Origin: Eubacteriales bacterium
Lineage (GTDB): Bacteria; Bacillota; Clostridia; Oscillospirales; CAG-272
Direction of reading: 5' to 3'
Length of the DNA stretch: 37,891 nt
Assembly: GCA_045120555.1 (NCBI GenBank)
Contig: JBGVEZ010000138.1
Coordinates: 1 to 37,891 of the forward strand
Shown: positions 1 through 37,891 of the stretch, piece by piece
Position numbering within the stretch: the first letter of the stretch is position 1
Layout of the letters: every line of letters starts with the position of its first letter
Notes under the pieces: generated by a model
The model's database searches: none
What the model was told of the DNA's origin: nothing
Seen by the model: only the letters and a program-made list of their open reading frames with translations
Position numbers and translations under genes: made by a program

Positions 1-1
1 A

Positions 2-274
2 TGGCTTGACGGTTACGACAAGATCACAGCGGACGAGCTTCTCGGCGGCGGTGAGCTTGATACGAAAACCGATCAGGCAGAGGACTTGATTCTCGATATG
101 CTTTCCTCGGGTGAGTACGTTCCCGCAGAAAAGATTTTTGCAAAAGCAAAGGAAATTGGTATTTCACAGCGCACCGTCAACGAAGCAAAAGCGAAGATCA
201 AAGGGCTCACCACCCGAAAGATCGGAAAGGGGTGGTCGTGGGCGATCCCCGACAACGCAGAGGACGCGAACTGA
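2..274 (+). CDS. 3' fragment of a mobile-element gene (open from the window edge); C-terminal helix-turn-helix-like tail
   Basis: The frame is open from nt 2 (WLDGYDKITADELLGG...) and continuous with the listed 86..274 ORF, with stop TGA at 272-274. The tail (GISQRTVNEAKAKIKG) looks like a small HTH, and the gene sits next to a serine recombinase. Function was not identified. Confidence 0.45.
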   Translation, partial: WLDGYDKITADELLGGGELDTKTDQAEDLILDMLSSGEYVPAEKIFAKAKEIGISQRTVNEAKAKIKGLTTRKIGKGWSWAIPDNAEDAN

Positions 275-511
275 AGATTGTAACATTGCAGAGTGTCCCT
301 GCCGCAAGGTTGAAGATTGCAGCCTTTGGGAAGATCACGCACAGTGTCACTTGCATTGTTGCATTGTTGGAGAAAAAGAGGCGTATTTGCCCAAAACTTA
401 TTTTGAAGCGGGTTAAAGCACTGGGGACCGAGGTCCGCCCGTACAGTTACATCAGCCCGCAATAGCGGACTGTTTCGGGTGAATTTGCGAGTTTTCGCGA
501 GATTTTGCCGA

Positions 512-542
512 GGGGACTTTTTTCGGTGGGTGTCCCCTTTTT
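512..542 (+). terminator. Weak hairpin plus T-run (possible terminator of the upstream partial gene)
   Basis: GGGGAC (512-517) pairs with GTCCCC (532-537) and is followed by TTTTT. The 14-nt loop makes it weak. Confidence 0.3.
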
Positions 543-630
543 GGGACCGCGGAAATTTGCTACTTTTTTGCAACTTCTCCCGATTCTCTCTGGACTTGCA
601 GCCACGCAATGATATAATAAAGGAGGACGA

Positions 631-801
631 ATGATATGTATCAAGGTCAGCCGTGAGGAGCTTCGCAAGATATCCTGCGGCAAGGAAGGAAAAATAAAAG
701 TAAAAACAGTACCGGGTGAGGCGAAGGATGGCAAGGAGCTTATGAATATCTTTGACAACATTATCAAGCGCCGATACCTGGGCAGAAGGAGGAACACATG
801 A
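631..801 (+). CDS. Small 56-aa basic protein, translationally coupled to the recombinase (candidate directionality/regulatory factor)
   Basis: It falls below the ORF-track length cut-off. ATG 631 is preceded by AGGAGG (621-626) and a TATAAT-like box (613-618). Its stop TGA (799-801) overlaps the recombinase ATG (798-800) as ATGA. Translation: MICIKVSREELRKISCGKEGKIKVKTVPGEAKDGKELMNIFDNIIKRRYLGRRRNT. Confidence 0.45.
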   Translation: MICIKVSREELRKISCGKEGKIKVKTVPGEAKDGKELMNIFDNIIKRRYLGRRRNT

Positions 802-2678
802 CAGTAATCGAATCAATGAAAGCAAGAGGAATCATACCGAGGGCGGCGCTTTATGCCCGCTTCTCCTCGGACAACCAGAGGGAGGAATCAATCGATGCAC
901 AGCTCCGTGCGATGCATGAGTACTGCAAGCGCAACAAGGTAGTCGTCACAAATGAATACTGCGACCACGCACGTAGTGCAACAACAGACGGCCGTCCCGA
1001 GTTTCAGAGGATGATCCGTGAATCGAAATGCGGAGGCTTCGATCTTGTAATTGTACATAAGCTCGACAGATTTTCGCGCGACAGATATGATTCGGCATAC
1101 TACAAGCGAGAACTGAAAAAGTGCGGTGTATCGTTGATCAGCGTACTTGAGAATCTTGACGACTCTCCTGAGAGCATCATTCTTGAGTCTGTGCTTGAGG
1201 GAATGAGTGAATACTATTCACGAAACCTTGCGCGTGAGGTTATGAAGGGAATGTGCGAGTCTGCTCTGCAATGCCGAGCGGTTGGAGGATGTGCGCCGTT
1301 CGGATACAAGATCAATCCCGAAACAAAGCGATATGAGATCGAAGAAAATGAGGTAGATGCTGTTAAAATGATCTTCGACAAGGTTCTTGAAGGTATCGGG
1401 TACAGCGAGATTATTTACACACTCAACGCGATGGGATACCTCACCCGAGGAGGCAAGCCCTTCGGAAAGAACAGTCTGCACGAGATACTGCGTAACGAAA
1501 AATATCGTGGCGTATATATCTTCAACCGTTCAGCGAGCAAAAACGTAAGCGGAAGAAGAAACAATCACGCATCAAAGAGTGACGATGATATGATACGGAT
1601 AGAAGGAGGAGTCCCACAGATCATCAGTGAAGAGGTGTGGAACGGAGTGCAAGCGATACTGAAATCCCGAAAGCATCACCGCACGTCGAATAACTCGAGC
1701 AAGGAAACATACCTACTCACGGGAAAGATAATCTGCGGAGAGTGCGGTGCCTCCTACACAGGCGTGCGACACTACTCCGGACGGAACAAGCAGAAATACG
1801 TTTGCTATCAATGCTCAAACCGCAAGCGAACCGCATCGGTAGGATGCAGGAACAAGGAGATACGAAGAGAATATCTTGAGACCTTCGTCATGCAGGAGAT
1901 AGCACACATAGTATTCGACGATGCAAATATCAAAAGCCTTGTAAATGAATACTACAAGTATCATTCGAGCTTTGACAGCGAGAGCATAGAAAAGCTACAG
2001 CTGCTGAACGGTTCACTTCAAGCTATAACGAAAAAGATAGACAACATAGTAGCCGCTGTTGCGAACACGGGAAGCTCGGCTCTGCTCTCCTCACTCGAAG
2101 GCTTTGAACGTGAGCGCGATGAGATCAAAGCAAAGATCGATGATATTGAAAAGCAATCTAAAACACGGGAAGTGACTGAAACGATGGTCGAGCTTGCATA
2201 CGAGTACGCACGCAGACTGTATAATTCAGGTAACAAGGAGCTGTACCGTCAGCTGATCAATCTGTACCTTGACAAGGTTGTGGTACACTACGATCACGTA
2301 GAATTTTATCTTAACACTCTCCCTGCAGACATTCTGCGCGACGAGATAGACCGATCACTCGGAATCGGAAATGAAGAATCACTTATTGACTACGTAATAA
2401 GGTGTGAGTCTGAGATCATCAATGCGATCGCGTCTCTTGACGGCGAGACAAAGAAAGGAGGTACTGCCAACGGCAGTACCTCCGATTTTTATAAAAACAA
2501 GGCGGATAATCGGGGCGAAAATGACCGATTATCCACCTTTGGTGGTGGAGGCGACGGGAATCGAACCCGTGTCCGAAAATCCATCCACGCAGCTTTCTCC
2601 GGGTGCAGGATGTTTGTTAATCTCCCGACGCAAGCCCAAACAGCCAAAAGCTTACGTCGGCAGCCTTTTTATGCGTGA
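798..2678 (+). CDS. Large serine recombinase (resolvase N-domain, recombinase domain, zinc ribbon, coiled coil)
   Basis: The N-terminus AALYARFSSDNQREESIDAQ carries the catalytic-Ser motif. Other marks are VHKLDRFSRD, the zinc ribbon CGECG...CYQCSNR, a coiled-coil region, and the typical end VVVHYDHVEFYLN near aa 500. RBS AGGAGG is at 787-792. The last ~75 codons run through a terminator hairpin and antisense tmRNA, so the true C-terminus is uncertain. Confidence 0.88.
   Translation: MTVIESMKARGIIPRAALYARFSSDNQREESIDAQLRAMHEYCKRNKVVVTNEYCDHARSATTDGRPEFQRMIRESKCGGFDLVIVHKLDRFSRDRYDSAYYKRELKKCGVSLISVLENLDDSPESIILESVLEGMSEYYSRNLAREVMKGMCESALQCRAVGGCAPFGYKINPETKRYEIEENEVDAVKMIFDKVLEGIGYSEIIYTLNAMGYLTRGGKPFGKNSLHEILRNEKYRGVYIFNRSASKNVSGRRNNHASKSDDDMIRIEGGVPQIISEEVWNGVQAILKSRKHHRTSNNSSKETYLLTGKIICGECGASYTGVRHYSGRNKQKYVCYQCSNRKRTASVGCRNKEIRREYLETFVMQEIAHIVFDDANIKSLVNEYYKYHSSFDSESIEKLQLLNGSLQAITKKIDNIVAAVANTGSSALLSSLEGFERERDEIKAKIDDIEKQSKTREVTETMVELAYEYARRLYNSGNKELYRQLINLYLDKVVVHYDHVEFYLNTLPADILRDEIDRSLGIGNEESLIDYVIRCESEIINAIASLDGETKKGGTANGSTSDFYKNKADNRGENDRLSTFGGGGDGNRTRVRKSIHAAFSGCRMFVNLPTQAQTAKSLRRQPFYA
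2457..2492. terminator. Bidirectional intrinsic terminator between the recombinase and ssrA
   Basis: A 12-bp perfect stem, GGAGGTACTGCC-aac-GGCAGTACCTCC (2457-2483). It is followed by GATTTTTAT on the + strand and by TTTCTTTG on the - strand. It lies 60 nt downstream of the tmRNA 3' end. Confidence 0.7.
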
Positions 2679-2891
2679 CCGTTACAAAGGCAACTTACAG
2701 TTCACGTTCACCACTGTGTGACGCCCGAGCCGAAGCCGTGGTCCTCTTCGGGCGGACGCGCTGCACTTAGGCAGCGAGAGCTACATTATTGTTAGCGTTT
2801 ATATTTAAAAAATTGGATCAGTTTAAAGAGATTAACCCGGCTCTACCCGCTTACCGCACTTCAAAATCCCCGTCGAAACCTTTACGCCCCC
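2543..2891 (-). ncRNA. ssrA: tmRNA (SsrA), about 349 nt, CCA encoded
   Basis: On the minus strand the 5' end is GGGGGCGTAAAGGTTTCGACGGGG. The 3' end is ...GGACACGGGTTCGATTCCCGTCGCCTCCACCA. The acceptor stem is GGGGGCG/CGCCTCC with the G3:U pair. The internal tag frame GCT AAC AAT AAT GTA GCT CTC GCT GCC TAA gives ANNNVALAA*. Confidence 0.93.
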
Positions 2892-2951
2892 ATATTGAAC
2901 CCGAAGGTCGGGTTCATATATAAGCACGCTTCCTTTGGAAACGAAATGCTT

Positions 2952-4304
2952 TTAATTATTATATTCGACCTCAACTCTGTATATCTGCTCGTCCTTGGTA
3001 TCAAGCGTAAAGTCTGCTGAGTCACCCACAAACTCATAAGATTCCAGAAGAGTATCGGTTTCTGTTTCATCCGTAAGATAGACCTTAACTGTCGGATACG
3101 CTCCAAGACCATTTAATGTTACCTTACATTCGCCACCCTCCGAGCGATAAGTGGAGATAACGGCCTTTTGCGCTTTTCCGTCTGTTGCCGCAATAACGTA
3201 CGTCGATTCGGAATCGCTTTCGCTAAACGCCTCTGAACCGAGACGATAGAGATCACCGAAATATCGGAAAGCAAAGTATGGCTTTCTCGGCTTGAGCCTT
3301 CCCTTTGAATCCTTATGTGCAAGGGAATCTATAGACATATCCTCAACCTCGAAAAGACCGCACCATTCCTTCACGACGTCCGCCTCAAAATATTCAGCGC
3401 CCGAAAGATATGAATGCTGAAAGGTTGTAAGAGCCGCGGAGCAGAACGCCGCACCCGTCATACCGACAAGCTTTTTGAAGGACGGAGGCTGGTTGCCCCA
3501 ATTCTCCATATAGTTCCATTCATCGAGGAATATCTCCGCGTCGGCATATCCGTATTTTACGAGAAGGTCGTGCATAGTCACGTCGTGCTTAACGTAAGCC
3601 GATATATCCGATGAATACTTATGCCATGAGAAAAAGTCAAGTGGAACACTTCTTTCGCTCATAGCCTTCAGGAATCCGTCAGCCCATACGGCGTTACCTG
3701 CAATTGCCGGTCCGCCTATTTTAAGATTCGGGAAGCATGCTTTAAGATGCTTTGCCGCGGTCTCGTAGAAATCAAAAAACTGCTCAACCGTTCCCGACCA
3801 CGTCTTCTTGATCTCTCTGTTTGCATCAAGATCCGGCTCGTTCCATATCTCCCAATAGGTGATATTCCACTCAAAGCCGTCTGCCCAGCCCTCGTTATAG
3901 TGGCGGATTATATGCTCGCATATTCTTGCCCACTTTGAAAAATCCTTCGGAGGATGGATGTATCTCTTGACAGGAGCATGTTCGATCGATTCCCCAAGAC
4001 GGTATCTTACGTCCGCACCGACGTCGAGACAAGCCTTTATATAATGGTCGGTAAGACCGAAATCGTAGGATGCGGGATCGTTCTCGTCGGCATCAAAGTT
4101 CTTGAAGATACAGTGAACGTCAACAAACTCACCGCTTCCGTACGGATATTCAACGTCATGGAGACGGCACATGGGAATTCCGATATTCTCAAAGATATCG
4201 CTCGCGTTATAGGTAAATACCTTTGTTCTCGGGCCGCTGTTAACGCCGTGCATCGGCTTTATTTTTCCGATATTTTTTGAAAAATCAATCTTAACGTTTG
4301 CCAT
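2952..4304 (-). CDS. Glycoside hydrolase, clan GH-A, GH39-like (beta-xylosidase-like)
   Basis: Motifs PPKDFSKWARI...YWEIWNEPDL...LKIGGPAIAGN align with my recollection of GH39 XynB-type enzymes (NEP acid/base motif). ATG is at 4302-4304, 12 nt after the smpB stop. Confidence 0.65.
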   Translation of the reverse strand: MANVKIDFSKNIGKIKPMHGVNSGPRTKVFTYNASDIFENIGIPMCRLHDVEYPYGSGEFVDVHCIFKNFDADENDPASYDFGLTDHYIKACLDVGADVRYRLGESIEHAPVKRYIHPPKDFSKWARICEHIIRHYNEGWADGFEWNITYWEIWNEPDLDANREIKKTWSGTVEQFFDFYETAAKHLKACFPNLKIGGPAIAGNAVWADGFLKAMSERSVPLDFFSWHKYSSDISAYVKHDVTMHDLLVKYGYADAEIFLDEWNYMENWGNQPPSFKKLVGMTGAAFCSAALTTFQHSYLSGAEYFEADVVKEWCGLFEVEDMSIDSLAHKDSKGRLKPRKPYFAFRYFGDLYRLGSEAFSESDSESTYVIAATDGKAQKAVISTYRSEGGECKVTLNGLGAYPTVKVYLTDETETDTLLESYEFVGDSADFTLDTKDEQIYRVEVEYNN

Positions 4305-4316
4305 AACAGTACAAAA

Positions 4317-4778
4317 TCAGACCTTGAGGTGTCTTTCCATTTCACGCTTTGCACTCTTCTGCGCTTCAGCTTCTCTCTTATCGTAAAGCTTCTTACCCTT
4401 GCAAAGACCAAGCTCCACCTTCACCCTCGAGCCGCTGAAGTAAAGCGACAGGGGAACGAGCGAATAACCGTCTCTTGCAGAATAAGAGTCAAGCTTGAGT
4501 ATTTCCTTTTTGTGCATAAGGAGACGCTTTTCGCGAAGAGGATCACGGTTGAATATATTTCCCTTTTCGTAGGGGCTTATACGTATACCGAGAGCAAAGA
4601 TCTCTCCTCGTCTTATTGAGCAGAAGGAATCCTTGAGGTTAACACTGCCGAGCCTTACGCTCTTTACCTCTGTTCCGAACAGCTCGATTCCGGCTTCATA
4701 GGTTTCTTCAACGAAATAATCGTGATATGCTTTTCTGTTTTGAGCAATTATCTTTTTGCCGCTGTTCTTATCAGCCAC
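4317..4778 (-). CDS. smpB: SsrA-binding protein SmpB
   Basis: [30 protein letters not shown]...LLMHKKEI is a classic SmpB sequence. The ORF-track start (4796) is a TTG lying inside the RBS. I prefer GTG at 4776-4778, 7 nt after GGGAGG. Confidence 0.92.
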
Positions 4779-4881
4779 AGTATTACCTCCCTTCAAAGAC
4801 TACTATATTATTATACCACATTTTCTCCGTTTAGTCAAGGGGTTTTAAAATATTATTTGATCGCTGTTTTTGGCGTACTTC

Positions 4882-4910
4882 TTGACTTTTCGGTCATTTT
4901 ATGATATAAT
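4882..4910 (+). promoter_or_regulatory. Sigma-70-type promoter for dus (TTGACT-17nt-TATAAT with TG extension)
   Basis: TTGACT is at 4882-4887, the spacer is 17 nt, and TATAAT is at 4905-4910 preceded by TGA. Confidence 0.6.
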
Positions 4911-4947
4911 ATATCAGATAAACCAACACAACGAAAAAGGAAGCAAA

Positions 4948-5943
4948 ATGAACGATATATACACAGGAAAGCTTTTCCTTGCACCTATGGCGGGCGTTAC
5001 GGACGAAACCTTCAGAAAAATTTGCACGTCGCTCGGAGCAGATATCAGCGTCAGCGAAATGATATGCGCAAAGGCGCTCGTTTATGAGCAAAGGTCGCAT
5101 GCATCCGTCCGCCCGGCTACCGCGCCGCTCGCTCACATTCCCGACGGGACGAAAAACTGTATCCTTCAGCTTTTCGGACATGAAGAAGACATAATGTCAG
5201 AAGCAGCAAAAAGACTTACAAACGGAGACTATCGAGGATTTTCGGGTGAACTGCCTATAGCTCTCGATATAAACATGGGCTGTCCCGTCAAGAAGATCGT
5301 ATCGAACGGTGAGGGCTCCGCGCTTATGAAAAATCCCGCACTTGCCGAAAAACTTGTACGTGCGGTAAAGGACGCAACTCATCTTCCCGTAAGCGTAAAA
5401 ATGAGGATAGGCTGGGATAAGGATTCGATAAATGCCGTCGAATTTGCAAAAGCGATCGAAAGCGGCGGTGCGGATGCGATCTTCGTTCACGGACGTACAC
5501 GCGAGCAGATGTACAGCGGTCATGCCGATTACTCACAGATAGCAAAGGTCAAGGCGGCGGTATCCGTACCCGTAATCGGAAACGGAGACGTATTCACCGT
5601 CGAGGATGCAAAAAGGATGTACGAGGAAACGGGATGTGACAGCATTATGATCGGTCGCGGCTCTCTCGGAAATCCGTGGCTGTTCGGCAATATAAAGCGT
5701 TTTATGGACGGTAATGAACCTATAACACCAACCTCCGACGAGGTGCGTGGAATGATGATACATCACCTTAACGAATCGGTAAGACTTAAAGGTGAGCGCA
5801 GAGGACTTGCGGAAATCAAGAGTCATATGGCGTGGTATATCAAAAACTGCCGAGGCGCGGCGTCGATCCGCGATTCTATAATGCGTTCTGAATCAAGAGA
5901 AGAGATCGAAAATGCGATAAATGCGGCATTCCCGATCGAATAA
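4948..5943 (+). CDS. dus: tRNA-dihydrouridine synthase (DusB-like)
   Basis: LAPMAGVTDETFR, LDINMGCPVKKI and VHGRTREQMYSG are Dus family motifs. The start is placed at ATG 4948 (MNDIYTGK), downstream of an AAGGAAG RBS rather than at 4870. Confidence 0.88.
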   Translation: MNDIYTGKLFLAPMAGVTDETFRKICTSLGADISVSEMICAKALVYEQRSHASVRPATAPLAHIPDGTKNCILQLFGHEEDIMSEAAKRLTNGDYRGFSGELPIALDINMGCPVKKIVSNGEGSALMKNPALAEKLVRAVKDATHLPVSVKMRIGWDKDSINAVEFAKAIESGGADAIFVHGRTREQMYSGHADYSQIAKVKAAVSVPVIGNGDVFTVEDAKRMYEETGCDSIMIGRGSLGNPWLFGNIKRFMDGNEPITPTSDEVRGMMIHHLNESVRLKGERRGLAEIKSHMAWYIKNCRGAASIRDSIMRSESREEIENAINAAFPIE

Positions 5944-5964
5944 AAAAGTAAAAGGAGTAAGGCA

Positions 5965-6690
5965 ATGTTATTTTTCTATATAAGACACGGAGACCCCACG
6001 TACCGTCCCGACGAGCTTACACCGAAGGGTAGAAGAGAAGCGGAGGCGATTGGTAAGCGACTTGCGCTTTTCAGACTTGACAAGATCTATTCGTCAACGT
6101 CAAACAGAGCCTACGAAACCGCACTTCCTGCGGCTGAAATGCTCAAAAAAGAAATAACACAGCTTGATTTTGCGCATGAAAGTCAAGCATTCAAGGAATT
6201 CAGCACTCTTGATGATAACGGTGTCCGTCGCTGGGTAAAGGACATGCCTAAATATAAGAAGCTGTTTGCAAGCGATGAAATACACGCTCTCGGAAAGAAT
6301 TGGTATGAGCACCCCGAGCTTGCAGCACTTCCCGGACTTAAAAGCGGTATTCTCCGCATACGTGAGGAGGCAGATAAATTCATGCTCTCTCTCGGCTATG
6401 AACACGACAGAACGACGAACACCTACAAAGCGGTTGCTCACACAAAGGACCGAGTTGCTCTGTTCGCTCATGCCGGCTTCGGTTCCGCATTTCTGCCCGA
6501 AATACTCGATATTCCCTACCCCACGTTCGCCGCACACACCGATATGCGTACAACGGGCATGACGGTCATCAGCTTCGAGCCGGAAAAGGACTCGGATACC
6601 GTTATTCCCTGCCTGCTCACCTACAGCGCGGACGGACACCTTTATAAGGATGGGTTGCCGCTGCTCTATACAGATAAGGGTAGTTTTTAA
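5965..6690 (+). CDS. Histidine phosphatase family protein (phosphoglycerate-mutase-like)
   Basis: An N-terminal RHG motif (FYIRHGDPTY) and the later SSTSNRAYETA. A good RBS AAAGGAG is present. Confidence 0.8.
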   Translation: MLFFYIRHGDPTYRPDELTPKGRREAEAIGKRLALFRLDKIYSSTSNRAYETALPAAEMLKKEITQLDFAHESQAFKEFSTLDDNGVRRWVKDMPKYKKLFASDEIHALGKNWYEHPELAALPGLKSGILRIREEADKFMLSLGYEHDRTTNTYKAVAHTKDRVALFAHAGFGSAFLPEILDIPYPTFAAHTDMRTTGMTVISFEPEKDSDTVIPCLLTYSADGHLYKDGLPLLYTDKGSF

Positions 6691-6715
6691 TGCAATAAAG
6701 GCGTTCAAAATATAA

Positions 6716-6753
6716 AAACGGTACCGTATCTCTTTTCGGATGCGGTACCGTTT
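6716..6753. terminator. Bidirectional terminator between convergent genes
   Basis: AAACGGTACCG (6716-6726) pairs with CGGTACCGTTT (6743-6753), with an A-run before and a T-run after. Confidence 0.7.
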
Positions 6754-6783
6754 CATTTATGTAATTATCATTCTTTTATAAGA

Positions 6784-7926
6784 TCAATACTTCCTCCACA
6801 CCATCTTGTTAACAATACCGGTGTAGCTCTGAATTATCTTTACGACCTTTGTGGAAACGTTCTCGTCAACGTAGTTGGGAACGTCAAGTCCGACGTCGCC
6901 GTTCTGGTTCATGAGAACTGCTGTATCAACTGCGGAGAGAACCTCGTTACCGGTAATTCCCGCGATGATAAAGTTACCCTTGTCGATCGCCTCAGGACGC
7001 TCGGTGGAGGTACGGATGCAAACTGCGGGAAAAGGAAGTCCCTTGGAATTGAAGTAGGAGGACTCCTCGGGGAGTGTTCCACTGTCCGAAACTACGCAGA
7101 ATGCGTTTATCTGAAGATTGTTGTAGTCATGGAAGCCGAGAGGCTTGTTCTGACGGACTCTCTTGTCGAAAACGAATCCTCTCTTTTCAATGTACTTCGC
7201 GCTTCTTGGGTGACAGGAATAGAGGATCGGCATATCGTATTTTTCAGCAAGCTCATTTACTGCGTTCATAAGGCTGAAGAAGTTCTTTTCGGTGTCGATG
7301 TTCTCTTCTCTGTGAGCGGAAAGGAGGATATACTTGCCCTTTTCAAGACCGAGACGGGAGAGAATGTCGCTTCCCTTGATCTTATCAAGGTTTGCGGAAA
7401 GGACCTCAGCCATAGGCGAGCCTGTGACGTAGGTTCTCTCTCTTGCCGTTCCCTCCTGATTGAGGTAGCGGCGCGCGTGCTCGCTGTAGCAGAGGTTAAC
7501 GTCAGAGATGTGGTCAACGATCCTTCTGTTTGTCTCCTCGGGAAGGCACTCGTCAAAGCATCTGTTGCCCGCTTCCATATGGAATATCGGAATATGAAGT
7601 CTCTTCGCGGAAATAGCGGCAAGGCAGGAGTTCGTATCACCGAGAAGGAGAACTGCATCCGGCTTTTCGCTTACCATAAGCTCATATGAAGAAGCAATGA
7701 TATTACCGACCGTTCTGCCGAGGTTTTCACCTACGGAATTGAGATAGAAATCGGGAGCACGGAGACCAAGGTCCTCAAAAAAGACCTGATTCAATTCATA
7801 GTCGTAGTTCTGTCCTGTGTGGACAAGGATCTGATCAAAGTAAACGTCACATTTTTTAATTACAGCGGAAAGACGGATTATCTCCGGTCTTGTGCCGATT
7901 ATTGTCATAAGCTTTATCTTGCTCAT
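6784..7926 (-). CDS. fnlC: UDP-N-acetylglucosamine 2-epimerase, non-hydrolysing (FnlC/Cap5G/WbjD type)
   Basis: MTIIGTRPEIIRLS...HTGQNYD...GDTNS is the epimerase_2 family signature. The gene is third in a capE/F/G-like trio, and its ATG directly follows the fnlB stop (TAAATG). Confidence 0.82.
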   Translation of the reverse strand: MSKIKLMTIIGTRPEIIRLSAVIKKCDVYFDQILVHTGQNYDYELNQVFFEDLGLRAPDFYLNSVGENLGRTVGNIIASSYELMVSEKPDAVLLLGDTNSCLAAISAKRLHIPIFHMEAGNRCFDECLPEETNRRIVDHISDVNLCYSEHARRYLNQEGTARERTYVTGSPMAEVLSANLDKIKGSDILSRLGLEKGKYILLSAHREENIDTEKNFFSLMNAVNELAEKYDMPILYSCHPRSAKYIEKRGFVFDKRVRQNKPLGFHDYNNLQINAFCVVSDSGTLPEESSYFNSKGLPFPAVCIRTSTERPEAIDKGNFIIAGITGNEVLSAVDTAVLMNQNGDVGLDVPNYVDENVSTKVVKIIQSYTGIVNKMVWRKY

Positions 7927-9078
7927 TTAAACCTCCAGATAATAGGTGTCGGGCCTTGCGGGATCAAAGCATTCGTTTGCCCACATAAGCGTTACCATGT
8001 CGCCGTCACCCAGATTCTCAATATTGTGAGTGTAGCCTGTCGGGATATCCACTACTTCAAGCTTGTCTCCCGAAACGAAATATTCATACACCTTACTTTC
8101 CCCGACCTTACGGAAGCGGATAACTCCCTTACCGGAAACAACGAGGAACTTTTCGTTCTTCGTGTGGTGCCAATGGTTTCCCTTAACGATTCCGGGCTTT
8201 GAAATATTCACCGAAACCTGTCCTCTTTCCTCGGTGCGGAACACCTCGGTAAAGCTGCCTCTCGCGTCAACGTTCATCGTCAGCGGATAGGAGAAGCCAT
8301 CCTCGGGCGGAAGATATGAAAGATAGGTTGCGTAAAGCTTCTTGGTAAGCGGATCCGACATATCGGCAACGCTTCTCTTCTCTCGGCTTTCCTTAAATGA
8401 AATAAGTGTATCCGCAAGCTCGCCGAGAGAGATCTTATGCGTTACGGGAACCTCGCAGAATTCTCCCGCTCTTGTCGGGTTTCCCGCAAGCGCACGGAGC
8501 ATTTCGGAAACGAGATCATCGATGTAGCAAAGCGTAAGCACAACGCTTCTGTCGTTAACGGTTATCGGCAGATCGTTTGCAATATTATTGCAGAACGTAG
8601 CGATAACGCTGTTGTAATTCGGTCTGCACCACTTTCCGAAGAGGTTCGGGAAGCGGTAAACCAGAACGTCAACGTTATTTTCCTTACCGTATGCAAAAAC
8701 TGCATCCTCGCCCGCCTTCTTGCTCTGACCGTACGGATTGTCAAGAGCCGCCTGAATGGAAGACGAGATCATTATCGGAGCCTTATTACCTACAGACTTG
8801 AGAGTATCGAGAAGGGTTGTAGTAAATCCGAAATTACCCTGCATAAATTCAGCGGTATCCTTTGGGCGGTTAACGCCTGCAAGGTGGAACACAAAATCAG
8901 CCTTTTTGCAATATTCGGGAAGGAGCACGGGATCGGTATCTATATCATAGAGATATATCTCACCTATCTCAAGTTCGGGATGAGTTCTGTCCTTGCCGTC
9001 ACGGATGCAAGCCAATGACTCGGACAGATTCTTACCTACAAAGCCGTATGCTCCGGTTATGAGAATATTCTTTTTCAT
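7927..9078 (-). CDS. fnlB: CapF/FnlB/WbjC-type reductase (SDR N-domain plus cupin C-domain) for UDP-L-FucNAc synthesis
   Basis: ILITGAYGFVGKNL Rossmann motif and a C-terminal cupin (GNHWHHTKNEKFLVVSG). The start is moved to ATG 9078 (MKKNILITG), 10 nt after the fnlA stop. Confidence 0.8.
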   Translation of the reverse strand: MKKNILITGAYGFVGKNLSESLACIRDGKDRTHPELEIGEIYLYDIDTDPVLLPEYCKKADFVFHLAGVNRPKDTAEFMQGNFGFTTTLLDTLKSVGNKAPIMISSSIQAALDNPYGQSKKAGEDAVFAYGKENNVDVLVYRFPNLFGKWCRPNYNSVIATFCNNIANDLPITVNDRSVVLTLCYIDDLVSEMLRALAGNPTRAGEFCEVPVTHKISLGELADTLISFKESREKRSVADMSDPLTKKLYATYLSYLPPEDGFSYPLTMNVDARGSFTEVFRTEERGQVSVNISKPGIVKGNHWHHTKNEKFLVVSGKGVIRFRKVGESKVYEYFVSGDKLEVVDIPTGYTHNIENLGDGDMVTLMWANECFDPARPDTYYLEV

Positions 9079-9088
9079 AAATTCACCG

Positions 9089-10135
9089 TCAGTCATCCAT
9101 GTTCTTGCCGGCAAGAACGCCCTGAATGTAGGGATTATCGAGGAGCTTCCGCTTTACGCGCTCAACGTCCCAGCAATCGGTGTTATTGGAGTTGAATTCG
9201 GTGAGCTTCTGTCTTCCGACGTTACCCTGATTGAAGTAGATATCGTAGTTAAGATCACGTGTATCGGCGGGTACACGGTAGAAGTTACCGAGGTCATATG
9301 CGTGAGAGCATTCCTCGTTTGTGAGAAGAGTCTCGTACATCTTTTCGCCGTGGCGGATACCGATCACCTTTATGTTATCTCTGTCGTAGTTGAATATATC
9401 GCAAACAGCCTCTGCAAGCGTCTTGATGGTGCATGCCGCTGCCTTCTGAACGAGAATATCGCCGTTGACACCGTGCTCAAACGCAAAGAGAACGAGATCT
9501 ACAGCCTCGTCGAGAGACATAATGAATCTTGTCATTGTAGGCTCGGTGATAGTGATGGGCTTGCCTGCCTTGATCTGATCGATCCAAAGCGGAATTACAG
9601 AGCCGCGAGAGCAAAGAACGTTGCCGTATCTTGTGCAGCAGATCTTGGTCTTTCCGTCAACGACCGTTCTCGACTTTGCGATAACGACCTTTTCCATCAT
9701 TGCCTTACTTGTACCCATAGCATTTACAGGATATGCCGCCTTATCGGTGGAAAGGCAGATAACTCGCTCGACGCCCGCCTCGATTGCCGCAGTAAGAACG
9801 TTGTCCGTGCCGAAAACGTTTGTCTTGACCGCCTCCATCGGGAAGAACTCACACGAAGGGACCTGCTTGAGTGCCGCCGCGTGGAAGAGGAAGTTTACGC
9901 CGTGGATGGCGTTCTTAACGCTTGCGATATCTCTTACGTCACCTATAAAAAACTTTACTTTATTAACAGCCTCGGGATAGTAGACCTGAATGTCGTGTCT
10001 CATCTTATCCTGCTTCTTTTCGTCACGTGAGAAAATTCTGATCTCCTTAAGATCGGAATTGATAAATCTTTTGAGAACAGCATTACCGAACGAGCCGGTG
10101 CCGCCGCTTATCATAAGAACCTTGTCTTTAAACAT
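9089..10135 (-). CDS. fnlA: UDP-GlcNAc 4,6-dehydratase/5-epimerase (CapE/FnlA/WbjB type)
   Basis: VLMISGGTGSFGNAVLKRF and FHAAALKQVP are polysacc_synt_2/CapE family motifs. RBS GGAGG lies 7 nt upstream. Confidence 0.86.
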   Translation of the reverse strand: MFKDKVLMISGGTGSFGNAVLKRFINSDLKEIRIFSRDEKKQDKMRHDIQVYYPEAVNKVKFFIGDVRDIASVKNAIHGVNFLFHAAALKQVPSCEFFPMEAVKTNVFGTDNVLTAAIEAGVERVICLSTDKAAYPVNAMGTSKAMMEKVVIAKSRTVVDGKTKICCTRYGNVLCSRGSVIPLWIDQIKAGKPITITEPTMTRFIMSLDEAVDLVLFAFEHGVNGDILVQKAAACTIKTLAEAVCDIFNYDRDNIKVIGIRHGEKMYETLLTNEECSHAYDLGNFYRVPADTRDLNYDIYFNQGNVGRQKLTEFNSNNTDCWDVERVKRKLLDNPYIQGVLAGKNMDD

Positions 10136-10174
10136 AGATAGCCTCCGTTAGGAATTTATAATATACCAACATAT

Positions 10175-10203
10175 ATTATATCATAAAAACTCCTTTTTGT
10201 CAA
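10175..10203 (-). promoter_or_regulatory. Consensus promoter for fnlABC (TTGACA-17nt-TATAAT on the minus strand)
   Basis: The reverse complement reads TTGACAaaaaggagtttttatgaTATAAT. The -35 is at 10198-10203 and the -10 at 10175-10180. Confidence 0.6.
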
Positions 10204-10244
10204 TAGATTACTTGAATTACTTGAAATTTAGCTCTTATTCACAG

Positions 10245-10280
10245 AAAAAGCTCCCGCAAACGCAAAAGCGAGAACGGGAG
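10245..10280 (-). terminator. Intrinsic terminator after the AAE transporter gene
   Basis: The minus strand reads CTCCCG...CGGGAG (10251-10280), followed by CTTTTTC. Confidence 0.65.
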
Positions 10281-10293
10281 ACGTGTTATAAAA

Positions 10294-11529
10294 TCAGAGA
10301 AACAGCATTATTATCAGCTGTGACGAAACGACGACCGAAATAAGGGAGATGGGATAGGTTGCAGCGTAAGCAGAAGCAACGTCCTCAGTTCCGGCAACGT
10401 TGATAAGTGTTCCGAGCGCGGGGGTGGATGTCATACCGCCGGTAATAGAACCGAGAATATTCAGAAGATTGAGCTTCAGAACGAACTTTGCAAAGATAAA
10501 TCCTATAACCATCGGCATAACGGTCATGATTGCGCCGTAAATGAAGTATATGGGCTCAAAGCACTCCACGAATTTCGCTCCGCCCGCAATTCCTGCACCG
10601 GTAAGGAAGAGCATAAGTCCGAATTCACGAAAAACCTTAAGAGTATGTGTAGGGGGCATGATCTTCACAGGACCGATGTGGTTGAAGTGTCCGAAAACGA
10701 GTGCGGTGAGAAGGCATCCGCCGGTGGTTGTAAGCGAGAACGCACCAAACTTTATCGAGCCGAGGATCATACCGATAATAGCCGCAACAGCGAACGGAGC
10801 GATTCCGAAGCCGTCAAGCTCGATCAGCTTCTTTTGGCTTTTAACCTCTATCGGATCCTCACCCGATGCACCTGCAGATTTGTCTGCGCCTGCAAGCTTT
10901 TCGCGCTCAACAGCCATATCCGCTTTAAGAAATTTGGGTATGAGCTGAACGAAGAGAACAACGCCGATTACGCCGAAAACGTATGCAATGCCGTTACCTA
11001 CAGACACGTAGTCAGCAAGCTCTGCACCGACAGACTCCTTGGATGCAGAGAATGCGGGAGTTGAGGTCAAGGCGCCTGAAAAAAGACCGGTCATAATGGA
11101 AACGAGCTCCTCCTTGGGATTATCCATAGTTCCGAGAGCGATTGCAGTACATCCAACGCACACAAGTGCGCCCGATATGATAATTACAAGGCCGAGAAGA
11201 ATATATGTTTTGAAGTTCTTTTTGAGGTCACCGAAGAACTTGGGACCTGCAATAAAGCCAACTGAGGTTACAAAAAGAATAAGGCCGATGCTTTCCACGA
11301 TGCTGAGCGCATTTTTAGTGTATTCAGCAGTCTGTGCGGCAAGATCTTCGTAGAAAAGGCATCCGTAAAGAAGAGCAATAAGAAATACTCCCGCGGTTCC
11401 GAGATTAACGCCCTTTATCGTAATGCGTCCGAGGCAGTAGCCGACCGCCGCAATTGCGAGAACGGAAAAGATGAGAAAAGATACGCCTGTTATTGAAAGC
11501 TGTACAAATCCGAGATCTATAAGTTTCAT
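10294..11529 (-). CDS. AAE-family (aspartate:alanine exchanger / SucE-like) transporter, two-repeat permease without TrkA-C domains
   Basis: Two homologous hydrophobic halves are separated by a charged loop. The N-terminus (GRITIKGVNLGTAGVFLIALL) and the second half (GSIKFGAFSLTTTGGCLLTAL) resemble the duplicated Asp-Al_Ex repeat. Confidence 0.65.
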   Translation of the reverse strand: MKLIDLGFVQLSITGVSFLIFSVLAIAAVGYCLGRITIKGVNLGTAGVFLIALLYGCLFYEDLAAQTAEYTKNALSIVESIGLILFVTSVGFIAGPKFFGDLKKNFKTYILLGLVIIISGALVCVGCTAIALGTMDNPKEELVSIMTGLFSGALTSTPAFSASKESVGAELADYVSVGNGIAYVFGVIGVVLFVQLIPKFLKADMAVEREKLAGADKSAGASGEDPIEVKSQKKLIELDGFGIAPFAVAAIIGMILGSIKFGAFSLTTTGGCLLTALVFGHFNHIGPVKIMPPTHTLKVFREFGLMLFLTGAGIAGGAKFVECFEPIYFIYGAIMTVMPMVIGFIFAKFVLKLNLLNILGSITGGMTSTPALGTLINVAGTEDVASAYAATYPISLISVVVSSQLIIMLFL

Positions 11530-11570
11530 TTAATAATTTGCCTCCAAAAAGTTATAAATAGGTTCACGCA

Positions 11571-11601
11571 GTCACACCCCGCGCTGAGCGCAGGGCGTGA
11601 C
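11571..11601 (-). other. Strand-specific 14-bp intercistronic RNA stem-loop between the frdA-like gene and the transporter
   Basis: The arms are 11571-11584 and 11588-11601. Two positions are A-C mismatches if transcribed from the + strand but G-U wobbles in the minus-strand RNA. No U-tract follows on the minus strand. Confidence 0.5.
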
Positions 11602-11613
11602 AACTTTTATATA

Positions 11614-13245
11614 TTATTTTGCTTCGAAACGGGGATTACCGTGTGTATATCTGGGGAGAAGAACAGGAGAAACCTTATCGGTTACGATACCTGCTTCCTT
11701 GAGTTCCTCAGCGAAAGCGTTAACGTGCTCGAGAGTAAGCTCGCCGACTGTCGTTTCCTTAGCAGCCTTTGCAGCGTTGATACCTGCGTTTCTACCGAAT
11801 ACGATGATGTCGAGGAGGGAGTTACCCATAAGTCTGTTTTCACCGTGGATACCGCCAACTGCTTCACCTGCAACGAAGAGGTTCTCAACGTCAGCCATAC
11901 CGTTAGCGCCGATCTTGATACCGCCGTTCTGGTAGTGGAGTGTGGGGTAGATGAGAATGGGCTGCTTACGCATATCGATACCGTACTTGAGGTACATACG
12001 CATCATAGCGGGGATTCTCTTTTCGATCGTTCCCTCACCGTGGAGTGCTTCGATCATGGGAGAGTCAAGCCAGATGCCGTAGCCGCCGTCGGGAGTAGCA
12101 ACGCCCTTGCCTCTTTCCTTGCATTCACGGATGATGGATGCAGCGGAAACGTCACGTGTCTCGAGGGGATTCATGAATGCTTCGCCCTCTGCGTTGATAA
12201 GCTGTGCACCGATGGATCTTACCTTCTCTGTTACGAGAGCACCGAAGATCTGGGAGGGGTACGCAACGCCTGTGGGATGGTACTGAAGAGTGTAAGCATA
12301 GAGGAGAGGTGCGCCTGCGCGGTATGCGAGAACGAGACCGTCAGCTGTTGCGCCGTAGTGGTTGGACGTGGGGAAGCCCTGATAGTGCATACGGCCTGCA
12401 CCGCCTGTTGCGATAACTACGGTCTTAGCCTTTGCGATAAGGAGCTCCTTGGTTTCCATGTTCATAAGAACAGCACCTGCAGCCTTGCCTTCCTTATCCT
12501 TGATGATCTCGATAGCAGCAGTGAAGTCAACTACCGGAATACCTCTGTTTACGACCTCGTCACGGAGAACACGCATGATCTCTGCACCGGAGTAGTCCTT
12601 GCAGGCATGCATTCTCTTGCGGGATGTACCGCCACCGTGAGTTGTAACCATAGTACCGTCAGCTTCCTTATCGAACATAACGCCGAGATCGTTGAGCCAC
12701 TTGATGGAGTTGGGGCCTTCGGTAACGAGCTTTTCGAGAAGCTCGGGAACGTTCTTGAAGTGACCGCCGCCGAGAGCGTCGATGTAGTGGATAGCGGGAG
12801 AGTCGTTGGGCTTATCTGCAGCCAGGATTCCACCCTCTGCCATCATTGTGTTAGCGTCGCCGTGGCGAAGCTTGGTAACGATCATGGCGTTTGCGCCGTT
12901 CTCGTTAGCCATGATTGCAGCCGCGCTACCTGCTCCGCCGCCACCGATGATTAGAACGTCAACGTCGTAATCGGGGTTTGAGAGGTCGATATCTGCGGGA
13001 TTGATGCGGCTGTTAGCCTGAAGGATCTCAGCAAGCTCAAGCGGAACCTTTTCGCCCTTGTTGGGACCCATCTTGAGGGTTGCGAACTGAGATGTGATAT
13101 AGTCGGGATGGAAAGCCGCAAGAACAGCGTCCTTTTCTTCTGCGGTCATACGGCGGGGGTTCTCGCCTGCATTGACCTTTGCAAGACGTTCTGCACGAGT
13201 TGCTTCAACCTTTTTTATAGATTCGAGCATATCCTGTGTATACAT
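11614..13245 (-). CDS. Fumarate reductase/succinate dehydrogenase-family FAD flavoprotein (FrdA/TfrA-like), soluble
   Basis: IIGGGGAGSAAA, QYHPTG, LVTEKVRSIGA (catalytic Arg position) and GGIHGENRLMGNSLLDIIVFG. RBS AGGAGG lies 8 nt upstream. There is a ~93-aa N-terminal extension. Confidence 0.8.
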   Translation of the reverse strand: MYTQDMLESIKKVEATRAERLAKVNAGENPRRMTAEEKDAVLAAFHPDYITSQFATLKMGPNKGEKVPLELAEILQANSRINPADIDLSNPDYDVDVLIIGGGGAGSAAAIMANENGANAMIVTKLRHGDANTMMAEGGILAADKPNDSPAIHYIDALGGGHFKNVPELLEKLVTEGPNSIKWLNDLGVMFDKEADGTMVTTHGGGTSRKRMHACKDYSGAEIMRVLRDEVVNRGIPVVDFTAAIEIIKDKEGKAAGAVLMNMETKELLIAKAKTVVIATGGAGRMHYQGFPTSNHYGATADGLVLAYRAGAPLLYAYTLQYHPTGVAYPSQIFGALVTEKVRSIGAQLINAEGEAFMNPLETRDVSAASIIRECKERGKGVATPDGGYGIWLDSPMIEALHGEGTIEKRIPAMMRMYLKYGIDMRKQPILIYPTLHYQNGGIKIGANGMADVENLFVAGEAVGGIHGENRLMGNSLLDIIVFGRNAGINAAKAAKETTVGELTLEHVNAFAEELKEAGIVTDKVSPVLLPRYTHGNPRFEAK

Positions 13246-13259
13246 ATTCAGCTTCCTCC

Positions 13260-13934
13260 TTATTTCTCAATTTCTCTTGTGTTGTAGAGCTCCTTAAGCT
13301 CTTCAAGAGGCTTCTGCATAAGCGATTCGATGATCGCCTTGAAATCACCGTTGAGTATCTCCTGAACTCTTGCCTCGAGGTGCTCGGAGGTGGGAGCGAG
13401 ATACTTACCCGTAAGTCTTCTGGAGAGAAGACCTACCTGAGGATGTGTGATACCTGCAGGGCAACGGGAGGAGCAGATTCCGCACATTACGCAGTCGAAG
13501 GATTCTTCAGCGCACTTTTCAAGCTCGCCTCTCTGCGCGTATGCTATGTACTGCATAACGTTAAGCTCCTGGGGACATACCTTTGTACAAGCGTTACAGC
13601 CAACGCAGGAGTAGATCTCGGGATAGAGCTGCATCATGATGCGCTCGGTGGGCTTTACGTTTTCGATATCGTAGGGCTGCTTTACAAGGGGGAAGAAGGG
13701 GAGAGTTGCAACGTACATATTGTCCTCAACCTGAGTCTGGCAAGCGAGGCAAGCCTTGAGCTCTCTGTCGCCCTTGATTCTGTAGATGGTAGCGCACGCG
13801 CCGCAGAAGCCGCAACGGCATCCGCATCCGCGAACGAGCTGGTAGCCGGCATATTCCATTGCGCCCATGATAGTGAGGCTTGCCGGTACTGTATACTGTT
13901 TACCGAAAAGGTATACATTAACTGTTTTTTCCAT
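13260..13934 (-). CDS. FrdB/SdhB-like iron-sulfur subunit (2Fe-2S plus two 4Fe-4S motifs)
   Basis: The N-terminal Cys pattern is GCGCRCGFCGACATIY...CLAC. It is followed by CVGCNACTKVCP and CVMCGICSSRCP. Confidence 0.72.
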   Translation of the reverse strand: MEKTVNVYLFGKQYTVPASLTIMGAMEYAGYQLVRGCGCRCGFCGACATIYRIKGDRELKACLACQTQVEDNMYVATLPFFPLVKQPYDIENVKPTERIMMQLYPEIYSCVGCNACTKVCPQELNVMQYIAYAQRGELEKCAEESFDCVMCGICSSRCPAGITHPQVGLLSRRLTGKYLAPTSEHLEARVQEILNGDFKAIIESLMQKPLEELKELYNTREIEK

Positions 13935-13966
13935 TATAGCGTTTTCCTTTCAAATCAAGTTTAGAA

Positions 13967-14800
13967 TTAATACTCATCGGGAAGCTCGCCAAGGGCATCG
14001 AATCTGAATACAGGTCCGTCCTTGCAAACGTATTTATCACCGATGTTGCAGCGTCCGCACTTACCGACACCGCACTTCATTTTAAGTTCCATTGTTGTGT
14101 AGACCTGAGTCTTGTCAAAGCCCAGCTCCATAAGACCCTGGAGTGTGAACTTGATCATGATAGGGGGTCCGCAAAGGAGAACCGTCTTGTTGGGAGTGAA
14201 TTCGAGCTCCTTAACGTAGGTAGGAACGAATCCGACGTGTCCGTCCCAGCCGTCCTGAGGACGGTCGATGGTAAGGTGAACGTTAACACCCTCGGATGTC
14301 ATCCATTCGTCGATGATCTCCTTATAGTCTACGAGGTCGTCCATGGAACGGGAGCCGTAAACTATATCAATCTTACCGTATCTGTCACGGTAATGGCGGC
14401 AGTAGTTGATTACCGAGCGGAGAGGAGCAAGACCGATACCGCCCGCGATGAAGAGCAGGTCCTGACCGACAAGCTCTGTATCAACCGGGAATGCGTTACC
14501 GTAAGGGCCTCTGATGGTAACCTGCTGACCGGGCTCCATTGCGTGAAGCCAGGTTGTAAGGCATCCGCACTTCTTGATGCTGAATTCCATAAACTCGGTG
14601 TTTGTAGGAGAGGACGTGATGGAGAACATAGCCTCGCCTACACCGGGAATAGAGAGCATTGCGCACTGACCGGGCTTGTGCTCAAAGCACTTACCGCTTC
14701 CGTCTGCCGCAATGACACGGAATGTTTTTACGTCGGGCGTATCGATTCTTACGTCGGTTACGACGCCGAGCATAGGTATAAGTGTATCCTTTTCAATCAT
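13967..14800 (-). CDS. FAD/NAD(P)H-binding reductase with C-terminal 2Fe-2S (FlxA/AsrB/HydG/PyrK-like)
   Basis: FNR-like fold marks (KPGQCAMLSIPG, FIAGGIGLAPL, LLCGPPIM) and a C-terminal CGVGKCGRCN...C cluster. The start overlaps the upstream stop as ATGA. Confidence 0.75.
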   Translation of the reverse strand: MIEKDTLIPMLGVVTDVRIDTPDVKTFRVIAADGSGKCFEHKPGQCAMLSIPGVGEAMFSITSSPTNTEFMEFSIKKCGCLTTWLHAMEPGQQVTIRGPYGNAFPVDTELVGQDLLFIAGGIGLAPLRSVINYCRHYRDRYGKIDIVYGSRSMDDLVDYKEIIDEWMTSEGVNVHLTIDRPQDGWDGHVGFVPTYVKELEFTPNKTVLLCGPPIMIKFTLQGLMELGFDKTQVYTTMELKMKCGVGKCGRCNIGDKYVCKDGPVFRFDALGELPDEY

Positions 14801-15831
14801 TGCTTGTCTTCTCCTTTTGCAAGCTCACGGATAACGCCTGCGATATTTTTGGAAACGGGGCATGCAGCAACGCATCTTCCGCATCCTACGCAACCGAAGA
14901 TACCTTCGTTGTTTGCGGGATAGTAAACGAGCTTATGCATAAATCTCTGACGGAAGCGTTCTACCTGAGAGGTTCTCGGGTTACCGTGCGCCATCTTTGT
15001 AAAGTCGGAGTACATGCAGCTGTCCCAGCAGCGGAATCTCTTGATACCGTCACCGGTGTTGAATTCTCTTATGTCGTAGCACTGGCAGGTGGGGCATACG
15101 AAGGTACACGTACCACAGCCGAGGCATGCTTCGGACATAGACTTCCACTTTTCGGAGTAGAAGAGCTCCTTGAGCTCCTTTTCGCTGATCTTATCAAGCG
15201 GAACGTTTGCAAGCGGAAGCTTTTCGAGAATCTTCTTTGTGTTTTCCTTGGTTTCTGTAAGCTCCTCGGCACATGCGTCCTCGCAAACAGCATCTATAGC
15301 AGCTGCAAGAGCTTCTGCCTTTTCTGTGAGGCACTCGATGTAAAGGTAATCACCCGAGATCCAAGCGGAAGCATCGCCTGCAGGCTCTGTGGGATCTATA
15401 CCGAACGCGGTACAGAAGCAGGTTTCGGAGGGTCTTGTACAAGCGAGAGTTACGATGATGCCGTTTTCTCTTCTTGTCTTATAGTAGCTGTCAACGGGAT
15501 CTACAAGGAATACTCTGTCGAGAAGAGCGGAGCTCTTTGCATCGCAAGCGCGAACACCGAAAACAACGTACTTTTCGTTAAGGCTCTCGTCAACCGAGGG
15601 AACGATCTCAATGCTCTTCCCCTTCATCTTGAAGTCAACGAGGTTTTCGCTCTGCGGGAAGTAGAAGTCCTTAACCGAACGGCCCGTGTTTACGTATTCG
15701 TAGGTAAGCTCGCCGGTTCCGTATTTTCTGAATTCAACGGAGGGACCGCACTTTGTGGGAACGTAGAGGTTTCTTGTTTCGCCTATCTTCTCAAAGAGAG
15801 CGGATACAGCGGAAAGCTTGATCTTTTTCAT
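14797..15831 (-). CDS. Iron-sulfur protein, AsrA/HydB-like (FlxB-like)
   Basis: Two ferredoxin-type motifs (CLGCGTCTFVCPTC and CVGCGRCVAACP) and an N-terminal domain resembling anaerobic sulfite reductase subunit A. It has a 1-nt overlap with the upstream gene. Confidence 0.62.
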   Translation of the reverse strand: MKKIKLSAVSALFEKIGETRNLYVPTKCGPSVEFRKYGTGELTYEYVNTGRSVKDFYFPQSENLVDFKMKGKSIEIVPSVDESLNEKYVVFGVRACDAKSSALLDRVFLVDPVDSYYKTRRENGIIVTLACTRPSETCFCTAFGIDPTEPAGDASAWISGDYLYIECLTEKAEALAAAIDAVCEDACAEELTETKENTKKILEKLPLANVPLDKISEKELKELFYSEKWKSMSEACLGCGTCTFVCPTCQCYDIREFNTGDGIKRFRCWDSCMYSDFTKMAHGNPRTSQVERFRQRFMHKLVYYPANNEGIFGCVGCGRCVAACPVSKNIAGVIRELAKGEDKQ

Positions 15832-16817
15832 CAGCAGTTACCCCTTTCTTTAACGATGCTCGGTTCAACGTCTTCCTTTGTGAAGGTGAGTACCGTGGGT
15901 TTTGTCTCGCTGTCCTCACCGGAAACGTACTCGCCGTAGAATTCGTTACCGTCCTTGATAAACTTACGGTTAAGGAGGTGGAGCGGAATTCTCTGAGGAC
16001 AAACTCTTGAGCATTCGCCGCAGTCGGTACAACGGCCGCAAACGTGGAACGCTCTTATAATATGGAACATATTTTCCTCGAACGTATCGGTATTTGCCTT
16101 TGAAGCGATACCGGATTCGTCGTTATCAAATACGCACTTGAGGCATGAGCAAGCGGGGCAAGCGTTACGGCATGCGTTACATCTGATACATCTGGAAAGC
16201 TCGCCTCTCCAGAACTCGTATCTTTCAGCAGCTGTCATAGCCTCGAGCTTTGCTACCTCGTCAAAACGGTCTGCACCGTATGTTTTCGTATTTTCTTCAT
16301 TTACAACGATAGTCTCGTCGAACACCTTGTGTTCCTTGCCCTTGCAGCAGAGGCATCTTTCAAGAAGGATATCTGCCTTTGCAAATTCCTTATCGCCGTA
16401 AAGAGTATTTACGGTAACGGTGTCGCCGTTGTCAACGAAGCCGAGAAGACCGATAACTCCGGCATCTCTGATCTTGTTGACGTCAAGGTTGCCTGCACAT
16501 TCAACGCCTACGATATAGAGCTTTGCTCTGTCGATTCTGTGCTCACGGATGAGCGCGTTAAGAGAATACGTATCGCAGGGCTTTGCGAAGACGAGGGTGC
16601 TTCCCTCCTTCGGGCATTCCTTGATAAGATATTTGGAGAGGTTGGGGCCGCAGAAATCATCGTATACGAGCTCGTCAAGCTCCTCAACACTCTCGAAGAT
16701 CGCAGGTACTGCATCGTAGAAGAACTCGCCTCTCTTCCAGCCGAGAACACGTGCAACCGTTCCCTCTGCGAGAAGCTTTGCAGCCTTTTCCTTCATTAAA
16801 GAAATTATTTCTTGCAT
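15831..16817 (-). CDS. Iron-sulfur protein (FlxC-like), C-terminal 2x[4Fe-4S] motifs
   Basis: CIRCNACRNACPAC and CGRCTDCGECSRVCP. RBS GGAGGA lies 6 nt upstream, and the start overlaps the mvhD-like stop by 13 nt. The family assignment is tentative. Confidence 0.55.
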   Translation of the reverse strand: MQEIISLMKEKAAKLLAEGTVARVLGWKRGEFFYDAVPAIFESVEELDELVYDDFCGPNLSKYLIKECPKEGSTLVFAKPCDTYSLNALIREHRIDRAKLYIVGVECAGNLDVNKIRDAGVIGLLGFVDNGDTVTVNTLYGDKEFAKADILLERCLCCKGKEHKVFDETIVVNEENTKTYGADRFDEVAKLEAMTAAERYEFWRGELSRCIRCNACRNACPACSCLKCVFDNDESGIASKANTDTFEENMFHIIRAFHVCGRCTDCGECSRVCPQRIPLHLLNRKFIKDGNEFYGEYVSGEDSETKPTVLTFTKEDVEPSIVKERGNC

Positions 16818-17245
16818 CTGAGGTCCTCCAGTCTTCTGTTCTCGCCAAGCTCTGTGATCTTAGCAACGAATTCATTCATGGTTGCGGCAAACTTCGCGCC
16901 CTCCGCAGCGGAGATCCATTCAACTCTCGTTCTCTCTCTCTCGATACCGAGGTAGTCGAGCATGGAGAAGAGGAGGGTCATACGGCGGCGGGTAAAGTAG
17001 TTACCTGTGGAATAGTGGCAGTCTCCGGGGTGGCATCCTGCGAGGATAACGCCGTCTGCGCCTCTCTGGAAGGCACGGAGAACGAACATGGGATTAACGC
17101 GGCAGGAGCAGGGCACGCGAATGATCTTAACGTTTGCGGGATAGTTAAGTCTACCCGTTCCAGCAAGGTCAGCGCCCGCATAGGAGCACCAGTTGCAGCA
17201 GAACGCTACGATCTTGGGTTCAAAAGGCTTATTTACATCTTGCAT
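16805..17245 (-). CDS. mvhD: MvhD/FlpD-family protein (FlxD-like electron-transfer subunit)
   Basis: FCCNWCSYAGADLAG...VPCSCRVNP...AGCHPGDCHY is the MvhD signature. It overlaps hdrA by 13 nt. Confidence 0.85.
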   Translation of the reverse strand: MQDVNKPFEPKIVAFCCNWCSYAGADLAGTGRLNYPANVKIIRVPCSCRVNPMFVLRAFQRGADGVILAGCHPGDCHYSTGNYFTRRRMTLLFSMLDYLGIERERTRVEWISAAEGAKFAATMNEFVAKITELGENRRLEDLRCKK

Positions 17246-19221
17246 ATTGCATCTACCTCCGCCATAATCTGTCTGTTTGTGAATCCCTTAAGGTTCATTG
17301 CGCCCGAGGGACAAGCAACCGTACAAGCACCGCAGCCGTGGCAGACAGCGGGGTTAACGGATGCTACGCGGCGAATCTCAACGTTGCGTCCGACTCTGAA
17401 TTCCTTATCGCTGTAGGTGATTGCGCCGTAGGGGCAAACGTTTTCACAGCAAGAGCATCCGTTACAGAGCATCTCGTCGCTGATAGCAACGCAGGGGTCT
17501 GTTGTGAGCTTATCCTTTGCGAGAAGACCGATAACCTTAGCCGCAGCGGCACCTGCCATTGCAACAGTTTCGGGAACGTCTCTCGGACCCTGACACGTAC
17601 CGGAGAGGAATACACCGGCTGTGGGGCTTTCTACGGGACGGAGCTTTGCGTGTGCTTCTGTGAAGAAGTCGTTGGTATCCATGCTTGCCGTGAGCTTTGT
17701 TGCAAGTGCACGCGCACCGAGGTTAGGCTCGATAGCGGTTGCAAGGACTACCATATCTGCGGCGATTTCGATCTTTTCATCGTTGATAAGATCGCTCGCC
17801 TGAACCATGAGCTTGCCGTTAACGTCGTTTACCTTACCGACAGCGCCCTTGATATAATGAACGTTGTATTCTTCGACAGCTCTGCGATAGAACTCATCGA
17901 AGTTCTTACCGGGTGTACGAACGTCTATGTAGAATACGTAGACCTCTGTGTCCGGATATTTTTCTCTTGTAAGCATTGCATGCTTTGCCGTGTACATACA
18001 GCAGATCTTGGAGCAGTAGGGCTTGCCGCATCCGGAGGTATCTCTCGAGCCAACGCACTGAACGAATACGATGGTGTGAGGATGCTCGTTATCGGAGGGA
18101 CGGAGAAGCTTACCGCCTGTGGGGCCTGCAGCATTTGTGATTCTCTCGAATTCAAGGCTGGTGATAACGTCGGGGCAACGGGAGTAGCCGTACTCGTCGA
18201 AGTTTTCAAGCGAGATGGGCTTAAAGCCGGTTGCAACAACGATTGCGCCGTATTCTCTTGTAACGATCTCGTCCTTCATAGAGAAGTCGATAGCGTTAAC
18301 GCCGCAGTTTCTTGCGCAAAGACCGCACTTGCCGTTCTTAAGCATAAGGCACTGCTCGGGGTCGATTGCGGGAACCTTCGGGATCGCCTGAGCGAAGGGG
18401 ATGTAGATCGCGCCTCTCTTCTTGAGGCCCATATTGAATTCATCAAGGCCCTTTCTGGAGGGACACTTTTCTGTACAAACTCCACAACCCGTGCAGAGGT
18501 CTTCCTTAACGTATCTTGCCTTACGGCGGATATCTACCTGGAAGTTACCTACGAAGCCGTGAACGTCCTCAACCTCGCTGTAGGACATGATGTTGATCTT
18601 TTCGTGCTGTGCTGCATCAACCATCTTAGGTGTGAGGATACAAGCCGAGCAGTCGAGAGTCGGGAAGGTCTTATCGAGCTGGGACATACGTCCGCCGATG
18701 GTGGGCTCCTTCTCTACGATGTCAACCTCATAGCCTGCGTCTGCGATATCAAGCGCAGTCTGGATACCTGCGATACCACCGCCGATTACGAGTGCTCTCT
18801 TTACAACCGGGCTCTCACCGGGCTGGAGAGGAGCGTTAAGGTTTACCTTAGCTATTGCGGCACGGCCGAGGATAATAGCCTTAAGGGTTGCGTCTCCCAT
18901 ATCCTTATGTATCCATGAGCACTGCTCTCTGATGTTTGCGATCTCTACCATGTAGGGGTTGATTCCCGCAACGGTAGCCGCACGTCTGAAGGTAGCCTCG
19001 TGCATACGGGGAGAGCAGGAGCAAACTACAACACCTGTAAGCTTATGCTCCTTAACTGAGTTTATGATAAGCTGCTGACCGCTTTCCGAGCACATGTACT
19101 GATAGTCGTGCGCGCAAACTACGCCTGCCTCATGGCTGAGGGCCTCGGCAACCTTTGCAACGTCAACGGTACCTGCGATGTTCGTTCCGCACCAGCATAC
19201 AAAAACGCCTATTCTCTGCAT
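17233..19221 (-). CDS. hdrA: Heterodisulfide-reductase subunit A-like flavoprotein (HdrA)
   Basis: VIGGGIAGIQTA, FPTLDCSACILTP and FVQCVGSRD...YCSKICCMYTAKH. There is an inserted ferredoxin motif and C-terminal ones (CTGCGVCTEKCP, CNGCSCCENVCP, CHGCGACTVACP). RBS AAGGAGA is present. Confidence 0.9.
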   Translation of the reverse strand: MQRIGVFVCWCGTNIAGTVDVAKVAEALSHEAGVVCAHDYQYMCSESGQQLIINSVKEHKLTGVVVCSCSPRMHEATFRRAATVAGINPYMVEIANIREQCSWIHKDMGDATLKAIILGRAAIAKVNLNAPLQPGESPVVKRALVIGGGIAGIQTALDIADAGYEVDIVEKEPTIGGRMSQLDKTFPTLDCSACILTPKMVDAAQHEKINIMSYSEVEDVHGFVGNFQVDIRRKARYVKEDLCTGCGVCTEKCPSRKGLDEFNMGLKKRGAIYIPFAQAIPKVPAIDPEQCLMLKNGKCGLCARNCGVNAIDFSMKDEIVTREYGAIVVATGFKPISLENFDEYGYSRCPDVITSLEFERITNAAGPTGGKLLRPSDNEHPHTIVFVQCVGSRDTSGCGKPYCSKICCMYTAKHAMLTREKYPDTEVYVFYIDVRTPGKNFDEFYRRAVEEYNVHYIKGAVGKVNDVNGKLMVQASDLINDEKIEIAADMVVLATAIEPNLGARALATKLTASMDTNDFFTEAHAKLRPVESPTAGVFLSGTCQGPRDVPETVAMAGAAAAKVIGLLAKDKLTTDPCVAISDEMLCNGCSCCENVCPYGAITYSDKEFRVGRNVEIRRVASVNPAVCHGCGACTVACPSGAMNLKGFTNRQIMAEVDAICKM

Positions 19222-19232
19222 TGCTTCTCTCC

Positions 19233-19628
19233 TTATTTATTATACTTTCTCATAGCCGACATAAGCGCCTGTCCGGGCATTTCGTCGTCTATCCTTGCGG
19301 GGATCTCATCCTGCTTCATGTAAGCACCACCCTGACGGCGAAGAGCAACCGCTCTTGCAGCCTCAGCAAGCTTTGCGGGCTTAACGTCTCTCGGGCAACG
19401 CTCAAGGCAAGCAAAGCAGGACATACATTTATAAATGCCCTTGGAGTTTGCAAGCTCTTCAACTCTTCCGTCAAGAACGTACTGAGCGAACTTGTGGGGG
19501 TGGATCTCCATTTCGTCGAAGGCGGGACAAGCCGCGGAGCATTTTCCGCACTTCATACACTTTTCGGGGTGAGCGCCGCTTATTCTGATAACAAGGGCTT
19601 TAAGCTCTGAGCCTTTATTTCCGTGCAT
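19233..19628 (-). CDS. hdrC: HdrC-like 2x[4Fe-4S] subunit
   Basis: CMKCGKCSAACP and CMSCFACLERCP. The start is set at ATG 19628 (MHGNKG), 6 nt after AAGGAGG and 10 nt after the hdrB stop, rather than at the overlapping 19664. Confidence 0.8.
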   Translation of the reverse strand: MHGNKGSELKALVIRISGAHPEKCMKCGKCSAACPAFDEMEIHPHKFAQYVLDGRVEELANSKGIYKCMSCFACLERCPRDVKPAKLAEAARAVALRRQGGAYMKQDEIPARIDDEMPGQALMSAMRKYNK

Positions 19629-19638
19629 ACCGTCCTCC

Positions 19639-20433
19639 TTAATTCTCGCCGCCGCAAACGCCAAGGGCCTCTGCGATAAGCTCTGTTATATAGTAGGTAG
19701 GAAGCTTTGCCTTTTCTCCGCCGTGTACAAGGTTATACATACAGAGGGGGCAAGCGGTAATGAGACAGTCCGCACCCTTATCGGCTGCGCTCTCTCTTAC
19801 GGCATCCGCGCGCTTTGCGGCAATGCTTCTATCATCCACAACGGTATAACCGCCGCAGCATTCGTTTCTCATTGAGTATACGACAGCAGTTGCGCCGAGA
19901 GCCTTTACAAGATCCTCCATGATCTTGGGATTCTCGGGATTATCGAACTGCATTTCCTTTGAGGGACGGAGAAGCATGCATCCGTAGTAGGGAGCAACCT
20001 TTCTTCCCTTGAGAGGATTTACAACAGCCTTCTTGAGCTCGTCGAATCCGACCTTATCTCTGAGAAGCTCGAGGTAGTGAACAACCTCCGTTTCACCCGT
20101 ATAGGGTACTTCAAGTCCGAGATAGCTGTTAACACGCGATCTTATGTACTCGTTGTTCTTCATGTCCTCGTTTACGAGCTTTATGACATGATGGCAAGCC
20201 GAGCAAAGAGTTACAAGTACCTGACCCTTATCTCTTGCCGCAACGAGGGCTCTCACTGCGGGAAGTCTTGTTGCAATCTCGTCCTGGTTCATCGGATAAA
20301 CCGCACCGCAGCACTGCCAATCCGGCACCTCTTCAAGTGTGATTCCGAGCTTTTCGCAGGAGAGTCTTGCAAACTTATCAAGGTCCTTTGCCTTGTTTTT
20401 GAGTGTACAGCCGGGATAATAACTGTAAATCAT
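19639..20433 (-). CDS. hdrB: HdrB-like subunit with two complete CCG domains
   Basis: YYPGC...WQCCGA...LCSAC and YYGC...ECCGG...ACPLC match the CX(n)CCGX(m)CXXC motif twice. Confidence 0.88.
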   Translation of the reverse strand: MIYSYYPGCTLKNKAKDLDKFARLSCEKLGITLEEVPDWQCCGAVYPMNQDEIATRLPAVRALVAARDKGQVLVTLCSACHHVIKLVNEDMKNNEYIRSRVNSYLGLEVPYTGETEVVHYLELLRDKVGFDELKKAVVNPLKGRKVAPYYGCMLLRPSKEMQFDNPENPKIMEDLVKALGATAVVYSMRNECCGGYTVVDDRSIAAKRADAVRESAADKGADCLITACPLCMYNLVHGGEKAKLPTYYITELIAEALGVCGGEN

Positions 20434-20454
20434 ATAGAAAATTTACCTCCGGTA

Positions 20455-20483
20455 ATTAGTTTACTGTGTTAATTTTTTGACAA
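20455..20483 (-). promoter_or_regulatory. Possible promoter of the hdr-flx-frd operon (TTGTCA-17nt-ACTAAT)
   Basis: On the minus strand the -35 is at 20478-20483 and the -10 at 20455-20460. The -10 is imperfect, so read-through from fumC is also possible. Confidence 0.35.
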
Positions 20484-20492
20484 ATAATACGC

Positions 20493-20560
20493 AAAAAAAT
20501 GGGATTCCTATGCGTATAAAATCCCAACAAGCGGCGAAGACAATTTTTTATCTTCGCCGC
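20493..20560 (-). terminator. Composite terminator after fumC (two hairpins, second followed by T7)
   Basis: The minus strand reads GCGGCGAAGA-loop-TCTTCGCCGC (20531-20560), then GGGATT-loop-AATCCC (20501-20525), followed by ATTTTTTTG. Confidence 0.55.
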
Positions 20561-20581
20561 AAGTAAGCATAAGTCTATTTA

Positions 20582-21973
20582 TCAGACCATCTGCTCGGGA
20601 TGGAATACCTCGTCGAACTTTTCAGCGGTAAGGAATCCGAGCTCTACGCAAGCCTCCTTAAGGGAGCAGTTGTCCTTGAATGCCTTCTTAACGGTCTTAG
20701 CCGCGTTCTCATAACCGATGTAGGGGTTAAGAGCTGTAACGAGCATAAGGGAGTTGTGAAGGTTGTTGTGCATCTTTTCTCTGTCCGCAACGATACCTAC
20801 AGCACACTTGTTGTTGAAGGAAACGATGGACTCCGCAAGAAGACGAGCGGACTGGAGGAAGTTATAAATACAAACGGGCATAAATACGTTAAGCTCGAAG
20901 TTACCCTGGGATGCTGCCATACCTACAGCTACGTCGTTACCCATAACCTGAACAGCTACCATTGTAGCCTGCTCGCACTGAGTGGGGTTAACCTTACCGG
21001 GCATGATGGAGGAGCCGGGCTCGTTCTCGGGGATCTTGATCTCGCCGAGACCTACTCTGGGTCCGGATGCAAGCCATCTTACGTCGTTTGCGATCTTCAT
21101 CATATCAGCAGCAAGTGCCTTGAGTGCGCCGTGAGCAAATACGAGCTCGTCCTTGGATGTGAGCGCATGGAACTTGTTCTCAGCTGTTACGAAGTGCTTA
21201 CCCGTGATCTCGGAAACAGCCTCAGCAACCTTAACGTCAAAGCCCTTGGGGCAGTTAAGACCTGTACCAACAGCTGTACCGCCGAGAGCGAGCTCGGAAA
21301 GGTAAGGAAGTGCGCTTTCAAGCATAGCTCTGTCTCTTTCAAGAGAGCTTCTCCAGCCGGAGATCTCCTGAGAGAACTTTATAGGTGTAGCATCCTGAAG
21401 ATGTGTTCTACCGCTCTTAACGATTCCCTCGTTCTCCTCTTCAAGTCTCTTGAGAGTTGCAACGAGAAGGTCGATTGCGGGGAAAACCTTATCCTCAATA
21501 ACTATCTTTGCAGCGATGTGCATAGCTGCGGGGAACGTATCGTTAGAGCTCTGGCTCATGTTGATATCGTCATTGGGATGAAGAGCCTTTTCAAGGGATG
21601 CACCTGCGATCTCGGTACCTCTGTTAGCAATAACCTCGTTAGCATTCATGTTGGACTGTGTTCCCGAACCTGTCTGCCATACTACGAGCGGGAAGTGGTC
21701 GTTGAGCTTGCCTGCGATAACCTCGTCACATGCTGCGGAAATTGCAGCGAGCTTTGCGTCTGTCATCTTCTCGGGCTTAAGAGCGTTGTTTGCGATAGCG
21801 CAAGCCTTCTTAAGAACGCCGAATGCGTGTGTGATTTCTCTGGGCATGGTTTCGATGCCTACACCGATAAGGAAGTTCTCGTGGCTTCTCTCTGTCTGTG
21901 CAGCCCAATACTTGTCGGCAGGTACCTTTACCTCGCCCATAGAGTCTCTTTCAATACGATATTCCTGTGCCAT
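20582..21973 (-). CDS. fumC: Class II fumarate hydratase
   Basis: YRIERDSMGEVKVPADKYWAAQTERS...GSSIMPGKVNPTQCE is the FumC/aspartase family signature. The start is set at ATG 21973 (MAQEYRIE) after GGAGGAAA, not at 22051. Confidence 0.93.
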   Translation of the reverse strand: MAQEYRIERDSMGEVKVPADKYWAAQTERSHENFLIGVGIETMPREITHAFGVLKKACAIANNALKPEKMTDAKLAAISAACDEVIAGKLNDHFPLVVWQTGSGTQSNMNANEVIANRGTEIAGASLEKALHPNDDINMSQSSNDTFPAAMHIAAKIVIEDKVFPAIDLLVATLKRLEEENEGIVKSGRTHLQDATPIKFSQEISGWRSSLERDRAMLESALPYLSELALGGTAVGTGLNCPKGFDVKVAEAVSEITGKHFVTAENKFHALTSKDELVFAHGALKALAADMMKIANDVRWLASGPRVGLGEIKIPENEPGSSIMPGKVNPTQCEQATMVAVQVMGNDVAVGMAASQGNFELNVFMPVCIYNFLQSARLLAESIVSFNNKCAVGIVADREKMHNNLHNSLMLVTALNPYIGYENAAKTVKKAFKDNCSLKEACVELGFLTAEKFDEVFHPEQMV

Positions 21974-22065
21974 GTTTTTGATTTCCTCCAAATTATAATA
22001 AGTATTATTTTTCTTGCTCGGGTGTGCTTCCCTGGCATTGGCACAACCCATAATTCTACTATTAT

Positions 22066-22094
22066 ATTATACCATAAAAGCGCTCTCTTGTAAA
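22066..22094 (-). promoter_or_regulatory. Promoter for fumC (TTTACA-17nt-TATAAT, TG-extended)
   Basis: The reverse complement reads TTTACAagagagcgcttttatggTATAAT. Confidence 0.55.
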
Positions 22095-22187
22095 GAGTTT
22101 TTTTAAAAAAATTTCAACATATTTCGTGCAGTACGATTTTTCTTTTTGGTTAAGACACCGATTTTTTTCTTTTTTTGAAAAATTCAC

Positions 22188-22216
22188 TTGACATTTGGTG
22201 TTTTTTATGATATAAT
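22188..22216 (+). promoter_or_regulatory. Consensus promoter for the thiT leader (TTGACA-17nt-TATAAT)
   Basis: TTGACA is at 22188-22193 and TATAAT at 22211-22216, with an upstream TGA. Confidence 0.65.
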
Positions 22217-22237
22217 ATATGACATAAAAAACGAATA

Positions 22238-22330
22238 TCGCACAATTCGGGGGTGCCTATGGCTGAGACGGATCAATTCCGAACCCTTTGACCTGATACG
22301 GATAATGCCGTCGTAGGGAGAAAGACGTTA
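22238..22330 (+). promoter_or_regulatory. TPP (THI-box) riboswitch aptamer
   Basis: GGGGGTGCC...GGCTGAGA...ACCCTTTGACCTGATACGGATAATGCCGTCGTAGGGAG matches the conserved TPP aptamer core. It sits upstream of a thiamine transporter gene. Confidence 0.88.
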
Positions 22331-22366
22331 ATGTCGTGAGAGAGCTCTCGCTCTTTCCGGATTTCA

Positions 22367-22397
22367 ACCGCACGGATCTCGTGCGGTTTTTGTTTTT
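22367..22397 (+). terminator. Riboswitch expression-platform terminator
   Basis: ACCGCAC-ggatctc-GTGCGGT is followed by TTTTTGTTTTT, just upstream of the thiT RBS. Confidence 0.75.
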
Positions 22398-22423
22398 CAA
22401 AATAAAAAACGGAGGAAAAACAA

Positions 22424-23020
22424 ATGAAATCCAACAAAACCAAAATGTTAAAAAACCTCAGAATGCTTTGCGTAAGTGCGATAATGCTTGCACTCGCCAC
22501 TGTGCTCAGCCTCGTCAAGATCTGGCAGTTCCCGTGGGGCGGCTCGATAACGCTCGGCTCGATGCTTCCCATCGTGCTTGTATCCGTCGTATACGGTCCG
22601 CTTCAGGGGCTGTTCACAGCTTTTCTCTATTCGTGGATACAGTTCTTTCTCGATCTCGGCGCGATCATGTCATGGGGCCTTACCGAGGAGATGTTTATCT
22701 GGACGGTAATTCTTGACTACATCCTTCCCTTCACTCTCATCGGAATTGCGGGAATATTCTCAAAGAAGGGATTTCCCGGCAAGCTTGCCGGCACCTGCCT
22801 TGCGGTGACCCTCAGATACGCCTCGCACGTAGTATCGGGAGCCGCTCTCTGGCACTCCGCGGGAAAGATCTGGGAGGGGCTTACCATAGAAAACGAATGG
22901 CTCTACAGCCTCGTCTACAACGCCTGCTATATGCTTCCCGAGCTGATAATAACCGTCGCTCTTACGTGGTTTATACTTAAGAACAAATCGTTTATGAGAA
23001 GCATATCGAAAAAATCATAA
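22424..23020 (+). CDS. thiT: Thiamine transporter ThiT (ECF S-component / YuaJ family)
   Basis: A six-TM ~198-aa protein (WQFPWGGSITLGSMLPI...). It is regulated by the TPP riboswitch, and RBS GGAGG lies 8 nt upstream. Confidence 0.82.
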   Translation: MKSNKTKMLKNLRMLCVSAIMLALATVLSLVKIWQFPWGGSITLGSMLPIVLVSVVYGPLQGLFTAFLYSWIQFFLDLGAIMSWGLTEEMFIWTVILDYILPFTLIGIAGIFSKKGFPGKLAGTCLAVTLRYASHVVSGAALWHSAGKIWEGLTIENEWLYSLVYNACYMLPELIITVALTWFILKNKSFMRSISKKS

Positions 23021-23027
23021 CTAACAC

Positions 23028-23064
23028 TATGGGAGCCATGTATCGGGGGCTCCCATAATTTTTT
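23028..23064 (+). terminator. Intrinsic terminator after thiT
   Basis: TATGGGAGCC-loop-GGCTCCCATA is followed by ATTTTTT. Confidence 0.8.
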
Positions 23065-23154
23065 ACAAAATATCGCATTTTTATATTCAGAAAAACGCGC
23101 AGATTATGTTATAATATATAACACAATAAGATAACCGAAAGGCATTTACGATAT

Positions 23155-25368
23155 ATGAATAAAACACCAAAAAAATTAAGGAGGCAGCCACCGACACAGG
23201 ACGTCAAAAAGCAGCCCGCCAAAGCACCTGCGCAAGGAAAGCCGCAAACGCTTAAGGCGGACAAGGCGTTTGACCGGCTGTACGATCTTTCAAGTCTTTT
23301 GTTTGCACTCGTTATACTCCCCCTGTCTGTCCTCTACCTTGAGGTCGCGATACGCCTTATAACCGGACTTGCCTGGTCCCGTTCGGCGTGTATGTACCTC
23401 ATAATGTCATCATTTGCGCTCGGACTTACTCTTTACGCGCTCTGCTCCTTCTTTGGATACAAGATCAACCGGATCGTTATCTGCTCGCTGTCCTTCATCC
23501 TTTGCGCGGTATACGCCGTTTACGAGGTATACTTCGATTTCTTCAGTATGTTTATCGACTTTGCCGCAATGGGAGAAGCGGGAAATATGCTTTCCGACTT
23601 CATAGGAAATATTATCCTGTATACCTTCAAAAACACACATTGGATACTCGTTCTGCTCGTTCCCTTCTTCGTAACGCTCTTTTTGACGAAAAGAAGGGTG
23701 AGAGTCGAAAAAACGGGGCTGAAATACAAGCTCGTTCTATGCTCTGTTGCGCTTGTTCTTCTCATCTCACGAAACGTCCTCATATCGCTTGACGACAGCG
23801 AATTCGGCGACCGATTCTATTACCGTGAGGGCTATAACGTTACCGCGTCGGCAGAAAGGTTCGGATTGATTACCTCTATAAGGCTTAATGCGCAATATCT
23901 GCTCTTCGGATCTCCGGACGCATCTCTTCCTCATCCCGACAGCATTCCCGGCACCACACCTGACTACGATCAGATATTTGTCGACTCGGATACCGAAACG
24001 ACCACAGGCACGGAGTCAGGAAAAGACGAACCCGTTTTTGTACCGGTTGACCGCGTAACCGTGGATTTCAACGCCCTTATAAGCAGCGAAAGCAACGAAA
24101 AGATACTAAGCATGCACAAGTATTTCGCAAGCCTTGAGCCTACGAAAACAAACAAGTATACCGGCTATTTCGAGGGAAAGAATCTAATCTATATAACCGC
24201 AGAGGGCTTTACAAGCAAGATGATAAGTCCCGAGCTTACTCCTATACTGTACAAGATGTCGACCGAGGGCTTTGTTTTTGAAAACTGCTACAACAGCCTC
24301 TGGGGCGGAAGCACCGCAACCGGCGAATACCTCGCCCTCACCGGTCTTTTCCACAGCAAGGCATCCTGCCTCAGCCTTTCCGGAGGCGCAGACGGAGAGG
24401 ATGCGAGACTTATGTACTACGCTCTCGGAAACACCTTCAAGCGGATGGGATATTCGACCTACGCCTTCCACAACCACAACCCGAAATACTACGACCGCGA
24501 CTACTCGCACAAGAACTTTGGATTTGACCTCTATCTCGGAGCCAACGGCACCTACGGAAGCTATATCTGCACCGATCATATCACCTATCCCACCGACACT
24601 TGGCCAAAAAGCGACAGTGAAATGGCTTCTCTTACCGCAAAATACTATCTTGACAACCTGAAAGAGCCCTTCCTTGCGTACTATATGACCGTAAGCGGAC
24701 ACGCAAACTATAACGTCGGCGGAAACGGTATGGCAAGAAAGAACTACGATAAGGTCGCGCACCTCAACGTATCCGAGGAGGTAAAGGCGTATATCGCGTG
24801 CAGTCTTGAGCTTGAGTATATGCTGGAGATCCTTTGCGATAAGCTTTCCCAAAAGGGAATTCTTGAGGACACCGTTTTCGTTATCAGCGCCGATCATTAT
24901 CCATACGGCATGTCGGACGATAAGAGCCTTGCAGAGCTTTACGGTCTTCCCGAGAACGGTATCCGCACAAACAAGGAGCTTTTCCGAAATCAGATGCTGA
25001 TATGGTCCGCGTCAATGGATACTCCGGTAATAACGGATAAGTACTGTTCATCGTTGGATCTTATTCCCACTGTATACAATCTCTTCGGAGTTGATTACGA
25101 TTCACGTCTCCTTATGGGCTCGGACGTTATGTCGGATACACCGGGATTCGTTATAATCAACAACCTTCGCAACAACTGGAACTGGATAACCGACTACGGC
25201 TATTACGACACGGGCACAAGGCAGTTCACGCTTCACGACGGTATCCGGCTGACCGATCCCGACGAGCTTAAGGATTACGTCGCGCACTATAACGCGGTTA
25301 TCAATTACAAGCAAGCATATTCGGTTGCGATACTGACCAATGACTATTACAGATACGTCTTCAAATAA
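23155..25368 (+). CDS. LTA synthase (LtaS)/sulfatase-family membrane phosphoglycerol transferase-like protein
   Basis: A basic N-terminal tail and multiple TM helices are followed by an extracellular alkaline-phosphatase/sulfatase-type domain (YITAEGF...NSLWGGSTATGEY...VSGHANY...ISADHYPYG). Confidence 0.8.
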   Translation: MNKTPKKLRRQPPTQDVKKQPAKAPAQGKPQTLKADKAFDRLYDLSSLLFALVILPLSVLYLEVAIRLITGLAWSRSACMYLIMSSFALGLTLYALCSFFGYKINRIVICSLSFILCAVYAVYEVYFDFFSMFIDFAAMGEAGNMLSDFIGNIILYTFKNTHWILVLLVPFFVTLFLTKRRVRVEKTGLKYKLVLCSVALVLLISRNVLISLDDSEFGDRFYYREGYNVTASAERFGLITSIRLNAQYLLFGSPDASLPHPDSIPGTTPDYDQIFVDSDTETTTGTESGKDEPVFVPVDRVTVDFNALISSESNEKILSMHKYFASLEPTKTNKYTGYFEGKNLIYITAEGFTSKMISPELTPILYKMSTEGFVFENCYNSLWGGSTATGEYLALTGLFHSKASCLSLSGGADGEDARLMYYALGNTFKRMGYSTYAFHNHNPKYYDRDYSHKNFGFDLYLGANGTYGSYICTDHITYPTDTWPKSDSEMASLTAKYYLDNLKEPFLAYYMTVSGHANYNVGGNGMARKNYDKVAHLNVSEEVKAYIACSLELEYMLEILCDKLSQKGILEDTVFVISADHYPYGMSDDKSLAELYGLPENGIRTNKELFRNQMLIWSASMDTPVITDKYCSSLDLIPTVYNLFGVDYDSRLLMGSDVMSDTPGFVIINNLRNNWNWITDYGYYDTGTRQFTLHDGIRLTDPDELKDYVAHYNAVINYKQAYSVAILTNDYYRYVFK

Positions 25369-25376
25369 AAAACGAA

Positions 25377-25418
25377 GGGGCTGTCTCATTGAATAAGTGA
25401 GACAGTCCCTTTTGCTTT
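25377..25418 (+). terminator. Intrinsic terminator after the LtaS-family gene
   Basis: GGGGCTGTCTCA-loop-TGAGACAGTCCC is followed by TTTTGCTTT. Confidence 0.8.
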
Positions 25419-25447
25419 CAAAAAATCCCTAAAATTCATAAAACGTA

Positions 25448-25476
25448 TTGACATTAAGCGCTTTATGTGCTATAAT
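25448..25476 (+). promoter_or_regulatory. Consensus promoter (TTGACA-17nt-TATAAT with TGc extension)
   Basis: TTGACA is at 25448-25453 and TATAAT at 25471-25476. Confidence 0.6.
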
Positions 25477-25508
25477 TATGTCAATAAACTTATATGGAGG
25501 ACACTCAT

Positions 25509-26069
25509 ATGAACGAAGAAAACATCAATCAAAGCACAGAGCAGACCACCGATACCGTTACCGAAAGCTCCTATTACACACAGACACCCGCTCCTCAGAA
25601 AACGTTTATGATGCAGGAGCCCGAAAACGTGCCCATGGGTATTCTGGGTGCGCTTCTCTTCTCTCTTGCGGGCGCAGTGCTCTACTTCATCATCTACCAG
25701 CTTGATTTTATCGCGGGCATCGCGGGCTTTGTTTCCGTCATTTGCGCGATCAAGGGCTACAAGCTCCTCGGCAAGCGTGAAAGCGTTAAGGGCGTTGTGA
25801 TCTCGGTCATCATTTCGGTAGTTGTAATTCTCCTTGCGGCAATATATTCGATCGGATTTGATTGCCTTGATATGATGAAGGAATTTTATCCGACAGAAAG
25901 CATCAATATCATTAATTCTCCCCTCTACGTTTTGCGTATGGTCAAGGAAAGCGAGGACATTATGCTTGCAGTCGTAACCGAGCTCGGAATGGCACTTCTG
26001 CTTTGCATAGTTGCGGCAGGCTCCTCGGTAGTTAACGCAATAAAGTCGGCAAAGGCAAATAACAAATAA
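25509..26069 (+). CDS. Hypothetical membrane protein (about 4 TM, polar Thr/Gln-rich N-terminus)
   Basis: An ORF with GGAGG (25496-25500) 8 nt before ATG 25509. It has hydrophobic segments, and no family was recognised. Confidence 0.55.
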   Translation: MNEENINQSTEQTTDTVTESSYYTQTPAPQKTFMMQEPENVPMGILGALLFSLAGAVLYFIIYQLDFIAGIAGFVSVICAIKGYKLLGKRESVKGVVISVIISVVVILLAAIYSIGFDCLDMMKEFYPTESINIINSPLYVLRMVKESEDIMLAVVTELGMALLLCIVAAGSSVVNAIKSAKANNK

Positions 26070-26121
26070 CGTTTAACTACACCCTGAAAGAAAATCAATA
26101 AAGAGAAAAAGGAGAAAAGCT

Positions 26122-27012
26122 ATGATCCTCTCAACACAGACAAGCAATGTCGTCGGCTCATTCGGCGTGGAAGACGGCATTAAGCTTCTTAAGGAGGCGG
26201 GCTACGACGCTCTCGACCTCTCGCTCTTCCCCATGTCAACGACTCCCCAGCATCCGCTTTACGGTGACGGCTGGCGCGAGTACGTCGAAGGCATGAGAAA
26301 AATTGCGGATGAGGTCAAAATCCCATTCAATCAGTCACACGTTCCCTTCGTTTTCAACTGGAAGAATCCGAACGAATTCGAGGAACGCTTTATGCCTCTT
26401 AACATCCGCGGACTTGAGGCGACCGCCATCGCCGGCGCAAAGATCGCCATAGTACACCCGTGGCATTATTCGCAGTTCATGGGACACGAGGAGGAGATCT
26501 TCGAGAAGAATATGACGTTTTACAAATCGCTTCTTCCCTACGCAAAGGAATTCGGCGTCAAGATTGCTCTTGAAAATATGTGGCAGGTCGAACCGAAGCG
26601 TAAGTACATCTACCCGAGTGCTTGCGGAACCGCTGCGGAGCTTGCAAGATACATCGACACGCTTGACAGCGAATACTTCGTTGCCTGCCTTGATCTCGGT
26701 CACTGCGGTCTTGTCGGCGAGGAGGCGCAGGACGCCATCCGTATTCTCGGTCACGACAGACTCAAGGCGCTTCACGTTCACGACAACAACTACAAGGAGG
26801 ATTCACACACCCTCCCCGGACTTATGATGATGAACTGGGACGAGATCACAAAGGCTCTCGCAGATATCGATTACGACGGTGAATTTACCTTTGAGGCGGA
26901 CGCCTTCTTAAAGAACTTCGACAACGCCTTCAAGCCCGAGGCGGTAAGGTTCATGGTAAAGCGAGGACGCGATCTCATCGCAAAAATAGAATCGCATAAG
27001 CAGAACAACTGA
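26122..27012 (+). CDS. Sugar phosphate isomerase/epimerase (xylose-isomerase-like TIM barrel)
   Basis: AGYDALDLS..., IALENMW, DLGHC and HVHDN are typical AP_endonuc_2/TIM-barrel metal-ligand motifs. RBS AAGGAG is present. Confidence 0.78.
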   Translation: MILSTQTSNVVGSFGVEDGIKLLKEAGYDALDLSLFPMSTTPQHPLYGDGWREYVEGMRKIADEVKIPFNQSHVPFVFNWKNPNEFEERFMPLNIRGLEATAIAGAKIAIVHPWHYSQFMGHEEEIFEKNMTFYKSLLPYAKEFGVKIALENMWQVEPKRKYIYPSACGTAAELARYIDTLDSEYFVACLDLGHCGLVGEEAQDAIRILGHDRLKALHVHDNNYKEDSHTLPGLMMMNWDEITKALADIDYDGEFTFEADAFLKNFDNAFKPEAVRFMVKRGRDLIAKIESHKQNN

Positions 27013-27021
27013 CAATATTTC

Positions 27022-27046
27022 GGCGGGGGCTTGTCTCCCGCCTTTT
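27022..27046 (+). terminator. Intrinsic terminator
   Basis: GGCGGG-loop-CCCGCC is followed by TTTTCC. Confidence 0.6.
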
Positions 27047-27070
27047 CCGTAAGCAAGAAGGAGCAAGACA

Positions 27071-28036
27071 ATGAGAAAACATCTTTTACCCGAAAACGGA
27101 AGATTCTACAAGGTAAACATGCACAGCCACACCACTCTCTCCGACGGTCGCACAACGCCCGAGGAGGTCAAGGAGGCATACAAGGCGGCAGGATATGCGG
27201 CGGTTGCTTACACCGAGCACAATAAGCTCTGCGATCTTACGCACCTTAACGACGAGGATTTCATAGCGATCACTTCATATGAGCTTGACATAAGCGACAA
27301 GGAAAGCGTTCCCTTCACCCTTTACGAGGGAAAGCCGAAAACGTTTGCCCATATGGAAACGGTGCATCTTAATCTCTATTCAAGAGATCCGCACAGAACG
27401 GAAGCTCTCGACGTCTCCGACATTAAAAACAGCTACAGCGTAGAAACGATAAACGAGGCTATCCGCAGAGCGAAGGAGGCGGGATTTCTCGTCTGCTACA
27501 ACCATCCGCACTGGTCGCTCAACACGTTTGATTTATATACAAATCTCAAGGGCGTTGACGCCCTCGAGATAATCAACGGTGCGTCGCAGAGAAGCTCTGA
27601 TATGGACTATGCACCCCACGTTTACGACGAGATGGCACGATACGGTGTCCGCGCAAACGTTGTAAGCGGTGACGATAACCACGGACAGTGGGCATATTTC
27701 AAGGCTTGGACAATGGTAAAGGCGGAGGAGCTTTCGCACACGGCGCTTCTTGACGCTATCGAACGAGGTGACTGCTATTCATCGCAAGGACCCGAGATAT
27801 ACGAGCTTTACGTTGAGGACGGCAAGGTGCACGTAAAATGCTCGGATGCGGTCGGTATATTCTATTCAACGGCGGGAAGAGCAAAGAACTGCAAGCTTGA
27901 CGAGACTTACGAAAATCCCGTAAACGAGGCGGCGTTTACGATAAACCCCGACGATATCTTCTTCCGCATTACTGTAAAGGACGCGCGCGGAAACCGAGCA
28001 AACACAAAAATATTCTATACTGACGAGGTACTATGA
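27071..28036 (+). CDS. PHP-domain metal-dependent phosphoesterase
   Basis: NMHSHTTLSDGR...AVAYTEHN...NHPHW...GDDNHG are PHP His/Asp motifs. Confidence 0.75.
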   Translation: MRKHLLPENGRFYKVNMHSHTTLSDGRTTPEEVKEAYKAAGYAAVAYTEHNKLCDLTHLNDEDFIAITSYELDISDKESVPFTLYEGKPKTFAHMETVHLNLYSRDPHRTEALDVSDIKNSYSVETINEAIRRAKEAGFLVCYNHPHWSLNTFDLYTNLKGVDALEIINGASQRSSDMDYAPHVYDEMARYGVRANVVSGDDNHGQWAYFKAWTMVKAEELSHTALLDAIERGDCYSSQGPEIYELYVEDGKVHVKCSDAVGIFYSTAGRAKNCKLDETYENPVNEAAFTINPDDIFFRITVKDARGNRANTKIFYTDEVL

Positions 28037-28758
28037 TGAAGCAAAACAAAACGTTCTGCGCACACAGAGGGCTTTCCGCATTAATGCCCGAAAACACGCT
28101 CCCTGCATTTTGTGCCTCTCTCGCGCTCGGAGCGGACGAGATCGAATTTGACGTACGTCTTACAAAGGATGCACAGCTTATCGTCTCGCACGATAACACT
28201 CTTGAACGCATATCCGACGGCACGGGTAAGCTCAAGGATCACACCCTTGCCGAGCTTCGTGAGCTTAACGTCGGAGTAAAGCACGGATGGCAGGTCGGCT
28301 TCTGCACACCCGAGGAGGTGTTCACGCTCCTCGCAAACAAGATCCGCTTCAATATCCACTTAAAGGAGCACGGTGAGGAGGGATACCTTATAAAGGAGCT
28401 TTGCCGCATTGCCGAAAAATATAACGCGAAGGATTCGATCTATTTTGCCGGCTCACCGAATGAGCTTGAATGGATGCAAAGATGCGCTCCCGACGTTGAA
28501 AGAACGGCGATCCAGCTTCCGAAGGATACGATGGGCATTTACGAATCCGCTAAAGAGTTCGGATGCACGGGCGTTCAGTTCTGGCTCGGTATGTTTGATA
28601 AGACGCTTATCGACAAGCTCCACGCAGACAATATCCACTGTAACCTCTTCTATGCCGACACCTATGACGATTACGAAAAATACTTCGGCATGGGTATGGA
28701 TACTCTGCTGACGAACCGTATGGATCTTGCGGCGGAATACAGAAAAAAGAGCATGTAA
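28033..28758 (+). CDS. Glycerophosphodiester phosphodiesterase (GDPD family)
   Basis: CAHRGLSALMPENTLPAF...EIEFDVRLTKD...VSHDNTL. The ATG overlaps the PHP gene stop (ATGA). Confidence 0.85.
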   Translation: MMKQNKTFCAHRGLSALMPENTLPAFCASLALGADEIEFDVRLTKDAQLIVSHDNTLERISDGTGKLKDHTLAELRELNVGVKHGWQVGFCTPEEVFTLLANKIRFNIHLKEHGEEGYLIKELCRIAEKYNAKDSIYFAGSPNELEWMQRCAPDVERTAIQLPKDTMGIYESAKEFGCTGVQFWLGMFDKTLIDKLHADNIHCNLFYADTYDDYEKYFGMGMDTLLTNRMDLAAEYRKKSM

Positions 28759-28799
28759 ACGTCATTTTACAAGATTTTACAAAACAGACACAAAACATT

Positions 28800-28833
28800 A
28801 ACCGCCTAATCTTTCATTGGGCGGTTATTTTTG
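28800..28833 (+). terminator. Intrinsic terminator after the GDPD gene
   Basis: AACCGCC-loop-GGCGGTT is followed by ATTTTTG. A TGaTATAAT -10 box for the next gene starts at 28835. Confidence 0.7.
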
Positions 28834-28883
28834 ATATAATATTATTGTTTGAATATTAATTATATCTCTGCAGGAGGAATAAA

Positions 28884-30737
28884 ATGCAAAGAGTTAAAGA
28901 ACGCTACAGCGAAAAGAATTATGACGTAATCGTCGTAGGCGGCGGTATGGCGGGCGTATGTGCCGCAATCTCTTCCGCAAGACACGGTGCAAAGACCGCT
29001 CTTGTTCACGCAAGACCCATGCTCGGCGGTAACGCTTCGAGCGAAATCAGAATCCACATCTCGGGTGCCGATCAGAGCCTTAAGCAGGCACAGTATGCGG
29101 ACACAGGTCTCGTTTACGAGCTCATGCTCAGAAACAAGGCTGTAAACGATCACTATAACTACACCATTTGGGACGGCGTTCTCTTCGAGGCAGCAGCAAA
29201 GGAAGAGAATCTCGAGGTCTTCTACAACACGGTTATGTATGACTGCGAAATGGACGGAAGCAAGATCACCTCCATCCTCTGCGCGCAGGAAACCACAGAA
29301 ATGAGATACAAGCTCTCCGCTCCCCTCTTCGTTGACTCCACAGGTAACGGTACCCTCGGCTACTTTGCAGGTGCTGAATACCGTCAGGGAAGCGAATCCA
29401 AGGCGGAAACAGGCGAGCCCCACGCTCCCGAGCAGGCAAATAACGAGAGAATGGGCAACACCGTTCTTATGAAGGCTGTGGATATGGGACACCCCGTAAA
29501 GTTCACTCCCCCCTCCTTTGCAAAGACGCTTACCGAGCATCAGCTCAGATACAGACTCCACTCCGCAAACCAGAAGATAGATGCTTCGATGGCTCCCGAC
29601 CCCGCGGAATGGCTCCGCCTTTCCGGAACATCATGCCGCGGTGTTGACTACGGCTATTGGTGGCTTGAGCTTATGGGCGACGGCGAGGACATTATCACCG
29701 ACTACGAAACCATAAGAGATGACCTTCTCGCATACGCTTACGGTCTTTGGGATCACATCAAGAACGCAGGCGACCACGGTGCTGAAAACTTCGCTCTCGA
29801 ATGGGTAGGTATCCTCCCCGGCACAAGAGAAAGCCGCAGACTTATGGGTGACTACATACTTTCCGAAACAGACATCCTAAACCACGAAATGTTCGACGAC
29901 CAGGTAACCTACGGCGGATGGTGCATCGACCTCCACGCCGCAAAGGGACTTCTCGACTTTGACGTTCTCCCCAGCGACTGCCAGCACTTCAAGGGCATCT
30001 ACACGATTCCCTACCGCTCCTACTACTCCAAGAACGTAGACAACCTCTTCATGGCAGGCCGTGACATCAGTACCACAAAGCTCGGTCTTGCTTCCACAAG
30101 AATCATCGCTTGCTGCGCAAACGGTGGTCAGGCTGTAGGTACCGCGGCTGCACTCTGTACAAAGTACGGTGTCGAGCCCAGAGAGCTTATGCCTCACATC
30201 AAGGAGCTCCAGCAGCTTCTTATCAAGGATGACAGCTTCCTCCCCGGTATCCCCAACGAGGACGAAAAGGACTTTGCAAGAAACGCAACCTTCACCGCAT
30301 CCTCCCATATCGAGGGCAGCGAGCCTATGAAGGTTCTTGACGGCGTTACGAGAAGACTTGACGGCGACAGCCATGGCTGGGAATCCGACGGACTTGCAGA
30401 GGGCGGCGAAACCCTTACAATGACTCTCCCCAAGGCAGAAACACTTTCTCAGCTCCGTCTCATCTTCGACTCCAACTTCAATTACCCCATCAGAGTTACA
30501 ATGTCCAAGAACAGACAGAACCAGCAGAGAGTCGGCATCCCTATGGAGCTTGTAAAGGATTACGATATCCTCCTCTACAAGAACGGCGAGCTCGTTCGCA
30601 CGGTTGAGCGCAGAGGCAACTACCTCCGTCTCGACGTCGTTGATTTCGAGCCTACCGAATGCGACAAGGCTGAGATCCGCTTCCTCTCCACAAACGGCGG
30701 CGATCATATCACCGTATTTGAAGTAAGAGCTTATTAA
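28884..30737 (+). CDS. FAD-dependent oxidoreductase (GIDA/FAD_oxidored-like N-domain plus uncharacterised C-terminal ~170 aa)
   Basis: YDVIVVGGGMAGVCAAISSARHGAKTALV...GGNASSE is a dinucleotide-binding motif. The substrate is unknown. Confidence 0.72.
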   Translation: MQRVKERYSEKNYDVIVVGGGMAGVCAAISSARHGAKTALVHARPMLGGNASSEIRIHISGADQSLKQAQYADTGLVYELMLRNKAVNDHYNYTIWDGVLFEAAAKEENLEVFYNTVMYDCEMDGSKITSILCAQETTEMRYKLSAPLFVDSTGNGTLGYFAGAEYRQGSESKAETGEPHAPEQANNERMGNTVLMKAVDMGHPVKFTPPSFAKTLTEHQLRYRLHSANQKIDASMAPDPAEWLRLSGTSCRGVDYGYWWLELMGDGEDIITDYETIRDDLLAYAYGLWDHIKNAGDHGAENFALEWVGILPGTRESRRLMGDYILSETDILNHEMFDDQVTYGGWCIDLHAAKGLLDFDVLPSDCQHFKGIYTIPYRSYYSKNVDNLFMAGRDISTTKLGLASTRIIACCANGGQAVGTAAALCTKYGVEPRELMPHIKELQQLLIKDDSFLPGIPNEDEKDFARNATFTASSHIEGSEPMKVLDGVTRRLDGDSHGWESDGLAEGGETLTMTLPKAETLSQLRLIFDSNFNYPIRVTMSKNRQNQQRVGIPMELVKDYDILLYKNGELVRTVERRGNYLRLDVVDFEPTECDKAEIRFLSTNGGDHITVFEVRAY

Positions 30738-30805
30738 GAAATCCATTCACGGGTCCGGGCTTTCGTTCGGACCCGTCGATCGCTTAACACAAGGAAATCA
30801 TATCT

Positions 30806-31321
30806 ATGAAAAATCTGAAACTGAAAATACTCGCTTTCTCGTCGGTAGGCATAATTGCACTTACAGAGGTGTTCCGCGCGGCAATAAACGCTACGGGAAA
30901 CGATTATAACGTCCCCGCATTCGCTCCCGTCCGTGCAATCGGACTCCTTGCGGTGGACGCCTTCGTATTCTTCATCTTCGCATACCTTACGTCAAGAATA
31001 ATCAACGACAAAGAGGTGCCGTCCGCTCTTCGCAACAAAAGGATACAAACGGTATTTATCACAGTCGGAGTTATCCTTTCGGCAATAGATGCCGTAAGAG
31101 ACGCACTGATCGATCCTGCAAACATAAACGCCTCTGCCTCCGTTGTATGGATGTTCTTTTTGTGGCTTGCCGTTTGCTCGTTCTCAAGCCTTGGAGAGGT
31201 AAGCGGGCAGAAAAGAACGGGCAGGATCCTTCGCGCTATACTCTGCCTTCTGGTAGCCGCAGTGGCGATATTTCTATACACGCTGTTCTGGATCTCCGCA
31301 ATTTATAAATTCTTGGTATAA
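30806..31321 (+). CDS. Hypothetical membrane protein (about 5 TM)
   Basis: An ORF with hydrophobic segments and a weak RBS AAGGAAA. No family was recognised. Confidence 0.5.
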   Translation: MKNLKLKILAFSSVGIIALTEVFRAAINATGNDYNVPAFAPVRAIGLLAVDAFVFFIFAYLTSRIINDKEVPSALRNKRIQTVFITVGVILSAIDAVRDALIDPANINASASVVWMFFLWLAVCSFSSLGEVSGQKRTGRILRAILCLLVAAVAIFLYTLFWISAIYKFLV

Positions 31322-31372
31322 ACACTCTCCTCCGTTAAATACTAAACACAGTAAATCTTCAGGAAAAGAAAA

Positions 31373-32833
31373 ATGGGCAAATACAAAAAGCTTATCTCAA
31401 ATACAGCCATACTCGGTATAGGCACGTTCTCATCAAAGATACTTGTGTATCTGCTTATGCGATTTTACACCGAGTATCTCACAACCGGGCAGTTCAGCAG
31501 CGCAGACCTCATAACTCAATCGGCAAACCTTATTATGCCGCTTGCCGCATGCGGAATAGTCGAATCGATCTTCCGCTTCACGCTTGACAAGGCAGAAAAC
31601 GGCAAAAAGTCGGTCGTTTTCTCGACGGGAGTCAACATCCTCCTCATATCGAGCGCGGTCTTCCTTCTGCTCTCTCCCCTGCTCTACCTTGCAGACAGCT
31701 TCTTCGGCGGCTACACGTGGATGATAATCGTATACGTCCTCTCCGCAAATCTGCACAGCGCGGTGGCGCAGTATCTGCGTGCAAAGGGAGAAACTGTAAC
31801 CTTTGCCCTTCAAGGACTTATAAACACCGCCCTCGTTATCGGCTTTAACATCCTCTTCCTTGCGGGCTTCCGCATGGGTGTTGTCGGATACGTTCTCAGC
31901 ATAATCGTGTCGGATGCAATCGTCACGGTGATTCTTATCGTTTCAAGAAAGCTCTGGCGTGAATACAGCGTCAGAATTTTCGACAAGGGCGTTGCAAAGG
32001 ACCTTCTTAAATACAGCCTCCCGATGATCCCTACAACCATATTCTGGTGGATAACCAGCGTTTCGGACAGATTCATGATAATCGGTATGCTCGAGGGCGT
32101 TCTCGGTGCGGAGGGCGCAAAGTCGGTTAACGGTATCTATAGCGCGGCGCAGAAGATCCCTACGATAATAACCCTCCTCACAAGCATTTTTATGGAGGCA
32201 TGGCATTTTTCCGCAGTCACCGAGACCGAGGACGGTGAAAATGACGTTGAAGCGGCGCGCGCTGACTTCTTCACAGAGGTATTCAAATCGTTTTCCGGTC
32301 TTCTCTTCCTCGCATGCGGGGGGATAATCCTCCTTTCCGAGCTTCTCACAAGACTTATGGTGTCCGCCGACTACTACGATTCGTGGAGGTTCATTCCCAT
32401 TCTCGTTATAGCAACGACCTTCTCCGGACTTTGCTCGTTTATGGCAAGCGTTTACGTCGTTGAGAAAAAGAGTATGCTTTCGCTCTTCACGTCAATGGCC
32501 GGTGCAATCTCAAACATCATAATGAATATACTGCTTATCCCCGAATTCGGTGCTATGGGTGCCGCAGTTGCGACGATGATAAGCTATGCGATAGTTTTCG
32601 TTATCCGCACAGTTAACGCACGTGCCTACGTTAAATTCAAGATCAATTTCGCAGTTCTCCTTCTTGATATAGCCCTTGTTTCGGTCAGTGCAATATTCAT
32701 GACACTCATCCTTCCCTACAGATACCTCGTAACACTCGCATCTCTTGCGATCATGCTTGCGGTAAACGGACGTCCGATAATTAAAGCCGTCCTCGGAATA
32801 CTCCGCTCAAGGCTTGGAAGAGGCAGAAAATAA
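31373..32833 (+). CDS. Oligosaccharide/polysaccharide flippase (MOP superfamily, Wzx/PST type)
   Basis: A ~14-TM 486-aa protein with the N-terminus LISNTAILGIGTFSSKILVYLLMRFYT, typical of polysacc_synt family flippases. Confidence 0.78.
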   Translation: MGKYKKLISNTAILGIGTFSSKILVYLLMRFYTEYLTTGQFSSADLITQSANLIMPLAACGIVESIFRFTLDKAENGKKSVVFSTGVNILLISSAVFLLLSPLLYLADSFFGGYTWMIIVYVLSANLHSAVAQYLRAKGETVTFALQGLINTALVIGFNILFLAGFRMGVVGYVLSIIVSDAIVTVILIVSRKLWREYSVRIFDKGVAKDLLKYSLPMIPTTIFWWITSVSDRFMIIGMLEGVLGAEGAKSVNGIYSAAQKIPTIITLLTSIFMEAWHFSAVTETEDGENDVEAARADFFTEVFKSFSGLLFLACGGIILLSELLTRLMVSADYYDSWRFIPILVIATTFSGLCSFMASVYVVEKKSMLSLFTSMAGAISNIIMNILLIPEFGAMGAAVATMISYAIVFVIRTVNARAYVKFKINFAVLLLDIALVSVSAIFMTLILPYRYLVTLASLAIMLAVNGRPIIKAVLGILRSRLGRGRK

Positions 32834-32867
32834 TTGTAAACAATCTGTTAAATCAAGCCGTAACCAC

Positions 32868-32896
32868 TTGCACAATTTGCCGTTTTGTGGTATAAT
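32868..32896 (+). promoter_or_regulatory. Promoter for rplS (TTGCAC-17nt-TATAAT, TGg-extended)
   Basis: TTGCAC is at 32868-32873 and TATAAT at 32891-32896. Confidence 0.6.
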
Positions 32897-32902
32897 TTAT
32901 AG

Positions 32903-32979
32903 GCTTATGCGAAAGCAATATTACGAGTGGTCCTCTGCATGCTCCGTACGAACACTCAAGGAAAATAAGGAGGCCTATT
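32903..32979 (+). promoter_or_regulatory. Possible L19 autoregulatory leader (5' UTR of rplS)
   Basis: A ~77-nt leader contains a CCTC tract (around 32931) that could pair with the GGAGG Shine-Dalgarno sequence. L19 leaders are known in low-GC Gram-positives. The structure was not verified. Confidence 0.3.
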
Positions 32980-33321
32980 ATGGATTATATCAAGGCTTTA
33001 ACAAGCGAGCAGATCAAGGCTGACAAGCCCTCTTTCAGAATCGGTGACACAGTTCGTGTTCACAACAAAATCAAGGAAGGCGCACGCGAGAGAATTCAGC
33101 TCTTCGAGGGTACCGTAATCGCTATGCACGGCGGCGGAATCTCCGAGACCTTCACAGTAAGAAGAATTTCTTACGGCTGCGGCGTTGAAAAGACTTTCCC
33201 CTTCCACTCCCCCAACGTTGAAAAGGTAGAAATTATCCGTTACGGTAAGGTTAGACGCGCTAAGCTCTACTACCTCAGAGACAGAGTTGGTAAGGCATCC
33301 AAGGTTAAGGAAAAGATCTGA
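32980..33321 (+). CDS. rplS: 50S ribosomal protein L19
   Basis: [67 protein letters not shown] is a clear L19 sequence. Confidence 0.95.
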
Positions 33322-33339
33322 TCGACCTGCACTTAAAAT

Positions 33340-33372
33340 AAACGGTGTCCAAACGGGCACCGTTTGTTTTTT
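33340..33372. terminator. Bidirectional terminator between rplS and feoB
   Basis: AAACGGTGTCC-aaac-GGGCACCGTTT forms an 11-bp stem with one G-U. GTTTTTT follows on the + strand and an A-run precedes it. Confidence 0.85.
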
Positions 33373-35452
33373 AAAAAAAGAGATTCAGAATAATACAGAT
33401 AATCGCTCCGAAAAGAGTCGGCAGAGCGGCGGCAAGCAAGGTGTAGCCTATGCTTCCCGTCTCTTTTTTTATCTGCAAAAGCGTTGTCGAGCAGGGCCAG
33501 TGAAGCACGGAAAAAATCATAAAGGAGATCGCCGTCATCGCTCCCCACCCGTTTTCGATAAGTACACCCCCGATATCCGCTCCTATCGCAACACTGCCCG
33601 ACGCGGTGTAGATCATAAGAGCTATAGGCAAAACGATCTCATTTGCCGGAATAGCTAAAACAAATGCGCAAAGCATCACACCGTCAAGTCCAAGCAATAC
33701 ACCTATCGGATCAAGTGCGGACGCCATATACGAGATCAGACTGCCGCCTCCGATGCTTACGTTTGCAAGCAGCCATATGATAAGTCCGCATGGAAACGCC
33801 ACTACCGCCGCACGCAATAAAAGCTTAAGAGTTCTGTCAATAAGTGAACGTATAAGAATATCGCGTATTTTGGGAGGACGATAAGGCGGCAACTCAAGAG
33901 CAAAGGAGGACGGTACACCTCGCATAACGGTAACCGATAAAAGCTTTGTTGCCGCAAACGTCATAAGCACCGAAAACAAAACAATACCGGTCAGAATGAG
34001 CGCCGATGTCACCGACGATAAAAAGCCTCCGCTTCCCGCCAGGAACAAAACGATTATCGAAACGAGCGCAGGCAGCTTGCCGTTACACGGAATGAAGGGA
34101 GCGGTCATAATGGCAAGCAGTCGCTCCCGTTTTGAATCGATTATACGACTCCCGCAAACACCTGCCGCCGTACATCCGAGACACATACACATCGTAAGCG
34201 ATTGCTTTCCGCACGCAGAGCACCGCGCAAACGGGCGGTCGAGATTATATGCTATCCGGGGCAGATAACCGACGTCCTCAAGGAAGGTAAACAACGGAAA
34301 AAATATCGCCATCGGAGGAAGCATTACCGATATAACAAAGGCAAGCGTTGTGTATCCGCCGTCCACTATAAGCCCCCTTATAAATTCCGATACTCCCAAA
34401 AAATCAAAAAAACTGTTCAGATACGGAACTGCCGAAAAAAGCAGCCACGACAAAAGGCGCGACGGATATTCAGCTCCCTTGACCGTTATAAAAAAGCAAA
34501 GTACGAGTAAAAGAAGCATTATCGGATATCCAAACAGCTTACTTGTCAGTATCCTGTCAGCACGCTCGTCTGTCCTTCTTGTATTTCCGCGCTCCGAGAC
34601 AACTCCGCTGCATATCCTTTCAGCCTCAAGGCTTATTGCGGATGCGTATTCATCGCTTATTTTTGCAACGCTCATCTCCGCCTTACAAAGATCGGTCACG
34701 ACCTCGCATCGCTTGTCGTAAAGTGGGTCGCCGTCACAAAATTCCGCTCCGATACGTAAAAATATCCGTTGCACAAAGTACCCGTCCCCCTCAAGCAAGC
34801 GCAACGCCGCCCACCGCGATGAAAAGGAAAAGGTATAATTTTCGGAAAGAAAAGCCGAAAGCTTATCCGCCGCAGCTTCAATCTCTTCAGAATATCGTAC
34901 CCGATACCCTCCGCTCTCTTTTCCCGCAAGGGCCGACTCCTTCAGGATATCGCAAAAGGGTATAAGAGTTTCCTTTCTTCTCGCCGATACACCGCACACT
35001 CTGACACCCAACCTGACCTCAAGCTCCGCAATATCTACCGTAATCCCCTTCCGTTTTGCCTCATCCATGAGATTTACGCACACGATAACGTTGTCCGTTG
35101 CTTCGATTATCTGAAGCACGAGATTCATGTTGCGTAAAAGACAGGTCGCATCGCACACCACAACCACCGCGTCACACTGCTCAAAGCAGATAAAATCACC
35201 CGCGATCTCCTCCTCCGCCGAGCGTGCATATAACGAATAAGTGCCCGGTAGATCGACCATTTTTATACGGCATCCTCCCCCGAAAAATTCGCCTTCAGCA
35301 AGCGAAACCGTTTTTCCTGACCAGTTGCCCGTGTGCTGATTCATGCCCGTGAGCGCATTAAATACCGTGCTCTTGCCAACGTTGGGATTCCCCGCCAGCG
35401 CAACGCGCCTCTCCTCACTGTAATAGCTCTTCCTTCCTTCACGCTTACGCAT
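33371..35452 (-). CDS. feoB: Ferrous iron transport protein B
   Basis: An N-terminal G-domain (LAGNPNVGKSTVFNALTG, DLPGTYSL) is followed by a polytopic membrane domain. The start overlaps the feoA stop by 8 nt. Confidence 0.92.
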   Translation of the reverse strand: MRKREGRKSYYSEERRVALAGNPNVGKSTVFNALTGMNQHTGNWSGKTVSLAEGEFFGGGCRIKMVDLPGTYSLYARSAEEEIAGDFICFEQCDAVVVVCDATCLLRNMNLVLQIIEATDNVIVCVNLMDEAKRKGITVDIAELEVRLGVRVCGVSARRKETLIPFCDILKESALAGKESGGYRVRYSEEIEAAADKLSAFLSENYTFSFSSRWAALRLLEGDGYFVQRIFLRIGAEFCDGDPLYDKRCEVVTDLCKAEMSVAKISDEYASAISLEAERICSGVVSERGNTRRTDERADRILTSKLFGYPIMLLLLVLCFFITVKGAEYPSRLLSWLLFSAVPYLNSFFDFLGVSEFIRGLIVDGGYTTLAFVISVMLPPMAIFFPLFTFLEDVGYLPRIAYNLDRPFARCSACGKQSLTMCMCLGCTAAGVCGSRIIDSKRERLLAIMTAPFIPCNGKLPALVSIIVLFLAGSGGFLSSVTSALILTGIVLFSVLMTFAATKLLSVTVMRGVPSSFALELPPYRPPKIRDILIRSLIDRTLKLLLRAAVVAFPCGLIIWLLANVSIGGGSLISYMASALDPIGVLLGLDGVMLCAFVLAIPANEIVLPIALMIYTASGSVAIGADIGGVLIENGWGAMTAISFMIFSVLHWPCSTTLLQIKKETGSIGYTLLAAALPTLFGAIICIILNLFF

Positions 35453-35699
35453 TCTTCCCTCCTCTCGTAATCCTTACCGATATACGGCAGGCATCCGTCA
35501 GTCGAAGCGCAATTACGCTTCCACGAACAAGATATGCCTTCATGTCGCCGCATGGACTCTTCCCCACGCACCGAACGGGAGTATTCTCGGTAAAGCCCAT
35601 ATCAAAAAGCCTGCGCCTCATCCTGCCGACGTGTCCGTTCTCCCGTATCACAGCCCCCTCCCCAACACAAAGAAGATCGAGGGTGCAGCTCTCACTCAT
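35445..35699 (-). CDS. feoA: FeoA family protein
   Basis: MSESCTLDLL...RRRLFDMGFTENTPVRCVGKSPCGDMKAYLVRGSVIALR is a FeoA SH3-like domain. The start is set at ATG 35699 rather than the 126-aa ORF start. Confidence 0.8.
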   Translation of the reverse strand: MSESCTLDLLCVGEGAVIRENGHVGRMRRRLFDMGFTENTPVRCVGKSPCGDMKAYLVRGSVIALRLTDACRISVRITRGGKNA

Positions 35700-35834
35700 A
35701 ATATCACCGCCTGACTTTTTTGAATCATGTGCCGCGGCACAGAGGATCCTCATCTGCAGTTTATTCCACGCTTCGACAAAATGCCACAGCGCAGAATCTT
35801 TTTTGAAAATTTTCCGACAATTCAAAAAAAACTC

Positions 35835-35863
35835 TCAAAACGGCTATAGACATATGATATAAT
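35835..35863 (+). promoter_or_regulatory. Extended -10 promoter for dut (TGaTATAAT; poor -35)
   Basis: TATAAT is at 35858-35863 with TG at 35855-35856. The -35 region reads TCAAAA. Confidence 0.45.
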
Positions 35864-35895
35864 ATATAAAATAACTGTATAAGGATACCGTATCT

Positions 35896-36333
35896 ATGAA
35901 GGAAATTAAGATAAAGCTCACAAGAGGAGCACAAATTCCGAAATATGCCACAAACGGATCGGCAGCAGTCGATCTGTGCGCCATGATCGATTCTCCGATA
36001 ACTCTCGCCCCCGGAGAACGCGCGCTCATCCCCACCGGGATCGCCCTCTCAATACCCGATGGCTACGTCGGTATAGTTGCCGCTCGCTCGGGCCTTGCCT
36101 GCAAGAAGGGCATCTGCCTCTCAAACGGAATAGGCGTCATCGACTCGGACTACCGAGGCGAAATATCCGTCGGACTTTTCAACTCGTCAAAGGACGAATT
36201 TACCGTTGAACGCGGCGAAAGGATCGCCCAGCTTATGTTCGTGCCCGTAGAATCCGCAGTATTTGTCTCCACGGATTCCCTCGACGAAACCGAAAGAGGT
36301 GAGGGCGGCTTCGGCTCCACGGGCACAAAATAA
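35896..36333 (+). CDS. dut: dUTP diphosphatase
   Basis: GSAAVDLCA, ARSGLA, GVIDSDYRGEI and a C-terminal RGEGGFGSTG are the canonical dUTPase motifs. Confidence 0.93.
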   Translation: MKEIKIKLTRGAQIPKYATNGSAAVDLCAMIDSPITLAPGERALIPTGIALSIPDGYVGIVAARSGLACKKGICLSNGIGVIDSDYRGEISVGLFNSSKDEFTVERGERIAQLMFVPVESAVFVSTDSLDETERGEGGFGSTGTK

Positions 36334-36343
36334 GGATACCGCC

Positions 36344-37702
36344 ATGAATGAAATCTACCACAACACCCGTTCAGGGTATATAAAAATAACCGACGCCACC
36401 CTCCGACAGATCATCGCACGCGGACTTGCAAACGTATCAACTCCGTTCGCCGATATCGCACGCCTTGTCGAGGACTCGGGCGCGGATACTATTCTGCTTG
36501 AGGATCCCTCTGTATCTCCACTTTCCCTCAAATGCGCAAAAAGCGTTATATCAGCCGTCTCGCATGCATCCGTCTGCCTGTGCGTAAGTCCCAATTCCGA
36601 CAGCATAAAAAAGGCTGCCGCTCTCCTTTCCGGCTCCAAAAGAGCAAGAATAGCACTGTCGGCAAATAATCCGGACGAAACACTCATCCCCCTCATAAGG
36701 GAAGCGCAAGCCCTCTCTCTCGGCGTAACCGTCGCTTTCGGCGGCTATACATACGCATCCGATTATCTCTCCGAAAGAATAAACCGCTTCTCCGCACTCG
36801 GCGTCGATTCATTTATCGTCTTCTGTACAAACGGCAACGAGCTTCCAAATGAAATTTCAGAAGCATTTACGGAAATGCTCACCTCCGTAAACGACGTGGA
36901 TATTTCTATCGGCGCACTGTTCGATGACCGCAATAAGCTCGCATTGCCGAATTCTATTGCCGCTGTCAAGGCAGGCGCAACCGAAATAGTCTGTGCTGTC
37001 GGCGGCGTCGGCATCTGCTCAACCTATGACTTTTCCGCATTCCTCGAAAAAAGAAGAAATGCTATAGGCCTCTCCTGCCGAATAAATCCGCACGCACTCG
37101 AAAAGCTCTCCGAAATACTCCGCATCTCGGTCGGCGTCGATTCCCTCCCCCAAAGCATGGACGAAAGAACCGGCTCCCCAAAGATCAGTAACCGCCCCGC
37201 GTTGGCAAGACGCGCAGTCTACCTCGGATATGATCTCGACGATAAAACACTCAACGCCGCGTACGCCAAGGTCCGCGAGCTGTCGAACCGTAAGGAGATC
37301 ATCCACGATACCGACCTCCGCGCAATAATCTACGGGGTCACAAGCGGCGGCAGATATACCCTCGATTCCTACCAGCTCCAGTGCGGCAGCGGCATCCTCT
37401 CGGTCGCCGCAGTTAAAATCAAGGATAACGAAACGGGTAAGGTCCTCTGCGGAAGCGCAGTGGGCGAGCTCGGCGCCGTCGGTGCAGCCGTCTCCGCCCT
37501 CACCTCAAATGACCTCTTCCCGAACGTCAAGATCCTCTCGCATTCATCCCAATCCATCGGTAGCGGCCCCGATGCCGTCGTCGGCGCAAAGGTGACCGTC
37601 ACAGTAAACGATAAAACCGTCACCGGTCGTGCATTCTCCTACGATACCGTCACAGCGGCGATTAAGGCGTTTTTGGCGGGGGTTAATGGGGCTGAACAAT
37701 AA
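36344..37702 (+). CDS. 2-isopropylmalate synthase/homocitrate synthase-like protein with degenerate active site (LeuA-like pseudoenzyme candidate)
   Basis: A DRE-TIM-like N-domain and a LeuA-dimer-like C-domain are recognisable (LGYDLDDKTLNAAYAKVRELSNRKEI; ...TGRAFSYDTVTAAIKAFLAGVN). The catalytic motifs are replaced: ITDATLRQ instead of DTTLRDGEQ, and ALFDDRN instead of HxHNDxG. The start is set at ATG 36344. Confidence 0.65.
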   Translation: MNEIYHNTRSGYIKITDATLRQIIARGLANVSTPFADIARLVEDSGADTILLEDPSVSPLSLKCAKSVISAVSHASVCLCVSPNSDSIKKAAALLSGSKRARIALSANNPDETLIPLIREAQALSLGVTVAFGGYTYASDYLSERINRFSALGVDSFIVFCTNGNELPNEISEAFTEMLTSVNDVDISIGALFDDRNKLALPNSIAAVKAGATEIVCAVGGVGICSTYDFSAFLEKRRNAIGLSCRINPHALEKLSEILRISVGVDSLPQSMDERTGSPKISNRPALARRAVYLGYDLDDKTLNAAYAKVRELSNRKEIIHDTDLRAIIYGVTSGGRYTLDSYQLQCGSGILSVAAVKIKDNETGKVLCGSAVGELGAVGAAVSALTSNDLFPNVKILSHSSQSIGSGPDAVVGAKVTVTVNDKTVTGRAFSYDTVTAAIKAFLAGVNGAEQ

Positions 37703-37710
37703 AAATATGC

Positions 37711-37752
37711 CCCCTTAATGCTCTCCCTGAATTTTGGGAAGCATTAAGGGGA
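37711..37752 (+). terminator. Hairpin after the leuA-like gene (possible terminator, weak T-tract)
   Basis: CCCCTTAATGC (37711-37721) pairs with GCATTAAGGGG (37741-37751), followed by ATCTTATATT. Confidence 0.45.
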
Positions 37753-37891
37753 TCTTATATTCAAATATCACAAACCCCTAATATCATTATAATAGAATTT
37801 TCGCAAGATTTTGAATTGATGAATTGAAAAAACGCATATTGAATCGAAGCTGTAACACATTTTGATGTATCTACCGCCGCAGAAATCAGCA

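Follow-up and report, generated by a model that had tools for sequence, protein, structure and literature searches.

Judged from its sequence, the locus described here is an 11-gene “succinate operon” of a gut Clostridia-type bacterium, a single transcription unit with the order fumC-hdrBCA-flxDCBA-frdBA-transporter, located within the 37,891-nt stretch of DNA that was analyzed (the window). We consider it rather likely that this operon encodes a ferredoxin-bifurcating, Flx-Hdr-driven soluble fumarate reductase complex that would catalyze the last steps of the reductive succinate branch. If so, succinate formation probably also yields reduced ferredoxin. What was observed for the locus is its gene content, its cofactor motifs, the retention of active-site residues, the synteny with relatives, and the pathway genes next to it; complex formation, the identity of the electron donor, bifurcation, and a direct HdrB-to-FrdB wire are inferred.

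The core of the operon (positions 11614 to 20433, minus strand) consists of tightly packed genes for hdrB, hdrC, hdrA, flxD/mvhD, flxC, flxB, flxA, a frdB-like gene, and a frdA-like gene (Table 1). An initial annotation had taken these nine genes as the whole unit; the core stood as described, but the unit also takes in the upstream fumC and the downstream Asp-Al_Ex transporter gene. All nine open reading frames were recovered with their coordinates and lengths, the junctions overlapping by 13, 13, 1, and 4 nt or leaving gaps of 10 to 11, 11, 32, and 14 nt. The motifs quoted earlier were found in the respective proteins, and profile searches returned the domain content previously assigned. In agreement with the claimed lack of a membrane anchor, TM-like segments were absent from all nine core proteins. 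The start of hdrC, formerly placed at a longer TTG open reading frame, is most likely ATG 19628, which has AAGGAGG 5 nt upstream. The nine core genes appear translationally coupled, and their soluble products carry complete Flx, Hdr, and Frd cofactor motifs; both would be anatomical support for one complex. The fumC-hdrB spacer measures 148 nt in the window and 11 to 26 nt in many relatives; its second hairpin with the U-run is possibly a partial terminator or a stabilizer. Past the terminator-like hairpin downstream of the transporter gene, the next set of genes has its own promoter-like site, a perfect match, at 10203-10175.

TABLE 1 Features of the succinate operon and its borders in the window
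Feature	Coordinates	Strand	Evidence
Terminator-like hairpin and T-run, 3' of transporter gene	10250..10269	-	Sequence pattern
AspT/YidE/YbjL (Asp-Al_Ex) family transporter, 411 aa	10294..11529	-	PF06826, two repeats, E 5e-60; TIGR01625, 140 bits (over cut-off of 72)
frdA-like flavoprotein, 543 aa	11614..13245	-	PF00890 (FAD_binding_2), profile positions 1-414 of 414, E 1e-64
frdB-like iron-sulfur subunit, 224 aa	13260..13934	-	Alignment with E. coli FrdB; one 2Fe-2S site and two full 4-Cys sites
flxA-like NAD(P)H-binding FAD/[2Fe-2S] reductase, 277 aa	13967..14800	-	NAD_binding_1, FAD_binding_6, and DHODB_Fe-S_bind domains
flxB-like, AsrA/sulfhydrogenase-beta-like Fe-S protein, 344 aa	14797..15831	-	Fer4_22, E 3.5e-30
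flxC-like Fe-S protein, 328 aa, di-cluster	15831..16817	-	Two CxxCxxCxxxCP motifs
flxD/mvhD-like, 146 aa	16805..17245	-	PF02662 FlpD, full length, E 7.6e-56
hdrA, 662 aa, FAD and multiple Fe-S clusters	17233..19221	-	NF040770 HdrA2, 784 bits
hdrC, 131 aa from ATG 19628	19233..19628	-	Two CxxCxxCxxxCP motifs
hdrB, 264 aa	19639..20433	-	PF02754, two stretches; CCG at residues 41 and 192
fumC-hdrB spacer, two strong hairpins, U-run after the second	20434..20581	-	z = -5.7 for an RNA fold of -45.3 kcal/mol
fumC, class II fumarate hydratase, 463 aa from ATG 21973, GGAGG upstream	20582..21973	-	TIGR00979, 695 bits (over cut-off of 665); Lyase_1 and FumaraseC_C
Putative promoter-like site, TTTACA-17 nt-TATAAT with TG, 5' of fumC	22066..22094	-	Consensus scan, 11/12 matches (pattern match)

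HdrA, the candidate bifurcation site, gave a full-length match of 667 bits to HdrA of the solved HdrABC-MvhAGD complex (5ODC_A) and is colinear with this structurally characterized bifurcating protein. Two CCG domains (PF02754) were confirmed in HdrB, as expected from its two complete CCG motifs, and two noncubane [4Fe-4S] clusters are predicted for it; it scored 128 bits against a solved HdrB (8RVV_B) and 148 and 150 bits against the HdrB and MFR SdhE models, respectively, both under cut-off. FlxD shows 78 to 86% identity in relatives. FlxA matches HydG/AsrB/PyrK-type models, while FlxB matches the ShyB (165 bits) and AsrA (133 bits) models, both under cut-off.

The flavoprotein is nearest to methanogen TfrA without being its equivalog; TfrA is the best NCBIfam match, with 331 bits versus a cut-off of 718. 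Placement in a NadB or AprA clade, named in advance as refuting the proposal, was not obtained. The protein has a 95-aa N-terminal extension and lacks the C-terminal Succ_DH_flav_C domain, so that 72 residues follow the last catalytic Arg; the E. coli proteins FrdA and SdhA have 189 to 211 there, and NadB has 154. Asn replaces the covalent-FAD His, and the protein is predicted to be of the noncovalent-FAD type. We mapped its residues onto E. coli FrdA, SdhA, and NadB (FrdA gene numbering with Met1): H323/T325, T339/E340/R343, R364, H437, and R471 correspond to FrdA H233/T235, T245/E246/R249, R288, H356, and R391, so that the dicarboxylate-binding and catalytic residues of E. coli FrdA are all retained. 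H323, P324, T325, E340, R343, R364, D365, H437, and R471 are invariant in an alignment that includes distant family members (A3). The TEKVRSIGA motif, previously taken as the catalytic Arg position, is present and equivalent to FrdA T245/E246/R249, but the proton-donor Arg is R364 in LETRDV (FrdA R288); both the motif equivalents and R364 are conserved.

The invariant cysteines of the FrdB-like protein are C39, C44, C47, and C65 (2Fe-2S), C110/113/116/120, and C148/154/158. C151 takes the place of the Val to which the E. coli protein owes its 3Fe-4S cluster, and the third cluster is predicted to be 4Fe-4S instead. A natural FrdB-FrdA fusion (P0122) was found among the relatives. In Gammaproteobacteria MAGs the FrdBA module adjoins a NuoF-like NADH-binding subunit; since FrdBA occurs beside this subunit as well as beside Flx-Hdr, FrdB resembles a general-purpose port through which NADH-oxidizing modules deliver electrons.

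The initial annotation had proposed that Flx/Hdr is genetically tied to FrdBA-like genes and suggested a survey across genomes. The nine genes form one conserved unit: of the 57 related genomes (species level) in which the locus had sufficient flanking sequence, 56 have them colinear. Closest to the window are uncultured Acutalibacteraceae/Oscillospirales gut MAGs (84% identity), and the related hosts are gut and rumen fermenters. In 37 related loci, hdrB is immediately preceded by a fumC orthologue (75 to 88% identity), while Lachnospiraceae-type loci instead have the alpha and beta subunits of a class I fumarase, encoded downstream. At least 35 loci have an upstream gene for an LDH-like dehydrogenase whose MDH-specifying position is Arg. 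The Asp-Al_Ex transporter, with at least 8 TM-like segments, is a candidate succinate or C4-dicarboxylate carrier; roughly one in two related loci has it downstream of frdA. Because the nine genes adjoin a fumarase and usually also an LDH-like malate dehydrogenase, fumarate is likely the substrate of the flavoprotein, as first proposed; the retained FrdA active-site residues and the C4-type transporter point the same way. Among more distant relatives, a 57%-identical one (L085) has HdrA-MvhD-HdrC-HdrB-FrdB-FrdA beside a four-subunit 2-oxoacid:ferredoxin oxidoreductase (Kor). FrdBA lacks adjacent Hdr/Flx in L080 (Congzhengia), L081 (a FrdB-FrdA fusion), and L084; thus, other, possibly diffusible donors can serve, and HdrB docking is not a family requirement.

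It is plausible that NAD(P)H electrons pass through Flx to HdrA, where bifurcation would send them to ferredoxin and, via HdrCB and FrdBA, to fumarate. The operon would convert malate to fumarate and succinate, followed by export, with the nine core proteins most likely forming one soluble Fe-S/flavin complex. FlxA (FAD, 2Fe-2S) would oxidize NAD(P)H and pass electrons through the FlxB/FlxC clusters and FlxD (MvhD-like) to the HdrA FAD, at which each electron pair would be split. The uphill electron would travel over the ferredoxin-like clusters of HdrA to ferredoxin, while the downhill electron would proceed through HdrC, the two HdrB CCG clusters, and FrdB (two 4Fe-4S, one 2Fe-2S) to the noncovalent FAD of FrdA, which would reduce fumarate. 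The net reaction would be 2 NAD(P)H + fumarate + 2 Fd(ox) -> 2 NAD(P)+ + succinate + 2 Fd(red). We count against this mechanism the FrdBA modules without Hdr/Flx, the distance between hdrB and frdB, which in the window lie toward either end of the nine-gene block, and the hairpin-rich spacer that separates fumC from hdrB. In methanogens, two complete CCG motifs form a disulfide-reducing site; HdrB keeps both, so that a thiol/disulfide intermediate may be involved, which also counts against it. For bacterial Flx-Hdr, we know of proposals of bifurcation but of no demonstration with a purified enzyme.

NADH-to-fumarate electron transfer is strongly exergonic by itself, bifurcation has not, to our knowledge, been demonstrated for every HdrA-containing complex, and the three-gene FrdB-FrdA-NuoF-like version in Gammaproteobacteria makes it plausible that FrdBA proteins of this family simply reduce fumarate with NADH. 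The complex could accordingly be a nonbifurcating NAD(P)H:fumarate reductase in which Flx, Hdr, and FrdB serve as a long wire and ferredoxin is not reduced. We regard this as unlikely: at least 56 species conserve seven additional Fe-S/flavin subunits, among them a canonical, full-length HdrA with its ferredoxin-like domains, which is hard to explain for a task that a NuoF-like subunit alone appears to perform elsewhere. Quite unlikely is a thiol-mediated route, by which Flx-HdrABC would reduce a low-molecular-weight or protein disulfide and the HdrB CCG site would reoxidize the thiols and feed FrdBA, making HdrB, FrdB, and FrdA a split TfrAB. Neither a DsrC-like protein nor CoM/CoB biosynthesis is encoded in the operon as a candidate source of a thiol carrier, a single HdrB would need to both reduce and oxidize the carrier, and FrdB has no CCG domain, even though TfrA is the best model for the flavoprotein and the FrdB-like protein (224 aa) and HdrB (264 aa), which match the N-terminal and C-terminal parts of the TfrB model, respectively, together equal its length of 488 positions. 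Flx-Hdr electrons have also been described as passing to “ferredoxin (and thiols)” (PMC7282089), and homologues have been named putative thiol:fumarate reductase (PMC6315080).

That FrdBA stands alone in L080, L081 (the fusion), and L084 would fit separate, merely cotranscribed enzymes, with FrdBA fed by a diffusible carrier (ferredoxin, flavodoxin) and Flx-Hdr serving another acceptor. This is distinctly improbable given the near-universal Hdr/Flx colinearity in the close family (56/57), the recurrence of Hdr-FrdBA adjacency in a distant relative whose other neighbors differ, and an operon without any other acceptor enzyme. Bifurcating complexes are reversible in principle, and Kor-Hdr-Frd clusters belong to organisms with TCA-type cycles (PMC6315080); a confurcating direction, with succinate oxidized to fumarate, driven by oxidation of reduced ferredoxin, and NADH made, as syntrophic succinate/propionate oxidizers need, is nonetheless very improbable for gut and rumen fermenters whose operon includes an exporter-type transporter, a fumarase, and often Mdh, the Pseudoclostridium thermosuccinogenes operon being part of a succinate-producing fermentation (PMC7282089). 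Finally, NadB models score just below Frd/Sdh models on the flavoprotein (260 versus 269 to 331 bits), every equivalog cut-off is missed, and the PF00890 family holds many nonfumarate reductases, such as urocanate reductase. Activity on L-aspartate (NadB-like) or on a different enoate (urocanate or acrylate, for example) is still hardly credible: the NadB E121 position has no Glu (H203 or G204, depending on the alignment), the flavoprotein has a FrdB partner, which NadB lacks, the C4-dicarboxylate ligands are conserved (4/4), and the neighbors are fumarase and Mdh, with no nadA or nadC.

The ferredoxin-bifurcating fumarate reductase proposed here shares traits with several known systems. That an Hdr/MvhD module can be genetically fused to a reductase for something other than a heterodisulfide has a precedent in the Moorella thermoacetica HdrABC-MvhD-MetFV methylene-THF reductase, which differs in terminal enzyme and donor and for which bifurcation is not established either. 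The proposed acceptor of Desulfovibrio vulgaris FlxABCD-HdrABC is DsrC or a heterodisulfide; in the window DsrC is absent and a fumarate reductase is attached. The seven-module content is the same as in that system (Ramos et al., 2015) (NAD(P)H flavoprotein, two AsrA/HydB-like Fe-S proteins, MvhD-like, HdrA, HdrB, HdrC), but the order is mirrored in the window (hdrBCA-flxDCBA). Methanothermobacter TfrAB (Heim et al., 1998) is likewise soluble, and its TfrB joins a FrdB-like part to HdrB-type CCG domains; both parts are encoded in the window, but as separate proteins and without CoM/CoB context. Unlike TfrA, the window flavoprotein has the N-terminal extension, lacks the last ~120 TfrA model positions, and scores far below the TfrA cut-off. 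Flavoprotein and Fe-S subunits are homologous to those of QFR/SQR (E. coli FrdABCD, SdhCDAB), sharing their active-site residues and cluster ligands, whereas the window system differs by having no membrane anchor or quinone, by the His-to-Asn change at the covalent-FAD site, and by the predicted third 4Fe-4S cluster. As in type E SdhABEF/MFR, Sdh/Frd is paired with an HdrB-like CCG protein, in line with the MFR SdhE score of HdrB.

The initial annotation implied novelty, yet publications of 2019-2020 already contain this type of operon and the idea behind it (PMC7282089; related proposal, PMC6315080). Its remark that it knew of no biochemically characterized complex of such composition agrees with our literature search, which found no biochemical characterization of any member of this operon type. 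For tubeworm symbionts and Thioflavicoccus mobilis, Rubin-Blum et al. (2019) described tfrAB-flxABCD-hdrABC-korABCD rTCA clusters and proposed a complex shuttling electrons to fumarate reductase (PMC6315080). Tfr-like fumarate reductase genes are interspersed with flx/hdr there as well, and L085 looks like this cluster type; unlike these autotrophic rTCA clusters of Gammaproteobacteria, the window represents a fermentative succinate branch of gut Clostridia, without kor. Koendjbiharie et al. (2020) named a “succinate operon” in P. thermosuccinogenes and proposed ferredoxin-coupled fumarate reduction via Flx-Hdr (PMC7282089; preprint 10.20944/preprints201912.0288.v1). Its genes are all highly expressed and shift jointly by ~3- to 4-fold (log2 FC -1.4 to -2.0) (PMC7282089); coexpression of frdBA-like and hdr/flx genes, on which the initial annotation made its proposal depend, is thus seen for counterparts matched by gene order and size. 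Homology was judged by architecture: fumC, hdrB (~261 aa there), hdrC, five genes over 5.3 kb, a ~224-aa FrdB-like protein, and a ~534-aa FrdA-like protein follow in the same order with near-identical sizes. The window comes from a different organism, nearest to the Acutalibacteraceae/Oscillospirales gut MAGs, and in place of the 250-nt last gene of P. thermosuccinogenes it has the 411-aa Asp-Al_Ex transporter.

Profile searches bore out the assignments of the nine minus-strand genes at 11614-20433, with coordinates, lengths, and junctions (overlaps of 13, 13, 1, and 4 nt; gaps of at most 32 nt) as the initial annotation gave them. The hdrC ORF also stands, but its start is more likely the ATG behind AAGGAGG than the one first chosen. 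The absence of a membrane anchor was confirmed, in that none of the nine proteins (0/9) has a transmembrane-like segment; the sole membrane protein is the Asp-Al_Ex transporter, and a membrane-bound QFR or type E Sdh was rejected on these grounds. The boundary of the unit had to be widened from nine genes, since fumC upstream and the transporter gene downstream also belong to it. We read fumC as part of the same transcription unit because many relatives have just 11 to 26 nt between fumC and hdrB. Spacers of 60 to 200 nt, also rich in hairpins but different ones, occur in a few relatives. The spacer hairpins in this genome could be an attenuator or a transcript-stabilizing element.

Features of the window and clusters of relatives (last rows, each on its own contig)
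Feature	Position	Strand	Description
Large serine recombinase ORF, 626 aa	798-2678	plus	Resolvase + Recombinase + Zn_ribbon_recom
tmRNA gene	2543-2891	minus	Rfam RF00023, 173 bits
Three-gene set	6784-10135		Polysacc_synt_2 dehydratase; epimerase/reductase with Polysacc_synt_C domain; UDP-GlcNAc 2-epimerase
Promoter-like site, perfect	10203-10175		own site of the three-gene set
Terminator-like hairpin	10269-10250		after transporter gene
AspT/YidE/YbjL (Asp-Al_Ex) family transporter, 411 aa	10294-11529	minus	directly downstream of frdA
543-aa protein (FrdA-like)	11614-13245	minus	FAD_binding_2 model matched over entire length
224-aa protein	13260-13934	minus	FrdB/SdhB-like
277-aa protein (FlxA-like)		minus	HydG/AsrB/PyrK-type FAD/NAD(P)/2Fe-2S reductase
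344-aa protein (FlxB-like)		minus	di-cluster Fe-S protein, AsrA/sulfhydrogenase-beta type
328-aa protein (FlxC-like)		minus	di-cluster Fe-S protein
FlxD, 146 aa		minus	FlpD/MvhD domain, full length, E 8e-56
HdrA, 662 aa		minus	784 bits vs HdrA2 model
HdrC	start probably ATG 19628	minus	two CxxCxxCxxxCP motifs; AAGGAGG ahead of start
HdrB, 264 aa		minus	two CCG domains (profile search)
fumC-hdrB spacer, 148 nt	20434-20581		pair of highly stable hairpins, -45 kcal/mol, z = -5.7; U-run after second
fumC, class II fumarate hydratase	20582-21973	minus	TIGR00979, 695 bits, above cut-off; directly upstream of hdrB
Promoter-like site TTTACA-17-TATAAT	22094-22066		upstream of fumC
Promoter-like site, perfect	22188-22216		divergent from operon promoter
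TPP riboswitch	22239-22336		RF00059, 66.7 bits
Terminator-like hairpin	22366-22388		between riboswitch and transporter gene
ThiT/YuaJ-type thiamine transporter	22424-23020		after riboswitch and hairpin
Lachnospiraceae-type operon	L046 1899-13014; L037 1753-14322		LDH-like Mdh - hdrBCA - flxDCBA - frdBA - (Asp-Al_Ex) - class I fumarase alpha, beta
Kor-Hdr-Frd cluster	L085 811-9771		KorDABG-HdrA-MvhD-HdrC-HdrB-FrdB-FrdA
FrdBA with NuoF-like gene	L082 9366-12891		FrdB-FrdA, then overlapping NuoF-like gene
FrdBA with transporter	L080 8079-11605		CitMHS transporter-FrdB-FrdA
FrdB-FrdA fusion	L081 5250-7433		single 727-aa protein
FrdA-FrdB pair	L084 10001-12357		pair alone

The seven genes next to frdBA make up a complete FlxABCD-HdrABC set (FlxA flavoprotein, FlxB and FlxC Fe-S proteins, MvhD-like FlxD, HdrA, HdrB, and HdrC), according to a family definition that reportedly comes from Ramos et al. 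in 2015. That family is described as coupling NADH oxidation to the reduction of ferredoxin and a disulfide (DsrC). HdrA residues 3 to 658 align with residues 5 to 648 of 5ODC_A from the solved HdrABC-MvhAGD complex (667 bits), and HdrB matches 8RVV_B with 128 bits. The core features of a bifurcating Hdr are all present: full-length HdrA, HdrB with two CCG motifs, and HdrC with two 4Fe-4S motifs. NCBIfam scores fall below the methanogen equivalog cut-offs (784 vs 1100 for HdrA, 148 vs 345 for HdrB, and 58 vs 160 for HdrC), so these proteins are homologues, not equivalogs, of the methanogen enzymes.

The 543-aa flavoprotein was aligned with E. coli FrdA, SdhA, and NadB from NC_000913.3 (E. coli residues in gene numbering). 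It contains a complete SdhA/FrdA/NadB superfamily domain (PF00890, E 1.3e-64, profile positions 1-414/414, residues 96-477) and retains all the residues by which E. coli FrdA binds and protonates the C4-dicarboxylate: H323/T325 correspond to FrdA H233/T235, T339/E340/R343 to T245/E246/R249, R364 to R288, H437 to H356, and R471 to R391. In a diverse family alignment with relatives of 38 to 57% identity, H323, E340, R343, R364, and R471 are invariant and H437 is nearly so. The TEKVRSIGA motif is therefore present as the initial annotation had it, but its Arg is the equivalent of FrdA R249; the proton donor is R364, in LETRDV. The His that binds 8-alpha-FAD covalently in E. coli FrdA (H45) is replaced by Asn132, and this Asn is invariant across the family. 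The signature FHPDY...GxNxGE is conserved in a 95-residue N-terminal extension. The chain ends 72 residues after R471, compared with 189 to 211 in E. coli FrdA and SdhA (154 to 211 over all the E. coli enzymes, including NadB), and the C-terminal domain is therefore missing; a profile search for Succ_DH_flav_C (PF02910) likewise gave no match. In sum of parts, the covalent-FAD His, the C-terminal helical domain, and the membrane anchors of classical FrdA/SdhA are all three absent.

None of the curated models comes near its equivalog cut-off with this protein, those for FrdA/SdhA included. The best is methanogen TfrA (NF004900), with 331 bits (cut-off, 718) and profile positions 427-546 unmatched, so the protein is not a TfrA equivalog. 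Generic SdhA/FrdA follows with 269 bits, and NadB TIGR00551 with 260 bits (cut-off, 453). By alignment, H203 or G204 occupies the position of E. coli NadB Glu121, a residue with a functional role in NadB. Identity as NadB was rejected on the lack of Glu at this position, the presence of an Fe-S partner, and the fumarase and Mdh neighbours. The protein appears to form a separate subfamily of fumarate-reductase-like flavoproteins that is neither NadB nor AprA, so the placement with those enzymes that the initial annotation had named as contrary to its proposal was not found. An AlphaFold2 model (mean pLDDT 62, 217 residues <50, from an alignment of 22 homologues 83 to 95% identical) was set aside, its quality allowing neither a fold search nor a reading of the N-terminal extension.

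The 224-aa FrdB-like partner conserves all 2Fe-2S and 4Fe-4S ligands of E. coli FrdB. At the third-cluster site, a fourth Cys replaces the Val that makes the E. coli cluster 3Fe-4S. The pairing of this protein with the flavoprotein is supported by a natural FrdB-FrdA fusion protein of 727 aa (P0122).

One genome per GTDB species was scanned, which gave 561 relatives; the best 80 of these (69 to 84% identity) were examined. Almost all of these 80 are gut, rumen, or faecal Clostridia MAGs, from Acutalibacteraceae, Oscillospiraceae, Lachnospiraceae, Christensenellaceae, and Ruminococcus; the cultured carriers among them are Yeguia hominis and Ohessyouella blattaphilus, for which the literature searched contained no succinate data. 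Of this best 80, 57 loci extend at least 7.3 kb beyond frdA on the upstream side, and 56 of these 57 had hdrB-hdrC-hdrA-flxD-flxC-flxB-flxA-frdB-frdA in the same order. The fumC gene stands directly upstream in 37 loci (75 to 88% identity), and about half of the loci have the Asp-Al_Ex transporter. Lachnospiraceae-type loci do without fumC and have two class I fumarase subunits (alpha and beta) downstream, which is a non-orthologous replacement. An LDH/MDH-family gene lies upstream in about 40 loci and scores as L-LDH in NCBIfam. In this family, Arg at the Gln/Arg specificity position specifies oxaloacetate/malate, and since at least 35 of these genes have Arg there, we read them as probable LDH-like malate dehydrogenases. 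Thus, the cluster is repeatedly embedded in a route from oxaloacetate through malate and fumarate to succinate and its export. Full Clostridia-type operons of 69 to 72% identity were also found on contigs labelled Bacteroidaceae, Planctomycetota, Bacteroides uniformis, Phascolarctobacterium, and Synergistaceae (loci L029, L031, L040, L068, and L073), reflecting either MAG mis-binning or horizontal transfer.

The best-supported model, which we consider probable, is the one first proposed for this block, a bifurcating NAD(P)H:fumarate/ferredoxin oxidoreductase; comparative genomics has strengthened it. Its basis is the parts, their motifs, their synteny, and their context, from which we infer complex formation, the electron donor, bifurcation, and a wire from HdrB to FrdB. 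NAD(P)H would be oxidized at FlxA, and FlxB/C and FlxD would carry the electrons on to the HdrA flavin for bifurcation, with one branch leading to ferredoxin and the other through HdrC and HdrB to FrdB, FrdA, and fumarate. A non-bifurcating NAD(P)H:fumarate reductase, in which the same subunits serve as a plain wire, is unlikely. A candidate three-subunit NuoF-FrdBA enzyme exists, yet a further seven redox subunits, a canonical HdrA among them, stay conserved here, which favours bifurcation without proving it.

A thiol-mediated enzyme, with the thiol:fumarate reductase TfrAB (electron donor, CoM-SH/CoB-SH) split into more chains, would account for the FrdB-like and HdrB lengths, which together equal the TfrB model's 488 positions. 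TfrB joins an FrdB-like part and two CCG domains in one chain, whereas here they are two separate proteins: a profile search found no CCG domain in the FrdB-like protein, the CCG domains sit in HdrB, and matches to TfrB are weak, with 46 bits for the FrdB-like protein over the N-terminal part of the model and 30 bits for HdrB over the C-terminal part. No DsrC-like gene occurs within the operon. We regard this split arrangement as somewhat less likely still than the plain wire. That the block encodes two independent enzymes, an Flx-Hdr complex and a fumarate reductase, is improbable alongside the nearly invariant gene order, and operation of the bifurcating complex in reverse (confurcating) is very improbable. 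Least credible of all is another substrate for the flavoprotein; the pathway context is the strongest sequence-level argument for fumarate.

Distant relatives place FrdBA in other settings. In an SRA assembly (L085, 57% identity), a four-subunit 2-oxoacid:ferredoxin oxidoreductase (Kor) precedes HdrA-MvhD-HdrC-HdrB and FrdBA, and Flx genes are absent from the contig of 10 kb; this arrangement resembles the rTCA clusters reported elsewhere (PMC6315080). Two Gammaproteobacteria MAGs (L082 and L083) have FrdBA of 48% identity, with the same N-terminal extension, followed by a gene with Complex1_51K and NADH_4Fe-4S domains that scores 386 bits against the nuoF family model. These three genes look like a candidate soluble NADH:fumarate reductase, and we know of no description of such an enzyme. 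FrdBA of a Congzhengia MAG (L080) adjoins a CitMHS transporter with no Hdr/Flx nearby, the FrdB-FrdA fusion gene of L081 also has no neighbouring Hdr/Flx, and the pair in L084, likewise without them, lies on a contig with a protein to which NCBI gives the name Prochlorococcus sp. MIT 1201. Together, the Kor/Hdr, NuoF-like, and stand-alone settings make FrdB look like an entry port that may take electrons from differing donor modules, Flx-Hdr being the one used in Clostridia.

To a wider reading of these settings, taken as a whole, we give an even chance. FrdBA would represent a separate class of soluble "plug-in" fumarate reductases, not described so far, with non-covalent FAD, a conserved N-terminal extension of ~95 aa in place of the C-terminal domain, and an all-4-Cys FrdB. 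It would dock on Flx-HdrABC in gut Clostridia, on Kor-adjacent HdrABC-MvhD in another lineage, and on a NuoF-like subunit in Gammaproteobacteria, and would also occur alone or as a fusion. In the form with a bifurcating Flx-Hdr module, HdrB would use its non-cubane CCG clusters solely to pass electrons on to FrdB, reducing no disulfide, and fumarate (+30 mV) would be the high-potential acceptor of flavin-based bifurcation. If so, widespread gut and rumen Clostridia would have an unrecognized means of energy conservation in succinate formation.

Although the initial annotation knew of no characterized complex of this composition, the hypothesis itself was published in 2019-2020. Pseudoclostridium thermosuccinogenes has a succinate operon in which genes for a fumarate hydratase, an Flx-Hdr complex (seven genes), and a fumarate reductase (two genes) are accompanied by a small hypothetical gene, and its fumarate reductase was assumed to be linked to ferredoxin reduction (Koendjbiharie et al. 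2020, PMC7282089). Compared by gene coordinates, this operon (CDQ83_RS03320-03365, within NZ_NIOI01000001.1 780948-791708) matches the window almost gene for gene in order, fumC - hdrB - hdrC - (hdrA, flxD, flxC, flxB, flxA) - frdB-like - frdA-like, and in size (fumC, 1366; hdrB, 784; hdrC, 325; the five genes, 5348; frdB-like, 676; and frdA-like, 1603 nt; PMC7282089 supplement). Its genes are co-regulated and all strongly expressed, with FPKM values of 2400-12700 and log2 fold changes of -1.4 to -2.0 (PMC7282089 supplement), and co-expression of frdBA-like and hdr/flx genes, on which the initial annotation had laid weight, is thereby documented for a cluster of matching architecture. Independently, in tubeworm symbionts and Thioflavicoccus, tfrAB is interspersed with flxABCD-hdrABC and korABCD, and a complex shuttling electrons to fumarate reductase was suggested (Rubin-Blum et al. 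2019, PMC6315080). Our searches of the literature, which had limited coverage, found no purification or assay of such a complex and no characterized bifurcating fumarate reductase, and the cluster look-ups returned no named Hungateiclostridiaceae member. The operon of the window, in an uncultured Acutalibacteraceae-like gut bacterium, is thus a member of a described but biochemically uncharacterized kind. Added here are its breadth across gut and rumen Clostridia, the exchange of fumC for class I fumarase together with the Mdh linkage, and the modular partners of the FrdBA family.

Since at least 56 genomes at species level carry the operon, most of them of animal or human gut origin and two of them cultured isolates, the hypothesis raised for P. 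thermosuccinogenes is relevant to succinate/propionate cross-feeding in gut and rumen as well as to bio-succinate production, and it is testable in culturable strains. For P. thermosuccinogenes, CRISPRi is already in use (PMC9044749). If the complex bifurcates, succinate-forming Clostridia would gain reduced ferredoxin from fumarate reduction with neither quinones nor a membrane-bound fumarate reductase, and Rnf, hydrogenase, or some other energy-conserving system that depends on ferredoxin could be supplied in this way. Fumarate would then count among the few high-potential acceptors of flavin-based electron bifurcation, and HdrBC would be shown to have a role other than with disulfides.

The position after frdA is occupied by a 411-aa transporter gene in the window and by a gene for an ~83-aa product in P. 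thermosuccinogenes (CDQ83_RS03315, 250 nt, NZ_NIOI01000001.1 780948-781197). The latter was called a potential succinate transporter (PMC7282089), which seems unlikely; its FPKM of 5173 (PMC7282089 supplement) is higher than the value of any operon gene reported singly.

Elsewhere in the window, a TPP riboswitch and a terminator-like hairpin precede the thiamine transporter gene, behind a promoter-like site divergent from that of the operon. Downstream of the operon, the three-gene set resembles the FnlABC/CapEFG route to UDP-L-FucNAc. One end of the tmRNA gene is overlapped by the 3' end of the recombinase ORF (region 798-2891), which may reflect insertion of an integrative element into ssrA.
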